Below the pieces are notes generated by a model. The model searched no databases. It had not been told where the DNA came from and saw only the letters and a program-made list of their open reading frames with translations. DNA of 56,623 nucleotides from a virus (Duplodnaviria > Caudoviricetes). Every line of letters begins with the position of its first letter. The first letter of the stretch is position 1. The stretch spans positions 1 through 56,623 of IMG/VR virus record IMGVR_UViG_3300036851_000701; one strand, 5' to 3'. Both the position numbers and the translations under genes were made by a program. Below, piece after piece: positions 1-56,623 of the stretch.

Positions 1-127
1 AGGTTCCCGAGGACCTGTCGACACTCTCCGACGACGCGCTGGCGGCGCTCGACGAGCAGCTCGCCGCCCGGTTCGCGGAGCTGTACGGCGACGGCCAGAA
101 CGTGCCGACCGAGGTGCTGGCCCAGCT
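1..127. repeat. Terminal direct repeat (assembly overlap of a circular contig), copy 1
   Basis: Identical to 56497-56623 (aggttcccgagg...gcccagct). The 127-nt length matches a common assembler k-mer, and the repeat lies inside a gene. Confidence 0.97.
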
Positions 128-1733
128 GGCGCAGCTGAAGGCCGACTCGGATCGGGTGCGGGGCGAGTACGCCGAGCGGGTCGCGACGGCGGAGCAGAAC
201 GCCGCCGAGGCCGCCGAGCTGGCGCGCGCCGTGCTCGGCGACGGCGACGAGACGGCCGACGATACGGTCGCCGAGCAGCAGGCCGACCAGCCTGACGACG
301 AGGCCGAGGACGCCTCAGAGGGCGACGAGGCCGAGGAGGAGCCGGAGCCGGAGGAGGACCGGGTGCTGGCGACCGTCGCCGCCGACCGGCCGCGCATCCC
401 GGCGCAGCCGCGGGCGTACCCGCGGATCAACCTGTCGCTCGCCGAGCGCCGCGCCCGCGCCCCGCGGCCCCGGCCGACCGAGCAGCACGACCGGGCCGTC
501 GTCACCGCCGCCGCCGACGTGCCGGGCTTCAACCACGAGTCGCGGCTGCCGACGGTGCTCGACGTGGCGACGGCGATGCACGCCCGTGCCCGGAACCTGC
601 CGGTGACCGCGGTCGGCCCGGAGTACGCCAACTACCTGGACGTCGCCGTGCTGCAGAACGAGTTCCCGGTCGTGATCGACGGGGACCGCACCCCCGAGGC
701 CGACGTGTGGGAGATGCTGCAGGCGAACGGCCGGCAGGAGGCCCTGACCGCGGCCGGCGGCTGGTGCGCCCCGTCGGAGGTGCGCTACGACTTCTTCGAC
801 GTCGCCTGCCAGGACGGCGGGATCGACCTGCCGACGTTCGGGGTGCGTCGCGGCGGCATCCGCTTCCCGGTGTCGCCGACGCTCGCCGACGTGTTCACCG
901 GGGCGTTCAACGTGACGACGAACCCGTGGCTGTGGACGGAGACCGACGACATCGCGACGGTGACCGGCGGGCCGAACAAGCCGTGCGTGCGGGTGCCGTG
1001 CCCGAGCTTCACCGACGTGCGGCTGGAGTGCTACGGCATCTGCCTCACCGCGGGCAACCTCACCGACGACGCGTTCCCGGAGGCGACCGCCCACCAGCTC
1101 GGCCTGCTGGAGGCGGCGATGTTCCACGCGTCGAACGCCCGCTACATCGGCCAGATCATCACCGGGTCGACCGTCGTGTCGGGCGGGGCGCTCGACGACG
1201 GAGGCAACGGCACCGCGGCACCGCTGCTCGGCGCCGTCGAGCTGGCGGCGATCGATTTCCGTACCCGGTTCGGGATGTGCGACGACGACATCCTCGAAGT
1301 GGTGCTGCCGTTCTGGGCGCGGGGCGTGCTGCGCTCCGACCTGGCGAAGCGCTCCGGCGTCGACCTGCTCGCCGTGTCGGACGCCCGGCTGAACGACCAC
1401 TTCGACGTGCGCAAGGTGCGCGTCCAGTACGTGGCCGACTGGCAGGTGCGCACCGCCGGCCTGCCGGGCGGCGCCACGGCGCTGACCGCGTGGCCGACGA
1501 CGATCGAGTTCCTCATCTACCCGGCCGGGGCGATCCAGCGCGGCAACGGCATGACGCTGCGGCTCGGCGTGGTCCGCGACTCGGTGCTCAACGCCGAGAA
1601 CGACCACACCGCGGCGTGGATGGAGGAGTGCCACCTGATCGCCACGTTCGGGCCGGCACCCCGCCGCTACCAGGTCGTCATCTGCACCGACGGCACGACC
1701 GGCGCCTCCGACCTGACGGCGTGCGGCGTCTGA
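1..1733 (+). CDS. Major capsid (hexamer-type) protein, 3' part; the gene starts at 56466 across the circular join (587 aa total)
   Basis: Acidic coiled-coil N-terminus, then ALTAAGGWCAPSEVRYD, DLPTFGVRRGGIRFP, KPCVRVPCP..F.DVRL and LGVVRDSVLN.END motifs typical of cluster-B-like actinophage capsid proteins. It follows the protease gene. Confidence 0.9.
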   Translation, partial: VPEDLSTLSDDALAALDEQLAARFAELYGDGQNVPTEVLAQLAQLKADSDRVRGEYAERVATAEQNAAEAAELARAVLGDGDETADDTVAEQQADQPDDEAEDASEGDEAEEEPEPEEDRVLATVAADRPRIPAQPRAYPRINLSLAERRARAPRPRPTEQHDRAVVTAAADVPGFNHESRLPTVLDVATAMHARARNLPVTAVGPEYANYLDVAVLQNEFPVVIDGDRTPEADVWEMLQANGRQEALTAAGGWCAPSEVRYDFFDVACQDGGIDLPTFGVRRGGIRFPVSPTLADVFTGAFNVTTNPWLWTETDDIATVTGGPNKPCVRVPCPSFTDVRLECYGICLTAGNLTDDAFPEATAHQLGLLEAAMFHASNARYIGQIITGSTVVSGGALDDGGNGTAAPLLGAVELAAIDFRTRFGMCDDDILEVVLPFWARGVLRSDLAKRSGVDLLAVSDARLNDHFDVRKVRVQYVADWQVRTAGLPGGATALTAWPTTIEFLIYPAGAIQRGNGMTLRLGVVRDSVLNAENDHTAAWMEECHLIATFGPAPRRYQVVICTDGTTGASDLTACGV

Positions 1734-1779
1734 CCGGAACGCCCGCCGTGACCGATCCGACCGAACGGGGTGAGCGCCG

Positions 1780-2697
1780 GTGAGCCCGGTCGCCCTCGCC
1801 CAGTCGTACGTGGCGGCGCCGGCGTTCGCGCCGCTGCCGTACGGGCTGCTGTCGGTCGCCCAGCCGGTCGACGACCCGGACGCTCACTGGCGGGCCGGCA
1901 TCCAGTACCAGCCGGACCCGTGCGACCCGGCGACCGCCCTGCTGGCCGGCTGCCCGACGACGTCGGACACCGCCACGAAGACGGCGACGTCGACCGGGCT
2001 GGGCACCCGCGGCGCCGAGGCCGTCACCGTCATGGCGTGGGTCGACTGCGGGCCGGTCGGCCTGTGGGACGAGGCCGGCGCCCGCGCCCGACAGGCACTG
2101 CTCAACGGCGAGGGCCGGGCGCTGGAACGGGCGTTCTGGACCGGCGACGTCGAGGGGGCGGCCGCCGCGCTGAACCCGCACCTGGCCGAGGACGCCGCCG
2201 TCGTCGACGGGTCGGTGACGATCCAGACGGCGGCGACGAACGTCGCCACCGGGGCGCCCGCGAACGGCGTGCCGCACGCGGAGGCGATCGGCCTGCTCGA
2301 AGGGGCGCTCGCCGCCTGCTACGGCGGCGTCGGCGTGATCCACATGCCGCGCTGGACGCTGGCGACGTTCGCCGGACCGAACCGGCAGGTCGAGCGCGAC
2401 GGGTCGCGGCTGCGCACCCACGGCGGCACGTGGGTGGCCGCCGGAGCCGGCTACGTCGGCATCGGACCCGACGGGAGCACCCCGCCGGCCGGCTCGGCGT
2501 GGCTGTACGCCACCGGAGCGGTGTTCGTGCGCCGCGGCGACGTCGTCGTGCCGGACGGCCCGCAGTCATTGGACCGGGCCGAGAACCGGCTGGTGATGGT
2601 CGCCGAGCGCACGTACGTCGTCGGATGGGACTGCTGTCACTTCGCGGTGCTCGCCGACGTCGGCGGGTTCACGCCGCCGCTGGTGGCCGCCCCGTGA
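1780..2697 (+). CDS. Probable major capsid pentamer-type / second capsid protein
   Basis: PLPYGLLSVA..W.AG.QY, E.R.LER.FW, YGG.GVIH, WLYATG.V and N...AERTYVVG.DC motifs. Immediately follows the hexamer-type capsid gene. Confidence 0.75.
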   Translation: MSPVALAQSYVAAPAFAPLPYGLLSVAQPVDDPDAHWRAGIQYQPDPCDPATALLAGCPTTSDTATKTATSTGLGTRGAEAVTVMAWVDCGPVGLWDEAGARARQALLNGEGRALERAFWTGDVEGAAAALNPHLAEDAAVVDGSVTIQTAATNVATGAPANGVPHAEAIGLLEGALAACYGGVGVIHMPRWTLATFAGPNRQVERDGSRLRTHGGTWVAAGAGYVGIGPDGSTPPAGSAWLYATGAVFVRRGDVVVPDGPQSLDRAENRLVMVAERTYVVGWDCCHFAVLADVGGFTPPLVAAP

Positions 2698-2918
2698 TCG
2701 TGCAGGCGGCCGACGAGGACCGCTTCCTGTACGCCCTGGGGCTCGTCGAGGGCCACCCGGCCGTGCCGCTCGGCGGGAACGCCTTCCACGTCGCAGACGG
2801 CGCCCTGGCGGCGCTGAGGCCGGCGGTAGACGCCGGCTACGTCACCGTCGACGTCCCGATCACAGACCAGCCCGCACCGACGCGGGCGCGAGGCCGCCGC
2901 AAGGCGCAGGAGGAGTAG
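2694..2918 (+). CDS. Small hypothetical virion-region protein (74 aa)
   Basis: GTGA overlap with the upstream stop; MIVQAADEDRFLYALG...RGRRKAQEE; fills the gap to the tail tube gene. Confidence 0.65.
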   Translation: MIVQAADEDRFLYALGLVEGHPAVPLGGNAFHVADGALAALRPAVDAGYVTVDVPITDQPAPTRARGRRKAQEE

Positions 2919-2922
2919 ACCA

Positions 2923-3600
2923 GTGCCGGCACTATGCATCCCCGCCAAGACCCCGCAGGTGATGCGGGTCGTACTGGAAAACAGCTGCGGCGTCCCGGTG
3001 ACGGGGGCGTCGTCGTCGCAGATCGTCACCGACGCGTACGTGTCGATCGCCGTCACGGCCGACTACGAGGCGGGCACCGAGTACAAGCTGAAGAAGGCGA
3101 ACGGCGAGTTCTGCGTCAACGAGCGCGGCAAGAAGCAGCTCAACCGGTTCTCGGCGGCGATCGAGATCTGCGTGATCGACCCGGACCTGATCGCCATGTT
3201 CCTCGGCGGCACCGTCATCACGACGGGGGCGCCGGCGACCGGCACCGGCCTGTGGATCGGCGAGGGGCTGATCGTCAACCGGTTCTCGCTGGAGGTCTGG
3301 CAGGAGGCGGCCGGCGCGGGGGCGTGCGCCCCCGGCGGGCAGACCCGCTACCTGTACTGGGCGTTCCCGAACATGGGGGACGCCGAGATGGGCGACTTCA
3401 CGGTGCAGGACGGCACGTTCACGCTCACGTTCACCGCGGAGACGGCCGCGGCCGCCGACGAGTGGGGCAACGGACCGGGCACCGGCACGTCGTGGATCGG
3501 GCCGGTAACGGCCGGGTCGCCGACCGCGAAGCACATCGGGTTCAACATCTCGACGATCCCGCCGCCGGCCGAGACCGGCTGCGGCGCCGTGGCGCTCTAA
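2923..3600 (+). CDS. Major tail (tube) protein
   Basis: Strong RBS (aggaggag). CG.PV.G, K.ANG..CV, C..DPD, F.LE.W, WG.GP and PPP..CG motifs typical of actinophage tail tube proteins. Confidence 0.85.
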   Translation: MPALCIPAKTPQVMRVVLENSCGVPVTGASSSQIVTDAYVSIAVTADYEAGTEYKLKKANGEFCVNERGKKQLNRFSAAIEICVIDPDLIAMFLGGTVITTGAPATGTGLWIGEGLIVNRFSLEVWQEAAGAGACAPGGQTRYLYWAFPNMGDAEMGDFTVQDGTFTLTFTAETAAAADEWGNGPGTGTSWIGPVTAGSPTAKHIGFNISTIPPPAETGCGAVAL

Positions 3601-3611
3601 GCTCTCCCCTG

Positions 3612-3998
3612 ATGGGCGCCGTCCTGGTCGGACCGGGCGGTCGGGTCGAGGTCGACAACGAGCTGGGCGCCCCGCTGCGGCAGATGCTGCCGCCGGAGCT
3701 GCCGGTGTCGGTCACCGTCGTCGGGCCGCAGGCCGGGCTCGTGCTCGTCGCCGTCGGGCCGGCCGAGCGGCTCCGCCTGCTGCGCAACGCGGGCCACTGC
3801 GACCCGGCGCTCGTCGCCGGGACGTACCCGGTCGCGACGCTGAAGCTCGGGACGCTGACGCTGTGGTCCGACAAGCTCGAACCGGGCCTGCCGTGGTCGG
3901 AGACGGTGAACTTCGAGGGGGCGCTCGGCGACGACCTGACGTTCGACCTGACGACGACGGCCAGCGTGTTCCTCAACCTGCGCTACGAGCTGTTCTGA
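3612..3998 (+). CDS. Hypothetical protein (128 aa), paralog of the C-terminal domain of 5940-6995
   Basis: ATG at 3612. RLRLLRNAGHCDPA...SD.LE.GLPWSETV.FEG is shared with the 5940-6995 product. Confidence 0.8.
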   Translation: MGAVLVGPGGRVEVDNELGAPLRQMLPPELPVSVTVVGPQAGLVLVAVGPAERLRLLRNAGHCDPALVAGTYPVATLKLGTLTLWSDKLEPGLPWSETVNFEGALGDDLTFDLTTTASVFLNLRYELF

Positions 3999-5884
3999 TG
4001 CTCCTCGACCTGTGGCCGCTGCTCGACGAGACGGCACCCACGTTCGACTTCGGCCCGTACCTGCAGGAGCCGGGCGGCCAGACCATCGTCCTGGCCGACG
4101 GCGACTACGAGGTCGCAGACTTCGTCCAGCCGGCGTCGCAGCGCACCGACTGGCTCGTGCTGCGAGCCAGCACCCCACACGGCGTGAGGGTCGTCCCGAG
4201 AGGCGGCGGCGACCTGGTCGTCGAGCACGTCGGCGAGTGGACGTACTTGAACAAGATCGCGTTCGTCGGCATCGACTTCGTGGACCTGCGGCTCAACCTG
4301 CACGGCTGCGACGAGGTCGTCTGGTGGTACCCGGCGTGGGCGTACCCGAACTCGGCGTACCCTGGCGCCGGCCCCGGCACTCACCCGGCCGACCAGGCGC
4401 CGACGACGGTGCTGTTCACGGCGGGCGGCAGCCCGTTCCGGCGCAGCAACAGGTGCGCCATCTACGGCGGGAACCTGACCGCGTCGGTCGACTGCATCGA
4501 CTGGAAGAAGGCCGACGAGATCGCCGCGGTCGGCTGCATCCTCACGCCGTCGGGCTCGCCGTACGAGGAATGGCACGACGACGCCACCCAGCTGTCCGGC
4601 CAGAACCTGGGCGTCGACGTGTTCTGCAGCTGGGTCAAGGGCCGCAACTTCTGGAAGATCGAACCCGAGTTCAACACGCTCGACTGTGACATCGCGGTCC
4701 GTGAGTCGTGGGTGTCCGGCTCGTTCGGCGTCGGCTTCCACCTCGGCGTCAAGGAGGACGCCGCGAACCCGGCGCCGACGGCGAAGCTCGCCGTGACCCG
4801 CACCAACGTCAGATCGTGGGGGCACAACGGCGCCGACACGCTCGAAGGCGACAACAACACGCACCCCGAGCTGGTGCAGCTCAACGACTTCAACTACATC
4901 CCCGACGTCGCTCCTTCCGGCGACGACCCGGCGACGAAGTGGCGGGCAGCCCACCCGTACACGATCTGGTCCGACTACCTCGGCATCCCCATCTTCGTGT
5001 ACGGCGAGTCGAAAGCGACGCCCTGGAACGTCGGGCTGCTGCCGGCGCCGCTGGCGAACAGCACCGGCGGCACGATCACCTACTCCGGCTCGAACCTGCT
5101 GATCGAGAACCTCAAGTTCCTGCGGCGGGTGATCGTCACCGGCCAGGACATCACGTTCAAGAACTGCTGGTTCGCCGGCGAGGCCAACCCCGCCACCGGG
5201 AACGAGCTGACCCTCGTGTGGGTGCGCAACACGGCGGCGAACGTGCTGCTCGAACACTGCCTGTTCAAGCCGCAGACCCCCAACTCGGAGTGGGGCGATG
5301 GGCTGTTCGGCCACAACTTCACGGTGCGCCGCTCGCGGTTCATGCACACGATCGACGGCATCGGCGTCAACCACTTCACGAACGGCCAGACGGCGAGCGC
5401 CGTGATCGAGGGCAACCTGATCTCCGACCTGGCGTTCTGGTCGCCGTACCCGTCGCAGCCCGACAACCGGTCGCACAACGACTGCATCCAGCTGCACAAC
5501 GCGATCGACGGCGTCACGATACGAGGCAACACCCTGCGGGCGAGCCTGTCGCCGCACGTCGGCAACTGGGCGCCCGGCGAGTGGGGGACGGCGAGCATCC
5601 TGAACGGCAGCAACTCGGTCGGTGACGTGTGGCTCAACACGCTGATCGAGAAGAACTGGATCTCGGGTGGGATCACCGGCTGCAACTTCGGGGCGAAGGA
5701 CAGCGCCACCAACCTGGACATCGTCGGCAACCGCTGGGGGCGCGACTTCCGGAACGGCCCGGCCACCTACGTGCAGAAGCACAACAACTTCCACTTCACC
5801 GGCACCAACTCGATATCCGGCAACGTCTACGAGGACGACGGCACGCCGGCGAACCAGGGCGCCTGCTGCGGGAGCTGGCCGTGA
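3998..5884 (+). CDS. Parallel beta-helix (pectate-lyase-like) protein, putative tailspike/depolymerase (628 aa)
   Basis: TGATG overlap start. Repeating I.N..F / I.GN.I / HNDCIQ / V.I.GN / I..NW beta-helix patterns in two blocks. Confidence 0.7.
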   Translation: MLLDLWPLLDETAPTFDFGPYLQEPGGQTIVLADGDYEVADFVQPASQRTDWLVLRASTPHGVRVVPRGGGDLVVEHVGEWTYLNKIAFVGIDFVDLRLNLHGCDEVVWWYPAWAYPNSAYPGAGPGTHPADQAPTTVLFTAGGSPFRRSNRCAIYGGNLTASVDCIDWKKADEIAAVGCILTPSGSPYEEWHDDATQLSGQNLGVDVFCSWVKGRNFWKIEPEFNTLDCDIAVRESWVSGSFGVGFHLGVKEDAANPAPTAKLAVTRTNVRSWGHNGADTLEGDNNTHPELVQLNDFNYIPDVAPSGDDPATKWRAAHPYTIWSDYLGIPIFVYGESKATPWNVGLLPAPLANSTGGTITYSGSNLLIENLKFLRRVIVTGQDITFKNCWFAGEANPATGNELTLVWVRNTAANVLLEHCLFKPQTPNSEWGDGLFGHNFTVRRSRFMHTIDGIGVNHFTNGQTASAVIEGNLISDLAFWSPYPSQPDNRSHNDCIQLHNAIDGVTIRGNTLRASLSPHVGNWAPGEWGTASILNGSNSVGDVWLNTLIEKNWISGGITGCNFGAKDSATNLDIVGNRWGRDFRNGPATYVQKHNNFHFTGTNSISGNVYEDDGTPANQGACCGSWP

Positions 5885-5939
5885 GCGATCATCCGCCGGC
5901 GGCGACGCCTGCGACTACAGTCGACGCGGGAGGTGCGAC

Positions 5940-6995
5940 GTGGCCGACGGCACCGTAGGGGTAAAGCAGAGCACCGCACCGGACCGGCTGATCGACAACG
6001 AGGCGCTGACGATCGGCGCCCAGACCGTGTACCGGCAGCGGGTGCGGGACCCCGACGCGATCGCCCAGCTCACGACGGCCGTCGCCCACCTGGCGAGCAT
6101 CCTCGCCGAGCTGCAGGCGACGCTCACCGTCGACGGCACGGTCGCCGTCTCGAACTTCCCGGCCACCCAGCCGGTGTCCGGCCCGCTGACGGACACGCAG
6201 CTTCGCGCGGCCTCCGTGCCGGTGTCGACCGGTCTGGTGCAGCCGCTCACAGATACCCAACTTCGAGCCGCGGCGGTGCCGGTGTCGGGGCCGGCAACCG
6301 ACTCGCAGCTGCGGGCGTCGCCGCTGCCGGTATCAGGACCGCTCACCGACAGCCAGCTCCGCGCCGCCGCGGTGCCAGTATCGACGGGGCTCGCCCAGCC
6401 GCTCACCGACTCGCAGCTCCGAGCGGCCGCCGTACCCGTCTCCGGCCCGCTCACCGACGCCCAGATGCGAGCGACGGCCGTAGCGGTGTCGGGTCCTCTG
6501 ACCGACGCGCAGCTGCGCGTCGCGGCGGTGCCGGTCGCTACCGGGCTGAACCCTCTCACCGACGCGCAGCTGCGCGCCGCCGCGGTCGCCGTGTCAGGTC
6601 CGCTCACCGACCTGCAGCTCCGGGCGTCGGCGCTCGCGGTCGTCGACGACCCGCTGACGCTCGCCGACTCGGTGCGGCAGACGAGCCGGGTGATGACCGC
6701 CCTGTCGGTCGACAAGACGGGTCCGCTCGCCGGGCACGTGCTCGTGCCGGTGGCGCCCGGCAATCGGCTGCGTTTGCTGCGCAACGCCGGGCACTGTGAT
6801 CCGGCGACGTCGAGCGGCGTGTTCCCGAACGTGACGCTCAGGATCGGCGGCACGACCGTCTACTCGGACCGGCTCGAAGCCGGCCTGCCGTGGTCCGAGA
6901 CCGTCTGCTTCGAGGGCGGCGACGGCGAGGACCTGACGATCGACCTGGACGTCGGCACCGTCTACCTGAACGTGCGCTACGAGGTATTCGCGTGA
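5940..6995 (+). CDS. Repeat-containing fibre-like virion protein (351 aa)
   Basis: RBS gggagg before the GTG at 5940. Nine P(L/A)TD.Q(L/M)R repeats, then a domain paralogous to 3612-3998. Confidence 0.8.
   Translation: MADGTVGVKQSTAPDRLIDNEALTIGAQTVYRQRVRDPDAIAQLTTAVAHLASILAELQATLTVDGTVAVSNFPATQPVSGPLTDTQLRAASVPVSTGLVQPLTDTQLRAAAVPVSGPATDSQLRASPLPVSGPLTDSQLRAAAVPVSTGLAQPLTDSQLRAAAVPVSGPLTDAQMRATAVAVSGPLTDAQLRVAAVPVATGLNPLTDAQLRAAAVAVSGPLTDLQLRASALAVVDDPLTLADSVRQTSRVMTALSVDKTGPLAGHVLVPVAPGNRLRLLRNAGHCDPATSSGVFPNVTLRIGGTTVYSDRLEAGLPWSETVCFEGGDGEDLTIDLDVGTVYLNVRYEVFA
6170..6640 (+). repeat. Nine degenerate coding tandem repeats (16-20 aa, consensus GPLTDAQLRAAAVPVS)
   Basis: Repeats are visible in translation, with synonymous codons diverged between copies. 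Boundaries approximate. Confidence 0.9.
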
Positions 6996-7267
6996 GCGTC
7001 GTGCACGCCGCCGGGGGCCGGCGCGGCTCGGTGTCGGTCGACACGATGGTGCACCGCTCGGCACGCACCGGACAGGCGACGGCGTACGTGACGGTCGGCT
7101 ACATCCCGCTGCGCAGCGTGCGACGCTGGCGGCGGACGCTCGCCCACGTCGGGCAGGTCGTGCGGCACGACGTGCCGGCCGAGGCGAAGGTGGTACTGGC
7201 GTTCACGAACCGCGACGGCCGACCGGGTCGGCAGCGCACGATCAGAAAGGGAAGGGCCGATGGCTAA
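6992..7267 (+). CDS. Hypothetical basic protein
   Basis: GTGA coupling to the upstream stop; overlaps the next start. Confidence 0.55.
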   Translation: MSVVHAAGGRRGSVSVDTMVHRSARTGQATAYVTVGYIPLRSVRRWRRTLAHVGQVVRHDVPAEAKVVLAFTNRDGRPGRQRTIRKGRADG

Positions 7268-7490
7268 ACGAACGGTGCGGGTGATCCGCACGTGGGACGT
7301 CGACGTCGACGCCGAGTACGGCGACAGCGACCGGCAGCTGCAGGGCAAGGTCAGCGAGGCGTACCTCGACGGCACGTCGCCGGACGCCGAGGACCGGCTG
7401 GTGATGCCGCACGCCGAGTCGCCGTACGCCAAGCACGGCGACATCCCCGCCACATCCGGCGACGAGCAGGAGGAAGTGGCATGGCGCTGA
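7260..7490 (+). CDS. Hypothetical protein (76 aa)
   Basis: RBS gaaaggg and ATG; part of a tightly packed operon. Confidence 0.65.
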   Translation: MAKRTVRVIRTWDVDVDAEYGDSDRQLQGKVSEAYLDGTSPDAEDRLVMPHAESPYAKHGDIPATSGDEQEEVAWR

Positions 7491-8152
7491 TCCGACGATG
7501 CAGCCGCGCTCAGGAGTACACCGTCACCTACGTCCCCCGGACGGTAAAGCCGGAGACCGAGGTCTACGGGATCGACGTGCCGCCGCTGTGGCCCGGAGAC
7601 TCGATCGTACTGACCGCCGACCGATGGAGGCACGAGAGGTTCCGGCGACAGAACCCTGAGATGGTCGCGAAAGAAACCTCCAACAGCGACGGGTGCCCCG
7701 AGGAAGCCGGGAGCGCGCTGCTGCCGATGCTGCTGGCAGTCCTGTCGCTGCTGCTGTTCGCGCTCGCCGCCGTCGTCCCTGACGTCGGCGAGCAGTGGAA
7801 CGTCGACAAGGTCCAGGACGTCGCCCCGAACTCGAACGCCCGCATGAACGTCCTCGCCGTCGGCACCGGCGCGACCGCCGAGTCGGAGACCGTGACGATG
7901 GCGTCGCTCACCGAGGTATCCGAGGCGAGGGTCACCGGAACGCTCTCGCAGCCGGCGACGGACACCGACCGGCTCGACGCCACGATGACGTTCGCCGGCA
8001 CGAAGACCGTCACCCAGGCGGCCCGCACGAACACCACCACCAAAGGCGGCGCCGGCGAGGTGATGGGGTTCTACGCCCTGTACACCGGCATCCCGGTCGA
8101 GTCGGCCGACTCGATCCAGTACCTGCTGGACATCGTCACCGCCGGGGCATAG
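7481..8152 (+). CDS. Putative minor tail / tail-collar-like protein (223 aa)
   Basis: RBS aggagg, ATG at 7481. The C-terminal V.PD.G...LAVGTGAT.E....L.E..EARV.GT pattern resembles tail-collar-like domains. Confidence 0.55.
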   Translation: MALIRRCSRAQEYTVTYVPRTVKPETEVYGIDVPPLWPGDSIVLTADRWRHERFRRQNPEMVAKETSNSDGCPEEAGSALLPMLLAVLSLLLFALAAVVPDVGEQWNVDKVQDVAPNSNARMNVLAVGTGATAESETVTMASLTEVSEARVTGTLSQPATDTDRLDATMTFAGTKTVTQAARTNTTTKGGAGEVMGFYALYTGIPVESADSIQYLLDIVTAGA

Positions 8153-8157
8153 CCGGA

Positions 8158-9387
8158 GTGGCCGAACCGCCGCTCCGCGATCTGACGTTCTGGTGCCGCA
8201 ACGACGTCACCGTCGACTCGGGCGCCGGGATCGACGTCCGCCGCCTCGACGACGCTAACTCGGGGGCGGGTGACAGCTCGCAGACGGCGGTCGGCACGCA
8301 CACGTCCGACAATCAGGGCCGGACGTGGGACCCGGCGACGGCGGGGGTGTCGACACCCACCGACCCGCTCGCGCTGCAGCGGCTCGGCTGGGCGCTGCCG
8401 CTCGCCGACATCACGCCCGCCGATACCCGGTGCAAGGCCCGCCTCCCGGCCGGGAACGCCACGCTGGCGGCGCCGGTCACGATGACACGGGCGAACGCGG
8501 CGCCGCTGACCGCGTGCACCAACTTCACGCTCCAGGCGTCGCTGTGGCGCTACAAGCCGAGCACCGACGCCGGGGTGTTCATCGCGTCGGCGGTCAGCGC
8601 CGGGCAGACGTACGACCTGGTGCTGCAGCCGTCGGCGACGTTCAACCTGTCGCTCACCCTGACGTGGGCCGCCGACGTCGTGTTCGAGCGGGACGAGGTG
8701 CTGCTGCTGCAGATCGGCTGCGGCACCGGCAACCTCGGCAACCCGGCACTCGGCACCACCAACTACACGTTCACGCTGCAGATCGACGCCGCCGGCGCCG
8801 GCGAGCTGACGCTGAACACGGCGTCGCTCAACGCGAAGTGCGACCTCACGGCGGCCGGCGCCCTCGCTCTGAACGGGTCGCCGCCCGACGTGAAGACCAG
8901 CCGGCGGCGCACGCTCGCGGCGGCGCTGTCGCTCGCCGGCGCGGCCGACCAGCGGCTGACGCTGCACCGCACCCGGAGCGCGGTGCTGGCGCTGAACGCC
9001 GCGTTCGACAAGCAACTGGAGCTGCGACGCACGCACGCCGCCGCCGTCGCGCTGAACGCCCAGCGCCCGGTACGCCACGTGAAGCCGAAAGCGAAGCAGG
9101 CGACGCTGACGCTCGCCGCCGCCGAGGACTACCGGCTCGTGCTGCGCCGGCAGCGGGCCGCCACCCTGGCGCTGAGCGGCGACATCACGACGACGCTGCG
9201 GGTCCGCAAGATCGCGAACCTGGCGCTCAACGCGGTGCTCGACACCAGGCTGCAGCTGCAGCGCCGGTTCACGGCGAACGTGGCGCTCAATGGCCGGCTG
9301 TACGTGGTGCTCGCCCAGCACATCCTCGCCCGGCTCGCCGGCGGCGCCGTCACCGTCGTCCGCAGGATCTTCGCGATCAGCGACTAG
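8158..9387 (+). CDS. Putative minor tail/fibre protein (409 aa)
   Basis: GTG at 8158. Thr/Ala-rich beta region, then repeated A.L.L.A...L.L.R units. Confidence 0.6.
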   Translation: MAEPPLRDLTFWCRNDVTVDSGAGIDVRRLDDANSGAGDSSQTAVGTHTSDNQGRTWDPATAGVSTPTDPLALQRLGWALPLADITPADTRCKARLPAGNATLAAPVTMTRANAAPLTACTNFTLQASLWRYKPSTDAGVFIASAVSAGQTYDLVLQPSATFNLSLTLTWAADVVFERDEVLLLQIGCGTGNLGNPALGTTNYTFTLQIDAAGAGELTLNTASLNAKCDLTAAGALALNGSPPDVKTSRRRTLAAALSLAGAADQRLTLHRTRSAVLALNAAFDKQLELRRTHAAAVALNAQRPVRHVKPKAKQATLTLAAAEDYRLVLRRQRAATLALSGDITTTLRVRKIANLALNAVLDTRLQLQRRFTANVALNGRLYVVLAQHILARLAGGAVTVVRRIFAISD

Positions 9388-9415
9388 AAGGCGGCTACGT
9401 GAGAGACTCGACGGC

Positions 9416-10513
9416 ATGCCGACGGTAGCCCAGGGCCAGACGGTCACGCTCGACGCCACCTACCAGCTCGGCACCGGCCAGCTGGTGGACCCGACGAACC
9501 CGAAGGTGTCGATCGTCGACCCGTTCGGGGCGACCGTCGTCGCGAACGCGGACCCGACGCGGCACCCGTCGGTCGGCCGGTTCGAGTACGACTACCCGGT
9601 GGCGGCGGCGGCGCCGCTCGGTTCGTGGACGGCACGCTGGACCGGCACGATCAACGGGACGCCGGTGCAGGGCGACGAGGTGTTCCAGGTCGTCGCGGCC
9701 GGCACGGTCGGCTTCTCGGCGACCGGAAGCCCGGCGGCGCCGTGCGAGCCGTGGGAGCCGATCTGGTGCGGCGACCTGCCGGCCGGGTCGGAGGCGGTCA
9801 CCGGGACCGCCGTGCAGGGCGCCACCGAGGTGCTGTGGGGGCTGTCGGGCCGCCAGTTCGGGCTGTGCGAGGTGACGGTGCGGCCGTGCAAGGAGCAGTG
9901 CGGTGAGGGCTGGCCGGCCTGGTCGCCGTACGGCTGGTACGGCTACCCGACGCCGGTGCTGTCGGCCGGCAAGTGGTACAACGTGACGTGCGGCGGCTGC
10001 GGCGGGCCGTGCTCGTGCACCCAGGTCGAATCGGTGCTGCTGCCCGGTCCGGTGCACTCGATCCTGGCGGTCGTCATCGACGGCGAGTCGCTGCCGGCGA
10101 CCGGCTACCGCGTCGACGACTGGCGGCGGCTCGTACGCCAGGATGGGGGTCGCTTCCCGCTGTGCCAGGACCTGTCGCTGCCGGCCGGGCAGCCGGGCAC
10201 GTGGACGGTGACGCTGCGCGTCGGGCAGCAGCCGCCGGTGCTCGGGCAGATGGCGGTCGGCGAGCTGGCCGAGCAGTTCGTGCGAGCGTGCCTGCCGGGG
10301 GTCGGCTGCGTGTTCCCCCGCCAGGTGCAGGAGATGGTGCGGCTCGGCGTCACGTTGCGGCTCGGCGACATCGCGGCGTACGTCGAGCAGGGCCTCACCG
10401 GGCTCGAACGGGTCGACTACTTCCTGCGCACCTACAACCCGTACCGGCTCGCGGAGGCGGCGAGCGTCTGGTCGCCGGACTTCCCGCCGCCGACGGTCAC
10501 CACGTGGCCGTGA
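9416..10513 (+). CDS. Head-to-tail adaptor with an extra N-terminal beta domain
   Basis: A.E.LW.LSGRQFG.C..TVRPC, L.GPV..I..V.IDG, L.R.DG..P.CQD and TG...VD..L...NP motifs typical of actinophage adaptors. Confidence 0.8.
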   Translation: MPTVAQGQTVTLDATYQLGTGQLVDPTNPKVSIVDPFGATVVANADPTRHPSVGRFEYDYPVAAAAPLGSWTARWTGTINGTPVQGDEVFQVVAAGTVGFSATGSPAAPCEPWEPIWCGDLPAGSEAVTGTAVQGATEVLWGLSGRQFGLCEVTVRPCKEQCGEGWPAWSPYGWYGYPTPVLSAGKWYNVTCGGCGGPCSCTQVESVLLPGPVHSILAVVIDGESLPATGYRVDDWRRLVRQDGGRFPLCQDLSLPAGQPGTWTVTLRVGQQPPVLGQMAVGELAEQFVRACLPGVGCVFPRQVQEMVRLGVTLRLGDIAAYVEQGLTGLERVDYFLRTYNPYRLAEAASVWSPDFPPPTVTTWP

Positions 10514-10514
10514 G

Positions 10515-11030
10515 ATGCCGGTAGACCCGCTTCTCCTGTACGCCTACGCGTCGGACGTGCTCGCGTGCGCCCGCGCCGAGGTGGCGGCCTCCGGCGGCGG
10601 TGTAGGCGACGGGATGCGGGTGTGCGTGACGCCGGCGCCGGTCGCCGAGGACGGCTGCTGCGACGGCCAGCTGTCGGCCGCCGTGGTGCGCGCCTACCGG
10701 TCGACGACCTTCCCGCTGCCGGAGGGCGGGGCGCAGCCGTGCGGGCACGCCGAGACGGTGATCGAGGTCCAGGTGGTGGTGCTGCGCTGCGCCCCGCTGG
10801 CGGCCGACGTGACGTCGCCGCCGCCGTGCGAGGGCGTCGGGTCGCTCGACGAGGCCGCCCGGCTCGTTCTGCGCGACGCGTACGCGGTGCGCCGGGCGAT
10901 CGAGTGCTGCCTGCCGATGCGGCACAGGGCGCTCGGCGAAACCCGCTTCATCCACGACGCCTGCGTCGGCTCCGACACCCGAGTGCTGATCGGCCTGGAG
11001 GACGGCTGCGCCTGCGGGGACGGCCCGTAG
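10515..11030 (+). CDS. Putative tail terminator / neck protein
   Basis: Position after the adaptor. D.CC.GQL, V.V.RC.P and CVG motifs are seen at this position in related phages. Confidence 0.6.
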   Translation: MPVDPLLLYAYASDVLACARAEVAASGGGVGDGMRVCVTPAPVAEDGCCDGQLSAAVVRAYRSTTFPLPEGGAQPCGHAETVIEVQVVVLRCAPLAADVTSPPPCEGVGSLDEAARLVLRDAYAVRRAIECCLPMRHRALGETRFIHDACVGSDTRVLIGLEDGCACGDGP

Positions 11031-11031
11031 C

Positions 11032-11406
11032 ATGACGGCCGTCATCGACCATGCCGCCGTCGCCGGGCTGTGGGACACGCCGGGCTCGCCGGTCGCCCGC
11101 GACCTGCTGCGCAAGGGCCTGCTCGTCGAATCACGCGGCAAGGAGCTGTGCCCCGTCGACCGCGGCCGGCTGCGGTCGTCGATCACGACCGAGCTGTCGT
11201 TCGACGGCGGGCTACCGGTCGTCACGATCAGAGCCCGCACGAACTACGCCATCTACGTGCACGAGGGGCGCGGCCCGATCGACGTGTCGCCGAGGGTCCT
11301 GCGCTTCCGACCGAAGGGGCAACTACAGTTCATCTACCGGCCCCGCGTCTCGGCGGCAGCCGGCCAGCCGTTCCTCCGCGACGCACTGCAAGCGGCGAGG
11401 GGGTGA
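11032..11406 (+). CDS. HK97 gp10-like neck/tail-completion protein
   Basis: CPVD.GRLRSSI, YA.YVHEG and QPFLRDAL motifs. Confidence 0.85.
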   Translation: MTAVIDHAAVAGLWDTPGSPVARDLLRKGLLVESRGKELCPVDRGRLRSSITTELSFDGGLPVVTIRARTNYAIYVHEGRGPIDVSPRVLRFRPKGQLQFIYRPRVSAAAGQPFLRDALQAARG

Positions 11407-11427
11407 ACCCGACGAGGAGGCCGCTAC

Positions 11428-11808
11428 ATGGCAGACAAGAAGCCGGCGAACGAGCCGGCCGACTTCGACTTCGGCAGCCGCGAGGTCGAGCAGCCGTTCA
11501 CGTTCAAGCTGAACGGCGAGACGTACCAGGCGGCGCGGACGCTGCCGGCCGGGATCACCGACGCCGTGCTGTCGATCCGGGGGCTGCCGCGCGGCGAGCA
11601 GGCCGACATGCTGCGCCGCATGCTCGACGCGTTCCTGCTGCCGGAGTCGGCGAAGCGGTTCATGGAGCGGTGCTGGGACCCGGAGAACCCGATCACCGAC
11701 GAGCAGCGACGGGCGGTGTTCGCCAAGCTGATGGAGCTGTACTCGAACCGCCCTACCGCACCTGCATCGCCCTCCTCGCCGAGGGTCGACGCAGGTTCCG
11801 CTACCTAG
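11428..11808 (+). CDS. Tail assembly chaperone (G)
   Basis: Strong RBS; F.F.L.GE.Y, F..R..D..NPI and ELYS.RPT motifs; lies upstream of the tape measure gene. Confidence 0.8.
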   Translation: MADKKPANEPADFDFGSREVEQPFTFKLNGETYQAARTLPAGITDAVLSIRGLPRGEQADMLRRMLDAFLLPESAKRFMERCWDPENPITDEQRRAVFAKLMELYSNRPTAPASPSSPRVDAGSAT

Positions 11809-12107
11809 ACGGCGTCGGCACGATCCACGGCGTCGACGTGCGCGACCTGCCGCTCGAACGCTGGCTGAACGTCGTGTACGCCGACGTGACCAAGCACATG
11901 TCGGGGGCGCAGCGCGCCGCGTTCGACGCCGCCCTGGAGGAAGAGCAGCCGACGGCGGCCAGCCGCGGCGACCTGCTGCGCGAGGCACGCCGCCGCCGCA
12001 CACTCTCGGCCGCACCGGTCGAGCCGGTCGACGTCGACGAGCAGGCGACCGTGATCGCCCTCGCCGCCGCCCGGGAGCTGGGCGTGGCCGTCGCGGAGCT
12101 GAACTGA
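11751..12107 (+). CDS. Tail assembly chaperone extension (T), -1 frame, expressed by frameshift
   Basis: Open -1 frame PYRTCIALL...LDG.....GVD..DLP..R.LN.VY. It has no good start of its own and ends just before the tape measure gene. Confidence 0.7.
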   Translation, partial: PYRTCIALLAEGRRRFRYLDGVGTIHGVDVRDLPLERWLNVVYADVTKHMSGAQRAAFDAALEEEQPTAASRGDLLREARRRRTLSAAPVEPVDVDEQATVIALAAARELGVAVAELN

Positions 12108-12108
12108 C

Positions 12109-15100
12109 GTGTCGTCGCAGGGCCAGGTCGGCGAGGCGTTCGTCCGCCTGGTGCTGGAGCCGGGCACCTTCGAGAGGGACCTCGACCGTGCCGTAGAGCA
12201 GGCGACCGCCGCGGTGCAGGCCGTCGTCGAGGTCCAGGCCGACGCCTCCGCGGTCGCCGAACAGGTCGAGGCCGCCGCCGCCGACGCCGCCCCGGTCGTC
12301 GAGGTAGACGCCGACGCGTCGGCGATACCGGCCGCCGTCGACGAGGCCGCCGCCCAGGCGCTGCCGATCGTCGACGTCGACGCGGACGTCGCTCCCGCGG
12401 AGGCGGCGCTCGCCCAACTGGAGGCGTCCGCTCCCGAGATCGAGGTCGAGGTCACGATCGACCCATCGACGGCGGCCGCGGACGTAGGGAATCTGTCGAC
12501 ACAGTTCGATCGGCTCGGCTCTGCCGCGGGCGCGGCCGGCGATGACCTCGACGTCGCCGGCAGGGCTACGTCCGGCCTGAACGTCGGTACCGGTCTCGCT
12601 CTCGGTTCTGTCGACGCCCTCGGCGACGTCGTAGGGAAGATGGGAGCGAAGGCGGCCGGCGCCGCCGGCGGGGTGATCGCCCTCGCCGGATTCACCCAGG
12701 AGTTGTTCACCAACGCGCTCGACGCCGAGGCGGCGACGTTCCGGTTCGAGCAGACACTCGGCGAAATGGCCGGCGCCGTCGAGCAGATCGACGTCGGCGG
12801 CCTGAACGAGTCGATCGGCGACCTGGCGCTGCGGCTCGGCTCCGGCGACGACGAGATCCGACAGGTCGTCGCCAGCTTCTTCGAGCTGGGCACCGCCTCC
12901 GGCCGCAGCGCCGGCCAGGTGGCCGAGTCGTCCGAGCAGCTCGTCGCCCTGGCGGCACGGGCGCGGGCGCTGAACCCGCAGCTCGGCTCGGTCGACCAGA
13001 TCGCCCAGTCGCTGCAGAGCAGCCTGGCCCGCGGCGGCCGCACCCTCGCCCAGTTCGGCATCTCACTCACGGCCGCCGAGATCGAGGCGAGGGCGCTCGC
13101 CGACACCGGCAAGGACACGAGCGACGAGCTGACCCAGTTCGACAAGGCGGCCGCCGGCGCCGCCATCGCCTCCGAGCGGCTGGGCGATAGCCTGGCGACC
13201 GACATCGCGAAGGGCGCCGAGAGCCCGGCGCTGGCGCTCGACAAGCTGACCACCCAGTTCTCAGAGTTCCTTGAAGGGATCGGCGCACCTCTAGTCGCCC
13301 CGATCCTCGACTTCCTCGAAGAACTGGAACCTATCGCCGAGGAGTTCGCCGGCACGCTCGGGGAGCTGCTCGAAGCGGTGGCGCCGCTCCTGCCGCCGCT
13401 CGGCACGTTCGCGCGGGTCTTCGTGCAGATCCACGCCGCCCCGATCAGGGCGGCCGCGGCGGCACTCGACTTCCTGGTCGGCGTCGTCACCGAGCTGGCC
13501 GACGCGTTCGGCTTCCTGCTCGACAAGACCGGCGTCATCGATCTCATCAGCAACGTCGCCGGCGCCGTCGGTGACGCCGCTGGCGCGGTCGGCGGGTTCT
13601 TCTCCGACATCGGCGGGGCGATCGGCGGCTTCTTCGACGACGGCGAAACCAAGATCGAACCGGTCCGGCAGATCTTCGACGACCTGGCCGGCACACTCAC
13701 GCTCACCACCGGCGAGGTGATCAAGTTCTCGGCAGCCGAGCAGGCCGCCGCCGAGGAGGCCGAGAGGCTGCACCGGCGGGTGCTCGACACCGACGTGGCG
13801 CTCGGCCGGCTGCGGCTCACGTCCCGCGACGTCGGCGACCTGCTCGGCGTCATCCGCGAGACCGGCGACGCCTCCACCGGGGCGCTCGAAGCGCTCGCGG
13901 TCGCCGCCGACGACGCCCAGCTAGCCCAGCAAGGCCTGCAGGACGTCGCCGACGTGCTCGGCGTCGACCTCGACGACCTCGAAGGGTTCATCTCCGACGT
14001 CACCGCCGCGATCGACGACCTGGCGTCACAGGCGACCGGCAGCCTGCCGTCGGCGTCGACCGCGATCGACGAGGTCGTCGAGGCGCTCGGCGGCATACCG
14101 GAGGCGCTCGACCCGCAGGCGGTGATCGACGCCCTGCAGCGGCAGATCGACGCCATCGCCGGGTTCCAGGCGAACCTGCAGCTGCTCGCCACGACCGTCG
14201 GCCCGAACCTGGCGGCGCTCGCCGCCGCTCAGGGGCCGCAGATCACCCAGGCGCTCGTCAACGGCATCACGCAGGGCGGCCCGGAGATCGCCGGCGCCCT
14301 GGAGGAGAGCCTCGGGGCGCTGCGGGCGCAGGGCGACGCGACGACCGACTTCATCAACGACGAGTTCTCGCCGCAGGTCGTCGAGGACCTCGGCGTCGTC
14401 GCCGACTCGATGTCGGAACGGTTCGAGGAGGGGTTCCAGATCGCGCCGACCGTCGAGCAGGAACTCGACGGGATCAGGACGTTCATCGAGCAGCACCCGC
14501 TGCCGTCGGCGTTCGAGGCGCTCGGCCTCGACATCACCGGCAGGTTCGGGGCCGCCACCGCGCCGATCGACCCGACGTTCCAGGCGCTGCTCGACGCGCT
14601 CGGCGTGCACGTCGAGAACGCCCCGCTGCCCGGCCAGGCCGACACCCTCGGCGGCGCCACCGCCGACGCGTTCGCCGGCGGGCTCGGCACCGTCGCCCCG
14701 GAGACCCAGGCGATCATCGACGGGCTCGGCCCGCTCGTCAACGGCGGGATCCCCGGCATGCAGGACGCCGGATTCAACCTCGGCGCCGGCATCGGCGACG
14801 GCATCGCCCAGTCGGCGTCGATCGTCGCCAGCCAGGTGCGCAGCGTCGTGCAGTCCGCGGAGTCGGCCGCCAAGGAGGCGGCCCACATCCGGTCGCCGTC
14901 GCAGCTGTTCGCCGACGAGATCGGCGTGCCGATCGCGCAGGGCATCGCCGAGGGCATCGACGCCGGCACGGCGACGATCGACCGCGCCCTGGCCGGCGCC
15001 CTCGCCGTCCCGAACGTGCCGGGCGCCGCCGGGACAGCCGGCGCCGGGATGGTCGTCAACCTGCAGGCGTCGGTGAACGTCAACGCCGCCGGGCTCGACG

Positions 15101-15207
15101 GCCGCGCCGCGTTCGACGCCGGCCGCGCCGTGCGCGACGGCCTGTTCGACGACCTGGAGGCGCAGCTCGACCGGCGGCTCGCCCGGTTCCTGGTGAGGGC
15201 GTCGTGA
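12109..15207 (+). CDS. Tape measure protein (1032 aa)
   Basis: Long Ala/Gly-rich helical ORF after the chaperones; N-terminal VGEAFVR and C-terminal I.SPS..F...IG..I..GIA.GI motifs. Confidence 0.92.
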   Translation: MSSQGQVGEAFVRLVLEPGTFERDLDRAVEQATAAVQAVVEVQADASAVAEQVEAAAADAAPVVEVDADASAIPAAVDEAAAQALPIVDVDADVAPAEAALAQLEASAPEIEVEVTIDPSTAAADVGNLSTQFDRLGSAAGAAGDDLDVAGRATSGLNVGTGLALGSVDALGDVVGKMGAKAAGAAGGVIALAGFTQELFTNALDAEAATFRFEQTLGEMAGAVEQIDVGGLNESIGDLALRLGSGDDEIRQVVASFFELGTASGRSAGQVAESSEQLVALAARARALNPQLGSVDQIAQSLQSSLARGGRTLAQFGISLTAAEIEARALADTGKDTSDELTQFDKAAAGAAIASERLGDSLATDIAKGAESPALALDKLTTQFSEFLEGIGAPLVAPILDFLEELEPIAEEFAGTLGELLEAVAPLLPPLGTFARVFVQIHAAPIRAAAAALDFLVGVVTELADAFGFLLDKTGVIDLISNVAGAVGDAAGAVGGFFSDIGGAIGGFFDDGETKIEPVRQIFDDLAGTLTLTTGEVIKFSAAEQAAAEEAERLHRRVLDTDVALGRLRLTSRDVGDLLGVIRETGDASTGALEALAVAADDAQLAQQGLQDVADVLGVDLDDLEGFISDVTAAIDDLASQATGSLPSASTAIDEVVEALGGIPEALDPQAVIDALQRQIDAIAGFQANLQLLATTVGPNLAALAAAQGPQITQALVNGITQGGPEIAGALEESLGALRAQGDATTDFINDEFSPQVVEDLGVVADSMSERFEEGFQIAPTVEQELDGIRTFIEQHPLPSAFEALGLDITGRFGAATAPIDPTFQALLDALGVHVENAPLPGQADTLGGATADAFAGGLGTVAPETQAIIDGLGPLVNGGIPGMQDAGFNLGAGIGDGIAQSASIVASQVRSVVQSAESAAKEAAHIRSPSQLFADEIGVPIAQGIAEGIDAGTATIDRALAGALAVPNVPGAAGTAGAGMVVNLQASVNVNAAGLDGRAAFDAGRAVRDGLFDDLEAQLDRRLARFLVRAS

Positions 15208-17645
15208 CGGCTTGGGACACCCAGCTGCCGGTGTCGCAGGGCCTGGAGTGGCACGCCATGCGCTCCGGGTTCGAGGCGCTCGACGGCGTCGGCGACTGCA
15301 TCGCGCAGACGTTCCGGTCCACCATCGCGGAGACGATCGCCCAGCTGAAGGTGTACGGGTCGTCGTCCGGCTCGGCGAACGGCGTGATCCTGGAGGTGTT
15401 CACGGCCGGCAGCGAGGTGGCGACCGGGCTGGCGACGACGCTGTTCGACCCGAACGGCCAGGCGAACGTCGGCGCCGGCGTGTTCTCGGCGTGCTCGCCG
15501 CACTACACGTGCCTGAACGGCGCCGGGATCGTGCACCTGCCGACCGGCAACTCGATCGACCTGGAGTACGGCACCGCCGGGGTCGCCGGCCGGGTCATCA
15601 ACCTCTCGGTGCAGGTCAAGATCCTCGGCACCGGCACCCTGTCGGTGTCCATGGTGCGGGTCTCCGACGGCGCGGTTAGGTCGCTCGGCGACTACCCCGG
15701 CTCCGGGATCCTGTGGTCCGGTCTCTCCGGCATCGACCCGCCGACGATCGTGATCCCGCTCGGCGAGATCAACCCGTTCACCGACCAGCCGTGGACCACC
15801 GCCGAGGTGCAGGGGTTCGATAACGCCACGTACCGGCTGCGGTTCCTGGCGACGACATCGGACCCGGCGATCGGCCTGAACCTGGCCCGCCTCAAGGTCG
15901 ACACCTGCACCGAGAACCGGCTCGTCCGCCGGCTGTTCGCCCCGGCGGCGGCGCCGACGTGGCACATCTGGGACGCCTACAAACCGGACGGCACCGCGCT
16001 GTGGGCGAAGGCCGCCAACGTCGACTACACGGTGGCGCTGCGCCACCCGCTCGGCGGGGTGATCACCTCAGGGGCGGTGTCGCGGTTCGCGCCGTTCTGG
16101 GCCGACTCGGCGGTGACGCCACCGCACGGCAAGAGCAGCTGGAAGCCGACCATCTCCGGGCTGCTCGCCAACGCCGCGGTGATCGTGTCGATGGGCTCGC
16201 CGCTGACCCGCGGCTACGCGGTGGCGCCGATCATCGTGACCAGCGGGAACGTGTCGAGGGACGGGCTGCCGTTCGCGAAGCTGGCAACGGTCGCGGTCGA
16301 CATCAACCAGCGCGCCCGGCAGGAGGTCACCGTCACCGGCGGGCCGGTCACCGTCGGGGCCATGTCGGTGATCTGCCGGCCGGAGCTGCCGCTATCGACG
16401 CCGCCGGTCGACCCGCTGCGGCTGGCGCTGCGCTCGGCCGTCGGCACCGGGCTGGCGGTCGCCGAGATCGGCGCCGTCGACTGGGCGAACGCCCCCGAGG
16501 AGGAGGCCGTCGTCGACGCCAACCCGAACGGCCTGCCGTGGAAGCGGGTCGTCGTACCGCTGAACACGACGGTGGCGCTCACCGACGCCACCCAGTACCG
16601 GCTGGAGGCGTCGAACTTCGCGCCGGTCGACGCCCCGTCGTGGGAGACGGCGTTCTTCTCGATCGAGGGGCTAACCAACAGCGGCGGGGCCGCCACCTAC
16701 ACCGGGGCCGCCGGCGGCGACGGCGCCACCGACCAGGGCTGGCTGCTGCTCGGCGCCTCCGAGATCCGGTCGACGTCCGACTACCCGTTCGAGGTGATGA
16801 CGCTCGCCCCGACGGTGACCGGGTTCACCGTCACCGAGGCGACGGCGCCGACGGCGGTGACCGGCACCGGGTTCTCGATCTGCGGCGAGGCGCCCGGCAC
16901 GGCAGCGATCCCGTACGCGCTGCTCGACTGGTCGCGCACCGCGCTCGGCTCCGACCCGGTGACCGGGTTCGCCTACTACGAGGTGCAGCGCCGCACCGCC
17001 TCCGACGACTGGCGGGTCGTCGGCCGGCTGTGCTGCGACCCGAACGGCGTCATCGACGAGAGCCGCACCGAGTGGCCCGACTACGAGGCGCCCCTCAACC
17101 GGCCGGTCACGTACCGGGTGCGGGTCGTGCGCAACGACGGCGGCATCGGCGGCTGGTCGGCGGAGAGGACCGTCACGCTGCGGGTCGACACCGACGTCGG
17201 CGTCGGCTACCAGACGTTCACGTCGAACCGCGACCCGACCCTGAACATGGCGTACATCGACGTGTACGCCGGCGACGAGGCGAACCGCGACTGGGAGTTT
17301 CTCGACGCCGCCCAGCACGCCTACGACGGCCTGTTCGGCGTCGACTACTGGGTGGACCTGCACGAGACGGAGCGCCGCGGCGTGCGGTTCACCCGCCGGC
17401 TGCTGTTGAACGCGGTCGCCGCCCCCGACGGCGAGCTGCGCGGCCTCAACCGGTTCCGCACGGTGCGCCGCCTGCAGGAGACGACCGTCCCGTACGTGTG
17501 CGTCCGTTCGAACGACGGCGACGTCGTCTACGGGTCGGTGGTCGTGCCGAACGGCCGCGAGCGGCAGCCGTCGCACCTGTACACGGCGACGGTGACGGTG
17601 ACGGAGACGACGGCGACGCCGACCGTCGAGACGGTGGCGCGGTGA
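15204..17645 (+). CDS. Minor tail protein (distal-tail-like)
   Basis: Follows the tape measure gene. D.EAP.N..V.YRV motif and an FN3-like segment near the C-terminus. Confidence 0.75.
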   Translation: MTAWDTQLPVSQGLEWHAMRSGFEALDGVGDCIAQTFRSTIAETIAQLKVYGSSSGSANGVILEVFTAGSEVATGLATTLFDPNGQANVGAGVFSACSPHYTCLNGAGIVHLPTGNSIDLEYGTAGVAGRVINLSVQVKILGTGTLSVSMVRVSDGAVRSLGDYPGSGILWSGLSGIDPPTIVIPLGEINPFTDQPWTTAEVQGFDNATYRLRFLATTSDPAIGLNLARLKVDTCTENRLVRRLFAPAAAPTWHIWDAYKPDGTALWAKAANVDYTVALRHPLGGVITSGAVSRFAPFWADSAVTPPHGKSSWKPTISGLLANAAVIVSMGSPLTRGYAVAPIIVTSGNVSRDGLPFAKLATVAVDINQRARQEVTVTGGPVTVGAMSVICRPELPLSTPPVDPLRLALRSAVGTGLAVAEIGAVDWANAPEEEAVVDANPNGLPWKRVVVPLNTTVALTDATQYRLEASNFAPVDAPSWETAFFSIEGLTNSGGAATYTGAAGGDGATDQGWLLLGASEIRSTSDYPFEVMTLAPTVTGFTVTEATAPTAVTGTGFSICGEAPGTAAIPYALLDWSRTALGSDPVTGFAYYEVQRRTASDDWRVVGRLCCDPNGVIDESRTEWPDYEAPLNRPVTYRVRVVRNDGGIGGWSAERTVTLRVDTDVGVGYQTFTSNRDPTLNMAYIDVYAGDEANRDWEFLDAAQHAYDGLFGVDYWVDLHETERRGVRFTRRLLLNAVAAPDGELRGLNRFRTVRRLQETTVPYVCVRSNDGDVVYGSVVVPNGRERQPSHLYTATVTVTETTATPTVETVAR

Positions 17646-18682
17646 CCGTCCTCGACCTGGAGGCGCCGCACCTGCCGCTCACCGTGCGGTTCCGGCTCGT
17701 CGACTCGCTCGGCAACCCGACGTCCGACGAGCTGCACCCGTCGGAGGAGCGGCCGCCGACGCTCACGAACGACACGGAGCGCACCCTGAAGCGCACCCTC
17801 ACCGGGCTGCTGCTGCCGCCCGCGGAGGCCGACGACCTCGACCCGCTCACGGCACGCGTGCAGCCGTACGTCTACGACGGTCAGGCGTCCTGGCCGCTCG
17901 GCGTGTTCCTGTTCGCCGACTACCCGCGGTCCCGCACCAGCGCCGGGCGGGCCGCGTCGGCGTCGCTCGTCGACCAGGGCCGCATCCTCGACCAGGACGT
18001 GACGACGGCGTTCAACGTCGCGCAGGGCGCCAACCTCGGCGGCGCCATCGCGGTGCTGCTCGACCGGTTCGGCATCTTCCGCCGGTCGATCGAGGGGACG
18101 AACACCGCCGCCGGGCAGGGCGGCCTGACGTGGCCGGCCGGCACGAAGGGCACCGTGATCGCCAACGAGCTGGCCCGCCAGTGCGGGTTCCTGCCGCTGT
18201 ACTGGGACAGCATCGGGATCGCCGTCGTGCGCACCGTGCCGGTGCCGGACGTGTCGACGCCGACGTTCGTGCTGCGCCGCAACGTCCGGGCGCGGACGGT
18301 GATCGAGGCGGACGTGCCGCTCGACGTGCCGAACACGTACGTGGTGATCGACAACGGCGTGACGGTCGCCCCGATCGTGGTCACCTACCGGGTGCCGGCG
18401 TCGGCGCCGCACAGCGTCAACAACCTCGGCTACGAGGTCACCCGCGTCATCCACGCCCAGGGGCTCGGCAGCACCGCCGCCGCGCTGCAGCTCGCCGCCG
18501 CCGCCGCCGACGAGGACATCCACGCCTACCAGCAGGTGAGCCTGCAGACGCCGCTCGACCCGCGGCACGACACGTTCGACGTCGTGCAGTGGGTCGGCAC
18601 CAACTACCTGGAGCGCCGCTGGACGGCGGTGCTGCACGCCCACGGCCCGATGCAGCACGACCTCGTGAGGATCTACCGGTGA
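17642..18682 (+). CDS. Minor tail protein (tail tip/hub-like, 346 aa)
   Basis: GTGA-coupled start; PLGVFL, D....L.Q and VPN..V motifs. Confidence 0.75.
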   Translation: MTVLDLEAPHLPLTVRFRLVDSLGNPTSDELHPSEERPPTLTNDTERTLKRTLTGLLLPPAEADDLDPLTARVQPYVYDGQASWPLGVFLFADYPRSRTSAGRAASASLVDQGRILDQDVTTAFNVAQGANLGGAIAVLLDRFGIFRRSIEGTNTAAGQGGLTWPAGTKGTVIANELARQCGFLPLYWDSIGIAVVRTVPVPDVSTPTFVLRRNVRARTVIEADVPLDVPNTYVVIDNGVTVAPIVVTYRVPASAPHSVNNLGYEVTRVIHAQGLGSTAAALQLAAAAADEDIHAYQQVSLQTPLDPRHDTFDVVQWVGTNYLERRWTAVLHAHGPMQHDLVRIYR

Positions 18683-19338
18683 GCGACCCGACCGCGCTCG
18701 CCGTCGCCGCCGCCGGCGGGGCCGTGCGCCGCGCCCGGTCGCTCGGCCAGCTCGCCGACCTGCCGCAGGGCACCGTCAAGTCGTACGACAACGCCACCGC
18801 GGTCGCGTTGGTCGTGATGGACGGCCCGGACATCGAGGCGATCCCGCTCGCCGTCGTGTGCGACACGCCGATCCCGGCCGGCGCCCGCGTGAAGTGCGCG
18901 CTCACCGAACCGCACGGCGGCGTCGTGCTCGGCGTCGTCGGCGGCTCCCCGCAGCACCTGCGCCACTCGACGGCCGGCGACGCGTCGCTCATCGGCACCG
19001 CTCTGACGGTGCGCGCCACCGTCGACGGCCCGACGTTCGACGGCGCGAAGGTCAGCGTCTCGTACTGGGGGGACGCGTCGGTGACCTGGACGAACGACGA
19101 CATCCTGTCGACGTTCTCGGAGGTGTCGCTCGACGACGGCGCCACCTGGCTCAACTCGCGGCAGCACATCAACCGCGGCACGACCGGCGTCGACAACTCC
19201 GACACCCACTCGTTCGGGTCGTTCGCCGAGGGGTCCGCCACCAAGGTCAAGGCCCGCCTGTCGACGACCACCACCGTGGGCGGCCGGGTGAGCCTGAGCA
19301 ACTTCATCCACCACCTGCTCGTCGTACCGGGGGTCTGA
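18679..19338 (+). CDS. Minor tail protein (219 aa)
   Basis: GTGA-coupled start; N-terminal GTV....V.MDG....P....P.G.RV pattern of tail-tip proteins. Confidence 0.65.
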   Translation: MSDPTALAVAAAGGAVRRARSLGQLADLPQGTVKSYDNATAVALVVMDGPDIEAIPLAVVCDTPIPAGARVKCALTEPHGGVVLGVVGGSPQHLRHSTAGDASLIGTALTVRATVDGPTFDGAKVSVSYWGDASVTWTNDDILSTFSEVSLDDGATWLNSRQHINRGTTGVDNSDTHSFGSFAEGSATKVKARLSTTTTVGGRVSLSNFIHHLLVVPGV

Positions 19339-19340
19339 CC

Positions 19341-21110
19341 ATGGCGTCCGTCTGCTTCTCGCCGATCTCGGCCGAGGTCGCCCGCTTCACCCGGCTCACC
19401 GACTGCGGCACCCCGGTGACGGGCGCCGGCGCGGCGGCCGTCGTCGACGGGTTCGTGGACGTGACCGTCGACGCCGACCGGCAGCCGGGCGGCACGTTCA
19501 ACCTGCGCGACGGCACCGGGCTCGTCGCGATATCGGGCGTCGACCCGGCCCAGACGACGACGTCGGACGTCACGATCACGGTGTGCACGCTCGACCCGGA
19601 GGCGCTCGCCCTGCTCGACGCCGCCGCCGTGGCGATCACGACGACCGGCGCCCCGAACGTCACCGGCTGCCCGATCCCGGTGACAGGCGCCCCCGCGGTC
19701 GGCGCCGCGTTCTCGACCCGCGGGCCGCTCGGCCCGGTCGCGGTCGAGCTGTGGCAGCCGCTCGCCGGCGAGAACGCCTGCGCCGGCGAGCCGTGCTGGT
19801 CGCGGTGGCTGCTGGCGCGCGTCGTCAACCTGCGGCGCACCGCCTTCGAGTTCGAGGACGACGCGTTCACGATCCGGCTGCGCGGCACGCTGCTCCACAA
19901 CCCCGGCTGGGGTCGAGGCGTCGGCGACTACCCGCGGGCGGTGCGCTCCGACGAGCCGGTGACGTTCGAGCGGATCTGCGCCGAACCGCCGCCGGCCGGC
20001 TGCGGGCTCGTCGCCGTCACCGGCTGCCCCGGCCACGACCCGTACGGCACCGTCCAGGTGCCCGGCACGTTCGCCACCCAGATCGCGAACCTCCAGGCGA
20101 AGGTCCGCGCCGGGCAGCTCGTCCAGGCGCTCGACCTGGGCGACTCGATCATGCAGGGCGCCTTCTCGTCGAACTGGCGGACCAAGAGCTTCATGGCGCT
20201 CGTCAACGACACGCTCGCCGGCACGCTCGGCGACGGCGGCGCCGGCATGCAGGGCGTCCAGAACGAGTGGCAGGCCGCCAGCTACCTGTCGTCGACCGGC
20301 GGCTGGCTCTTCGCCGGCGGCGGCGCTTCCGCGATGGTCGCCGCCAACCTGACCGCCGGGGCGACGATGACGTGGGCGAACCAGCGCGGCCGGTTCATCC
20401 GGGTCCACTACCAGTCGGCCACCAACACGGGGGTCATGACGGTGGCGATCGACGGCGGCGCCGCCGTGGCCGTCAACACGCAGGGCACGCCCCGCGACCG
20501 GGTCGTCCAGTTCGACGCCGGCTCGACCGGCGCCCACTCGGTGGTCGTGACCGCCCCGACCGCGACGCCGATCCTGCTCGCCGGCGTCGAGGGCAAGAAC
20601 GCGTCGGGCTGGCTGCACCACAACGACGCCGTCGCCGGCACCCGCTCGGACATGCCGCAGCTCGCCTCGCACGCCTCGGGCGGGTCGACGTACAAGGACC
20701 AGATCGTCGACGCCGCCCTGCGCATGATGGGCAGGATCGACGTGCTCTACTACACGTTCGGCAGCAACGACGCCGTGGTGGCGTTCACGCCGGCGACGTT
20801 CGAGCACAACGTGCTGACGACCCTCACCAGGGCACGCTCGTCGAACCCCGACATGGCGATCGTCGTCATCGTCGAGCACTCCGGGTCGATCCCGCAGGAC
20901 TTCCCGGTGTTCGCCGCGTTCCGCGAGATCCTCGAACGGCAGGCCCGCGCCCACGGCGCGGCGTTCGTCGACCTGTGGTCGGAGGGCGACCGCAGCCTGG
21001 CGTGGATGCAGGCCCGCGGCTACATGAACCCGGACAACGTGCACTGGACCGACGCCGGCCACGCGTGGGGGGCGGCGATCATCCTCCGGGCGTTCCAGGC
21101 CGTCGGCTAG
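19341..21110 (+). CDS. Tail-tube paralog fused to an SGNH/GDSL esterase (589 aa)
   Basis: The N-terminal ~225 aa align by eye with 2923-3600. The C-terminus has SGNH blocks LGDSIMQG, NDAVAG, FGSND and DNVHW. Confidence 0.85.
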   Translation: MASVCFSPISAEVARFTRLTDCGTPVTGAGAAAVVDGFVDVTVDADRQPGGTFNLRDGTGLVAISGVDPAQTTTSDVTITVCTLDPEALALLDAAAVAITTTGAPNVTGCPIPVTGAPAVGAAFSTRGPLGPVAVELWQPLAGENACAGEPCWSRWLLARVVNLRRTAFEFEDDAFTIRLRGTLLHNPGWGRGVGDYPRAVRSDEPVTFERICAEPPPAGCGLVAVTGCPGHDPYGTVQVPGTFATQIANLQAKVRAGQLVQALDLGDSIMQGAFSSNWRTKSFMALVNDTLAGTLGDGGAGMQGVQNEWQAASYLSSTGGWLFAGGGASAMVAANLTAGATMTWANQRGRFIRVHYQSATNTGVMTVAIDGGAAVAVNTQGTPRDRVVQFDAGSTGAHSVVVTAPTATPILLAGVEGKNASGWLHHNDAVAGTRSDMPQLASHASGGSTYKDQIVDAALRMMGRIDVLYYTFGSNDAVVAFTPATFEHNVLTTLTRARSSNPDMAIVVIVEHSGSIPQDFPVFAAFREILERQARAHGAAFVDLWSEGDRSLAWMQARGYMNPDNVHWTDAGHAWGAAIILRAFQAVG

Positions 21111-21119
21111 CCTGCGGCC

Positions 21120-22001
21120 GTGGCGACGCGGACGGTGACGCTCGACGACCTGTCGGAACCGGCGCCGCCGCCGTCCGACGCCGACTGGAACGACGCCGGC
21201 GTGGTGGTGCTGGCCGGCCTGCTCGACGACGAGCTGGTCGCCGACTACCAGGACGAATGGAGGCAGGCGAACGGCTGGCACGGCTGCCGGCTGCGCTCGG
21301 ACCCCGGCGCCCTCTACCACCTGCCGGTCGGCGTCGCAGGCGAGCCGTGGGTGCTCGACGCGGACCGCCCCGGCGGCTGGCCCGACTGCACCCCCTATCG
21401 CCGTTACGACGCCCTCGCCCGGATCTGCTGTCACCCGCTCGTCGGCGCCGTGCTCCACGACCTGATCGGCGAGCCGGCCGCCGTGCACCTGAACCTCACC
21501 GGCTGGGAGTCCACCGGGCGCGACTGGCACCAGGACACCTACCTGAACGAGCCGGAGGTCGGCGACGCCTACGCCGCCGTCTGGTTCGCGCTCGGCGACG
21601 TGCACCCCGGCTCGGGGCCGTTCCAGTACGTGCCGGGCTCCCACCGCTGGCACGTCCTGCAGCGCGACCGGTTCGCCGGCCTGCTCGACCTGGACGACCC
21701 GGACTGGCCGGCCCGGTCGGAGGCGATCCTGGCGCCGCTCGTCGCCGCCGAGGTCGAGCGGCGCGGCGCCGCCGTCGTCGACTACCTGCCCCGCAAGGGC
21801 GACGTCCTGTTCTGGCACGGCCGGCTCTACCATCGTGGGTCGAAGCCGACGCTGCCGCACGCCTACCGGCCGTCGCTCATCGCCCACTACAGCGGCGTCC
21901 ACCACCGGTCGGCGATGCCGGCCGCGGTGAAGCACGACGCCGGCGGCTGGTACTTCCCGCTCGGCGGCGAGGCAGGCGTCGAGGGCAACACCGGCCGATA
22001 G
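21120..22001 (+). CDS. Phytanoyl-CoA dioxygenase (PhyH)-family Fe(II)/2OG oxygenase
   Basis: WHQD, W.AL.DV....GP..YVPGSH and KGDVLFWHG.L.HRG motifs. Confidence 0.9.
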   Translation: MATRTVTLDDLSEPAPPPSDADWNDAGVVVLAGLLDDELVADYQDEWRQANGWHGCRLRSDPGALYHLPVGVAGEPWVLDADRPGGWPDCTPYRRYDALARICCHPLVGAVLHDLIGEPAAVHLNLTGWESTGRDWHQDTYLNEPEVGDAYAAVWFALGDVHPGSGPFQYVPGSHRWHVLQRDRFAGLLDLDDPDWPARSEAILAPLVAAEVERRGAAVVDYLPRKGDVLFWHGRLYHRGSKPTLPHAYRPSLIAHYSGVHHRSAMPAAVKHDAGGWYFPLGGEAGVEGNTGR

Positions 22002-22006
22002 CCGAC

Positions 22007-22714
22007 GTGGCGAACCCCGGCGAACCGCTCGTCGAGCTGCACCACTTCTACCACTGCTACGCGGCCGGCGACTGGGCGCAGGCCGTCACCGAGCACTGCG
22101 ACGCCCTGACCCGCTTCGGGCTCTACGACCGTCTCGCGTCGCTGCACGTCGGGTTCGTCGGCACCGACGAGCAGGTCGCAGCCGTGCGCTGCACGCTCGA
22201 CGTGCTCACCCCCGACTACCGGGTGTGCGCCCAGACCGAGGCGGGCTGGGAGCAGGTCACCCTCACGGCGCTGCACGAGTTCGTCCAGGACCACGACGGG
22301 CTCGTCTCGTACGCCCACACGAAGGGGGCGTCGCGGGTCGACCCGGTCGACGGGCCGTGGCGCCGGTCGATGGAGTACTACAACTTCGTCGACTGGCGAC
22401 GCCCGGCGGCCGCGCTGGCGTTCGATAACGCGCTGGTCGCCGGCTGCCACTGGACGCACGGGACGCTGATCGAGTGGTACGGCGACTCCGGCGACAGCCA
22501 GCTGGTCGCCGGGCAGGGCACATCTGGCTGGTTCGGCGGCAACTACTGGTGGGCGCGCTGCGAGGTCCTGCGCCGGAACGTGCCGCCGGAGCCGGACACC
22601 CGCCACCACGCCGAGCACTGGATCGGGCTGATCTCGGGGATGGTGCCGTTCGAGCACGGCTCCGTGTTCGATCTGAACCCCGGGCCGGTCGGGAACTTTA
22701 AGGTCGATTGGTGA
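22007..22714 (+). CDS. Putative glycosyltransferase-like protein (235 aa)
   Basis: E..TL, Y.HTKG, WR..M.Y, F.GN.WWA and R..AE.WI motifs seen in viral glycan-cluster proteins (RgpF-like). Function inferred from context. Confidence 0.55.
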   Translation: MANPGEPLVELHHFYHCYAAGDWAQAVTEHCDALTRFGLYDRLASLHVGFVGTDEQVAAVRCTLDVLTPDYRVCAQTEAGWEQVTLTALHEFVQDHDGLVSYAHTKGASRVDPVDGPWRRSMEYYNFVDWRRPAAALAFDNALVAGCHWTHGTLIEWYGDSGDSQLVAGQGTSGWFGGNYWWARCEVLRRNVPPEPDTRHHAEHWIGLISGMVPFEHGSVFDLNPGPVGNFKVDW

Positions 22715-23457
22715 TCGTCGAGACGTGGGTGACGGTCCACGACCAGGACCTGGTGGCGGCGTGCGAGCGGGACGGCCGCTTCGCCGGCCTCCCGAACGTC
22801 GGCTATCTGTTCGTCGGCCCCCGACCCGTCGACCGGCTGCCGGCCGGCACGCGGCTGCTCGTCGCCCGCGACCACCCGCCGCACCACGAGGACCTGCCGC
22901 ACTTCTACGACCTGACGGGCTGGCACGTCCTCGCCCGCCGCGCCGCCGCCGACCATCTGGTGTGCGTCCAGTACGACATGCGCCCGTTCGCCGCGGGTCT
23001 GGCGGGCCGGGCGGTCGAGCTGCTCGCCGACGTCGACGTGGTGGCGTTCACCCCCGCCGGGTTCGGCCCGAACTGGATGCTGCTCATCGACGGGTTCGAG
23101 GACGCCTGGCGGCGGGGCATGGCCGCCGTCGGCGCCGATCCCGACCGGTGGCCGCCGTTCGACGTCTGGCCGACCACGGCCGGCACCGCCTGGCGGCGGG
23201 AGGCGTTCGTCGAGTTCCTGGCGTGGTTCGAGCCGCTGTTCGCCGTGTGGGCCGCCGACCGGTGGGCGGGGCACCTGGCCGAACGGTCGCTTCACGGCTG
23301 GCTGAGCGACACCGGTCGGACGGCCGGCTACCTGCCGGGGGTGGTCGAGCACGAGCGGGCCGACTGTCACGGCACGGGGGCGCTGATGCGCGGCGAGCGC
23401 GACGTCTACGAGGCGAGGGACCGCGAGTTCCGGTACCAGTCCTCGTACGGGCCGTAG
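22708..23457 (+). CDS. Putative glycosyltransferase-like protein
   Basis: QYD and GH.AER motifs, GT-A-like layout, glycan-cluster context. Confidence 0.5.
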   Translation: MVIVETWVTVHDQDLVAACERDGRFAGLPNVGYLFVGPRPVDRLPAGTRLLVARDHPPHHEDLPHFYDLTGWHVLARRAAADHLVCVQYDMRPFAAGLAGRAVELLADVDVVAFTPAGFGPNWMLLIDGFEDAWRRGMAAVGADPDRWPPFDVWPTTAGTAWRREAFVEFLAWFEPLFAVWAADRWAGHLAERSLHGWLSDTGRTAGYLPGVVEHERADCHGTGALMRGERDVYEARDREFRYQSSYGP

Positions 23458-24005
23458 CCGGCGGCGACGACGTCCTCGACGACCCGCTCGAACCCGGCGG
23501 CCGACAGCCGGCGGTGGATGGCGTCCTTGCGGTCGGGGCCGTCGCGGTACAGGTTGTGCTCGACGGTGACGAGCCGGACGTGCCAGCGGTCGAAGTCGAT
23601 CCCGTCGAGCACGTGCAGCTCGTGGCCCTCGACGTCGACCGACAGGTAGTCGACCACGGCCGGCGCGGCGGCGTCCTCCAGGAAGCGAGAGAGCGTGTCG
23701 GCGGTCGTCAGCCGGGCGGCCGCGTCGACGCTCACCGCGATCCCGTCGAACGGGAGGGCGACGGCCCGGTCGGAGGCGAGGGCGCACACGCAGGTCGACC
23801 CCGACCGGCTGGCGGCGAGCCGCCGGTGGGCGTCCGGGTTGGGTTCGACGCACAGCCCGGACCAGCCGTAGTCCCGTTCCAGGGCGAGCGTGTTCGAGTG
23901 CTCGACGCCGTCGTAGGCGCCGACGTCGACGAACCAGCCGCCGCGCAGCCCGCCGAGCTGCTCGACCACCCAGGCGTCCTGCCCGGCCTGGGCGTGCCAG
24001 GTCAC
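23406..24005 (-). CDS. FkbM-family O-methyltransferase (199 aa)
   Basis: Q.GQD, FVDVGAYDG...SNT..LE....W.G..VEP and DYLSVDVEG.E..VL.G.DF motifs. GTG start coupled to the upstream stop. Confidence 0.93.
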   Translation of the reverse strand: MTWHAQAGQDAWVVEQLGGLRGGWFVDVGAYDGVEHSNTLALERDYGWSGLCVEPNPDAHRRLAASRSGSTCVCALASDRAVALPFDGIAVSVDAAARLTTADTLSRFLEDAAAPAVVDYLSVDVEGHELHVLDGIDFDRWHVRLVTVEHNLYRDGPDRKDAIHRRLSAAGFERVVEDVVAAGYGPYEDWYRNSRSLAS

Positions 24006-24958
24006 AGGATCCGGCCGGCGAGCGCCTCGACGTCGGCGGCGAACCGGCCGGCCACTGACCGGTAGAGGGCCTCGGCGTGCGCCTGCCAGCGATCGTAGTT
24101 GTCGAGCACGTCGCGCAGCCGCACGTGGGGCCAGACGGCGACGTGCGAGTGACCGTGCCGGAACATCGACGCCTCCGATACGAGCGCCGGTCGGCGGGCG
24201 GCGATCAGGTAGTCGAACGCCGACGACAGGCCGGCGTCGGGCTGGCCGGGGTGGTAGAGCAGGCAGCACACGTCGCAGGCGGCGAGCATGCCGACGACCT
24301 CGACCTCGGGCTGATGGGCGAGGGTCTGGACGATCCGGATGCCGGGCTTGGCGGCGGCCGCCTGCCGGGCGGCGTCGAGGATCGCCGGGGCGTATAGCGG
24401 GCCGCCGGCGGCACCGTTGAAGTACGCCTCCGGGGTGTGCAGCCTGACGACGGCTGCGTCGACGGCGTCGGCTACCTCGGCGGCGACCTGGTCGAACCCC
24501 TTGTGCGGGAACGCGAACCCGAACGAGGCGATCTCCGGCGGGTCGTTTCGCCAGCGGGGTACCTGCGGCGGCGAGTCCGGCAGCGGCCGGCTGACGCCGT
24601 GCACCCGGTCGCCGTCGCCGACGCCCGGTTCGAGGACCAGGACGTGGTCGAACCCGCGGGCGAGGAGCCCGTCGGCGAGCGGGCGCAGCGTCGCCGGCTC
24701 GTAGTTGTGGAGCACCGCCAGCGTCGGGCAGCCCTCGCGCCCGGGCGTCAGCCATGGCATCAGGTCGGCCCGGTAGTTGACGACCACGACGTCCGGCTCG
24801 ACGACGGCCAGGCTCCTGCGGTAGTCGTCGCCGTCGCCGCAGTCGGCGTGCGCTACGCCGAGGAGTCCCTCGGAGAGGCGGGCGGCCATCCGCAGGCCGA
24901 GGTCGTGGATGCCGCACACCGGCGAGTGGGCGTGGTCGACGACCAGGACCCGGGTCAC
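24002..24958 (-). CDS. GT-B fold (GT4-like) glycosyltransferase (318 aa)
   Basis: CGI.D.G near the N-terminus, SFGFAFPHKGF, and SSA....IAA.RP..VS. Confidence 0.75.
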   Translation of the reverse strand: MTRVLVVDHAHSPVCGIHDLGLRMAARLSEGLLGVAHADCGDGDDYRRSLAVVEPDVVVVNYRADLMPWLTPGREGCPTLAVLHNYEPATLRPLADGLLARGFDHVLVLEPGVGDGDRVHGVSRPLPDSPPQVPRWRNDPPEIASFGFAFPHKGFDQVAAEVADAVDAAVVRLHTPEAYFNGAAGGPLYAPAILDAARQAAAAKPGIRIVQTLAHQPEVEVVGMLAACDVCCLLYHPGQPDAGLSSAFDYLIAARRPALVSEASMFRHGHSHVAVWPHVRLRDVLDNYDRWQAHAEALYRSVAGRFAADVEALAGRIL

Positions 24959-26187
24959 GCCCCTATGACCTGGAACTGCGGGCACGGCACGAGGAGGCGG
25001 CCGCCGGCGGCCAGGTAGCCGGCCTCGCGGCGCCGGAACTCGGCGATGAAGTGCCAGGGCAGGACGAGCAGGTAGTCGGGGCGGGCGGCGCGCATGTCGG
25101 CCTCGGCGACGATCGGGATGTCGGTGCCGACGGTGCGGAGCCCCCACTTCTGTTCCTGCCGCTCGGCGATCGCGGTGACCAGCGTCGAGTCGAGCCCGAA
25201 GTACTGGAGCAGCGTGTTGCCCTTGGTGGAGGCGCCGTATCCCCAGACGGTCTCGCCGCGCCGGCGGGCGTCTCGGACGAACCCGACGACCTGATCGCGG
25301 AGCGCTTCGAGCCGCCGGGCGAACGCCTGCCAGATCTCGATGCCGTTGTAGCCGCCGCCCAGCTCGTGGGCGTACAGCGAGTCGAGCCGCATCCGGGCGA
25401 CGTCGCGCTGCGGCTGGGTGCCGTAGCCGGCGGGGTCGGCGTCGTCGCGCTGGCACAGCAGCCGGATCGAGCCGCCGTTGACGTCGTTGAGCTGGGCGTC
25501 GACGATCCGGAACCCGGCCTGCCCGAGGGTGCGGTGGAGGGTGTGGAGCGTGTAATAGCGGGCGTGCTCGTGGCAGACGTTGTCGAAGGCGAGCTGCTGG
25601 ATCATGAGCGGCGTGTACGAGAGCTGGACGACGAACAGCCCGTCGTCGGCGAGCAGCCCGCGGACGGCTTCGAGGAACTTGGCGGGGTCGGCGAGCTGGT
25701 AGAGCATGGCGATGCATGTGACGACCTTGGCGCGGCCGAAGCCGGCTCGGATCTGGTCGGCTATCGCCTCGGTGAACGGTTCCTGGACGACGAGGTCGGC
25801 GATCTGTTCGCACTCGTAGCGGAACGAATCGTCGGCCGGGTCGACGCCCACCAGGTAGGGACGATAGGCGGCCAGCGTCATGTCCTCGACGGCCCCCAGG
25901 AGCGTCCCGTCGTTCGACGCGACGTCGACCCACAGGTCGCCGACCTCGACCGATACGACGTCGAGGGTCGAGGCGACGACGTCGGCGAGCGCCCGCCGCA
26001 TGCTCTCGTTGGTACCGGACCGGTACCAGTAGCGGCCCCACATCAGCTCGGGCGGCGGCTGCTCCGACAGGTGCACGAGCCCGTCCGGGTCGCGCACGAG
26101 TTCGAGCGGGAACCGCCCAGCCCTCGGCTCCTCGCCGGGCGCCAGGAAGTCGGACACGTACAGGTCGCCGAGCGAGAGCAGCCGCAT
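24955..26187 (-). CDS. NDP-hexose C3-methyltransferase (TcaB9/KijD1-like), lacking the Zn-binding Cys motifs
   Basis: Y.YRSG, D.ASNDG.LL, FDN.CHEH..YY, NGGSIR, YGASTKGNTLL and PDYLLVLPWHF motifs. Confidence 0.92.
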   Translation of the reverse strand: MRLLSLGDLYVSDFLAPGEEPRAGRFPLELVRDPDGLVHLSEQPPPELMWGRYWYRSGTNESMRRALADVVASTLDVVSVEVGDLWVDVASNDGTLLGAVEDMTLAAYRPYLVGVDPADDSFRYECEQIADLVVQEPFTEAIADQIRAGFGRAKVVTCIAMLYQLADPAKFLEAVRGLLADDGLFVVQLSYTPLMIQQLAFDNVCHEHARYYTLHTLHRTLGQAGFRIVDAQLNDVNGGSIRLLCQRDDADPAGYGTQPQRDVARMRLDSLYAHELGGGYNGIEIWQAFARRLEALRDQVVGFVRDARRRGETVWGYGASTKGNTLLQYFGLDSTLVTAIAERQEQKWGLRTVGTDIPIVAEADMRAARPDYLLVLPWHFIAEFRRREAGYLAAGGRLLVPCPQFQVIGA

Positions 26188-26195
26188 CGCCGTCG

Positions 26196-26218
26196 ATGGT
26201 AGGCGGCGCGTCTACCGT
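26196..26218. promoter_or_regulatory. Back-to-back -10 elements for divergent, probably leaderless or short-leader glycan genes
   Basis: TACCAT (minus strand) and TACCGT (plus strand) lie 8-9 nt before the two ATGs in a 40-bp gap with no SD sequence. Confidence 0.45.
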
Positions 26219-26227
26219 GGGCGCGCG

Positions 26228-27277
26228 ATGGTCGTCTACTGCTACCCGGCCGACGCGTACGGGTGCGGCCACTACCGGGTGCGCTGGCCGGCGGCGGCGG
26301 CCGCCGCGCACGGCGTCGACGTGCACGTCAAGGAACCCCGCGAGTCGGGGATCGGCGGCCTCGCCGTCGGCGGGAAGCTATCGACGATCTACGCGCCCGC
26401 CGACGCCGACGTGATCGTGTTCCAGCGGCCGTCGAACGGCATCCTCGCCCAGGCGGTGCCGCTGCTCCGGGCGCAGGGCATCGCGGTCGTCGTCGACGTG
26501 GACGACGACCTGGCGAACATCCACCCGGCGAACCCGGCGTTCCGGCACCTGCACCCGAAATGGAACCCGGCCAACAACTGGCGGCACGTCGCCTCCGCCT
26601 GCCGGCACGCCACGCTCGTGACGGTGTCGACGGCGGCGCTCGTGCCGCGCTACGCGGCGCACGGCCGGGTGCGGGTGCTCGACAACTACGTGCCAGCCCG
26701 GTTCCTGGACGTCGAGCGCCCGGTCCACGACGAGCCGTGGGTCGGCTGGGCCGGGTCGATGCACTCGCACCCGGACGACCTGCGGCCGGCGGCCGGCACG
26801 CTCGGCCAGCTCGCCCGGCAGGGCCGGCGGGTGCACGTCGTCGGCGACGGCGTCGGCGTCGACCGCGAGATCGGCAGCGACGCCTACACCTCCACCGGCG
26901 TCGTCGACTTCCAGGACTGGATGCCGCGGGTCGCCGAGCTGGACGTGGCGGTGGCGCCGCTCGCGGACACGGCGTTCAACCAGGCGAAGTCGCGGCTGAA
27001 GCCGCTGGAGTACTCGGCGGTCGGGGTGCCGTGGGTAGCGTCGCCGACCCGCGAGTACGCCCGGCTGGCGGCGACCGGCGCCGGCGCCACCGCGGTGCGT
27101 CCCCGCGACTGGCTGAGGGAGCTGCGCCGGCTGCTCGACGACGACGGCTACCGCGCCGAACGCTCGGCCGTGGCCCGTGCAGTGGCGGCCGACAACACGA
27201 TCGAGGCGCACGGCTGGCGGTGGCAGGAGGCGTGGCAGGCCGCCTACGAGATGGAGCACCCGAGGGTCACCGCCTGA
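26228..27277 (+). CDS. GT4-like glycosyltransferase
   Basis: GCGHYR, FQR, D.DD.L, VTVST..L, GW.GS..H..DL and APL....FN..KS.LK.LEY...G.P motifs. Confidence 0.9.
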   Translation: MVVYCYPADAYGCGHYRVRWPAAAAAAHGVDVHVKEPRESGIGGLAVGGKLSTIYAPADADVIVFQRPSNGILAQAVPLLRAQGIAVVVDVDDDLANIHPANPAFRHLHPKWNPANNWRHVASACRHATLVTVSTAALVPRYAAHGRVRVLDNYVPARFLDVERPVHDEPWVGWAGSMHSHPDDLRPAAGTLGQLARQGRRVHVVGDGVGVDREIGSDAYTSTGVVDFQDWMPRVAELDVAVAPLADTAFNQAKSRLKPLEYSAVGVPWVASPTREYARLAATGAGATAVRPRDWLRELRRLLDDDGYRAERSAVARAVAADNTIEAHGWRWQEAWQAAYEMEHPRVTA

Positions 27278-27306
27278 ACCGCCGCGAAACGCCTACAGTC
27301 GGTCGC

Positions 27307-27402
27307 ATGAGCGACACCCCCAGCGAACCCGACGAGCCGACGGCGACCGAGCCGGAGGACGACGCCCCCGGCGAACTGATCGCCGACGACGTGGACGGCT
27401 GA
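27307..27402 (+). CDS. Small acidic peptide (31 aa) upstream of the endolysin
   Basis: A TACAGT -10-like hexamer lies 7 nt before the ATG; the stop is 1 nt before the endolysin start. Confidence 0.4.
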   Translation: MSDTPSEPDEPTATEPEDDAPGELIADDVDG

Positions 27403-27403
27403 C

Positions 27404-28141
27404 GTGGCCTGGCGGCTCGCCGAGAGCCTGCGGGCGCTGCGGGCCGAGTGCGACGCCGCCGCCCCGGACCGATCGAAGGCGAGCGACGGCACGATCGGCG
27501 ACGCGGCGCACGCCGCCTCCCGGTCGGACCACAACCCGAACGCCGACGGCGTGGTATGCGCCCTCGACATCACCCACGACCCCGACGGCGGCGCCGACTG
27601 CCACGCGTGGGCCGAGCGGGTGCGCACCGGCGGCAACCCCAACCTGAAGTACATCATCTTCGCCGGCCGCATCGCATCTATCACCCGCGGGCTGGAATGG
27701 CGTCCGTACGGCGGCCGAAACCCGCACCGCAATCACATGCACGTCTCGGTCGGCCGCGGCGAGGACGGCCGATCGACCGGCCCGTACGACGACGCCGGTT
27801 CGTGGGGCATCTCCTCGGCTGCTCCGGTGCCGGCCCCCCCTTCGCCGGAGCCGGAGCAGCCGGCGGACCAGGCGCCGCCGTTCCCGCTGCCGCAGGGCTG
27901 GTACTTCGGGCCGCGCTCCGGGCCGCAGCAGTCGGTGTCCGGGTTTCACGGCCACGGCGACGACCTCGCCGTCTGGCAGCAGCGCATGGCCGACCGCGGC
28001 TGGCCGATCGCCGTCGACGGCCGCTACGGCAACCAGACCAGGGGCGTGGCCGAGGCGTTCCAGCGGGAGAAGGGCCTCGACGTCGACGGCCTCATCGGAC
28101 CGATTACCTGGCGGGCGGCGTGGACCGAACCGATCACGTAG
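27404..28141 (+). CDS. Endolysin: Zn-peptidase-like domain plus peptidoglycan-binding domain
   Basis: WRLA.SL..LR, SDGTIGD..H....SDHNP, A.DITH and H..H.H.S motifs. The C-terminal WQ.......DG.YG..T......FQ...GL.VDG.IGP.TW matches PG_binding_1. Confidence 0.9.
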   Translation: MAWRLAESLRALRAECDAAAPDRSKASDGTIGDAAHAASRSDHNPNADGVVCALDITHDPDGGADCHAWAERVRTGGNPNLKYIIFAGRIASITRGLEWRPYGGRNPHRNHMHVSVGRGEDGRSTGPYDDAGSWGISSAAPVPAPPSPEPEQPADQAPPFPLPQGWYFGPRSGPQQSVSGFHGHGDDLAVWQQRMADRGWPIAVDGRYGNQTRGVAEAFQREKGLDVDGLIGPITWRAAWTEPIT

Positions 28142-28228
28142 GCAGCCTTGCGACGCACCAGGGGTGACACCGGGCGACAGGCACCGCGGAGGACAGGCGC
28201 GCCCGGCGCCGACGTGCGTGCGTGACCG

Positions 28229-28519
28229 GTGAGCGGCGAGCTGCTCCTCCCCGGCGCGCTCGTCGGCGGCCCGCTGATCTTCGCGGTGTTCTTCGTGCTT
28301 AGAGGCATCCTCCGGTTCCAGCGCGACTTCACCGACACGTACGCCCGCGAGCTGACCTCGCTGCGCTCGAAGATCGACGCCCACGAGGCCAGGATCGGCC
28401 TGCTGCGCGACGCCGTCGACGAGTGCGAGGCCGAACGGCGGTCGCTGCTCGCCGAGCGGCTGGTCTGGCAGCGCGAGCGCGACCAGCTGATCCAGTCGGT
28501 CGAACGAGGCGAACGGTGA
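28229..28519 (+). CDS. Membrane-anchored coiled-coil protein of the lysis cassette
   Basis: One N-terminal TM segment followed by a coiled coil. Confidence 0.65.
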   Translation: MSGELLLPGALVGGPLIFAVFFVLRGILRFQRDFTDTYARELTSLRSKIDAHEARIGLLRDAVDECEAERRSLLAERLVWQRERDQLIQSVERGER

Positions 28520-29196
28520 GCGACATCGACCGGCTGGGGCGCGGCCCGCTGCCGGCGGTGACGTCGATCCTCGGCGGGCTCGCCCTGCTGCTCGTCGTCG
28601 TCGGCGTGGCGTTCGCCCAGTGGCGGGCCGCCGAGGACCGGGCGTCGCGCATCGAGCTGCAGCTGCAGGACTCGAACCAGCGGATCGGGCAGCTCGTCGA
28701 CCAGGTCGAGGGCTTGGGCGCCGAGCCGGTGACAACCGCCCCGCCGAGCGACCCGGTGCTCCCGGTCGCGCTCGGCCCGACCGACGCCCAGGTGCGGCTG
28801 GCGGTCGTCGACTACCTGACGCGCAACCCGCCGACGCCGGGCCGGGCGCCGACCGACATCGAGATACAGGCCGCGGTGACCGCCTACTGCACGGCCCGCG
28901 GCGGCTGCATCGGCCCGGCCGGAGACGACGGCAGAGACGGCCAACCCGGCGTACCGGGAGCGACCGGCAGCACCGGCCCGGGACCGACCGACGAGCAGGT
29001 CGCCGGCGACGTCGCCGCCTACTGCGACACCCACGGCGGCTGCGTCGGCCCGCCGGGACCGGCCGGCGCGCCGGGACCAGCAGGTCCGAGCGTCGACGCC
29101 TGTGACCCGCCGGCCGGCTACAACCCGATCGTCGACCCCGATCAGCCCGGTTGGACGTGCTACACGACCACGACGACCCCGCCGACCCCGCCGTGA
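28516..29196 (+). CDS. Membrane protein with coiled coil and collagen-like repeats
   Basis: TM helix, G-X-Y runs and repeated PTD....V..YC...GGC.GP modules. Confidence 0.75.
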   Translation: MSDIDRLGRGPLPAVTSILGGLALLLVVVGVAFAQWRAAEDRASRIELQLQDSNQRIGQLVDQVEGLGAEPVTTAPPSDPVLPVALGPTDAQVRLAVVDYLTRNPPTPGRAPTDIEIQAAVTAYCTARGGCIGPAGDDGRDGQPGVPGATGSTGPGPTDEQVAGDVAAYCDTHGGCVGPPGPAGAPGPAGPSVDACDPPAGYNPIVDPDQPGWTCYTTTTTPPTPP

Positions 29197-29492
29197 GCAA
29201 GCTGGCCGCCACCGTCGCACGGGAACCGGCGCTGCTCACCTCCGCCGTTCGGGCATCGCTGCTCGCCGCCGCCGGATTCGGACTCGACTGGTCCCCTGAG
29301 GCGATCGCCGGGCTCATGATCGCCCTGGAGGCGTGGCTGGCGCTCATCACCCGGTCCTTCTCGGTGCCGACCAGCGAGGTGAACACCAAGATCGACGAGG
29401 CCAAGGCCGTGCAGCGGGTCGAGATCCACGACTACCTCGCCGGAGGCCGACCGCTGCGAGCAGCACGACCCAACCCGACGGACGGCGGCTAG
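29193..29492 (+). CDS. Holin (two TM segments)
   Basis: REPA.....V.A.L.....FG...S.E........L..R....P pattern of actinophage holins, within the lysis cassette. Confidence 0.7.
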   Translation: MSKLAATVAREPALLTSAVRASLLAAAGFGLDWSPEAIAGLMIALEAWLALITRSFSVPTSEVNTKIDEAKAVQRVEIHDYLAGGRPLRAARPNPTDGG

Positions 29493-29535
29493 CACGCTAC
29501 GCTGACGAAAACTCCTAGGGGTAGGAGTATCGGAT

Positions 29536-29570
29536 CGGCCGGTCACGCTCGCGTTCCAGCGGACCGGCCG
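29536..29570. terminator. Stem-loop between convergent operons
   Basis: CGGCCGGTC-a-CGCT...AGCG-GACCGGCCG inverted repeat; no clear U-tract. Confidence 0.55.
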
Positions 29571-29577
29571 TTCCGCG

Positions 29578-30693
29578 TCAGGGAGAAGGTTCGGCCGCCT
29601 CGGCGACCGCCGCCTCCAGCAGGTGGGCGGTGAGCACCATCCGCCGCAGGTCGATCGGCCAGCGGTCGTGGTCGACGCCGAGGTCGTCGAGCGTCGAGTT
29701 CACTTTCTGATGGTGGAGGGTGCGCACGTACTCGACGACCGGGTCGACGACGCCGGCGAGGAGCTGGGCGATGAGCTTCTGGACGTGCAGCGCCGCCGCC
29801 GACAGCGCCTGGCGGGTCGCCTCGTCGTCGGTGTCCGGCTCGTCGCTCGTGGTTTGCGGCGAGAGGCCCTCTGTGGGCGTCTCCTGCGTCTCCGGCTGCG
29901 GTCCGGCGTCGTCGTGCGCCGACAGCGTTAGGAGCAGCTCAGCGGCTCGTGCGGCCTGCTCTTCGGTGAGGTAGGCGACCTTCCAGCCGTGCAGCAGCTC
30001 GTCGCCCTTCCAGGCGGCGCGCAGCTCGTCGCGCTCGTCGTCGCTCAGCGCTTCGATCCGCGCTTGCAGCTCGCGCAGGACCGGCTCGTCGGCGAGCTGG
30101 CGCTCCTCGACGACCTCGACCTCGATCGGGGCGCCGTCCTCGTCGACGGCGGCGCCCAGCTCCTCCGGCACGTAGGCGGCGCCGAGCAGCACGTCGGAGA
30201 ACAGCATCCGACAGAGCTGGCCGAGGGCGCGAGCCCACAGCATCGACTGCGTGTACGTCTCCCACGGCAGCCGCTTGCCGTCACGCGACCGGGAGAACGG
30301 CTTGCCCTCCCTCAGCTGGCACAGGCCGGCATGCACGGCGTCGTCGAGCGTGAACGTGAACGTCATCTCGTCGCCGGAGTCGCCGCGCCGGCCGGTCACC
30401 GTCGCCGCCGTCGACGACGTCGAACCGACGATCGAGTGCCCGGCCCGCCGCACGAGCGCCGCCATGCCCTCCGGCGACACCGACGGCTTGCCGTCGATCA
30501 CGTGCACGAACCGCATGGCGGTCGTGACCCCCCAGCCCAGCTCGCGGCCCATCAGCGCGGCGGTGACGACGTTCTCCGGGTGGCCGCGGTACTGGCCCGG
30601 CACGAGGCCGGAGGCGGCAAGCTGCTCGGCCTGAGCGAGCATCATCTCCCACTCGCCGGCCGACGGCGCCACATGCACGAGGTCGCGGGTCAC
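29578..30693 (-). CDS. RecT/Red-beta-like single-strand annealing recombinase
   Basis: A..LA.S.LVP..YRG.P.N...A...G.ELG, HVIDGKP, W..Y...ML.ARA and LLG..Y.PEEL motifs; next to a Gam-like gene. Confidence 0.75.
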   Translation of the reverse strand: MTRDLVHVAPSAGEWEMMLAQAEQLAASGLVPGQYRGHPENVVTAALMGRELGWGVTTAMRFVHVIDGKPSVSPEGMAALVRRAGHSIVGSTSSTAATVTGRRGDSGDEMTFTFTLDDAVHAGLCQLREGKPFSRSRDGKRLPWETYTQSMLWARALGQLCRMLFSDVLLGAAYVPEELGAAVDEDGAPIEVEVVEERQLADEPVLRELQARIEALSDDERDELRAAWKGDELLHGWKVAYLTEEQAARAAELLLTLSAHDDAGPQPETQETPTEGLSPQTTSDEPDTDDEATRQALSAAALHVQKLIAQLLAGVVDPVVEYVRTLHHQKVNSTLDDLGVDHDRWPIDLRRMVLTAHLLEAAVAEAAEPSP

Positions 30694-31355
30694 AGCTCAC
30701 CGTCCAGGACGTCAAGCGTGCGGGGCACGCACTCGAACCGGTCGGGCTCGCGGGGCACCAGCACCCGTACCCAGCCGCCGTACACCTCGCCATAGGCGTC
30801 CACCGCCGGCACGGCCAGCCAGTCATCGCCGACGTCGACGGCGTCGAGCAGCACCCCGTCCTCGCTCTGCTTGGCCGTCAGAGCGGCGGCCATCGCCTGC
30901 TTGTCGGGCTCGACCTTCACCCGCACCCACTCGACCGCCACCCCGTCGTAGGTGCTCACCTGCGGAACGGTCACCCGCTCGGCGAACTCCTTGGCGTCGA
31001 CGTCGATCCTCGTTTTCGCGGGGCGCAGCCGCAGCTCCCCCCACGGCAGCTTCTCGGTGCGGGCGCCCGACACCAGGGCGTGGCCTCGCATCCAGTTTTC
31101 GAGCTGCCGCCGCAGGTAGTCCACCTTACGGTCGAGCTTCGCCAACTCGCCGTCCCGCCAGCGCTCGGCGACGGCGACGTCGGCGTCGGCGACCCGGTTC
31201 ACCTGCGCCCGCTCGCCGTCGAAGCGTGCCAGCAGCCGCAGCATCCGGTTGGCGGCCACCAGGTCGGCGGGGTCGACGTCCTCGCTGTCGGCCTCGAACA
31301 GGGCGTCGAGATCGTCGTGCGAGGCGTCGCGCGCCTCGTCGAACGTGCTCATCAT
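30690..31355 (-). CDS. Mu Gam-like host-nuclease inhibitor / DNA end-protection protein
   Basis: Strong RBS GAGGAGG before the ATG at 31355. Coiled coil, then T.KLPWGELRLR and VRVK.EPDK.A motifs. Confidence 0.7.
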   Translation of the reverse strand: MMSTFDEARDASHDDLDALFEADSEDVDPADLVAANRMLRLLARFDGERAQVNRVADADVAVAERWRDGELAKLDRKVDYLRRQLENWMRGHALVSGARTEKLPWGELRLRPAKTRIDVDAKEFAERVTVPQVSTYDGVAVEWVRVKVEPDKQAMAAALTAKQSEDGVLLDAVDVGDDWLAVPAVDAYGEVYGGWVRVLVPREPDRFECVPRTLDVLDGEL

Positions 31356-31760
31356 GGGTTCCTCCTCAGGGGTAGTGTTCGCTACAGGGATAGCTTTAGC
31401 CTTGGCTCGGCGTCGGTACCTGCGCTCGCGGCAAGCGTCGGTGTTTGCTTGGCGGCACTCTGCGCAGCGGCAGCGGAGCCGTTTGTAACGCGAATCCGTG
31501 CCGTGCTCGGGAATGGGGTGATGATGAACGATGTGGCAGTCGCCGCAAAGCAGATCACATTTCAGCAGCTCGCCGGTGAGTCGGCCGAGGCTCCAGCGAG
31601 CGAACACGTGCGCCAGGTTCGTGACCTTGCTCGACGGATCGCGGTGGTGGAAGTGCAGATCGTCGTCCGAGCCACACAGCACGCATCGGCCGCCGAGCAG
31701 GTCTATAGCCCAGGCCTTTCGACGCTGATATCGGATCCGATAGTAGGCGGCGTCGCTCAT
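31356..31760 (-). CDS. HNH endonuclease-like domain plus Zn finger, in frame with the Gam-like gene with no stop
   Basis: LGGRC..CG....L.FHH.DP..K, EL.KC.LLC..CH and HGT...Y....CRC..CR motifs. Confidence 0.8.
31381..31394. promoter_or_regulatory. Operator dyad GCTA-N6-TAGC (site 1)
   Basis: GCTAcagggaTAGC just upstream of the Gam RBS; the same motif occurs at 34334, 36921 and 41935. Confidence 0.65.
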
Positions 31761-32065
31761 ACACCAGACTCTACGATTCTGCTGTGACAGCGAACGCCGA
31801 AATTGGCTCGCAAACGGGCGCTGTATGCCGCTCTAAGCGACCGCGGCGGCGGCGCATGCTCCGCAGGGTCGCAGGCGCTCTCCGGGCCGTACAGGCGGCA
31901 ATCCGGCGACGGTAGCGCCACACGCGGCGGCGCGGCGACGATCCGGGCGTGGTAGGTTGCCGATGCCCGCCGCCTATCGGCGGGACACCGGCGTGGGCGT
32001 CGATCGATGTGACCGACTCGACGCCGGCGAACAACCCCCATCGACGAGCCCAGGAGGTTGTCCTA

Positions 32066-32125
32066 ATGGGACAGCATACTCAAGAACTGTCCACAAGTAA
32101 CCGGTTCGTCTGGGGACAACCGTGA
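32066..32125 (+). CDS. Leader peptide (19 aa) translationally coupled to the initiator
   Basis: AGGAGG RBS, then MGQHTQELSTSNRFVWGQP; its TGA overlaps the initiator GTG (GTGA). Confidence 0.6.
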   Translation: MGQHTQELSTSNRFVWGQP

Positions 32126-32895
32126 GCACGAGCGCCCAGACGTGGGTGTTCATGCACAGCGACGCCACCGGAAACGACCGGCTCGTGCTGCTGGCCCTCG
32201 CCGACGAGGCGAACGACGACGGCGAGTCGTGCTACCCCAGCCTCGACCGGCTGGCCGTCAAGACCAGGTGCAACAAGCGCACGGTGATGCGCTGCATCGA
32301 GCGGCTCGAAGCGGCCGGTGAGGTCGTCGTGCGCCGACCGGAAACCAACGGCCGCGGCCACCACAACGAGTACACGCTCACGCTCGGCAGAAAAGGTGAC
32401 AGTCTGACACCTTTTAGCGAGCCGGAAACGGCGCGGAAACGGCGCGAAAAGGCGCGCCCAGGGGTGCACCAGACCCATAAACCCACTAACCAAAACACAT
32501 CTGTTGATCACTCCAAGTTGGTTAAGGAAAAGCTCCCCGATCGCGTCGAAGCTGACGCTTCGCTGCCGCCGCTCACCGCGAAGCAGCAGCGGACCGCGCA
32601 GGCGCAGACGATCGTCCGCGAGTGGTGGGACGAACGCGCCGCGAACGGCAACCCGGTGGGTCAGTCGTGGATCGCGTGCCAGACGGTGGTCGAGCACATG
32701 CTCGCCAACGGGGTGAAGCCGAACCGGATCGCGTACGGGCTGCGGCACGCGCCGTGCTGCTCGACCGCCGCCGTCGAGCTGGCGATCCAGCGAGAGCTCG
32801 AACGGCGGGACGGATCCGCCCGGAACGACGGGGCCGACTACAACCCGTACGACTACATGGGGGCCAACGCCATCGTCGAGGAGGCCGGTCGGTGA
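32122..32895 (+). CDS. Phage replication initiator with N-terminal winged HTH
   Basis: LVLLALAD.A.D.G..CYPS..RLA.......RTV.R.I..LE..G pattern; upstream of the helicase. Confidence 0.85.
   Translation: MSTSAQTWVFMHSDATGNDRLVLLALADEANDDGESCYPSLDRLAVKTRCNKRTVMRCIERLEAAGEVVVRRPETNGRGHHNEYTLTLGRKGDSLTPFSEPETARKRREKARPGVHQTHKPTNQNTSVDHSKLVKEKLPDRVEADASLPPLTAKQQRTAQAQTIVREWWDERAANGNPVGQSWIACQTVVEHMLANGVKPNRIAYGLRHAPCCSTAAVELAIQRELERRDGSARNDGADYNPYDYMGANAIVEEAGR
32390..32530. other. Candidate replication origin inside the initiator gene
   Basis: AAAAGGTG...CACCTTTT dyad, GGAAACGGCGC direct repeats and a locally A/T-richer tract. Confidence 0.4.
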
Positions 32896-34151
32896 CGGCC
32901 ACGCTGCGGGCCGAGATCGACTCGGAGCAGGCGCTCGTCGGGTCGCTGATGTCCCTGCCGCACCGGGTCGAGGAGGTCGAGCAGATGGTCGAGCCGGCGT
33001 GGTTCCGCTCCGATTTCTGTCGAGCGGTGTTCCTGATCGCAAGTGACCTGTTCCACCGGGGTGAGCCGTTCTCACACGCCGCGTTCACCGCCGAGCTGGC
33101 GCGATTCGGGCAGTGGGCGGATCTCTCGATTCGGCTGGAAGATCTCTACAAGTGCGCCGATAGTCGGCTGCGCAGCAACGCGAAACGCATCGCTACCGCG
33201 GCCGAGGCGAACCGGCTGGCGCTGCTCATGGAGCAGCAGCAGCGGGCGCTGGCCGATGGTGCCGACCCGTACGAGGTGGGCGTGACGCTCGCCGGCGAGG
33301 TCGATCACACGATCATCGAGAGCTTCGACCGGATCGACGGGCTGTGGACGCTGCCGGACCTGTTGGTCGGCGACGACCGGATCGACCCGTGGCTGATCCC
33401 TGGCGTGCTGCGGGCTGGGCACCGGGTGGTGATCGTCGCCGGAGAGGGTGCCGGCAAGAGCGTGCTGTCCCGACAGATCGCATACACGGCGGCGGCCGGA
33501 TTCCACCCGTTCATCCCTGACCGGCGGGTCGCGCCGATCGTGTCGCTGCTCGTCGATCTGGAGAACCCGGAGGACGTCGTGCGCCGCGAGTCGAAGCAGA
33601 TGGTGCGCCGCCTGCCGGACCTAGGGCGGTCGCCGTCGGGGGCGTGGCTGTTCCACCGGCCCGCCGGTGTCAACCTACGCAGCCCCCGTGATCGCCGCCG
33701 TTTCGAGAAGGTGCTCGTCCAGGTGCGACCGCAGCTCGTATGTCTGGGGCCGATGTACAAGACGTTCGAGGTGACTGGCCGCGACCGCGACGACATGGTG
33801 GCTCGGGAGCTGCAGAGCTACCTGGACAAGCTGCGCTTCCGGTTCGGGTTCGCGCTGGTTATCGAGGATCATGCCCCGCACGGCGAGTCGGTGCGCGCCC
33901 GGCAGCTGCGGCCGATGGGTTCGTCGCTTTGGCGTCGCTGGCCGGAGCACGGCATCGGGCTGGCAGCGCCGGGGGATCGGGATCCGACAGATTGGCCGAA
34001 GTCGTCGCTGGTGGTGAGCCGCTGGCGCGGTGACCGGTCGGCGATCGAATGGCCGGACCGGCTCGATCGCGGCTCAAGTACGCTGATGTGGGTTGGCTGG
34101 TGGCGAGACGGCATGCCGGAGCCGCCGGCCGAACCGTTCGAGGAGTTCTGA
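32892..34151 (+). CDS. Replicative helicase: DnaB N-terminal-like domain plus AAA (RepA-like) ATPase
   Basis: EQALVGSL N-terminus, Walker A GEGAGKS, DLENP and LRP.GSS.W.RWPE.G motifs. Confidence 0.85.
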   Translation: MTATLRAEIDSEQALVGSLMSLPHRVEEVEQMVEPAWFRSDFCRAVFLIASDLFHRGEPFSHAAFTAELARFGQWADLSIRLEDLYKCADSRLRSNAKRIATAAEANRLALLMEQQQRALADGADPYEVGVTLAGEVDHTIIESFDRIDGLWTLPDLLVGDDRIDPWLIPGVLRAGHRVVIVAGEGAGKSVLSRQIAYTAAAGFHPFIPDRRVAPIVSLLVDLENPEDVVRRESKQMVRRLPDLGRSPSGAWLFHRPAGVNLRSPRDRRRFEKVLVQVRPQLVCLGPMYKTFEVTGRDRDDMVARELQSYLDKLRFRFGFALVIEDHAPHGESVRARQLRPMGSSLWRRWPEHGIGLAAPGDRDPTDWPKSSLVVSRWRGDRSAIEWPDRLDRGSSTLMWVGWWRDGMPEPPAEPFEEF

Positions 34152-34153
34152 CG

Positions 34154-34393
34154 GTGAAGCTGCGGGGCGGCGCGCCGGTGCTGCACGTCGTCACCGCGGC
34201 CGGCGCCACCATCCGTCAGGAGCTGCCGGCCGACGCCGTCCGGGCGTGCCGCATGGTCGCCGACCTGGCGGCGGCGTACGCGCCGGAGGCCGCCGCCAGG
34301 TCGACGTGGCGGTGCGAGCCGCCGGAGGATGTCGCTAGCGGTGTAGCTTCGCGTGGTACGCTCGCGGCACCTACCCCCGAGGAGGGATCGTGA
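34154..34393 (+). CDS. Hypothetical protein
   Basis: GTG 2 nt after the helicase stop, with aggag upstream. Confidence 0.45.
   Translation: MKLRGGAPVLHVVTAAGATIRQELPADAVRACRMVADLAAAYAPEAAARSTWRCEPPEDVASGVASRGTLAAPTPEEGS
34332..34386 (+). promoter_or_regulatory. Promoter with operator dyad (site 2), extended -10 and CTACCCC leader
   Basis: TCGCTA-19 nt-TACGCT, dyad GCTAgcggtgTAGC, then CTACCCCCGAGGAGG. Confidence 0.7.
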
Positions 34394-34692
34394 GCGACAA
34401 CTACCGAGCGAACCGGCCGCTAACGGCGCGGCTGGTCGCAGGTCCAGGCGTGTACTGGTCGGAACGGCGCGGCCGCAGCGTGCGCGTCGGCGAAGGCTCG
34501 ACGGCCGTCGTGTGCCAGGCGTGCGAGTACGAGCTGCACCGCCCGGACCGGCTGGGCGACGCTGAGCGGCTGCGGCGGGAGCACGTCAGGTCGGCGCACT
34601 GGCCGGAGCTGGTCGCCGGCAGCGTCGTGCTGTCGGAGGCGCCGGCCGACTGGGAGCAGCGGCTCGCCGACGTCCTGCGGGCGACGCTGTGA
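34390..34692 (+). CDS. Hypothetical Zn-finger protein
   Basis: Strong RBS; C..C...H....H pattern. Confidence 0.7.
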   Translation: MSDNYRANRPLTARLVAGPGVYWSERRGRSVRVGEGSTAVVCQACEYELHRPDRLGDAERLRREHVRSAHWPELVAGSVVLSEAPADWEQRLADVLRATL

Positions 34693-34886
34693 CGGTTCGG
34701 GGCGAGGCGAACGGGCCGGGCGCTCAGATGCTGCGCTCCCACCGCATGGAGCTGGAGCTGGCCGACTGGCGGACGTGGGAACGGCGGGCGACGTGCACGT
34801 GCGGCTGGCGGGGGCCGTGGCGACGTGCCCCGCAGGCCGCGTCCGATGACTGGTTCGAGCACCTGCCTGGCGGACGGGTGTCGTGA
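34689..34886 (+). CDS. Small hypothetical protein (CxCGW motif)
   Basis: ATCTCGWRGPW...H; coupled overlaps at both ends. Confidence 0.6.
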   Translation: MTVRGEANGPGAQMLRSHRMELELADWRTWERRATCTCGWRGPWRRAPQAASDDWFEHLPGGRVS

Positions 34887-35278
34887 AACGGGGCGGACCC
34901 CTTCGGCGCACGGCGCGGCTGCGGACCCGCACGCAACCGCGCCGTGCGACCGGACTGGCGCCGATGTCGGCTCGCCGCAGCGACGAGTCGGAGGCTCGAC
35001 GGTCGGTGCGGGAGGCGGTGTTCGAGCGAGATGGCGGCTGCCTGCTCGCACGCCTCGACTGGCACAGGTGCGGCGGACCCCTCACGGTCCACCACCTGCA
35101 GAAGGCCAGCCAGGGCGGGGAGTATTCGATCGACAACCTGGTGGCGCTGTGCGCCGTCGGCAACGACTGGGTCGAGGACAACCCGGAGCAGGCGTGGATT
35201 CACGGGCTTGTCGTCCGTGCCGGCGACTGGGCGAACGAGGCGGCATCTCGTCGCTGGCTTCACGGGCTCGTGCCGTGA
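34883..35278 (+). CDS. HNH endonuclease
   Basis: MKR..PL.R start, V.ERD.GC, HH....SQGG.....NL..LC motifs. Confidence 0.85.
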   Translation: MKRGGPLRRTARLRTRTQPRRATGLAPMSARRSDESEARRSVREAVFERDGGCLLARLDWHRCGGPLTVHHLQKASQGGEYSIDNLVALCAVGNDWVEDNPEQAWIHGLVVRAGDWANEAASRRWLHGLVP

Positions 35279-35460
35279 GGAAGCCGCGGCTCGTGGCGCG
35301 TCAGGTGTGGCTGCCCGAACATGTCGTCGACCGGCTGGAGGCTCGGGCGGCGGCGCGGGGTGAGTCGTTCTCTCAGCACGTCCGCGAGGTTTTGGGGGCG
35401 TCGGTGAAGCCGCGGCCGGAGCTGGCGATCGGCGACCTCGTGTACGGGGACGAGTCGTGA
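35275..35460 (+). CDS. Ribbon-helix-helix DNA-binding protein
   Basis: QVWLP..V..RL...A...G.S.S..VR..L pattern. Confidence 0.75.
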   Translation: MRKPRLVARQVWLPEHVVDRLEARAAARGESFSQHVREVLGASVKPRPELAIGDLVYGDES

Positions 35461-35888
35461 GCATCCCCGACCTGCAGTTCGAGGTTTTCGGCGACCCGCG
35501 GCCGCAGGGCTCCAAGCGAGGGTTCGTCGCCGGCGGCCGCGTGAACGTCGTGGATGACAACCGGCCGGCGCTGCGCAACTGGCGCACTGACGTGGTCGCC
35601 GTCTGCTCGGACGCTCTGACCGATGCGGGCTGGCCGGCCGAGCCGCCCCGCGAGCAGCCGTATGGGGTGCACCTGACGTTCCGGCTGCGCCGTCCGAAGT
35701 CGACGAGACGGGTCTGGCCGGCGGTGAAGCCGGACGTCGACAAGCTCGCCCGCGGCGTGCTCGACGCCCTACGGACGGCAGGCTGCTACCGCGACGACGC
35801 CCAGGTGGTGCGGCTCGTCGCCGACAAGGAGTACGCCGAGAGACCGGGCGTGCACGTGAGGGTCTACACCTACGAGAAGGGACACTGA
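35457..35888 (+). CDS. rusA: RusA Holliday junction resolvase
   Basis: G.P.PQGSK, F...RPKS, KPD.DKL.R..LDAL and DD.QV motifs. Confidence 0.93.
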   Translation: MSIPDLQFEVFGDPRPQGSKRGFVAGGRVNVVDDNRPALRNWRTDVVAVCSDALTDAGWPAEPPREQPYGVHLTFRLRRPKSTRRVWPAVKPDVDKLARGVLDALRTAGCYRDDAQVVRLVADKEYAERPGVHVRVYTYEKGH

Positions 35889-35890
35889 AC

Positions 35891-36244
35891 ATGGGACTGA
35901 CACCGTTCGAGGGCAAGGACGTCGTCGCCGTCGGCCTGGAGATCCCCGGCGTCGCCGGCGGCCTGCAGAAGGCGCTGCGCACCGAGCCGCGAGAGTTCCA
36001 CCAGGGCGAGCACGCGTTCGCGGTGTTTGAGCTGGTGACGCAGAAGGTGCGGCACCAGCCGATCGACCGCGAGAACCCGGGCGGCCCGCAGGAGCGGGTG
36101 CACATCTTCGTGGCCGACGGGGCGACGTTCGTCGACGGGTCGATCGTCGCCGAGCACCTGGAGCAGCAGCGCGTCCGAAACGAGGAGGCGGCCGGCGTGC
36201 ACCGGCTGCAGCTCGACGGCGAGGACGACGACGGTGGCGAGTAG
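35891..36244 (+). CDS. Hypothetical protein
   Basis: RBS and ATG; packed operon. Confidence 0.7.
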   Translation: MGLTPFEGKDVVAVGLEIPGVAGGLQKALRTEPREFHQGEHAFAVFELVTQKVRHQPIDRENPGGPQERVHIFVADGATFVDGSIVAEHLEQQRVRNEEAAGVHRLQLDGEDDDGGE

Positions 36245-36437
36245 CCAGACGTTCGAGGCGCGGCACAAGGCCCTCGACGTGGCGATGGAGCTGGTGCACG
36301 AGCGCCGACAGGGGCCGCCGTACGGCTCGGCGTCGGCCGAGGAGCTGCTGGCCGACGCCGAACGGATCGAGGCGTACCTGCTGCGTGCCGATCTGCGTCC
36401 GGGACGAGTTGAGCCGGACGTCGTGGTCGTCAAGTGA
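36234..36437 (+). CDS. Hypothetical protein
   Basis: AL..A....A.ELL..A..I..YL pattern; packed operon. Confidence 0.6.
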   Translation: MASSQTFEARHKALDVAMELVHERRQGPPYGSASAEELLADAERIEAYLLRADLRPGRVEPDVVVVK

Positions 36438-36661
36438 GCGACGTCGACGAGCGGGTGCCGGACCGGGTGCTGCTCGACCGCTGCCGGGTGCTGTCGGCCG
36501 AGGTGGAGCGGGGCCGGGCGGCGCAGGAGGAGCGCAAGGACGTGGCGGCCGAACTGATGCGCCGGCGGGTGGGGGCGCAGGCGATCGCCGACGCCTGCGG
36601 GCTGACGGTGCACGCGGTGCGCCGCTGGCTGTTCCTGCGCTCGAAGGCCGAGACCGGATGA
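36434..36661 (+). CDS. Small HTH DNA-binding protein
   Basis: IA.ACGLT..AVRRW pattern. Confidence 0.7.
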   Translation: MSDVDERVPDRVLLDRCRVLSAEVERGRAAQEERKDVAAELMRRRVGAQAIADACGLTVHAVRRWLFLRSKAETG

Positions 36662-36933
36662 GCCGACGGCAGACGAAGGAGCCGCCGACGATCGACATCC
36701 TCTCCGCGGGCGTGTACCGGTCGGGGCTGCTGTTCCGCCCGCCGCTCGCCGGCGGCGGCCACTGCTGGACGCGCTGCTGCGACCCGACCGAACGGGCGCC
36801 GGGCCTGTGGCGCTGCCTCTCGTGCATGGCGCTGGCGACGGACTGGCAGCTCGCCGAGCGGTTCGTCGACCGACCGTGCCGCGGGCTGGCGGCGGCACTG
36901 CCCCCGGCACAACAAGAGTTGCTACGCGGGTAG
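36658..36933 (+). CDS. Cys-rich hypothetical protein
   Basis: ATGA-coupled start. Confidence 0.55.
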   Translation: MSRRQTKEPPTIDILSAGVYRSGLLFRPPLAGGGHCWTRCCDPTERAPGLWRCLSCMALATDWQLAERFVDRPCRGLAAALPPAQQELLRG

Positions 36934-36989
36934 CAAAGTGTGGTATCGTTGGGCGCAGCCCGGACGGCCGGGTCACCTACCCCAAGGAG
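36919..36989 (+). promoter_or_regulatory. Promoter with operator dyad (site 3), extended -10 and CTACCCC leader
   Basis: TTGCTA-19 nt-TATCGT, perfect dyad TTGCTACgcggGTAGCAA, then CTACCCCAAGGAG. Confidence 0.75.
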
Positions 36990-36994
36990 TTCAC

Positions 36995-37186
36995 ATGTTC
37001 AAGCAAGCCAAGGACGACCCGGCGAAGCGGATCGAACGGCTCACCGTGGAGGCGACCGACCTGCTGATCAAGGCGGAGAAGGCCGACGAGATGGGCTGGC
37101 CGTCCACCGCTCGAACCGCTCGCCTGCGGGCCGCCGGCAAGAAGGCGGCCGCTACCCGTATCGCACGAGAGCAGGGCTGGTCATGA
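36995..37186 (+). CDS. Hypothetical protein (63 aa)
   Basis: AAGGAG RBS, ATG at 36995. Confidence 0.7.
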   Translation: MFKQAKDDPAKRIERLTVEATDLLIKAEKADEMGWPSTARTARLRAAGKKAAATRIAREQGWS

Positions 37187-37440
37187 ACCAGCGGGCATAC
37201 TGCGGCCAGAACCACCCGGGCGGCGACGCTCAGGCCGAGCAGTGGTGCCGGATGTACCACCGGCCGGCGGTCCCGCAGCGGCCGATCGACTGGGCAGTGG
37301 TGGCCCGGCTCAAGGCCGAGGCCGAGCGTGTCGGCGACGGCGAGCTGCTGCAGATCATCGACCTGGCCGCCGACGACCTGATGGCCGAGGCGGCGCTGAG
37401 GCAGATCCTGGTCGACGCCGAAACGGATGGGCCGTTCTGA
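37183..37440 (+). CDS. Hypothetical protein
   Basis: ATGA-coupled start. Confidence 0.65.
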   Translation: MNQRAYCGQNHPGGDAQAEQWCRMYHRPAVPQRPIDWAVVARLKAEAERVGDGELLQIIDLAADDLMAEAALRQILVDAETDGPF

Positions 37441-37715
37441 TGGCCGGCTACGTGAACGAGCACGAGGCGGCGTCGCGCACGATGAAGGTCCTCAAGCTGG
37501 TTGCGGCGATCGACGCCGAGATCGGCCGGCACGACCCTCGCGACGTGTCGACGGTGGTGTCGCGGCTGACCGAGCGGCAGTGGGTCGCTTTGGCGCGCGG
37601 GGCGGGGGTTCGTGCGCCGGGCCCGGAGACGCGCCGGCTGGTGGCGCTGCACTTCCTCAAGGCGGCCGAGGCCGTCGAGCATCCGAGCGACCCGTTCGAC
37701 GGGCTGCCGTCATGA
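37440..37715 (+). CDS. Hypothetical protein
   Basis: TGATG coupling; R..K...L...W..LA..AG.R.P..ET pattern. Confidence 0.65.
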   Translation: MAGYVNEHEAASRTMKVLKLVAAIDAEIGRHDPRDVSTVVSRLTERQWVALARGAGVRAPGPETRRLVALHFLKAAEAVEHPSDPFDGLPS

Positions 37716-37924
37716 GGGTGCTGTTCGGCGAGATCGACGTCGATGGCTGGCAGCCGGTGTACGCCGGCGGCGTGCTGCTCGGCTGGCTGCACTACTGCCG
37801 GGCGCTCTGCTGGTCGGGGGAGGCGTGGGTGGTGCGGCCGAGCGGCGGCGGGTCGTCGTCGCTGCACCGGTCGCGGACGGACGCCGTCGAGCACCTGCTG
37901 GACCTGACGGGGGCGCTGCAGTGA
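37712..37924 (+). CDS. Hypothetical protein
   Basis: ATGA-coupled start. Confidence 0.6.
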   Translation: MRVLFGEIDVDGWQPVYAGGVLLGWLHYCRALCWSGEAWVVRPSGGGSSSLHRSRTDAVEHLLDLTGALQ

Positions 37925-38100
37925 GCGCCCCGTGTGTCGAGGTCGAGGACGACGGCGTCCGCGACGTGCAGCACTGCTGGGAGTCGACCGGGCTCGACGT
38001 CATCGTCGGCGTGCTGTGCACGACGCGCCGGTGCGTCTGGTGCGGGCTAGAGCAGCTGAGCCCGTACGGCGGCCGCGGCTCGTGGAGGGATCGACGGTGA
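37921..38100 (+). CDS. Small Cys/His protein
   Basis: HCW...RRCVWCG; coupled at both ends. Confidence 0.55.
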   Translation: MSAPCVEVEDDGVRDVQHCWESTGLDVIVGVLCTTRRCVWCGLEQLSPYGGRGSWRDRR

Positions 38101-39578
38101 TCGACTTCACCCCCACCGAGGAGCAGCAGCACTGCGTCGATCTGTTCCGGAGCGGCGAGTCGGTGGCGGTGCAGGCCGGCGCCGGCGCCGCGAAGACGTC
38201 GACGCTGGAGCTGATGTCGCGGTCGACGCAGCGGCACGGCCGCTACCTGGTGTTCAACCGGGCGGCGGCGAACGACGCGGCCCGCCGGTTCCCGATGTCG
38301 GTCGAAAGCTCGACGGTGCACAGCCTGGCGTTCCGGCAGGTGGGCCGCCGCTACGCCCACCGGCTGAACGGCGGCCGCGTCCAGTCGTGGGAGCTGGCGA
38401 GGCTGATGGGCGTCGACCCGTTCCTGGTGACGGTGGGCGGCCGCAACAAGATGGTGCAGCCGGCGACGCTCGCGTCGTGGACGATCCGGGCGCTCAAGGT
38501 GTTCTGCCAGTCAGCGGACGACGAGCCGCACGCCGGACACTTCCCGTACCTGGAGGGGGTCGACGACCACCCGGAGCCGGGCGTGAAGGGCCGCCGCAAC
38601 AACCGGGGGCTGGCACGGGAGATGGAGCCGCACCTGCGGGCGGCGTGGGCCGACTGGTGCGACGTCGACGGCCGCCTGCCGTATGACCATGCCGCCTACC
38701 TGAAGCTCTACAGCCTGGGCGACTGCGTCGTGCCGTGCGACTTCCTGATGCTCGACGAGTTCCAGGACCAGAGCCCGGTGATGCTGCGGCTCGCCGAGCG
38801 CAACCAGACGGCCGGCCGGCAGCTCGTGGCGGTCGGCGACGAGAACCAGTCGGTCTACGGGTTCACCGGCGCGGTCAACGGGTTCGAGCGGCTGCCGTTC
38901 GCGTGCGAGGGCTGGCTGACCCAGAGCTTCCGGTTCGGGCCGGCGATCGCCGACGTGGCGAACCGGCTGCTCGCCGAGCTGGACACGAAGCTGAGGCTGC
39001 GCGGCATCGAGTCGATCCCGTCGCGGGTGGCCGACGCGACGGCACCGCGAGCCGTGCTGTGCCGCACGAACTCGGGGGCCGTCGAACGTGTGTTGCAGGA
39101 GCAGCAGGACGGCCGCCGCGCCCATCTGGTGGGCGGCGCGGCCGAGGTGGTGCGCTTCGCGAAGGCGGTCGCCGACCTGCAGGACGGCCGCCGCACCTAT
39201 CACCCGGAGCTGGCCTGCTTCGAGAGCTGGTCGCAAGTCATCGAATATGTCGAACAGGACCCGCAGGGCGACGAGCTGCGGCTGATGGTCAAGCTGGTGC
39301 AGGAGTACGGGGTGCAGATCATCGTCGACGCCCTTGACGGGCTGCCGGCGGAGGAGTCGGCCGACGTGATCGTGTCGACGGCGCACGTCAGCAAGGGGCG
39401 GGAGTGGGAGTCGGTGCGGCTGCATTCAGACTTCGCGGAGCCGGAGCCGGGCGGCGACGCCGCCGAGTGGCGGCTGGCGTACGTGGCGGCGACGAGGGCG
39501 AGGCTGCTGCTCGACGTCGGGGCGTGCGCCCCGCTGCGGCTCGTCGGCGTCGCCAACAGGGCGGCGGTGCCGTCGTGA
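38097..39578 (+). CDS. UvrD/Rep-like superfamily 1 helicase
   Basis: PT.EQ, AGAGAAKT, DEFQD, VGD.NQ.VY.F.GA, LTQSFRFG, ST.H.SKG.EW and YVA.TRA motifs. Confidence 0.92.
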   Translation: MIDFTPTEEQQHCVDLFRSGESVAVQAGAGAAKTSTLELMSRSTQRHGRYLVFNRAAANDAARRFPMSVESSTVHSLAFRQVGRRYAHRLNGGRVQSWELARLMGVDPFLVTVGGRNKMVQPATLASWTIRALKVFCQSADDEPHAGHFPYLEGVDDHPEPGVKGRRNNRGLAREMEPHLRAAWADWCDVDGRLPYDHAAYLKLYSLGDCVVPCDFLMLDEFQDQSPVMLRLAERNQTAGRQLVAVGDENQSVYGFTGAVNGFERLPFACEGWLTQSFRFGPAIADVANRLLAELDTKLRLRGIESIPSRVADATAPRAVLCRTNSGAVERVLQEQQDGRRAHLVGGAAEVVRFAKAVADLQDGRRTYHPELACFESWSQVIEYVEQDPQGDELRLMVKLVQEYGVQIIVDALDGLPAEESADVIVSTAHVSKGREWESVRLHSDFAEPEPGGDAAEWRLAYVAATRARLLLDVGACAPLRLVGVANRAAVPS

Positions 39579-39835
39579 GCCTGACCGAGCTGCAGGCCGT
39601 AGCGCTGGTGGCGGTGCTGGACCACTACCAGCGCTACGGCTGGCCATCGGACTACCGGGCGCTGCACGCCGCGACTGGGCGCAGCCAGTACGGGATGCAG
39701 CGCACTATGGCTTCGCTGGTGAAGCGGGATCTTGTTCGCAAGTTGACGTTCGGCGGCAGGGTGGAGTTCGCGCCGACGGAGCGGGCGCGGCGGCTGCTCG
39801 GCGAGCCGGTCGACGGCGGGCCGGTACCGTCGTGA
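39575..39835 (+). CDS. LexA-N-like winged-helix DNA-binding protein
   Basis: LT..Q...L..........G.P.....L....G........L..L.K pattern; no peptidase domain. Confidence 0.65.
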   Translation: MSLTELQAVALVAVLDHYQRYGWPSDYRALHAATGRSQYGMQRTMASLVKRDLVRKLTFGGRVEFAPTERARRLLGEPVDGGPVPS

Positions 39836-40554
39836 CGGTGGACGCCCCGCGGCAGCCTCGCTGGATCGAGTACTTGCCGCTCGACGAGCTGCGGCCGCAC
39901 CCAGACAACCCGAAGGAGCACAGCCTCGACGACCTGCGGGCGTCGTTCGACCGGTTCGACTTCACGGAGCCGCATCTCGTCGACGAGCGCACCGGGCTGC
40001 TCATCTCCGGGCACGGCCGCCGCGAGGTGCTGCTGCTGCTCCGCGACGAGGGTCAGCCGCCGCCGGACGGGGTGCTCGCGGTCGGAGACACGTGGGAGGT
40101 GCCGGTCGTGCGCGGCTGGTCGTCCCGTGACGATGACGAGGCCCGCGCCTACCTGGTGGCGGCCAACCAGCTGACGACGGCCGGCGGCTTCGACGACCCG
40201 CGCCTGTCGGCGCTGCTCAACGATCTGGCGGCCGGGCCGGGCCTGCTCGGCACGGGCTTCCACCGCGAGCAGGTCGAGGCGCTCGACCGGCTGGTGAGGG
40301 CGATCGACTGGGAGACCGGGCAGGGAACGAACCCGTACGACGAGTGGCGGGGCGTCCCGGAGTACGAGATGGTCGACACCCGCGCCTACCGGATCGTCAA
40401 GGTCCTGTTCGGCGACGCCGACGCGGTCGCCGCGTTCGAGGCCGCCACCGGCATGAAGCTGCCGGACCAGCGGGTGTCGCAGTCGTGGTTCCCGCCGCGC
40501 GCCCGCCGCGATCTGTCGAACGTGCAGTGGGAACCCACCGCGGACGGCGGCTGA
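39832..40554 (+). CDS. ParB/Srx-like N-terminal domain fused to a small glycosyltransferase-associated domain
   Basis: L.PHP.NP..H, S..RF.F..P, I.GHGR motifs; C-terminal EW.G.PEY...V.F..........F.....SWFP. Confidence 0.85.
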   Translation: MTVDAPRQPRWIEYLPLDELRPHPDNPKEHSLDDLRASFDRFDFTEPHLVDERTGLLISGHGRREVLLLLRDEGQPPPDGVLAVGDTWEVPVVRGWSSRDDDEARAYLVAANQLTTAGGFDDPRLSALLNDLAAGPGLLGTGFHREQVEALDRLVRAIDWETGQGTNPYDEWRGVPEYEMVDTRAYRIVKVLFGDADAVAAFEAATGMKLPDQRVSQSWFPPRARRDLSNVQWEPTADGG

Positions 40555-40556
40555 CG

Positions 40557-41426
40557 GTGCAGCCCCGCTACCCGATCTACGTCCCGTCGAAGGGCCGCTG
40601 GCAGCGGCGGCCGACGATCCGGCGGCTGGAGGAGATGGGCGTGCCGTTCACGGTGGTGGTCGAGCAGCAGGAGCGCGAAGCGTACGCCGCCGTCGTGAGG
40701 GGCGGCGACGTCGTCGCGCTCGACCCCGGCTACCAGCACGAGTACGACCCGTGCGTCGAGCTGCGACCGGGACAGTCGAAGGGCTCCGGCCCGGCCCGCA
40801 ACTTCATCTGGGACCACGCCGTCGCCGCCGGCGCCGAGCGGCACTGGGTGCTGGACGACAACATCACGGCGTTCTACCGGCGGCATGCCGGCGAGCGGTT
40901 CCCGGTGCGCGACGGCGTGTTCTTCCGGATCATGGAGGACTTCGTCGACCGCTACGAGAATGTGGCGCTCGCCGCCCCGCAGTACTCGACGTTCGACCGC
41001 GGCAACCCGCTCGGCCCGTTCGTGATGAACAGCCGCGTCTACTCGTGCATCCTCGTCAGGAACGACCTGCCGCTCCGGTGGCGGGGCCGCTACAACGAGG
41101 ACACCGACCTGTCGCTGCGGGCGCTCAAAGCAGGCTGGTGCACCGTGCTGTTCTACGCGCTGCAGGCGAACAAGACGGCGACGCAGCAGATGGCCGGCGG
41201 GAATACCGACGAGATCTACGCCGACGGCACCACCGCGAAGTCGCTGATGCTGCTGCGCCTGCACCCCGACGTCGTCAAGCCGTCATACCGCTGGGGGCGC
41301 GAGCACCATTACGTCGACTACAGACGATTTCGGCAGCGGCTCGTGCGCCGCCCGGACGTGCAGGTGCCGGATGGCGACCCGTACGGGCTGCGGCTCGTCG
41401 ACCGCTCGACGGAAGGTTCCACGTGA
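40557..41426 (+). CDS. GREB1/TAGT-like (TET-associated-type) DNA glycosyltransferase
   Basis: YPIYVPSKGR, G.ARN..W, HW.LDDNI, YSC.L, WRGRYNEDTDLSLR.L..G.CT and K..T....GGN motifs. Confidence 0.8.
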   Translation: MQPRYPIYVPSKGRWQRRPTIRRLEEMGVPFTVVVEQQEREAYAAVVRGGDVVALDPGYQHEYDPCVELRPGQSKGSGPARNFIWDHAVAAGAERHWVLDDNITAFYRRHAGERFPVRDGVFFRIMEDFVDRYENVALAAPQYSTFDRGNPLGPFVMNSRVYSCILVRNDLPLRWRGRYNEDTDLSLRALKAGWCTVLFYALQANKTATQQMAGGNTDEIYADGTTAKSLMLLRLHPDVVKPSYRWGREHHYVDYRRFRQRLVRRPDVQVPDGDPYGLRLVDRSTEGST

Positions 41427-41430
41427 AACC
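41415..41430. promoter_or_regulatory. parS-like palindrome GGTTCCACGTGAAACC
   Basis: Matches the chromosomal parS core GTTnCACGTGAAAC (14/14) with self-complementary flanks. Confidence 0.7.
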
Positions 41431-41947
41431 TTTGGTGGTCGGGCTCGCCCCGACCCGCGACGACGGCACGGCGCCGTTCGCCGGCCCCGGCTCCGGCACC
41501 CGGCTGGCGCGGCTGCTCGGCCGCGAGTCGTGGCGCGACGTCCCCGACGTCGCCGACGTCGTGAACCTGTCGCCCGTTCCGGTCGCCGGCCGGCTGCCTG
41601 CCGCGGAGGGCCGCCTCCTCGCCACCAGGCTCGACGTGCACGGCCGGGTCGTCGTGGCGTGCGGCCGCACTGTTGCCGCCGCCCTAGGCGTCGTGGAGGC
41701 CGTCTCGTGGGGCACCGCGGTCGTCGCCGGCGGGGCGCTCGTCCTGGTGATCCCGCACCCGTCGGGCCGGGCGCGGCCGTACAATGACCCGATCCTGGCA
41801 CGGCACGTGCAACTCGCGCTCGTCGCCGCCCGGCTGATGGCGCTGGTCGGCCCGCCGTATGGCGAGTGGACCGAGGCGGACGCCCGAGCGGTGACTGGCT
41901 TCCCGGCCGCCATGCGTGACTCCTACCGACATTTGCTATCGGTGTAG
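41423..41947 (+). CDS. Uracil-DNA glycosylase superfamily protein
   Basis: VG.AP......PF.G..SG.RL..L, N, VV..G..A..L and PHPSG...YN motifs. Confidence 0.8.
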   Translation: MKPLVVGLAPTRDDGTAPFAGPGSGTRLARLLGRESWRDVPDVADVVNLSPVPVAGRLPAAEGRLLATRLDVHGRVVVACGRTVAAALGVVEAVSWGTAVVAGGALVLVIPHPSGRARPYNDPILARHVQLALVAARLMALVGPPYGEWTEADARAVTGFPAAMRDSYRHLLSV

Positions 41948-42015
41948 CGATATGTGGTACGGTGGTTCTCGTCCCGCCCGAACGGTTCGGGCGGACCTAC
42001 CCCAACAGAAGGAGT
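41933..42015 (+). promoter_or_regulatory. Promoter with operator dyad (site 4), extended -10 and CTACCCC leader
   Basis: TTGCTA-19 nt-TACGGT, dyad GCTAtcggtgTAGC, then CTACCCC...AAGGAG. Confidence 0.75.
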
Positions 42016-42019
42016 TCAG

Positions 42020-43231
42020 ATGGAACTTACGACACGAAACGCGACGCTCGACGACCTGGTCGGGCTGCTGCAGGACCAGCACGCACGGAAGCTCGACATG
42101 GTCGTCCCGGCGTCGGCGGTGCACGCCGAGTGGGGTCACCTGCGCGTCGAGGGCGCCGACCCGGTGATCGACGGCGACGGCGTCACGCTCGCCGACGGCT
42201 GCTACCTGCCGACCGAGGTGTGCGACGAGCACATCGCCGACAAGCTGGGGATCCCGCTGCCGTACCTGCGGCGCATGCGGGCCGAGCGCGTCGACCTGTG
42301 GGACGGCAACGTCGACGGCTGGCTGCAGGGCTTCCGCGTCAGCCGCCACGCCGCTGCCGTGTCGGCCGACATCGCCGCAGACTCGCGGTCGTTCCTGCTG
42401 CGCACGTTCCAGTCCGATACCGGGGTCGGCGTCGCACGGGCGATGCTGTCGGATCGGTTCGGGATCATCGACAACCTCGACGTGCTCACTGCCGCCCTGG
42501 AGGGCGTGCGCGACGCCGGCGTCGACGTCGTGTTTGACGGCTGCGACCTGACCGAGCGCCGCATGCAGGTGCGGATCGTCGCCCCCGCGGTGCAGGCGCT
42601 GGCGCCGCGGCTGCTCGCCGGCTACCGGTCGCCGAACTCCGGCTGGACGCTCGACCGGGTCCGCGAGGTAGCGGCCGCCGAGGGTCAGGGGTTCGTCGGC
42701 GGCGAGCCGATCGTGTTCGCCGGGTTCGTGATCTCGAACAGCGAGACCGGCGGCGGGGCGTTCTCGATCGTGCCGCGCTGCGTCGTGCAGGTGTGCAAGA
42801 ACGGCCTGACGTTCACGATGGACGCCCTGCGCCAGGTGCACCTGGGCGGCAAGCTCGACGAGGGCGTCGTGCGCTGGTCGAACGAGACGGCGCAGAGGTC
42901 GCTGGAGCTGGTCGCCTCCAAGGCGAAGGACGCGGTATCGACGTTCCTGGACGTCGAGTACGTGCAGCGCAAGCTCGACGAGATCGAGGCGCGAGCCGAC
43001 CGCGAGGTGGCCGAGCCGCAGCGCACGATCGAGACGATCGGCAAGCGGCTGCGCTTCTCGCAGGAGCGCATCGAGTCGGTGTTCGGCCACTTCATCCGGG
43101 GCGGGCAGCTGACGGCCGGCGGGGTGCTCAACGCGGTGACGGCGGCGGCGCAGGATGTCGCCGACCCGGACGCGGCGTTCGAGCTGGAGGCTGCCGCCAT
43201 GTCGGCGTTCGAGCTGGCGGTCGCGGTCTGA
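42020..43231 (+). CDS. DUF932-like protein (403 aa)
   Basis: RA.LSDR...IDN, G..ISNSE.G.G and QVC.NG motifs; AAGGAG RBS before the ATG at 42020. Confidence 0.8.
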   Translation: MELTTRNATLDDLVGLLQDQHARKLDMVVPASAVHAEWGHLRVEGADPVIDGDGVTLADGCYLPTEVCDEHIADKLGIPLPYLRRMRAERVDLWDGNVDGWLQGFRVSRHAAAVSADIAADSRSFLLRTFQSDTGVGVARAMLSDRFGIIDNLDVLTAALEGVRDAGVDVVFDGCDLTERRMQVRIVAPAVQALAPRLLAGYRSPNSGWTLDRVREVAAAEGQGFVGGEPIVFAGFVISNSETGGGAFSIVPRCVVQVCKNGLTFTMDALRQVHLGGKLDEGVVRWSNETAQRSLELVASKAKDAVSTFLDVEYVQRKLDEIEARADREVAEPQRTIETIGKRLRFSQERIESVFGHFIRGGQLTAGGVLNAVTAAAQDVADPDAAFELEAAAMSAFELAVAV

Positions 43232-43704
43232 TGGCCGCCGTACAGGTCACGGGGGGCGCTTCGGCGCCCCTCCGCGACGCCGTCGAGGGGACCGTGCCCC
43301 GCACCGCGGTCCCCCGACGGTGGCCCACATCGGTAGTAGCGGCGCGAACCGGCGTGTCGGAGATGACGCTGCTGCGCTGGCGTAGCCGCGACGGGCTCGG
43401 CCCCGACATCGGCGGCCCTGGCTACCGGGTGCTGTACACGTGGCGGGAGATGCTGGTGGCCGCCTGCTGGGCGGAAACCGGTATCAGTGTGGGCCGCCAC
43501 CAGGAGCGGCTGATGGTCGTGCGCGGCAAGGTCCGCGACGCGATCCTCGACGCCGACGAGCTGCTCCCCTATCTGGTGGTGCACCCTGACCACCCAGCCG
43601 ACTGGCTGAGGTACCCGAAGCACGTCGTCATGTTCACGACTCTGGACGCCTCCGCCTGGTGGATGTTCCCGATATTCGCGATCGCCGAGAGGATCGGACG
43701 GTGA
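43231..43704 (+). CDS. MerR/BldC-like HTH protein
   Basis: VA...GVS..TL..W...G..P...GPG....Y pattern. Confidence 0.6.
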   Translation: MAAVQVTGGASAPLRDAVEGTVPRTAVPRRWPTSVVAARTGVSEMTLLRWRSRDGLGPDIGGPGYRVLYTWREMLVAACWAETGISVGRHQERLMVVRGKVRDAILDADELLPYLVVHPDHPADWLRYPKHVVMFTTLDASAWWMFPIFAIAERIGR

Positions 43705-44318
43705 ACCGCCTGCGCGACTTCACCGCGGGTCTGGCGCTCGGGCTGGCGCTGGCGCTGCTCGCCCCGGTCGACGCCCAGGAATCCGGCGTGGTGCCGGCCC
43801 GGCCGGCGACGACGGCGAACGGGACGGTGGCCCAGGCGGTGCTGTTCGGCGACAGCCTGGCGGTGGCGGCGGCGCCGCACTGGTGGCACCAGTTCGCGCC
43901 GGTGACGACGACGACGTGGTCGGCGCAGCGCGGCTGGAGTCTGGCGTCGTGGGAGCCGCAGATCACGCCGCTGCTGGCCGCCCAAGGTACGGCGCCGGTG
44001 GTCCTGGCGCTGGGCACGAACGACGCCTACGCGGCCGGGCAGCTGCCGGTGTGGCGGCGGGTGCTCGACCGGCTGCTGCTGACCCGCCGCTGCGTGGTCG
44101 TGCCGGACCTGGCCCGCCCGGACGCCGTCCGGCAGGCGTGGTGGGCGCAGCTGGAGCCGGTGCTGCGCTCCTACCCGAACGTGCGGGTCGCCGCCTGGTG
44201 GGAGACGGCGCGGCTGCACCCGGAGTTCTACGGCCCGGACGGCGTGCACCACACGGCGGTCGGTGACGTCGCCTACTCGTGGTCGCTGTGGCTGGGCGTG
44301 CAGGGATGCCTCCGATGA
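43701..44318 (+). CDS. Exported SGNH/GDSL hydrolase
   Basis: Signal-peptide-like N-terminus; FGDSL, LGTND and DGVH motifs. Confidence 0.85.
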   Translation: MNRLRDFTAGLALGLALALLAPVDAQESGVVPARPATTANGTVAQAVLFGDSLAVAAAPHWWHQFAPVTTTTWSAQRGWSLASWEPQITPLLAAQGTAPVVLALGTNDAYAAGQLPVWRRVLDRLLLTRRCVVVPDLARPDAVRQAWWAQLEPVLRSYPNVRVAAWWETARLHPEFYGPDGVHHTAVGDVAYSWSLWLGVQGCLR

Positions 44319-44824
44319 GGGCCATTGAGATCGTGCCGGGCGTCGAGGTCGACGTTGAGCATCGTCGCCTCTGGCTCGCCGGTCAGGAGATGGCGGTCGG
44401 CCACCTGCTGCGGTCGCCGTACTCGCCCGGCAGCCCACACCGCCGCGACGGGCTCGACCCGCACACGGTCGACATCCTGACCCGGTTCGTGCCCCGCTAC
44501 GACCTCGACAAGCCGCGGCAGGCAATGCCGGAGTCGATCCACTGCACGCTGCTGTGCGGCGAGAACGGCTGGTGGGTCGAGCTGTCGATCTACCCTGGTG
44601 GGCACGGCTTCTGGCAGGGCCTCAACGTCGAGGAGGCCGACGCCGAGATCCACGAGCCGTTCGACGTCACTGCCGGAGAGGCGTTCGGCATCTGGCGCCG
44701 AAACTGCGTCCGCCGCGACCCGCCGCCGCGCTGGCAGGACGAGGAATGGGCGCCGGGGCCGTTCGCAGGGTTGGAGCCTGGAACCTGGCTGTGGACCGAC
44801 GACCCCGAGGAGTGTGCGTCGTGA
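44315..44824 (+). CDS. Hypothetical protein
   Basis: ATGA-coupled start. Confidence 0.6.
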   Translation: MRAIEIVPGVEVDVEHRRLWLAGQEMAVGHLLRSPYSPGSPHRRDGLDPHTVDILTRFVPRYDLDKPRQAMPESIHCTLLCGENGWWVELSIYPGGHGFWQGLNVEEADAEIHEPFDVTAGEAFGIWRRNCVRRDPPPRWQDEEWAPGPFAGLEPGTWLWTDDPEECAS

Positions 44825-45303
44825 CGTGGGTCGCACGCTCGGGCGACGACCGCCGGCGGGGGCCGCGTCGAGCAGAGGACGCCCTGGAGCACTACTCGGT
44901 GCAGGCGATCGTCGCGTCGGCGTGCGGCTACGTCGACGACCTCGACGACCGCGGCCAGCACGCGATCGAGCACCTGGACCGGGTGATCGCCGCGGTCCGG
45001 GCCTACAAGGCGGCGGTGCGGCTCGCCGAGACGGCACGCAGCGCCCGCCGGGAGGCCGCCGACACGGTGACGGTGAGCCTGGGCGGGGTCACGCCGGACG
45101 ACCGCCGGCACCTGCGCTGCTCGGCCGGCGGCGACAGTCCCGACGGATCCGGCTGCAAGGAGCCGGTGACGACGAAGATGCACGTCGACGGCGAGGCGAT
45201 CTGGTACGGCTGGGCGTCGTGCGACCTGCGCGACCACCAGGTCGACGTGTACCGACGGGCGGAGGCCGACGCGCGCCGCCGGCGAAGGGAGGCGGCGCGG
45301 TGA
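44821..45303 (+). CDS. Hypothetical protein
   Basis: GTGA-coupled start. Confidence 0.55.
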   Translation: MTWVARSGDDRRRGPRRAEDALEHYSVQAIVASACGYVDDLDDRGQHAIEHLDRVIAAVRAYKAAVRLAETARSARREAADTVTVSLGGVTPDDRRHLRCSAGGDSPDGSGCKEPVTTKMHVDGEAIWYGWASCDLRDHQVDVYRRAEADARRRRREAAR

Positions 45304-45563
45304 GCCGATCCGTTGGCCGCGTCGTCGCGGCGCTCGCGGGCGGCGTGCTGGCGACGCTGCTGCTCGTCTGGCTCGCCGACGTGCAGGGCTGGTGGCGGCT
45401 GCTCGCCGGCTGCCTGGTCGCCTACCTCGGGCTGTGCTGGCTCGTCGCCGACGCCGAACAGGACGACGATTGGGTGCGGTGCGTGCCGCCGCCGTGCGAC
45501 GAACCGAAGCAGGTCCACGTCGAGTACTACCTGTACGTCGACGACCCGGAAGGAGAACCGTGA
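45300..45563 (+). CDS. Small two-TM membrane protein
   Basis: Two hydrophobic helices; ggagg RBS. Confidence 0.6.
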   Translation: MSRSVGRVVAALAGGVLATLLLVWLADVQGWWRLLAGCLVAYLGLCWLVADAEQDDDWVRCVPPPCDEPKQVHVEYYLYVDDPEGEP

Positions 45564-45700
45564 CGATCCCCGAGCACGAGCACGTCCCGGCGTGCGACCT
45601 ACGCCTCTGCAACGTATGCAGCAAGTGCGGTCGGGTCCACCACGGTGGCGGCAAGGAATGTATTGGTTGCTGGACCTACGACCTGGAGGAGGAGCGGTGA
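45560..45700 (+). CDS. Small Cys-rich protein
   Basis: aaggag RBS; multiple C..C motifs. Confidence 0.55.
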   Translation: MTIPEHEHVPACDLRLCNVCSKCGRVHHGGGKECIGCWTYDLEEER

Positions 45701-45981
45701 ACTGTGAGCGCTGCACCCGACCGGCGCGGTTCGTGGCGTACGCCGCCTACGAGCCGCGCCCGACCGACGACCTGCACCCGCTGCTGCGCCGCTACCCGAT
45801 GCCGATGATCCGGGCGTGCACCGACCACCTGGTCGGCTGCCTGCTCGACGACGCCGGCGAGCCGGGCTCGACGTACCAGTGGCTGGTGACGCCGGCGACG
45901 GCGACGAGCCTGATGGCGTGCGAGCACGAGCACGAGTTCGACGGCGTAACCGCGGCGCACGGCCGCCCGAGGCCCTCGTGA
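45697..45981 (+). CDS. Hypothetical protein
   Basis: ggagga RBS; GTGA coupling. Confidence 0.55.
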   Translation: MNCERCTRPARFVAYAAYEPRPTDDLHPLLRRYPMPMIRACTDHLVGCLLDDAGEPGSTYQWLVTPATATSLMACEHEHEFDGVTAAHGRPRPS

Positions 45982-46175
45982 ACTCCAACCCTCGGGAGCC
46001 GCGGTCCCCGGCCGGTCGGAGCTGCGCCGGCCGGGGCGAAGGCCCACTCGGCTGGGTGACCGTCCCTCGCTGGCTGCTGGAGGGCCTGGTCGACTGCCAC
46101 CAGTTCCCCCGCTCGGAGCGTTGCGAATACGTAACCGAGGCCCGCCGGACGCTGGCCGAACCGAGCGAGCCATGA
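45978..46175 (+). CDS. Hypothetical protein
   Basis: Coupled overlaps at both ends. Confidence 0.45.
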   Translation: MNSNPREPRSPAGRSCAGRGEGPLGWVTVPRWLLEGLVDCHQFPRSERCEYVTEARRTLAEPSEP

Positions 46176-46261
46176 GCGCCGACACAGTGGTGTACGGGTG
46201 CTTCGTGGTGACCGTCGTCGCCAGCGCGATCGCGTGCTGGCTGGCCTGGATCAACCGATGA
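46172..46261 (+). CDS. Tiny single-TM peptide (29 aa)
   Basis: MSADTVVYGCFVVTVVASAIACWLAWINR; ATGA overlaps at both ends. Confidence 0.5.
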   Translation: MSADTVVYGCFVVTVVASAIACWLAWINR

Positions 46262-46449
46262 CCGCCGACACGATGTGGAAGCGAGTCGATCGACTCGAAC
46301 CAGGTGACATCCAGTTGTTCGCGGGCCGCAGGCTGCTTATTGACGATGTGATACCACGAGCGAAGGGCCGGAAACGTCTCGTCATCTATGCGAACGGGAA
46401 CCCGAGGGAATGGTCGGCGGCGACAGAAGTGGTGGTGCTTGATGTCTGA
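46258..46449 (+). CDS. Hypothetical protein
   Basis: ATGA coupling; L.PGD motif. Confidence 0.55.
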   Translation: MTADTMWKRVDRLEPGDIQLFAGRRLLIDDVIPRAKGRKRLVIYANGNPREWSAATEVVVLDV

Positions 46450-46651
46450 CCTTGACAAACTCCGAGCCGCTTACGAGGCTGCTCCGTTATCCGTGCGAGC
46501 ACAGGACTACATCGCCGCCCTTGAAACCGAGAACGCCACCCTCCGCCAGGCCGTCCAGGACCTGCTGAGTGCGTATGACGAGTACATGGACACTGACGTG
46601 CTCGACTCTCTGGCTGAGGCTGTTGGGCGATTGCGGGGGTGTCTCTCATGA
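46442..46651 (+). CDS. Coiled-coil hypothetical protein (paralog 1)
   Basis: MSDLDKLRAAY...YIAALE..N..LRQA. Confidence 0.65.
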   Translation: MSDLDKLRAAYEAAPLSVRAQDYIAALETENATLRQAVQDLLSAYDEYMDTDVLDSLAEAVGRLRGCLS

Positions 46652-47049
46652 CCGAACTCGATGCTCTCCGAGCCGCCGTTGCCAACTGCCCGACGAAGAT
46701 CGCCAGCCATCAATATGAGCTAGCGCTTGAGGCGTTGATCACTGGGCTCGAACAAGCCTTGCGGCAAGCCTGGGACGATCAGGAGACTCTCGCAGCCAAT
46801 AACGGTGAGCAGTGGGCCGAACTACAGAAACTGTCAAGAGAGAACACCACCCTCCGCAACATCATCCGGCGCTACCGGGACGGATGGGAACCGGCACGAG
46901 GGAGACCACCACGCACTATCGGCTGGCGTTGGATTCGAAAGAACAAGTCAGGCGAGTGGGAGAAGAAACGCATGACTCCCGAGGAACGAGCCTTCTTCGA
47001 GCAGGAGGCCGAGGAACGAGCCTTCTTCGAGCAGGAGGCCGGGACGTGA
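46648..47049 (+). CDS. Coiled-coil hypothetical protein (paralog 2)
   Basis: MTELDALRAA...Y..ALE....ALRQA. Confidence 0.65.
   Translation: MTELDALRAAVANCPTKIASHQYELALEALITGLEQALRQAWDDQETLAANNGEQWAELQKLSRENTTLRNIIRRYRDGWEPARGRPPRTIGWRWIRKNKSGEWEKKRMTPEERAFFEQEAEERAFFEQEAGT
46981..47040 (+). repeat. Exact 30-bp tandem duplication (EERAFFEQEA x2)
   Basis: gaggaacgagccttcttcgagcaggaggcc occurs twice. Confidence 0.95.
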
Positions 47050-47669
47050 GACGCTGTGAACAGTGCGGGCAGTACCCCGATGTGTGTGCCCGCTACGGGC
47101 ATCGGACAGTGAACCCGTCGCTGGACGAACTGCAAGCCGAGTTGGAATCGCTGGCCGATATCCCGTGGTCGCGGCAGCACACGAACGCAGCGATGGCCTA
47201 CATCGAGGCTCTCCGCCAAGCCCTGGAGGAAGCCAACGCCAAAGCCGAGCGGCACGGCCGCGACTACAACGCCCTCCGCAACGTGATCGAGACTGTCGGC
47301 GAGGAGCGGGACGCCGCTCAGGCTGAGGTCACCCGCCTGGAGAAACTCGCTGAGGATCGCTTAGCGAACTGCGATTCGTGGATCGACAAAGACGCCGAGC
47401 ACGTACGTGAGATAGTCGAACTTCGTTCCCTGCTCACCGAGATAGCGGCCCACCCGGCGCGACTCCACGGCAAGACCAAGACCTACACCGTGTGTCTAGG
47501 AGCGGGCCTGTGGGACCACATCCGCGAGCACGCCGCCGATGCCTCAGTACTGGTACCTGCTGACGTGCCGCGAATGCGGCGACGACCTATCCTACCGTTC
47601 ACCAGCGCCGCCGAGCGCGGCCGCTGGGCCGCAGCCCAACCCGAGGTACCGGCCACGAGCGATGGCTAG
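47046..47669 (+). CDS. Coiled-coil hypothetical protein (paralog 3)
   Basis: LDELQA...YIEALRQAL. Confidence 0.6.
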   Translation: MRRCEQCGQYPDVCARYGHRTVNPSLDELQAELESLADIPWSRQHTNAAMAYIEALRQALEEANAKAERHGRDYNALRNVIETVGEERDAAQAEVTRLEKLAEDRLANCDSWIDKDAEHVREIVELRSLLTEIAAHPARLHGKTKTYTVCLGAGLWDHIREHAADASVLVPADVPRMRRRPILPFTSAAERGRWAAAQPEVPATSDG

Positions 47670-47718
47670 TCGAAGACGAACCCCGCCAGCACGCCGACCA
47701 ACCGACACATGAACAGCC

Positions 47719-48348
47719 ATGACCGAGCCGACACTTGACCCGTGGCAATCGATCGACGGCCGCTGCAACGCCCACAAAACCGACGGCACCGGCCTCTGCC
47801 GCAACAAGGCCGGCAAAGGCACCAACCACCGCGGTGCCGGCCAGTGCTTCAAGCACGGCGGCAGGACACCTAACGGCGTGAAGCACGGCGAACGGCTGCT
47901 CGCCGAACGCGCCGTCGAACGGCTCGACCTCACCGTCGTACGCCCCCGCGACGCCGCCGACGTCCTCCTCGAAGAGGTCGCACGCTCGGCGGCGATCGTC
48001 GACTTCATCACCGAACGCATCCGCGACCTCGACCCCCAAGCCCTCGTCCAGGGCGTCCGCGAGATCCGGGAGACGACCAGGCAGGGGCAGCCGCCGGAGC
48101 GGGTGACGGTGGTGGCGAACGTCCCCAACGTGTGGTTGAACTACTACCTGGCCGAACGCAAGCACCTGGTGTTCGTGTGCAAGGAGACTGTGTCGGCGGG
48201 GGTGCAGCTGCGCCAGGTGGAGCTGGCCGAGCAGCAGGGCCGCATCGTGGTCAGGCTGATCGACGCCGTGCTCGGCGAGCTGGGCGTCGACGTGTCGGAC
48301 GGGGCGGTGGCGGCGACGGTGGCCCGTCACCTGCGGCTCGTCGGCTAG
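47719..48348 (+). CDS. terS: Terminase small subunit
   Basis: C.A......C...AG.GT.H.G.G.C..HGG.TP, L.EE and W...Y..ER..L......AGV motifs; upstream of terL. Confidence 0.75.
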   Translation: MTEPTLDPWQSIDGRCNAHKTDGTGLCRNKAGKGTNHRGAGQCFKHGGRTPNGVKHGERLLAERAVERLDLTVVRPRDAADVLLEEVARSAAIVDFITERIRDLDPQALVQGVREIRETTRQGQPPERVTVVANVPNVWLNYYLAERKHLVFVCKETVSAGVQLRQVELAEQQGRIVVRLIDAVLGELGVDVSDGAVAATVARHLRLVG

Positions 48349-48379
48349 TCTGGCTGTCGGTTGCTATCTGGCGATCGCA

Positions 48380-48420
48380 CGCCGCCCCGGCCTTGGTCCC
48401 AGCCGAACGCCGGGGCGGCG
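48380..48420 (+). terminator. 12-bp stem-loop after terS
   Basis: CGCCGCCCCGGC...GCCGGGGCGGCG. Confidence 0.5.
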
Positions 48421-48422
48421 AC

Positions 48423-48453
48423 GCGTAATACGACGGTCGACATGTATTACGCT
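48423..48453. promoter_or_regulatory. Inverted-repeat operator overlapping the promoter of the RHH gene
   Basis: GCGTAATAC-12 nt-GTATTACGC; TACGCT lies 7 nt before the GTG. Confidence 0.7.
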
Positions 48454-48460
48454 GGGCCTG

Positions 48461-48766
48461 GTGACGAAGCGCGTGATCTCCCTGCGGGTCGACGATGAGC
48501 TGCTCGCCGCGTTCACGGCCTCGGCCGAGGCGCGGAGCATGACCCGCACGGCGGCGATCGAGAAGCTGATGCGCCGCCAGGTCGAGGTCGACGCCCGCAC
48601 GAGGGAGTACCCGATCGACTACGGCGCGGCGGTAGAGCGACCGGACCCGACGCGGGTGCTCGACGAGCGAGAGGCCGGGAAGACGCAGCCGCCGTGCCGC
48701 CATCCGGTGAACATGCGGATCGGTGACGGCTGCGGGCTGTGCGGCGCGACGATGAGCAAGCGGTGA
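48461..48766 (+). CDS. Ribbon-helix-helix protein with a C-terminal Zn-binding motif
   Basis: ISLRVDDELL......A.....TRT..I..L, then C.HP......C..CG. Confidence 0.75.
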   Translation: MTKRVISLRVDDELLAAFTASAEARSMTRTAAIEKLMRRQVEVDARTREYPIDYGAAVERPDPTRVLDEREAGKTQPPCRHPVNMRIGDGCGLCGATMSKR

Positions 48767-49008
48767 GCACGAAAGCCCGTGACGTGATGTGGGGCCGGCA
48801 GGGCGGCCGGTGGGCTCCGCCGCCGTCGGGGCCTGCGCTGGAGGCGATACACCGGGTGCGGCTCGCCGCACTGGCCGCTGGTATGTGGCCGACCGAGTCG
48901 GTCGAACGCTGGCGGGCGATCGCACGCGACGCCGAAGGGGTCGCCGACGGGGATCTGACGGTGACGCAGCGTCGGGCGCGCGAGGTCGTCGAGATAGCCG
49001 GGCCGTGA
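48763..49008 (+). CDS. Hypothetical protein
   Basis: GTGA coupling at both ends. Confidence 0.55.
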   Translation: MSTKARDVMWGRQGGRWAPPPSGPALEAIHRVRLAALAAGMWPTESVERWRAIARDAEGVADGDLTVTQRRAREVVEIAGP

Positions 49009-50513
49009 GGTCGCTGTGGGCGTCGGCGGCTGATCACTACGACCCGCCGGCGCACGACTACCGGTCGGACCCGACGGCGTGGGCGGTCGAGCGGCTGCAC
49101 GTCGAGCCGTGGTCGGGGCAGCGCCGGATCCTGGAGTCGGTGCGCGACCGGCGGTTCACGGCGGTGCACTCGTGCGTGAACATCGGCAAGGACTTCGCGG
49201 CCGCTTTGGCGATCGCCTGGTGGATCGACGTGCACCGGCCGGGCGACGCGCTGGCGGTGACGTCGGCGCCGACCGGGCATCAGGTGCGGGCGATCCTGTG
49301 GAAGTACCTGAACCGGTTCCACCGGCAGGGGCGGCTGGCGGGGCGGATGAACCAGACGGAGTGGCATCTGGGCGGCGAGATGGTGGCGTTCGGCCGCAAG
49401 CCGTCGGAGTACAACGTCGAGGCGCTGGAGGGGCACCACGCCCGGTTCGTGCTCGTCGTGCTGGACGAGGCGTCCGGGCTGCCGCCGTCGATCTGGTCGT
49501 CGGCCGAGTCGCTGACGTCGAACGTCGACTCGAAGGCGCTGGCGATCGGCAACCCGGTGCGCAGCGACGGCGAGTTCGTGCGGGTGTGCGCGCCGGGCTC
49601 GGGCTGGAACGTGATCCACATCGGCGCCGACGAGACGCCGAACTTCACGGGCGAGCCGGTGGCGGCGGAGCTGGCGGCGGAGCTGATCTCGCCGGGGTTC
49701 GTCGAGCGTGCCCGGCACCGGTGGGGGCCGGACTCGGCGCTGTACGCGGCGAAGGTGCTCGGCCGCTTCCCGGTTGACAGCGAAGACGGCGTCGTCCGGG
49801 CGTCGCGGCTCGCCGCCTGCATGGCGCCGTCGGAGGCGCCGCCGGCGGACGACCCGTCGGACGTGCAGCTCGGCGTCGACGTCGGGGCGTCGGCGGACGG
49901 CGACCAGACGGTGATCCGCGAGCGGCGCGGCAACCGGGCAGGTCGGGTGTGGCGGATGCGTACCGCCGACGCGATGGCGATCGTCGGCCGCATCGTGAAC
50001 TGCCTGCGGCTGTCCGGGGCGCAGCGCTGCTGCGTGGACGTGATCGGCGTCGGCTTCGGGATCGCCGGACGGCTGCGCGAGGTCGTCGCCGAGGCGAGGA
50101 GTACGACGCTGGAGGCGGACGAGCCGCTCGAACCGTGGCACGACTGCGACGTCGTCGGCGTCAACGTCGGCCAGGCCGCCCGCGACCCAAAGCGGTTCGT
50201 GCGGCTGCGCTCCGAGATCTGGTGGGAGATCGGCCACGACCTGACCGAGGAGGGCGGCTGGGACCTGTCGCCGTGGACGGTCGACGGCGTCGACGCCGGC
50301 GTCGACGACGACACGGCGGCCGACCTGCTGGCGCCCCGCTACACACACGACTCGTCGGGTCGGGTGATCGTCGAGTCCAAGGACGACGTCAAGGCGAGGC
50401 TGGGGCGCTCGCCGGACGACGCCGACGCCCTGCTGCTGGCGTTCTACCGCCCGGTGGCGGCCGCCGAGCCGATCGACACGTCGCTGTACACGGAGGGGCC
50501 TCGCATCGGCTGA
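49005..50513 (+). CDS. terL: Terminase large subunit
   Basis: PW..Q, deviant Walker A (SCVNIGKD), DEASG, IGNP, LGVDVG...D.T, DVIGVG.G and ESKD..K.RLGRSPD.ADA motifs. Confidence 0.93.
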   Translation: MRSLWASAADHYDPPAHDYRSDPTAWAVERLHVEPWSGQRRILESVRDRRFTAVHSCVNIGKDFAAALAIAWWIDVHRPGDALAVTSAPTGHQVRAILWKYLNRFHRQGRLAGRMNQTEWHLGGEMVAFGRKPSEYNVEALEGHHARFVLVVLDEASGLPPSIWSSAESLTSNVDSKALAIGNPVRSDGEFVRVCAPGSGWNVIHIGADETPNFTGEPVAAELAAELISPGFVERARHRWGPDSALYAAKVLGRFPVDSEDGVVRASRLAACMAPSEAPPADDPSDVQLGVDVGASADGDQTVIRERRGNRAGRVWRMRTADAMAIVGRIVNCLRLSGAQRCCVDVIGVGFGIAGRLREVVAEARSTTLEADEPLEPWHDCDVVGVNVGQAARDPKRFVRLRSEIWWEIGHDLTEEGGWDLSPWTVDGVDAGVDDDTAADLLAPRYTHDSSGRVIVESKDDVKARLGRSPDDADALLLAFYRPVAAAEPIDTSLYTEGPRIG

Positions 50514-50580
50514 GGCGGCAGTGCGCCTGCCTCACGGGCATCCGCGGCCGACGCCGGAGCGGGGCGTACGCTCGTCGGCG

Positions 50581-50691
50581 ATGGTGCTGTGGCTGCTGCT
50601 CGGCTGGCTGGCGACGTCGTGCGTCGTCGCCCCGCTCGTCGGGCTCATGTTCGCCGACCGCTGCGGCTCCGAACGCCGAGCCGAGCAGTAG
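50581..50691 (+). CDS. Tiny membrane peptide (36 aa)
   Basis: MVLWLLLGWLATSCVVAPLVGLMF... Confidence 0.5.
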   Translation: MVLWLLLGWLATSCVVAPLVGLMFADRCGSERRAEQ

Positions 50692-50700
50692 AAGGGACCT

Positions 50701-51000
50701 GTGGAGACCGTTGAATACACCGGCAACACCGTCGCGCGGGAGGCACGCGACGAGGGACAGATCGGCCTGGCGCTGATGCGCGTCGAGGAGGCCGCCCACC
50801 AGGTCGACGAACTCGTGCACAAGCTGGCCGATCGGATCGAACGGGTACTTGTCCCCGAGGACAGTCTGATGAACGCGATACCGAGCGACGGGATGACGCG
50901 GCCGTCGAGCAGCATCGCGGTGGCGCTGGAGGCCGACGGCGACCACCTCATGCGGGTCGCCGCGTTCGTCGAGAGCCTCATCGCCCGCGTCGACCTGTAA
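50701..51000 (+). CDS. Hypothetical helical protein
   Basis: aaggga RBS; L..R.E.VL pattern. Confidence 0.65.
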   Translation: METVEYTGNTVAREARDEGQIGLALMRVEEAAHQVDELVHKLADRIERVLVPEDSLMNAIPSDGMTRPSSSIAVALEADGDHLMRVAAFVESLIARVDL

Positions 51001-51033
51001 GAAGCTGTGGTCCACTGACGGCCGACCCGGCGG

Positions 51034-51363
51034 GTGTACCGTTCCGGCGTGTGGCTCGTCGTCGTGCTCGTGTGGCTGGCCGTGTTCCGGGCGTCCCGGC
51101 TGCTGACGGTCGACAGGTTCCCGCCGCTGGTGGCCGCGAAGAAGTGGCTGCTGCGACGGCAGCCGTCGGAGTGGCTCGTGTACATGTTCGGCACCGGCGA
51201 GGAGGACGAGCCGGGCTGCCCGTGGTGCGTGTCGCTGTGGCTGGCGGCGCCGATCGTGTGGGCGGCCGACGCCTGGACGGCCGGCGGCCTGGCGGCACCG
51301 GTGCTGGTGTGGGCCTCCGCGTCGGCGGCTGCCGGCTACCTGTCGAACCTGGAGCCCGGTTGA
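51034..51363 (+). CDS. DUF1360-like membrane protein
   Basis: R..RLLT.D and CPWC.S.W motifs; lies shortly before the portal gene. Confidence 0.7.
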   Translation: MYRSGVWLVVVLVWLAVFRASRLLTVDRFPPLVAAKKWLLRRQPSEWLVYMFGTGEEDEPGCPWCVSLWLAAPIVWAADAWTAGGLAAPVLVWASASAAAGYLSNLEPG

Positions 51364-51551
51364 CGGTCGTCGCCTGCCCGCTTTCGGTGCTCGTCGACGG
51401 CCGGGTGCGGCACGGCACGGTGACGGTCGAGTTCGAGCCGGACGAGTGGATGGGCGGCTGGTACGACCCGCCGGACGGCACGGTCGTGTGGGTGCAGCCC
51501 GTGCAGCTGGTGAACCTGGAGCTGGCAAGACGGGGGCACGGCGATGGCTGA
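51360..51551 (+). CDS. Hypothetical protein
   Basis: TTGA coupling; GW...P.G..V. Confidence 0.45.
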   Translation: MTVVACPLSVLVDGRVRHGTVTVEFEPDEWMGGWYDPPDGTVVWVQPVQLVNLELARRGHGDG

Positions 51552-53289
51552 CCGCCGGCGGCCGCGCCTGCAGCTGGAGGCGTTTACCGCGGCCGACGAG
51601 CTGCTGAACGGCCGGGCGACGACGAAGGCGCCGCAGAAGCTGCCGTGGCAGACCGAGGCGTGGGAGCTGTACGACCTGGAAGGGGCGGCGTACGAGGCGG
51701 CGAAGTGGACGGCGAACGCCCTGTCGCGGGTCCGGCTGTTCGCCGCCGACCCGCCGGAGGGTCCAGGCGACGAGCCGCAGCCGCTGGACGCCGGCCAGGC
51801 CGTCGACGAGGTCGAACGGCTCGGCGGCGGCATCGAGGGCCGCTCGCAGATCCTCGCCGACGTCGGCACCATGCTCACGGTGCCCGGCATCGGCTACGTC
51901 GCCGGCTGGACCGACGAGGCGAGCGGCGAGGAGCGCTGGGAGGTATTCTCGCCGGACGACGTCGAGTCGTCGCAGTCCGGCCGGGTCTGGAAGGTCGCCG
52001 GCGACGACGAGGGCGAGTGGATAACGCTGCCGGACGAGCACGTGATCTTCGACGTGATCCGGCGGCACAAGCGGAAGCGGTCGCAGCCCGACTCGCCGGT
52101 GCGGCACGCGCTGCGCGACCTGTGGGAGGCGCAGCGGGCGACCGACCACATCGACGCGTCGCTGACGTCGCGGCTGTCGTCGGCCGGGCTGCTCATGTAC
52201 CCGCAGGAGGTGCGGTTCCCGCAGAAGCCGGGCGAGCCGCCGGCCCGCGACCAGTTCGCGGCCGACCTGATCCGCGTCGCCGAGGCCGCGATCCGTGACC
52301 GCCGCTCGCCGGCGGCTCGGGTGCCGCTCGTCGTGCCGTTCCCCGGCGACTGGATCGAGAAGGTGCGGCTGCTCATGTTCGACTCGCCGCTCGACGCCGC
52401 CGTGGTCGAGCTGCGCGACAAGGCGGTCCAGCGCGCCGCGGTGGCGATGGACATGCCGGCCGAGATCCTGTTGGGCATGGGCGACGTGAACCACTGGGGG
52501 CAGTGGTTCATCAAGGAGGAGGCGCTGCAGGGCTACGTGATCCCGCTCGTCGAGATGGTCGTCGGTCAGCTGACGGTCAAGTACCTGCGGCCCGCGCTGC
52601 CGGACGGCGACCGGTCGATCATCTGGTACGACGTGTCGGAGGTCGCCACCAAGCCGGACAAGTCGACCGACGCGATCGCGCTCGCCGATCGCCTGTACCT
52701 GACGAAGGAGGCCGCCGTCCGCGAGGCCGGCCTCGACGAGGGGGACATCCCGGAGGGCGCCGACCTGGTCGACCAGATCCTGCGCAAGGCCGCCCTGGAT
52801 CCGATGCTGGCGCCGCTGGCATGGCCGCTGCTGGGGGTAGGTCGCCAGTTGCCGCCGGTCGACGAGCAGCGACAGGGCGAGCCGCCGCAGCCGGCCGAAC
52901 CGGCGCCGCGGGACGAGCCGCCGGAGGAGGGCGGCGAGCCGGAGCCGGTGCCGGCCGCGCTCGTGGCGGGGGCGTACCCGATCGTGAACCGGGCGCTGGA
53001 GGTGGCCGGCAACCGGGTGCGGTCGGAGCTGCGGCGCCGCAACAAGGGCCAGCTGGCGGTGGACGTCGACTGCGACCCGAACCTGATGCACACGTGCGTG
53101 TCGGTGTACGACTGCGGCGTCCCGCTGCCGGAGCTGACCCGGGGGGCGTGGCGGTCGGTGCCGGAGGTCGCCCAACGGGTGGGGATGGACGCGGCGATGC
53201 TGACGGCCCGGCTCGACGAGCTGACCCAGGGGCTGCTCCGCGCCGGCGAGGCGCTGACGTGGGAGGCGCTGGAGGCGGCGCTCGCGTGA
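51544..53289 (+). CDS. Portal protein
   Basis: WQ.EAW..YD, A..LSR.RL, DSPVR, SRL..AG.L..P.E and D.P.E.LLG....NHW..W motifs of cluster-B-like portals. Confidence 0.9.
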   Translation: MADRRRPRLQLEAFTAADELLNGRATTKAPQKLPWQTEAWELYDLEGAAYEAAKWTANALSRVRLFAADPPEGPGDEPQPLDAGQAVDEVERLGGGIEGRSQILADVGTMLTVPGIGYVAGWTDEASGEERWEVFSPDDVESSQSGRVWKVAGDDEGEWITLPDEHVIFDVIRRHKRKRSQPDSPVRHALRDLWEAQRATDHIDASLTSRLSSAGLLMYPQEVRFPQKPGEPPARDQFAADLIRVAEAAIRDRRSPAARVPLVVPFPGDWIEKVRLLMFDSPLDAAVVELRDKAVQRAAVAMDMPAEILLGMGDVNHWGQWFIKEEALQGYVIPLVEMVVGQLTVKYLRPALPDGDRSIIWYDVSEVATKPDKSTDAIALADRLYLTKEAAVREAGLDEGDIPEGADLVDQILRKAALDPMLAPLAWPLLGVGRQLPPVDEQRQGEPPQPAEPAPRDEPPEEGGEPEPVPAALVAGAYPIVNRALEVAGNRVRSELRRRNKGQLAVDVDCDPNLMHTCVSVYDCGVPLPELTRGAWRSVPEVAQRVGMDAAMLTARLDELTQGLLRAGEALTWEALEAALA

Positions 53290-53513
53290 CGCCGCACCGC
53301 CGGTTCGTGCTCGTGCGCGACGAGGACGTGACCGGCGTGTCCGGAACCGGGGTGGTCGCGCAGGGCGTGTGGTTCACAGGCGACGTCGTCGTCCTGCGCT
53401 GGCTGTCGGCGTGGCCGACGAGCGTCGTGTTCCACGACCGCGGCATGGAGTCGATCGCCGCGGTGCACGGCCACAACGGCAAGACCCGCGTCGAATGGCT
53501 CGACGATGCCTGA
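53286..53513 (+). CDS. Conserved small phage protein
   Basis: F.L.R..DV.GVSG.G.VA.G....HGH.G.T pattern. Confidence 0.75.
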   Translation: MTPHRRFVLVRDEDVTGVSGTGVVAQGVWFTGDVVVLRWLSAWPTSVVFHDRGMESIAAVHGHNGKTRVEWLDDA

Positions 53514-56100
53514 CCTCCCTGATGACGGCGACCTGTCCGGTGTGGTGGCCGCCGCGCTCGGCCGGCTGTCGCGCCGGCTGCGGCGCCGGCTGCGCGACGT
53601 CGGCTCGCTCGACGACCTCGGACCCGCGGAGATACGGGAGATGTGGCGGGTCGAGGTCGGCCCGATAGTCGACGCCGTAACGGAGGCGTTCGCGCTGTCG
53701 GCCGACGACGTCGCCGCGTCGTTCGGGATCTCCGGGTTCACCCCCAGATTCGCGGCCGAGCGCACGCTCGCCGAGGCGACCAACCGGCTGGTGAACGTGG
53801 CCGACGACGTCTGGGAGATCGCGCGGGCGCAGCTGGTCGAGGGCGTCGCCGCCGCCGAGTCGATCCCGCAGCTGTCGGCCCGCCTGTCGCGGCTGCCCCG
53901 GCTCGCCGGCCCCCGCGCCGAAACGGTCGCCCGCACCGAGGTGGTATCGGCGGCGAACCTGGCGTCGCTGGCGACCGCGCAGGCATCGGGGGTGGTCCAG
54001 ACCAAGACGTGGCTGGCGACGAACGACGACCGCACCCGAGAGGCGCACGCCGACGCTGACGGGCAGACGGTGCCGGTCGACCAGGCGTTCACGGTCGGCG
54101 GCGAGTCGCTGCAGTACCCTGGCGACCCGAGCGGCTCACCCGAGAACGTCATCAACTGCAGATGCACCCAGACGTACGGTGTCGCACCCGCCGGCGAGGC
54201 GATGGCGGCGGCCGACGAGGAGGACGCCATGCCGTGGCACATCGTGAAGGGCGGCGGCACGTGCGCCGACGCCGAGTGGGCCGTGATCAAGGACGACGAC
54301 GGCTCGACGGCCGGCTGCCACGAGACACAGGAGGACGCCCAGGCGCAGCTGGCGGCCCTCAACGCGGCCGAGAGCGAGGGCCTGCTGCCGCTCGTCGCCG
54401 GGCCTACCTGGTCGGGGGTGATCACCATCGAGGGGCGGCCGACGATGGAAGCGCCGGCCCGCGAGTTCGCCGCCGGGTCGCTGACGTGGGAGCGGCTGCC
54501 GGTCGTGCTGCAGTGGGAGAAGGAGGGCACCCACGGCGGCGAGCACTCCGTGACGGTGCCGGTCGGCACGGTCGACGAGATCGAACGGCGCGACGGCGGG
54601 ATCATCTGGGGGTCCGGCCGGCTGTCGACGGCATCGGAGGACGCCCTGACGGTCACCGAACTGATGCGGGAGGGCGTCGTGCGGTGGGTGTCGATCGTGC
54701 CCGACTCGATCACCGACGCCGACGTCGAGCTGGTCATGCCTGAGGACGCCGACGACGAGACAGTCGAGGAGGGCGACGACGGGGACTTCGTGATGCTGTT
54801 CGGTCCGGAGCCGGAGAAGGTCGTGTTCCACGCCGGCCGCATCCGGGCCGTCACCCTGGTGGATATCGCGGCGTTCATCGAGGCTGAGGTTGCGCTCGAC
54901 GAGCAGCCCGCGGCCGTCGAGCGCGACGACGCGGCGGGGAGCGCGCCCATGCCCCTCCCCGTCGCGTCGACCTCGAACGGCGCCGCCGCGGGGGCGATCG
55001 GCCCGCACGACTCCGGGACGTCGGAGGCGGCATGGGACAGCTCGGCGAACGAGGCGAGAGTGCGCAGCCCGGAGACGCTCGACTACTTCCGGGGGATCTA
55101 CGCGTGGGGGCCCGACCCGGACGTCGACGCCGAGGACGGCCGCTACCCGAAGTCCGCGTTCCGGTTCATCCACCACGAGGTCGGCGACGGCGGCCGTGCC
55201 GGCGCGGCGAACGTGACGGCGTGCTCGAACGCCATCGGCGTCCTGCACGGCGGCCGCGCCGGCACGACGATCCCGGTCGCCGACCGGCGCGGCGTCTACA
55301 ACCACCTGGCGAAGCACCTGCGCGACGCCGGCCGGGAGGTCCCGGAGTTCGACGTCGACGCCACCGTGGTCGCGGCCGGCACGCACACGCTCACGCTGCA
55401 CGACCGGCCGCCGGCCTGGTGGTTCGACGAGCCGACCGACGTCACCGCGCACGGGGCGCTGACGATCACCGACGAGGGACGGCTGTACGGATACCTGGCG
55501 CCGACGAACGTCGGGCACATCTCGCCGATCTTCAGGGGGCGCACCGTGCCGCTCGGCGCCGACTACCGCAGGTTCCTGCGGGGCGAGACGATCTGCGAGG
55601 GCGGCGACCGCGTCGTCACCGGCAACGTGACGATGGGCTGCAACCACGCCCCCCGCTCGTACGCCGGACCGGAAGTGGAGCAGTTCGAGAACTCGTGCTC
55701 GATCTTCGGCACCGCCCGTATCGGCGAGAACGGGCACGGCGTGTGGATCGCCGGCGCGGTGCTGCCGTCGGTGACGGCCGACATGGTCGACCGGGCGATG
55801 GCGTGCCAGTTGTCCGGGCACTGGCGACCGAAGGACGGCGTCGGCGGCGGCGTCGAATGCTTCTCGGCGCTGCTCGTGCCGGTACCGGGGTTCGCCGAGG
55901 GTCGCAGGCGGCCGTCGGTGCGCTACCGCGACGGCGCCCTGGTGGCGTCGGCGGTGCCGGTGCGGTTCGAGCGCACCCCCCACCGGACGACGGTCAACCT
56001 GGCCGGCCTGGCGGCGCACGCCGCCCGGCTGCAGGGCGAGCGCGACGAGAGGGCGGCCGAGCTGGCGGCCGCGATGGCCGGGAGGTGCGACTGTGGGTAA
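53506..56100 (+). CDS. MuF-like minor head protein / capsid maturation protease fusion
   Basis: ARTE, K.W....D.RTR..H..ADG and PGDP.G......NCRC (MuF), followed by a protease-like region (EG..T.....F, VG.V, GRI...TLV...AF..A) and a second region (G.W.AG, LSG.W, PGF). Confidence 0.85.
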   Translation: MPDLPDDGDLSGVVAAALGRLSRRLRRRLRDVGSLDDLGPAEIREMWRVEVGPIVDAVTEAFALSADDVAASFGISGFTPRFAAERTLAEATNRLVNVADDVWEIARAQLVEGVAAAESIPQLSARLSRLPRLAGPRAETVARTEVVSAANLASLATAQASGVVQTKTWLATNDDRTREAHADADGQTVPVDQAFTVGGESLQYPGDPSGSPENVINCRCTQTYGVAPAGEAMAAADEEDAMPWHIVKGGGTCADAEWAVIKDDDGSTAGCHETQEDAQAQLAALNAAESEGLLPLVAGPTWSGVITIEGRPTMEAPAREFAAGSLTWERLPVVLQWEKEGTHGGEHSVTVPVGTVDEIERRDGGIIWGSGRLSTASEDALTVTELMREGVVRWVSIVPDSITDADVELVMPEDADDETVEEGDDGDFVMLFGPEPEKVVFHAGRIRAVTLVDIAAFIEAEVALDEQPAAVERDDAAGSAPMPLPVASTSNGAAAGAIGPHDSGTSEAAWDSSANEARVRSPETLDYFRGIYAWGPDPDVDAEDGRYPKSAFRFIHHEVGDGGRAGAANVTACSNAIGVLHGGRAGTTIPVADRRGVYNHLAKHLRDAGREVPEFDVDATVVAAGTHTLTLHDRPPAWWFDEPTDVTAHGALTITDEGRLYGYLAPTNVGHISPIFRGRTVPLGADYRRFLRGETICEGGDRVVTGNVTMGCNHAPRSYAGPEVEQFENSCSIFGTARIGENGHGVWIAGAVLPSVTADMVDRAMACQLSGHWRPKDGVGGGVECFSALLVPVPGFAEGRRRPSVRYRDGALVASAVPVRFERTPHRTTVNLAGLAAHAARLQGERDERAAELAAAMAGRCDCG

Positions 56101-56308
56101 CTGCAGCTCGTGCGGCGGCAAGTCGGCGATCCAGACGATGACGTCGGCCCAGGCCCAGGCGATGGTCGCCGCCGCCCCGCAGGCCGACCGCTACTACTTC
56201 CTGGACGCGGCCGGCGTCGAGCACCGCTACCCGCTGTACTCGACGGCGGTGATCGCCCGCCGCTCGTTCCCGGGAGCGGGCCGGGTCCTTGACCTGCCGG
56301 CCGGCTGA
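56093..56308 (+). CDS. Small Cys-containing head-region protein
   Basis: MGNCSSCGG start; lies between the protease and capsid genes. Confidence 0.65.
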   Translation: MGNCSSCGGKSAIQTMTSAQAQAMVAAAPQADRYYFLDAAGVEHRYPLYSTAVIARRSFPGAGRVLDLPAG

Positions 56309-56317
56309 CGGCATGAT
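56289..56317 (+). promoter_or_regulatory. Sigma70-like promoter for the capsid operon
   Basis: TTGACC-17 nt-CATGAT. Confidence 0.55.
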
Positions 56318-56327
56318 GTGACGTTCA

Positions 56328-56433
56328 AGGGCGTCCCGCTGCCGTGGGAAGCCCCACCGGTCGAAGGGTGACCGGGGCACGCGGACCTGGCTCTGCGTCC
56401 GAAGTCGAGCGCCGACGGCGCGTCGACCGCCCT
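56328..56433 (+). ncRNA. Candidate structured cis-regulatory RNA in the capsid 5' leader
   Basis: Closing stem AGGGCG/CGCCCT encloses four hairpins, identified by eye. Confidence 0.35.
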
Positions 56434-56465
56434 CTCAGACGAACAGTCTTGGAGGAGAGACGCAG

Positions 56466-56623
56466 ATGGACGAAGAAACCCCCCTGGCCGTGATCGAGGT
56501 TCCCGAGGACCTGTCGACACTCTCCGACGACGCGCTGGCGGCGCTCGACGAGCAGCTCGCCGCCCGGTTCGCGGAGCTGTACGGCGACGGCCAGAACGTG
56601 CCGACCGAGGTGCTGGCCCAGCT
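56466..56623 (+). CDS. Major capsid protein, 5' end (continues across the join into 128-1733)
   Basis: GGAGGAG RBS; ATG GAC GAA GAA... is in frame with ORF 102-1733. Confidence 0.92.
   Translation, partial: MDEETPLAVIEVPEDLSTLSDDALAALDEQLAARFAELYGDGQNVPTEVLAQ
56497..56623. repeat. Terminal direct repeat, copy 2
   Basis: Identical to 1-127. Confidence 0.97.

Follow-up and report, generated by a model that had tools for sequence, protein, structure and literature searches.

The window analysed here, a stretch of 56,623 nucleotides of a Caudoviricetes virus, encodes a 589-residue protein, P0001 (19341..21110, + strand), in which a domain of the tail-tube family is joined through a linker to an Ape1-like SGNH esterase. 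P0001 is probably a minor siphophage tail protein, assembled into a tube-like ring close to the tail tip and displaying O-acetylesterases. The phage is known from a metagenome contig only; the identity of the domains, their predicted folds, the catalytic motifs, the position of the gene and the conservation and rarity of the fusion were established computationally, whereas we infer incorporation into the virion, ring formation and stoichiometry, the distal position and the substrate. What appears unusual, as judged from sequence, is the presence of a second, divergent and full-length tube paralog bearing a catalytic module.

The N-terminal tail-tube paralog

Residues 1–228 of P0001 (19341..20024, + strand) constitute a complete domain of the major tail protein (tail-tube) family, an assignment based on phrog_792, phmmer, an AF2 model and VIA. 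Over their entire length they align with the major tail (tube) protein resident in the same phage, the 225-aa P0002 (2923..3600, + strand; BLASTP E 2e-13; tblastn residues 3–225 against 3–226, E 5.7e-15), which occupies the lineage-typical spot after the head genes, and the alignment runs precisely up to the C-terminal end of P0002, the shorter of the two. The original prediction, that the N-terminal ~225 residues are collinear with the major tail protein at 2923–3600, is borne out by the global MAFFT alignment (30% identity), in which the motif pairs it had quoted are in register, i.e., CGTPVTGA/CGVPVTGA, CTLDP/CVIDP, TGAP, ELWQ/EVWQ...AC, WGRG/WGNG and PPPA..GCG. Residues 1–225 match positions 1–227 of the phrog_792 'major tail protein' profile (E 8.3e-17), which P0002 matches with an E-value of 5.6e-38. 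With the tube domain as query, phmmer yielded 212 relatives at E<=1e-3 among 1.84 billion representatives, and 96 of the 149 tube relatives among the matches listed are stand-alone proteins of 195–262 aa. P0002 is matched by 770 phage records, and the label 'major tail protein' is carried by 69 of the 70 records among the matches listed (30/30 in one listing and 39/40 in another).

The AF2 model of residues 1–230 has a pLDDT of ~90, and its residues 1–214 were compared by VIA with solved siphophage tube proteins, giving Z 9.2–12.1 and rmsd 3.4–4.4 Å over 147–174 aligned residues. The best tube match is JBD30 8rk3_f (Z 12.1, rmsd 4.1, 171 aligned); further matches are 8xkn_B (Z 11.3), the YSD1 major tail protein 6xgr_A (Z 10.9, rmsd 3.9, 157 aligned) and Bxb1 9d93_Ja (Z 9.2), and the match to lambda 8k36_A has Z 7.5. 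The N-terminal domain is predicted from these comparisons to have a tail-tube fold, which agrees with the initial proposal. A search of PDB sequences with a 98-sequence profile of the tube family returned one chance-level match only (E 0.68); in view of this lack of a sequence-level PDB relative, any 'memory' of the model would be at the level of the fold only.

Complex prediction with three copies of residues 1–235 gave a score of 0.54 (runs 0.56, 0.11 and 0.54), with 0.00 as the best of three controls, contact agreement of at least 56% and partner pLDDT of at least 60. In the calibration set, 20 of the 30 proteins whose solved structures are pairs of one chain reach a score of 0.54, as does 1 of the 23 whose structures are single chains; the present prediction differs from that set in its custom alignment and three copies. 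The tube domain is predicted from the models to self-associate side by side via edge strands; the oligomer score of a tube-fold protein may, however, reflect likeness to solved tube rings.

P0001 keeps 22 of the 28 family-conserved columns (true members: median 24, minimum 19). In the tree it forms a clade with P0155, the one ortholog recovered (see below), with SH-aLRT 100 and the longest inner branch (0.92, median 0.085); P0002 groups with P0016 and the tube protein of the nearest relative, G001, and not as sister to the fused clade. The fused clade lacks five residues that the family conserves, among them Pro159 and Pro194, which are nearly invariant. The long branch and the lost residues could equally mean that the domain is no longer part of a tube.

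The Ape1-like esterase module

The tube domain is followed by a linker and the N-terminal helix of the esterase module (residues 229–262; 20025..20126, + strand), the helix itself comprising residues 242–256 in the C-terminal model. Residues 263–589 (20127..21107, + strand) form an SGNH esterase with an inserted β-sandwich, which is Ape1-like and matches the phrog_15881 'tail protein' family (E 7.9e-17) as well as Pfam Lipase_GDSL_2 (PF13472; 49.1 bits at a cut-off of 32.9). The catalytic set GDS, GSND and DNVH that had been reported as complete is indeed present, all on the + strand: block I with GDS 267–269 and the nucleophile S269 (20139..20147; invariant in 7/7 aligned modules and in P0155), the block II glycine G433 (20637..20639), block III with GSND 474–477, where N476 and D477 are invariant (20760..20771), and block V with DNVH 565–568, where D565 and H568 are invariant (21033..21044). 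In the alignment of seven modules, S269, G433, N476, D565 and H568 are invariant in 7/7 sequences. The inserted β-sandwich, also part of the original prediction, was recovered in both model and alignment between blocks I and II (residues ~302–431 by model strands; 20244..20633, + strand). It is CBM35/CE2_N-like; the CE2_N matches of P0001 and its homologs are weak, and the sandwich aligns with the insert of Ape1.

When folded alone, the C-terminal domain gave a model with pLDDT 76.9 and pTM 0.80, in which the loops at residues 432–453 and 560–567 of the catalytic domain have low confidence; the full-length AF2 model is poor in the SGNH core (pLDDT <50 at residues 251–334). Ape1 4k3u_A matches the C-terminal model over both domains (Z 26.7, rmsd 3.1, 308/354 aligned), as does a second Ape1 structure, 8gkd_A (Z 25.8), and the next structural match is limited to the SGNH domain (Z 17.2). 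In Foldseek, Ape1 reaches TM 0.72/0.73 (E 2.5e-17) and CE2 ~0.3. The models indicate that residues 236–589 are an SGNH esterase of the two-domain topology of Ape1, and by the same comparison they identify the phrog_15881 'tail proteins' as putative Ape1-like esterases. The structure-based identity to Ape1 is 16–18% and phmmer with residues 236–589 found nothing in PDB sequences at E<=0.1, for which reason an Ape1-like substrate specificity is tentative. SGNH folds also include acyltransferases, and SsfX3 is among the Foldseek matches of the module.

The same module is found behind unrelated N-termini, i.e., of ~200 aa in P0154 and Samy gp28 and of ~60 aa in L055:7800-9041. The annotation of Streptomyces phage Samy lists it as a tail fiber and describes it as related to PhiC31 gp49 and PDB 4K7J.

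Reading frame, conservation and rarity of the fusion

The open reading frame 19341–21110 translates without a stop into 589 aa in a single continuous frame, and the GC3 coding signal follows one frame throughout, from ~19426 to 21110. Neither a slippery heptamer of the type X_XXY_YYZ nor an in-frame stop was found in codons 196–275, which cover the domain junction. The ATG lies 2 nt past the TGA of the upstream gene with GGGGG ahead of it, an arrangement suggesting that P0001 is translationally coupled to this upstream tail-tip gene. The GGGGG ribosome-binding site is weak, in contrast to the strong AGGAGGAG of P0002.

P0155, a protein of 593 aa from a different contig of 51.5 kb, is 51% identical to P0001 over 597 aligned columns. 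By part, identity amounts to 58.8% in the tube domain (133/226), 48.5% in the linker and 48.9% in the esterase (158/323). Furthermore, a Logan contig corresponding to window positions 18600–20987 shows 0 differences across the junction; it is probably from the same sample and is independent with respect to the assembler only. Among the sequencing runs listed, one DNA run, probably the source sample, contains the sequence, and the number of RNA runs that do is 0. The tube–esterase fusion is real and under selection: its reality follows from an ortholog that is collinear over both domains and the linker, and from a second assembly that repeats the junction.

The fusion appears from these searches to be rare. 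An esterase match is present in 0/149 tube-family representatives among the matches listed, a second tube gene of the P0001 kind in 0/15 related virus records, and a second tube copy or this enzyme in 0/770 isolate genomes, each of which has one tube copy. A word-based protein search with full-length P0001 returned P0001 alone, and one with residues 236–589 gave two weak relatives; P0155 was recovered only via a profile of the esterase module. The search for tube-plus-SGNH architectures that had been called for yielded this one ortholog. Megablast with window positions 1–25000 did not find close DNA relatives among phage isolates. Pattern scans of viral, genome and metagenome contigs with P0001 or the P0001/P0155 alignment (2–6 short patterns each) revealed no further locus, which at so few patterns is weak evidence of absence. 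Contig scans with the neighboring tail-tip proteins gave no locus, and those with the alignment of the esterase module gave a single MAG locus and a single viral locus. The full-text literature searched, outside of which subscription journals fall, contains no tube protein–esterase fusion.

A swapped tail-tip cassette

The tube-gene position is filled by P0002, as it is in GTE6, MementoMori and G001, and P0001 lies elsewhere, 15.7 kb from P0002, as the fourth gene past the tape measure. The tape measure protein (1032 aa; 12109..15207, + strand) is homologous to that of G001 and is followed on the same strand by three tail-tip genes, of 813 aa (15204–17645), of 346 aa (phrog_1887 tail protein; 17642–18682) and, directly upstream of P0001, of 219 aa (18679–19338). 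The location of P0001 within this tail-tip block agrees with the gene position on which the initial proposal of a place near the tip was based. Distant homologs of the 813-aa and 346-aa ORFs come after the tape measure in relatives; homologs of the three genes at 15204–19338 are absent from G001. The whole block 15204–22001 has no homolog in G001 and its flanks are kept (tape measure 37%, two genes past 22007 80–82% identity), and P0002 is 45% identical to the tube protein of G001. From this comparison the P0001 gene appears to belong to a swapped tail-tip cassette.

No family was found in Pfam and NCBIfam for the 813-aa, 346-aa or 219-aa ORF, nor in PHROGs for the 813-aa and 219-aa ORFs, the 346-aa ORF matching only the generic 'tail protein' phrog_1887; an ESM Atlas features search with the 813-aa ORF gave sub-threshold leads only (0.79). 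Dit and Tal candidates of the phage were not recognised via Pfam, NCBIfam or PHROGs. Directly downstream of P0001 are genes for a PhyH-type dioxygenase, an FkbM-type methyltransferase, a C-methyltransferase and a group-1 glycosyltransferase, and an endolysin-like gene with a PG_binding_1 domain comes after them. In the relative G003, a methyltransferase and two glycosyltransferases are located behind the tail genes.

Assignments of P0001 to the familiar classes of tail protein were tried and rejected. It is not the major tube subunit, since the tube-gene position of the lineage is occupied by P0002; by gene order and sequence not a Dit, since it does not come directly after the tape measure and its N-terminus is a sequence homolog of the tube protein; not a Tal-type hub, since it has a single tube domain of 228 residues and three ORFs intervene between the tape measure and P0001; and not a frameshift-extended tube of the gp17.1*/TpeX type, since it is a separate gene in a single frame and has no heptamer.

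Proposed role of P0001 and alternatives

We propose that P0001 is a minor structural tail protein in a siphophage of a high-G+C actinobacterium (soil). Residues 1–228, a diverged yet complete paralog of the resident tube protein, would still oligomerise like tube subunits and, instead of being scattered along the tube, would build a dedicated and probably hexameric ring at or beside the distal end of the tube in the tail-tip complex. The C-terminus of a tube subunit points outward, so the ring would display one Ape1-like module per subunit, each with Ser269/Asp565/His568, the oxyanion residues Gly433/Asn476 and, between blocks I and II, a β-sandwich of the carbohydrate-binding type. Upon contact with the cell the module would bind wall glycan and strip O-acetyl (or other O-acyl) groups, the substrate being either O-acetylated peptidoglycan, on which Ape1 acts, or a polysaccharide of the wall or capsule. 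De-O-acylation would clear the path for a binding or muralytic penetration step. A more specific form of this proposal is tentative and in our estimate rather doubtful, namely a six-fold distal catalytic ring with Ape1-type enzymes that de-O-acetylate peptidoglycan or the overlying wall glycan and thereby license the muralytic and DNA-ejection steps, encoded on a mobile cassette.

Somewhat less likely still is low-frequency co-polymerisation of P0001 with P0002 along the whole tail, as for SPP1 gp17.1* and TpeX, with sparse esterase studs that act during scanning of the cell surface by the phage. Of the 10 longest relatives, 7 have PKD, FN3 or Ig domains behind the tube domain, the tube half of P0001 is better conserved than the other half and has kept 22/28 conserved columns, and extensions of major tail proteins with carbohydrate-binding modules are known from 936 phages (available excerpts of PMC6669499), all of which favors such decoration. 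A co-polymer should, however, co-evolve with its partner, yet P0001 is non-sister to P0002 and on the longest inner branch, and its gene moves with the swapped tip cassette whereas P0002 is 45% identical to its G001 counterpart. Moreover, the known extended forms arise by frameshifting of the same gene, whereas P0001 is a separate gene without a slippery site, and none of the 15 related records has a second gene of this kind. We place P0001 at the tip rather than in a tube co-polymer because of its gene position and coupling, the swapped block, the long non-sister branch and the weak ribosome-binding site. It is unlikely that the tube-like domain lies outside any DNA-channel ring and docks single or trimeric esterase 'fibres' on the exterior of baseplate or tube, in place of the short anchors at the N-termini of other phrog_15881 proteins. 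The occurrence of the module behind unrelated N-termini suggests an N-terminus that behaves as an exchangeable anchor, and the long branch and the loss of nearly invariant prolines point the same way; against this, the tube domain spans the whole length of a tube protein, has diverged less between the orthologs than the enzyme (58.8% vs 48.9% identity) and is predicted by modeling to self-associate through its edge strands.

Still more improbable is a function apart from entry, in which the esterase would either modify products of the phage itself, e.g., by editing O-acyl groups on glycans that the adjacent glycosyltransferases and methyltransferases may attach to virion proteins, or work at lysis, e.g., by aiding wall breakdown at release. 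This is hinted at by the adjacent dioxygenase, methyltransferase and glycosyltransferase genes, the endolysin-like gene beyond them and the similar set in G003, but members of the module family bear tail or tail fiber annotations in isolates, a structural tube fusion with coupling to tail-tip genes is hard to square with a soluble enzyme, and P0001 has neither a signal peptide nor linkage to lysis genes. An artefactual origin as an assembly chimera or as two genes joined through a frameshift, which the presence of the exact protein in one record only might suggest, has a negligible chance of being correct. With P0155 collinear through the junction at 51% identity over the full length, a continuous one-frame coding signal and a second assembler giving identical sequence over 18600–20987, such an artefact is refuted for practical purposes, and the fusion stands as first described.

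Known sites of glycan-directed enzymes on phages are the spikes, fibres and hubs; tube and Dit rings are known to bear binding modules. P0001 would represent a third route, in which a duplicated or acquired tube subunit is reused as an enzyme scaffold. If the ring model is true, it implies a six-fold, axis-centred display of O-acetylesterases and de-O-acetylation of the actinobacterial wall as an entry step, and a distal catalytic ring would be without precedent both as a catalytic tail-tube paralog and as a virion-borne peptidoglycan de-O-acetylase. For annotation, P0001 is a warning that not every 'major tail protein' match among minor-tail genes marks the tube gene.

Comparison with known systems

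The esterase module shares with Ape1 of N. meningitidis (4k3u) and Campylobacter jejuni (8gkd/8gld) both the SGNH core and the β-sandwich inserted after block I; Ape1, however, is a periplasmic housekeeping enzyme of Gram-negative bacteria and not a virion protein. Among phage proteins, Samy gp28 of phrog_15881 has a homologous esterase-plus-sandwich module (26.5% identity over residues 266–582). The N-terminal anchors of the phrog_15881 proteins are unrelated to tube proteins, unlike that of P0001.

SPP1 gp17.1* is an extended tube protein produced by frameshifting. Glycan-directed tail domains are also found in TpeX of the lactococcal 936 group and in 'evolved' Dit rings with inserted carbohydrate-binding modules, as described in the available excerpts of PMC6669499. 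The appendages of gp17.1*, TpeX and evolved Dit bind but do not catalyse, and they derive from the tube or Dit gene itself, whereas P0001 is a separate paralog. 'Two major tail proteins' are recorded for the actinophage clusters EL, DJ, AM, AU, AW, BI and CC in the accessible portions of PMC11080557 and PMC10652937; in Damascus (cluster EL), the two tail genes gp17 and gp19 lie close together near the capsid gene (PMC11080557). These clusters, likened here by description only, are a precedent for two tube-type genes per actinophage genome. The same portions of the two papers do not mention an enzyme fusion, which P0001 has.

The closest functional analogy to P0001 is Tal (gp59) of Staphylococcus phage 80alpha/phi11, which according to the available excerpts of PMC7048315 combines an N-terminal tube-fold domain with a C-terminal SGNH/GDSL esterase at the tail tip. 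The N-terminus of Tal is gp27-like, a trimeric hub to which each chain contributes two tube folds, and the Tal gene comes right after Dit. P0001 differs in having a single tube domain, whose sequence is directly homologous to that of the major tail protein, encoded by the fourth gene past the tape measure, and in the Ape1-type inserted β-sandwich, which those excerpts do not describe for the 80alpha enzyme. The initial view that the architecture is unknown from described phages therefore holds in part: a tube fold with an SGNH domain is known from Tal and C-terminal decoration of the tube is common in the family, and what stands as unusual is the catalytic, full-length and divergent second paralog.

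Within the actinophage major tail protein family (phrog_792; e.g., Gordonia phage GTE6 gp23 and Microbacterium phage MementoMori gp26), residues 1–228 of P0001 correspond to a full-length member, and the appendage is C-terminal, as in the members decorated with PKD, FN3 or Ig domains. P0001 departs from the family in being a second copy beside the resident tube gene, in its location in the tip cassette and in its long branch. Its appendage, a catalytic two-domain esterase, distinguishes it from the decorated members, which carry Ig-like adhesins.

Tail-tube domain of the fusion protein

The 589-residue protein P0001, encoded at 19341–21110 on the plus strand, is read from a single ORF with an unbroken coding signal; it starts 2 nt past the stop of the upstream gene, and neither an in-frame stop nor a slippery heptamer was found at its domain junction. 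Residues 1–228 are collinear end to end with P0002, the resident 225-residue major tail protein (2923–3600, plus strand; BLASTP E 2e-13, tblastn E 5.7e-15, 30% identity in a global alignment), the alignment finishes at the final residue of P0002, and both proteins match phrog_792, 'major tail protein'. The ribosome-binding site of P0002 is strong (AGGAGGAG), that of P0001 only GGGGG. The original prediction, a tube paralog fused to an SGNH esterase, is confirmed as an observation: every motif pair that it quoted is in register, and GDS, G, GSND and DNVH, the complete SGNH set, are all present.

A phmmer search with residues 1–235 against 1.84 billion representatives gave 212 matches at E ≤ 1e-3. 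Leaving the query aside, 149 are listed: 96 of 195–262 residues, 15 shorter, 32 of 263–399 residues and six of at least 400. In the ten longest listed relatives, Pfam shows the tube domain followed by PKD, FN3 or Ig domains in seven cases and detects nothing in three; none carries an esterase. Judged from sequence, such lengths and domains are what one would expect if tail-tube proteins bear Ig-like decorations. P0002 is matched in 770 phage isolates, with one copy per genome, and 69 of the 70 matches listed are annotated 'major tail protein'.

No PDB relative of the P0001 tube domain is detectable by sequence. The AlphaFold2 model has a pLDDT of about 90 across residues 1–230, and its residues 1–214 align in structural comparison with solved siphophage tube proteins: JBD30 (8rk3_f, Z 12.1), 8xkn_B (Z 11.3), YSD1 (6xgr_A, Z 10.9), Douge (8zdj_S, Z 9.7), Bxb1 (9d93_Ja, Z 9.2), and those of lambda and SPP1 (Z about 7.5). 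Across 97 stand-alone members, conservation reaches 70% or more in 28 columns, of which P0001 retains 22 (members: median 24, minimum 19). The predicted match and the retained columns therefore argue against an N-terminal domain without a tube fold.

Four cysteine columns of the tube-family alignment (22, 63, 82 and 147, P0001 numbering) are conserved in 71–75% of the 97 members, which also have a C-terminal PPP..CG motif; among these features, Cys63 alone is missing in P0001 and its ortholog P0155. These cysteines could conceivably form disulfides or cross-links of another kind within the tube.

Predicted esterase module

P0001 matches Pfam Lipase_GDSL_2 above its cut-off, and the catalytic residues are invariant across seven homologous modules. 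Its blocks run in the order I, β-sandwich (about residues 302–431), II (G433), III (N476) and V (D565/H568). Residues 236–589, modelled alone from a seven-sequence alignment (pLDDT 76.9, pTM 0.80), match both domains of Ape1, a peptidoglycan O-acetylesterase (4k3u_A, Z 26.7, rmsd 3.1 Å, 308 residues aligned; 8gkd_A, Z 25.8; Foldseek TM 0.72, E 2.5e-17). The next class lies far below and matches in the SGNH core alone (Z 17.2); for CE2 enzymes, whose sandwich is placed differently, TM is about 0.3. The model suggests an Ape1-like module, a predicted esterase or acyltransferase. Its family is phrog_15881, 'tail protein', whose other members have an N-terminal part unrelated to tube proteins; in Streptomyces phage Samy the module bears a tail-fiber annotation that relates it to PhiC31 gp49 and PDB 4K7J.

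Genome context and descent

The 56,623-bp window, an entire IMG/VR virus record with a G+C of 72–74%, carries exact 127-bp direct terminal repeats (1–127 and 56497–56623), which identify it as a phage assembly closed into a circle. PHROGs matches together with frame-specific GC3 analysis place the major head protein (102–1733, the gene wrapping the record ends), a phrog_779 protein (1780–2697), P0002, about 5.8 kb of genes without assigned function, the head-tail adaptor (end at 10513), Neck1/tail completion (11032–11406), two small chaperone-like ORFs, the tape measure (12109–15207), ORFs of 813, 346 and 219 residues, and P0001. They revealed no other tube candidate between the neck gene and the chaperones; a tube gene directly behind the head genes is usual for the lineage, with identical order in GTE6 (Gordonia) and MementoMori (Microbacterium).

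The stretch 3612–9387 holds some seven ORFs, including one of 673 residues (3863–5884), and in GTE6, MementoMori and G001, the nearest related virus record, the tube gene and the adaptor adjoin. The ORFs scanned there gave no PHROGs, Pfam or NCBIfam match below E 1e-3 (one chance-level PHROG, E 0.006) and no match in any relative compared. The ORF at 27404–28141 is endolysin-like and carries a PG_binding_1 domain at its C-terminus; because no lysin B-type esterase was found among the ORFs scanned, there is a hint of a host without a mycolic-acid layer.

G001 shares the head protein (59% identity), tube gene (45%), adaptor, neck, chaperone and tape measure, and has no counterpart of 15204–22001, which comprises three tail-tip ORFs, P0001 and a PhyH-type dioxygenase. 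Other relatives carry distant homologs of the 813- and 346-residue ORFs behind the tape measure and different genes after them; on this comparison of sequences, P0001 therefore belongs to an exchangeable tail-tip cassette. Two ORFs of no known function (235 and 249 residues, 22007–23457) share 82% and 80% identity with G001, well beyond the values for head and tube, and form a sharp mosaic boundary where the swapped cassette ends on the right.

A maximum-likelihood tree of 142 tube domains, built without 15 representatives below 195 residues and with the others trimmed to 240, unites P0001 and P0155 in one clade (SH-aLRT 100) on the longest inner branch (0.92 versus a median of 0.085), and P0002 groups elsewhere with P0016, another tube-family protein, and the G001 tube protein. 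By this tree, the fused tube domain is an old, divergent lineage rather than a recent copy of P0002.

The 813-residue ORF (15204–17645), the first after the tape measure and without a family match, has distant homologs at four related loci (25–34% identity over the C-terminal part), and an 834-residue 'minor tail protein' occupies its position in MementoMori; it may combine Dit-like and other functions.

Directly behind the tail genes, 21120–27277 forms a glycan- or small-molecule-modification cluster: the PhyH-type dioxygenase (21120–22001), an FkbM-type methyltransferase (23406–23789, minus strand), a C-methyltransferase (24955–26187, minus strand) and a group-1 glycosyltransferase (26228–27277). 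In the relative G003, too, the tail genes are followed by a methyltransferase and two glycosyltransferases (L058:5807–9026). Virion glycosylation occurs in mycobacteriophages, and the cluster is reminiscent of it.

Proposed role and alternative readings

An artefactual fusion is exceedingly improbable. The profile of the esterase module recovered P0155 (593 residues, on a different 51.5-kb contig), which matches both PHROGs and is 51% identical to P0001 over its full length (tube domain, its best conserved part, 58.8%; esterase 48.9%; linker 48.5%), and 18600–20987 recurs with 0 differences in a Logan contig from a soil-metagenome run, which probably represents the source sample. The esterase part matched none of the 149 listed tube-family representatives. 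The search covered all 15 related virus records of at least 40 kb among the 43 loci found via the head protein: 14 hold a single tube-type match and one has none, no record has a second tube copy or the esterase, and another fusion did not turn up in pattern scans of three collections. By these searches, the architecture is genuine and known from two sequences only.

A prediction with three copies of residues 1–235 lends support to self-association through edge strands, with a score of 0.54 (runs 0.56, 0.11 and 0.54; best of three controls 0.00), at least 56% of contacts common to the runs and pLDDT of at least 60. Of 30 proteins solved as one-chain pairs, 20 attained this mark, as did one of 23 solved as single chains, in a calibration that differs from this job, and likeness to solved tubes at the level of the fold may account for the pass. 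We consider it probable, with moderate confidence, that P0001 is a minor tail protein whose tube domain would form its own ring within or adjoining the tail-tip complex, the ring turning Ape1-like O-acetylesterases outward. Sparse co-polymerisation along the tube has a lesser, still appreciable chance; a tube domain acting as an anchor only is less likely again, and a role outside the virion, tied to the adjoining glycan-modification genes, is improbable. The original interpretation of an enzyme-armed tail ring finds partial support: the predicted tube fold, the SGNH module and the genuine fusion stand, and the tail location and substrate, on which its key claims turn, are those that we infer.

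Comparison with known systems

A full-text search, with subscription journals and supplements outside its reach, found no tube–esterase fusion in print. The nearest functional precedent, in the excerpted text of PMC7048315, is Tal gp59 of staphylococcal phage 80alpha, which has an N-terminal gp27-like domain with two tail-tube folds and a C-terminal SGNH/GDSL esterase. Unlike Tal gp59 as characterized there, P0001 has one tube domain, homologous in sequence to the major tail protein, lies fourth behind the tape measure in gene order, and carries a two-domain enzyme of Ape1 type. Decorated tube proteins and 'evolved' Dit rings, in the excerpt of PMC6669499, bear binding modules, not catalytic ones. 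Rare, structurally neat and testable with one recombinant protein, the P0001 architecture combines two known kinds, a decorated tube protein and a tail-tip SGNH enzyme, and introduces no new principle.
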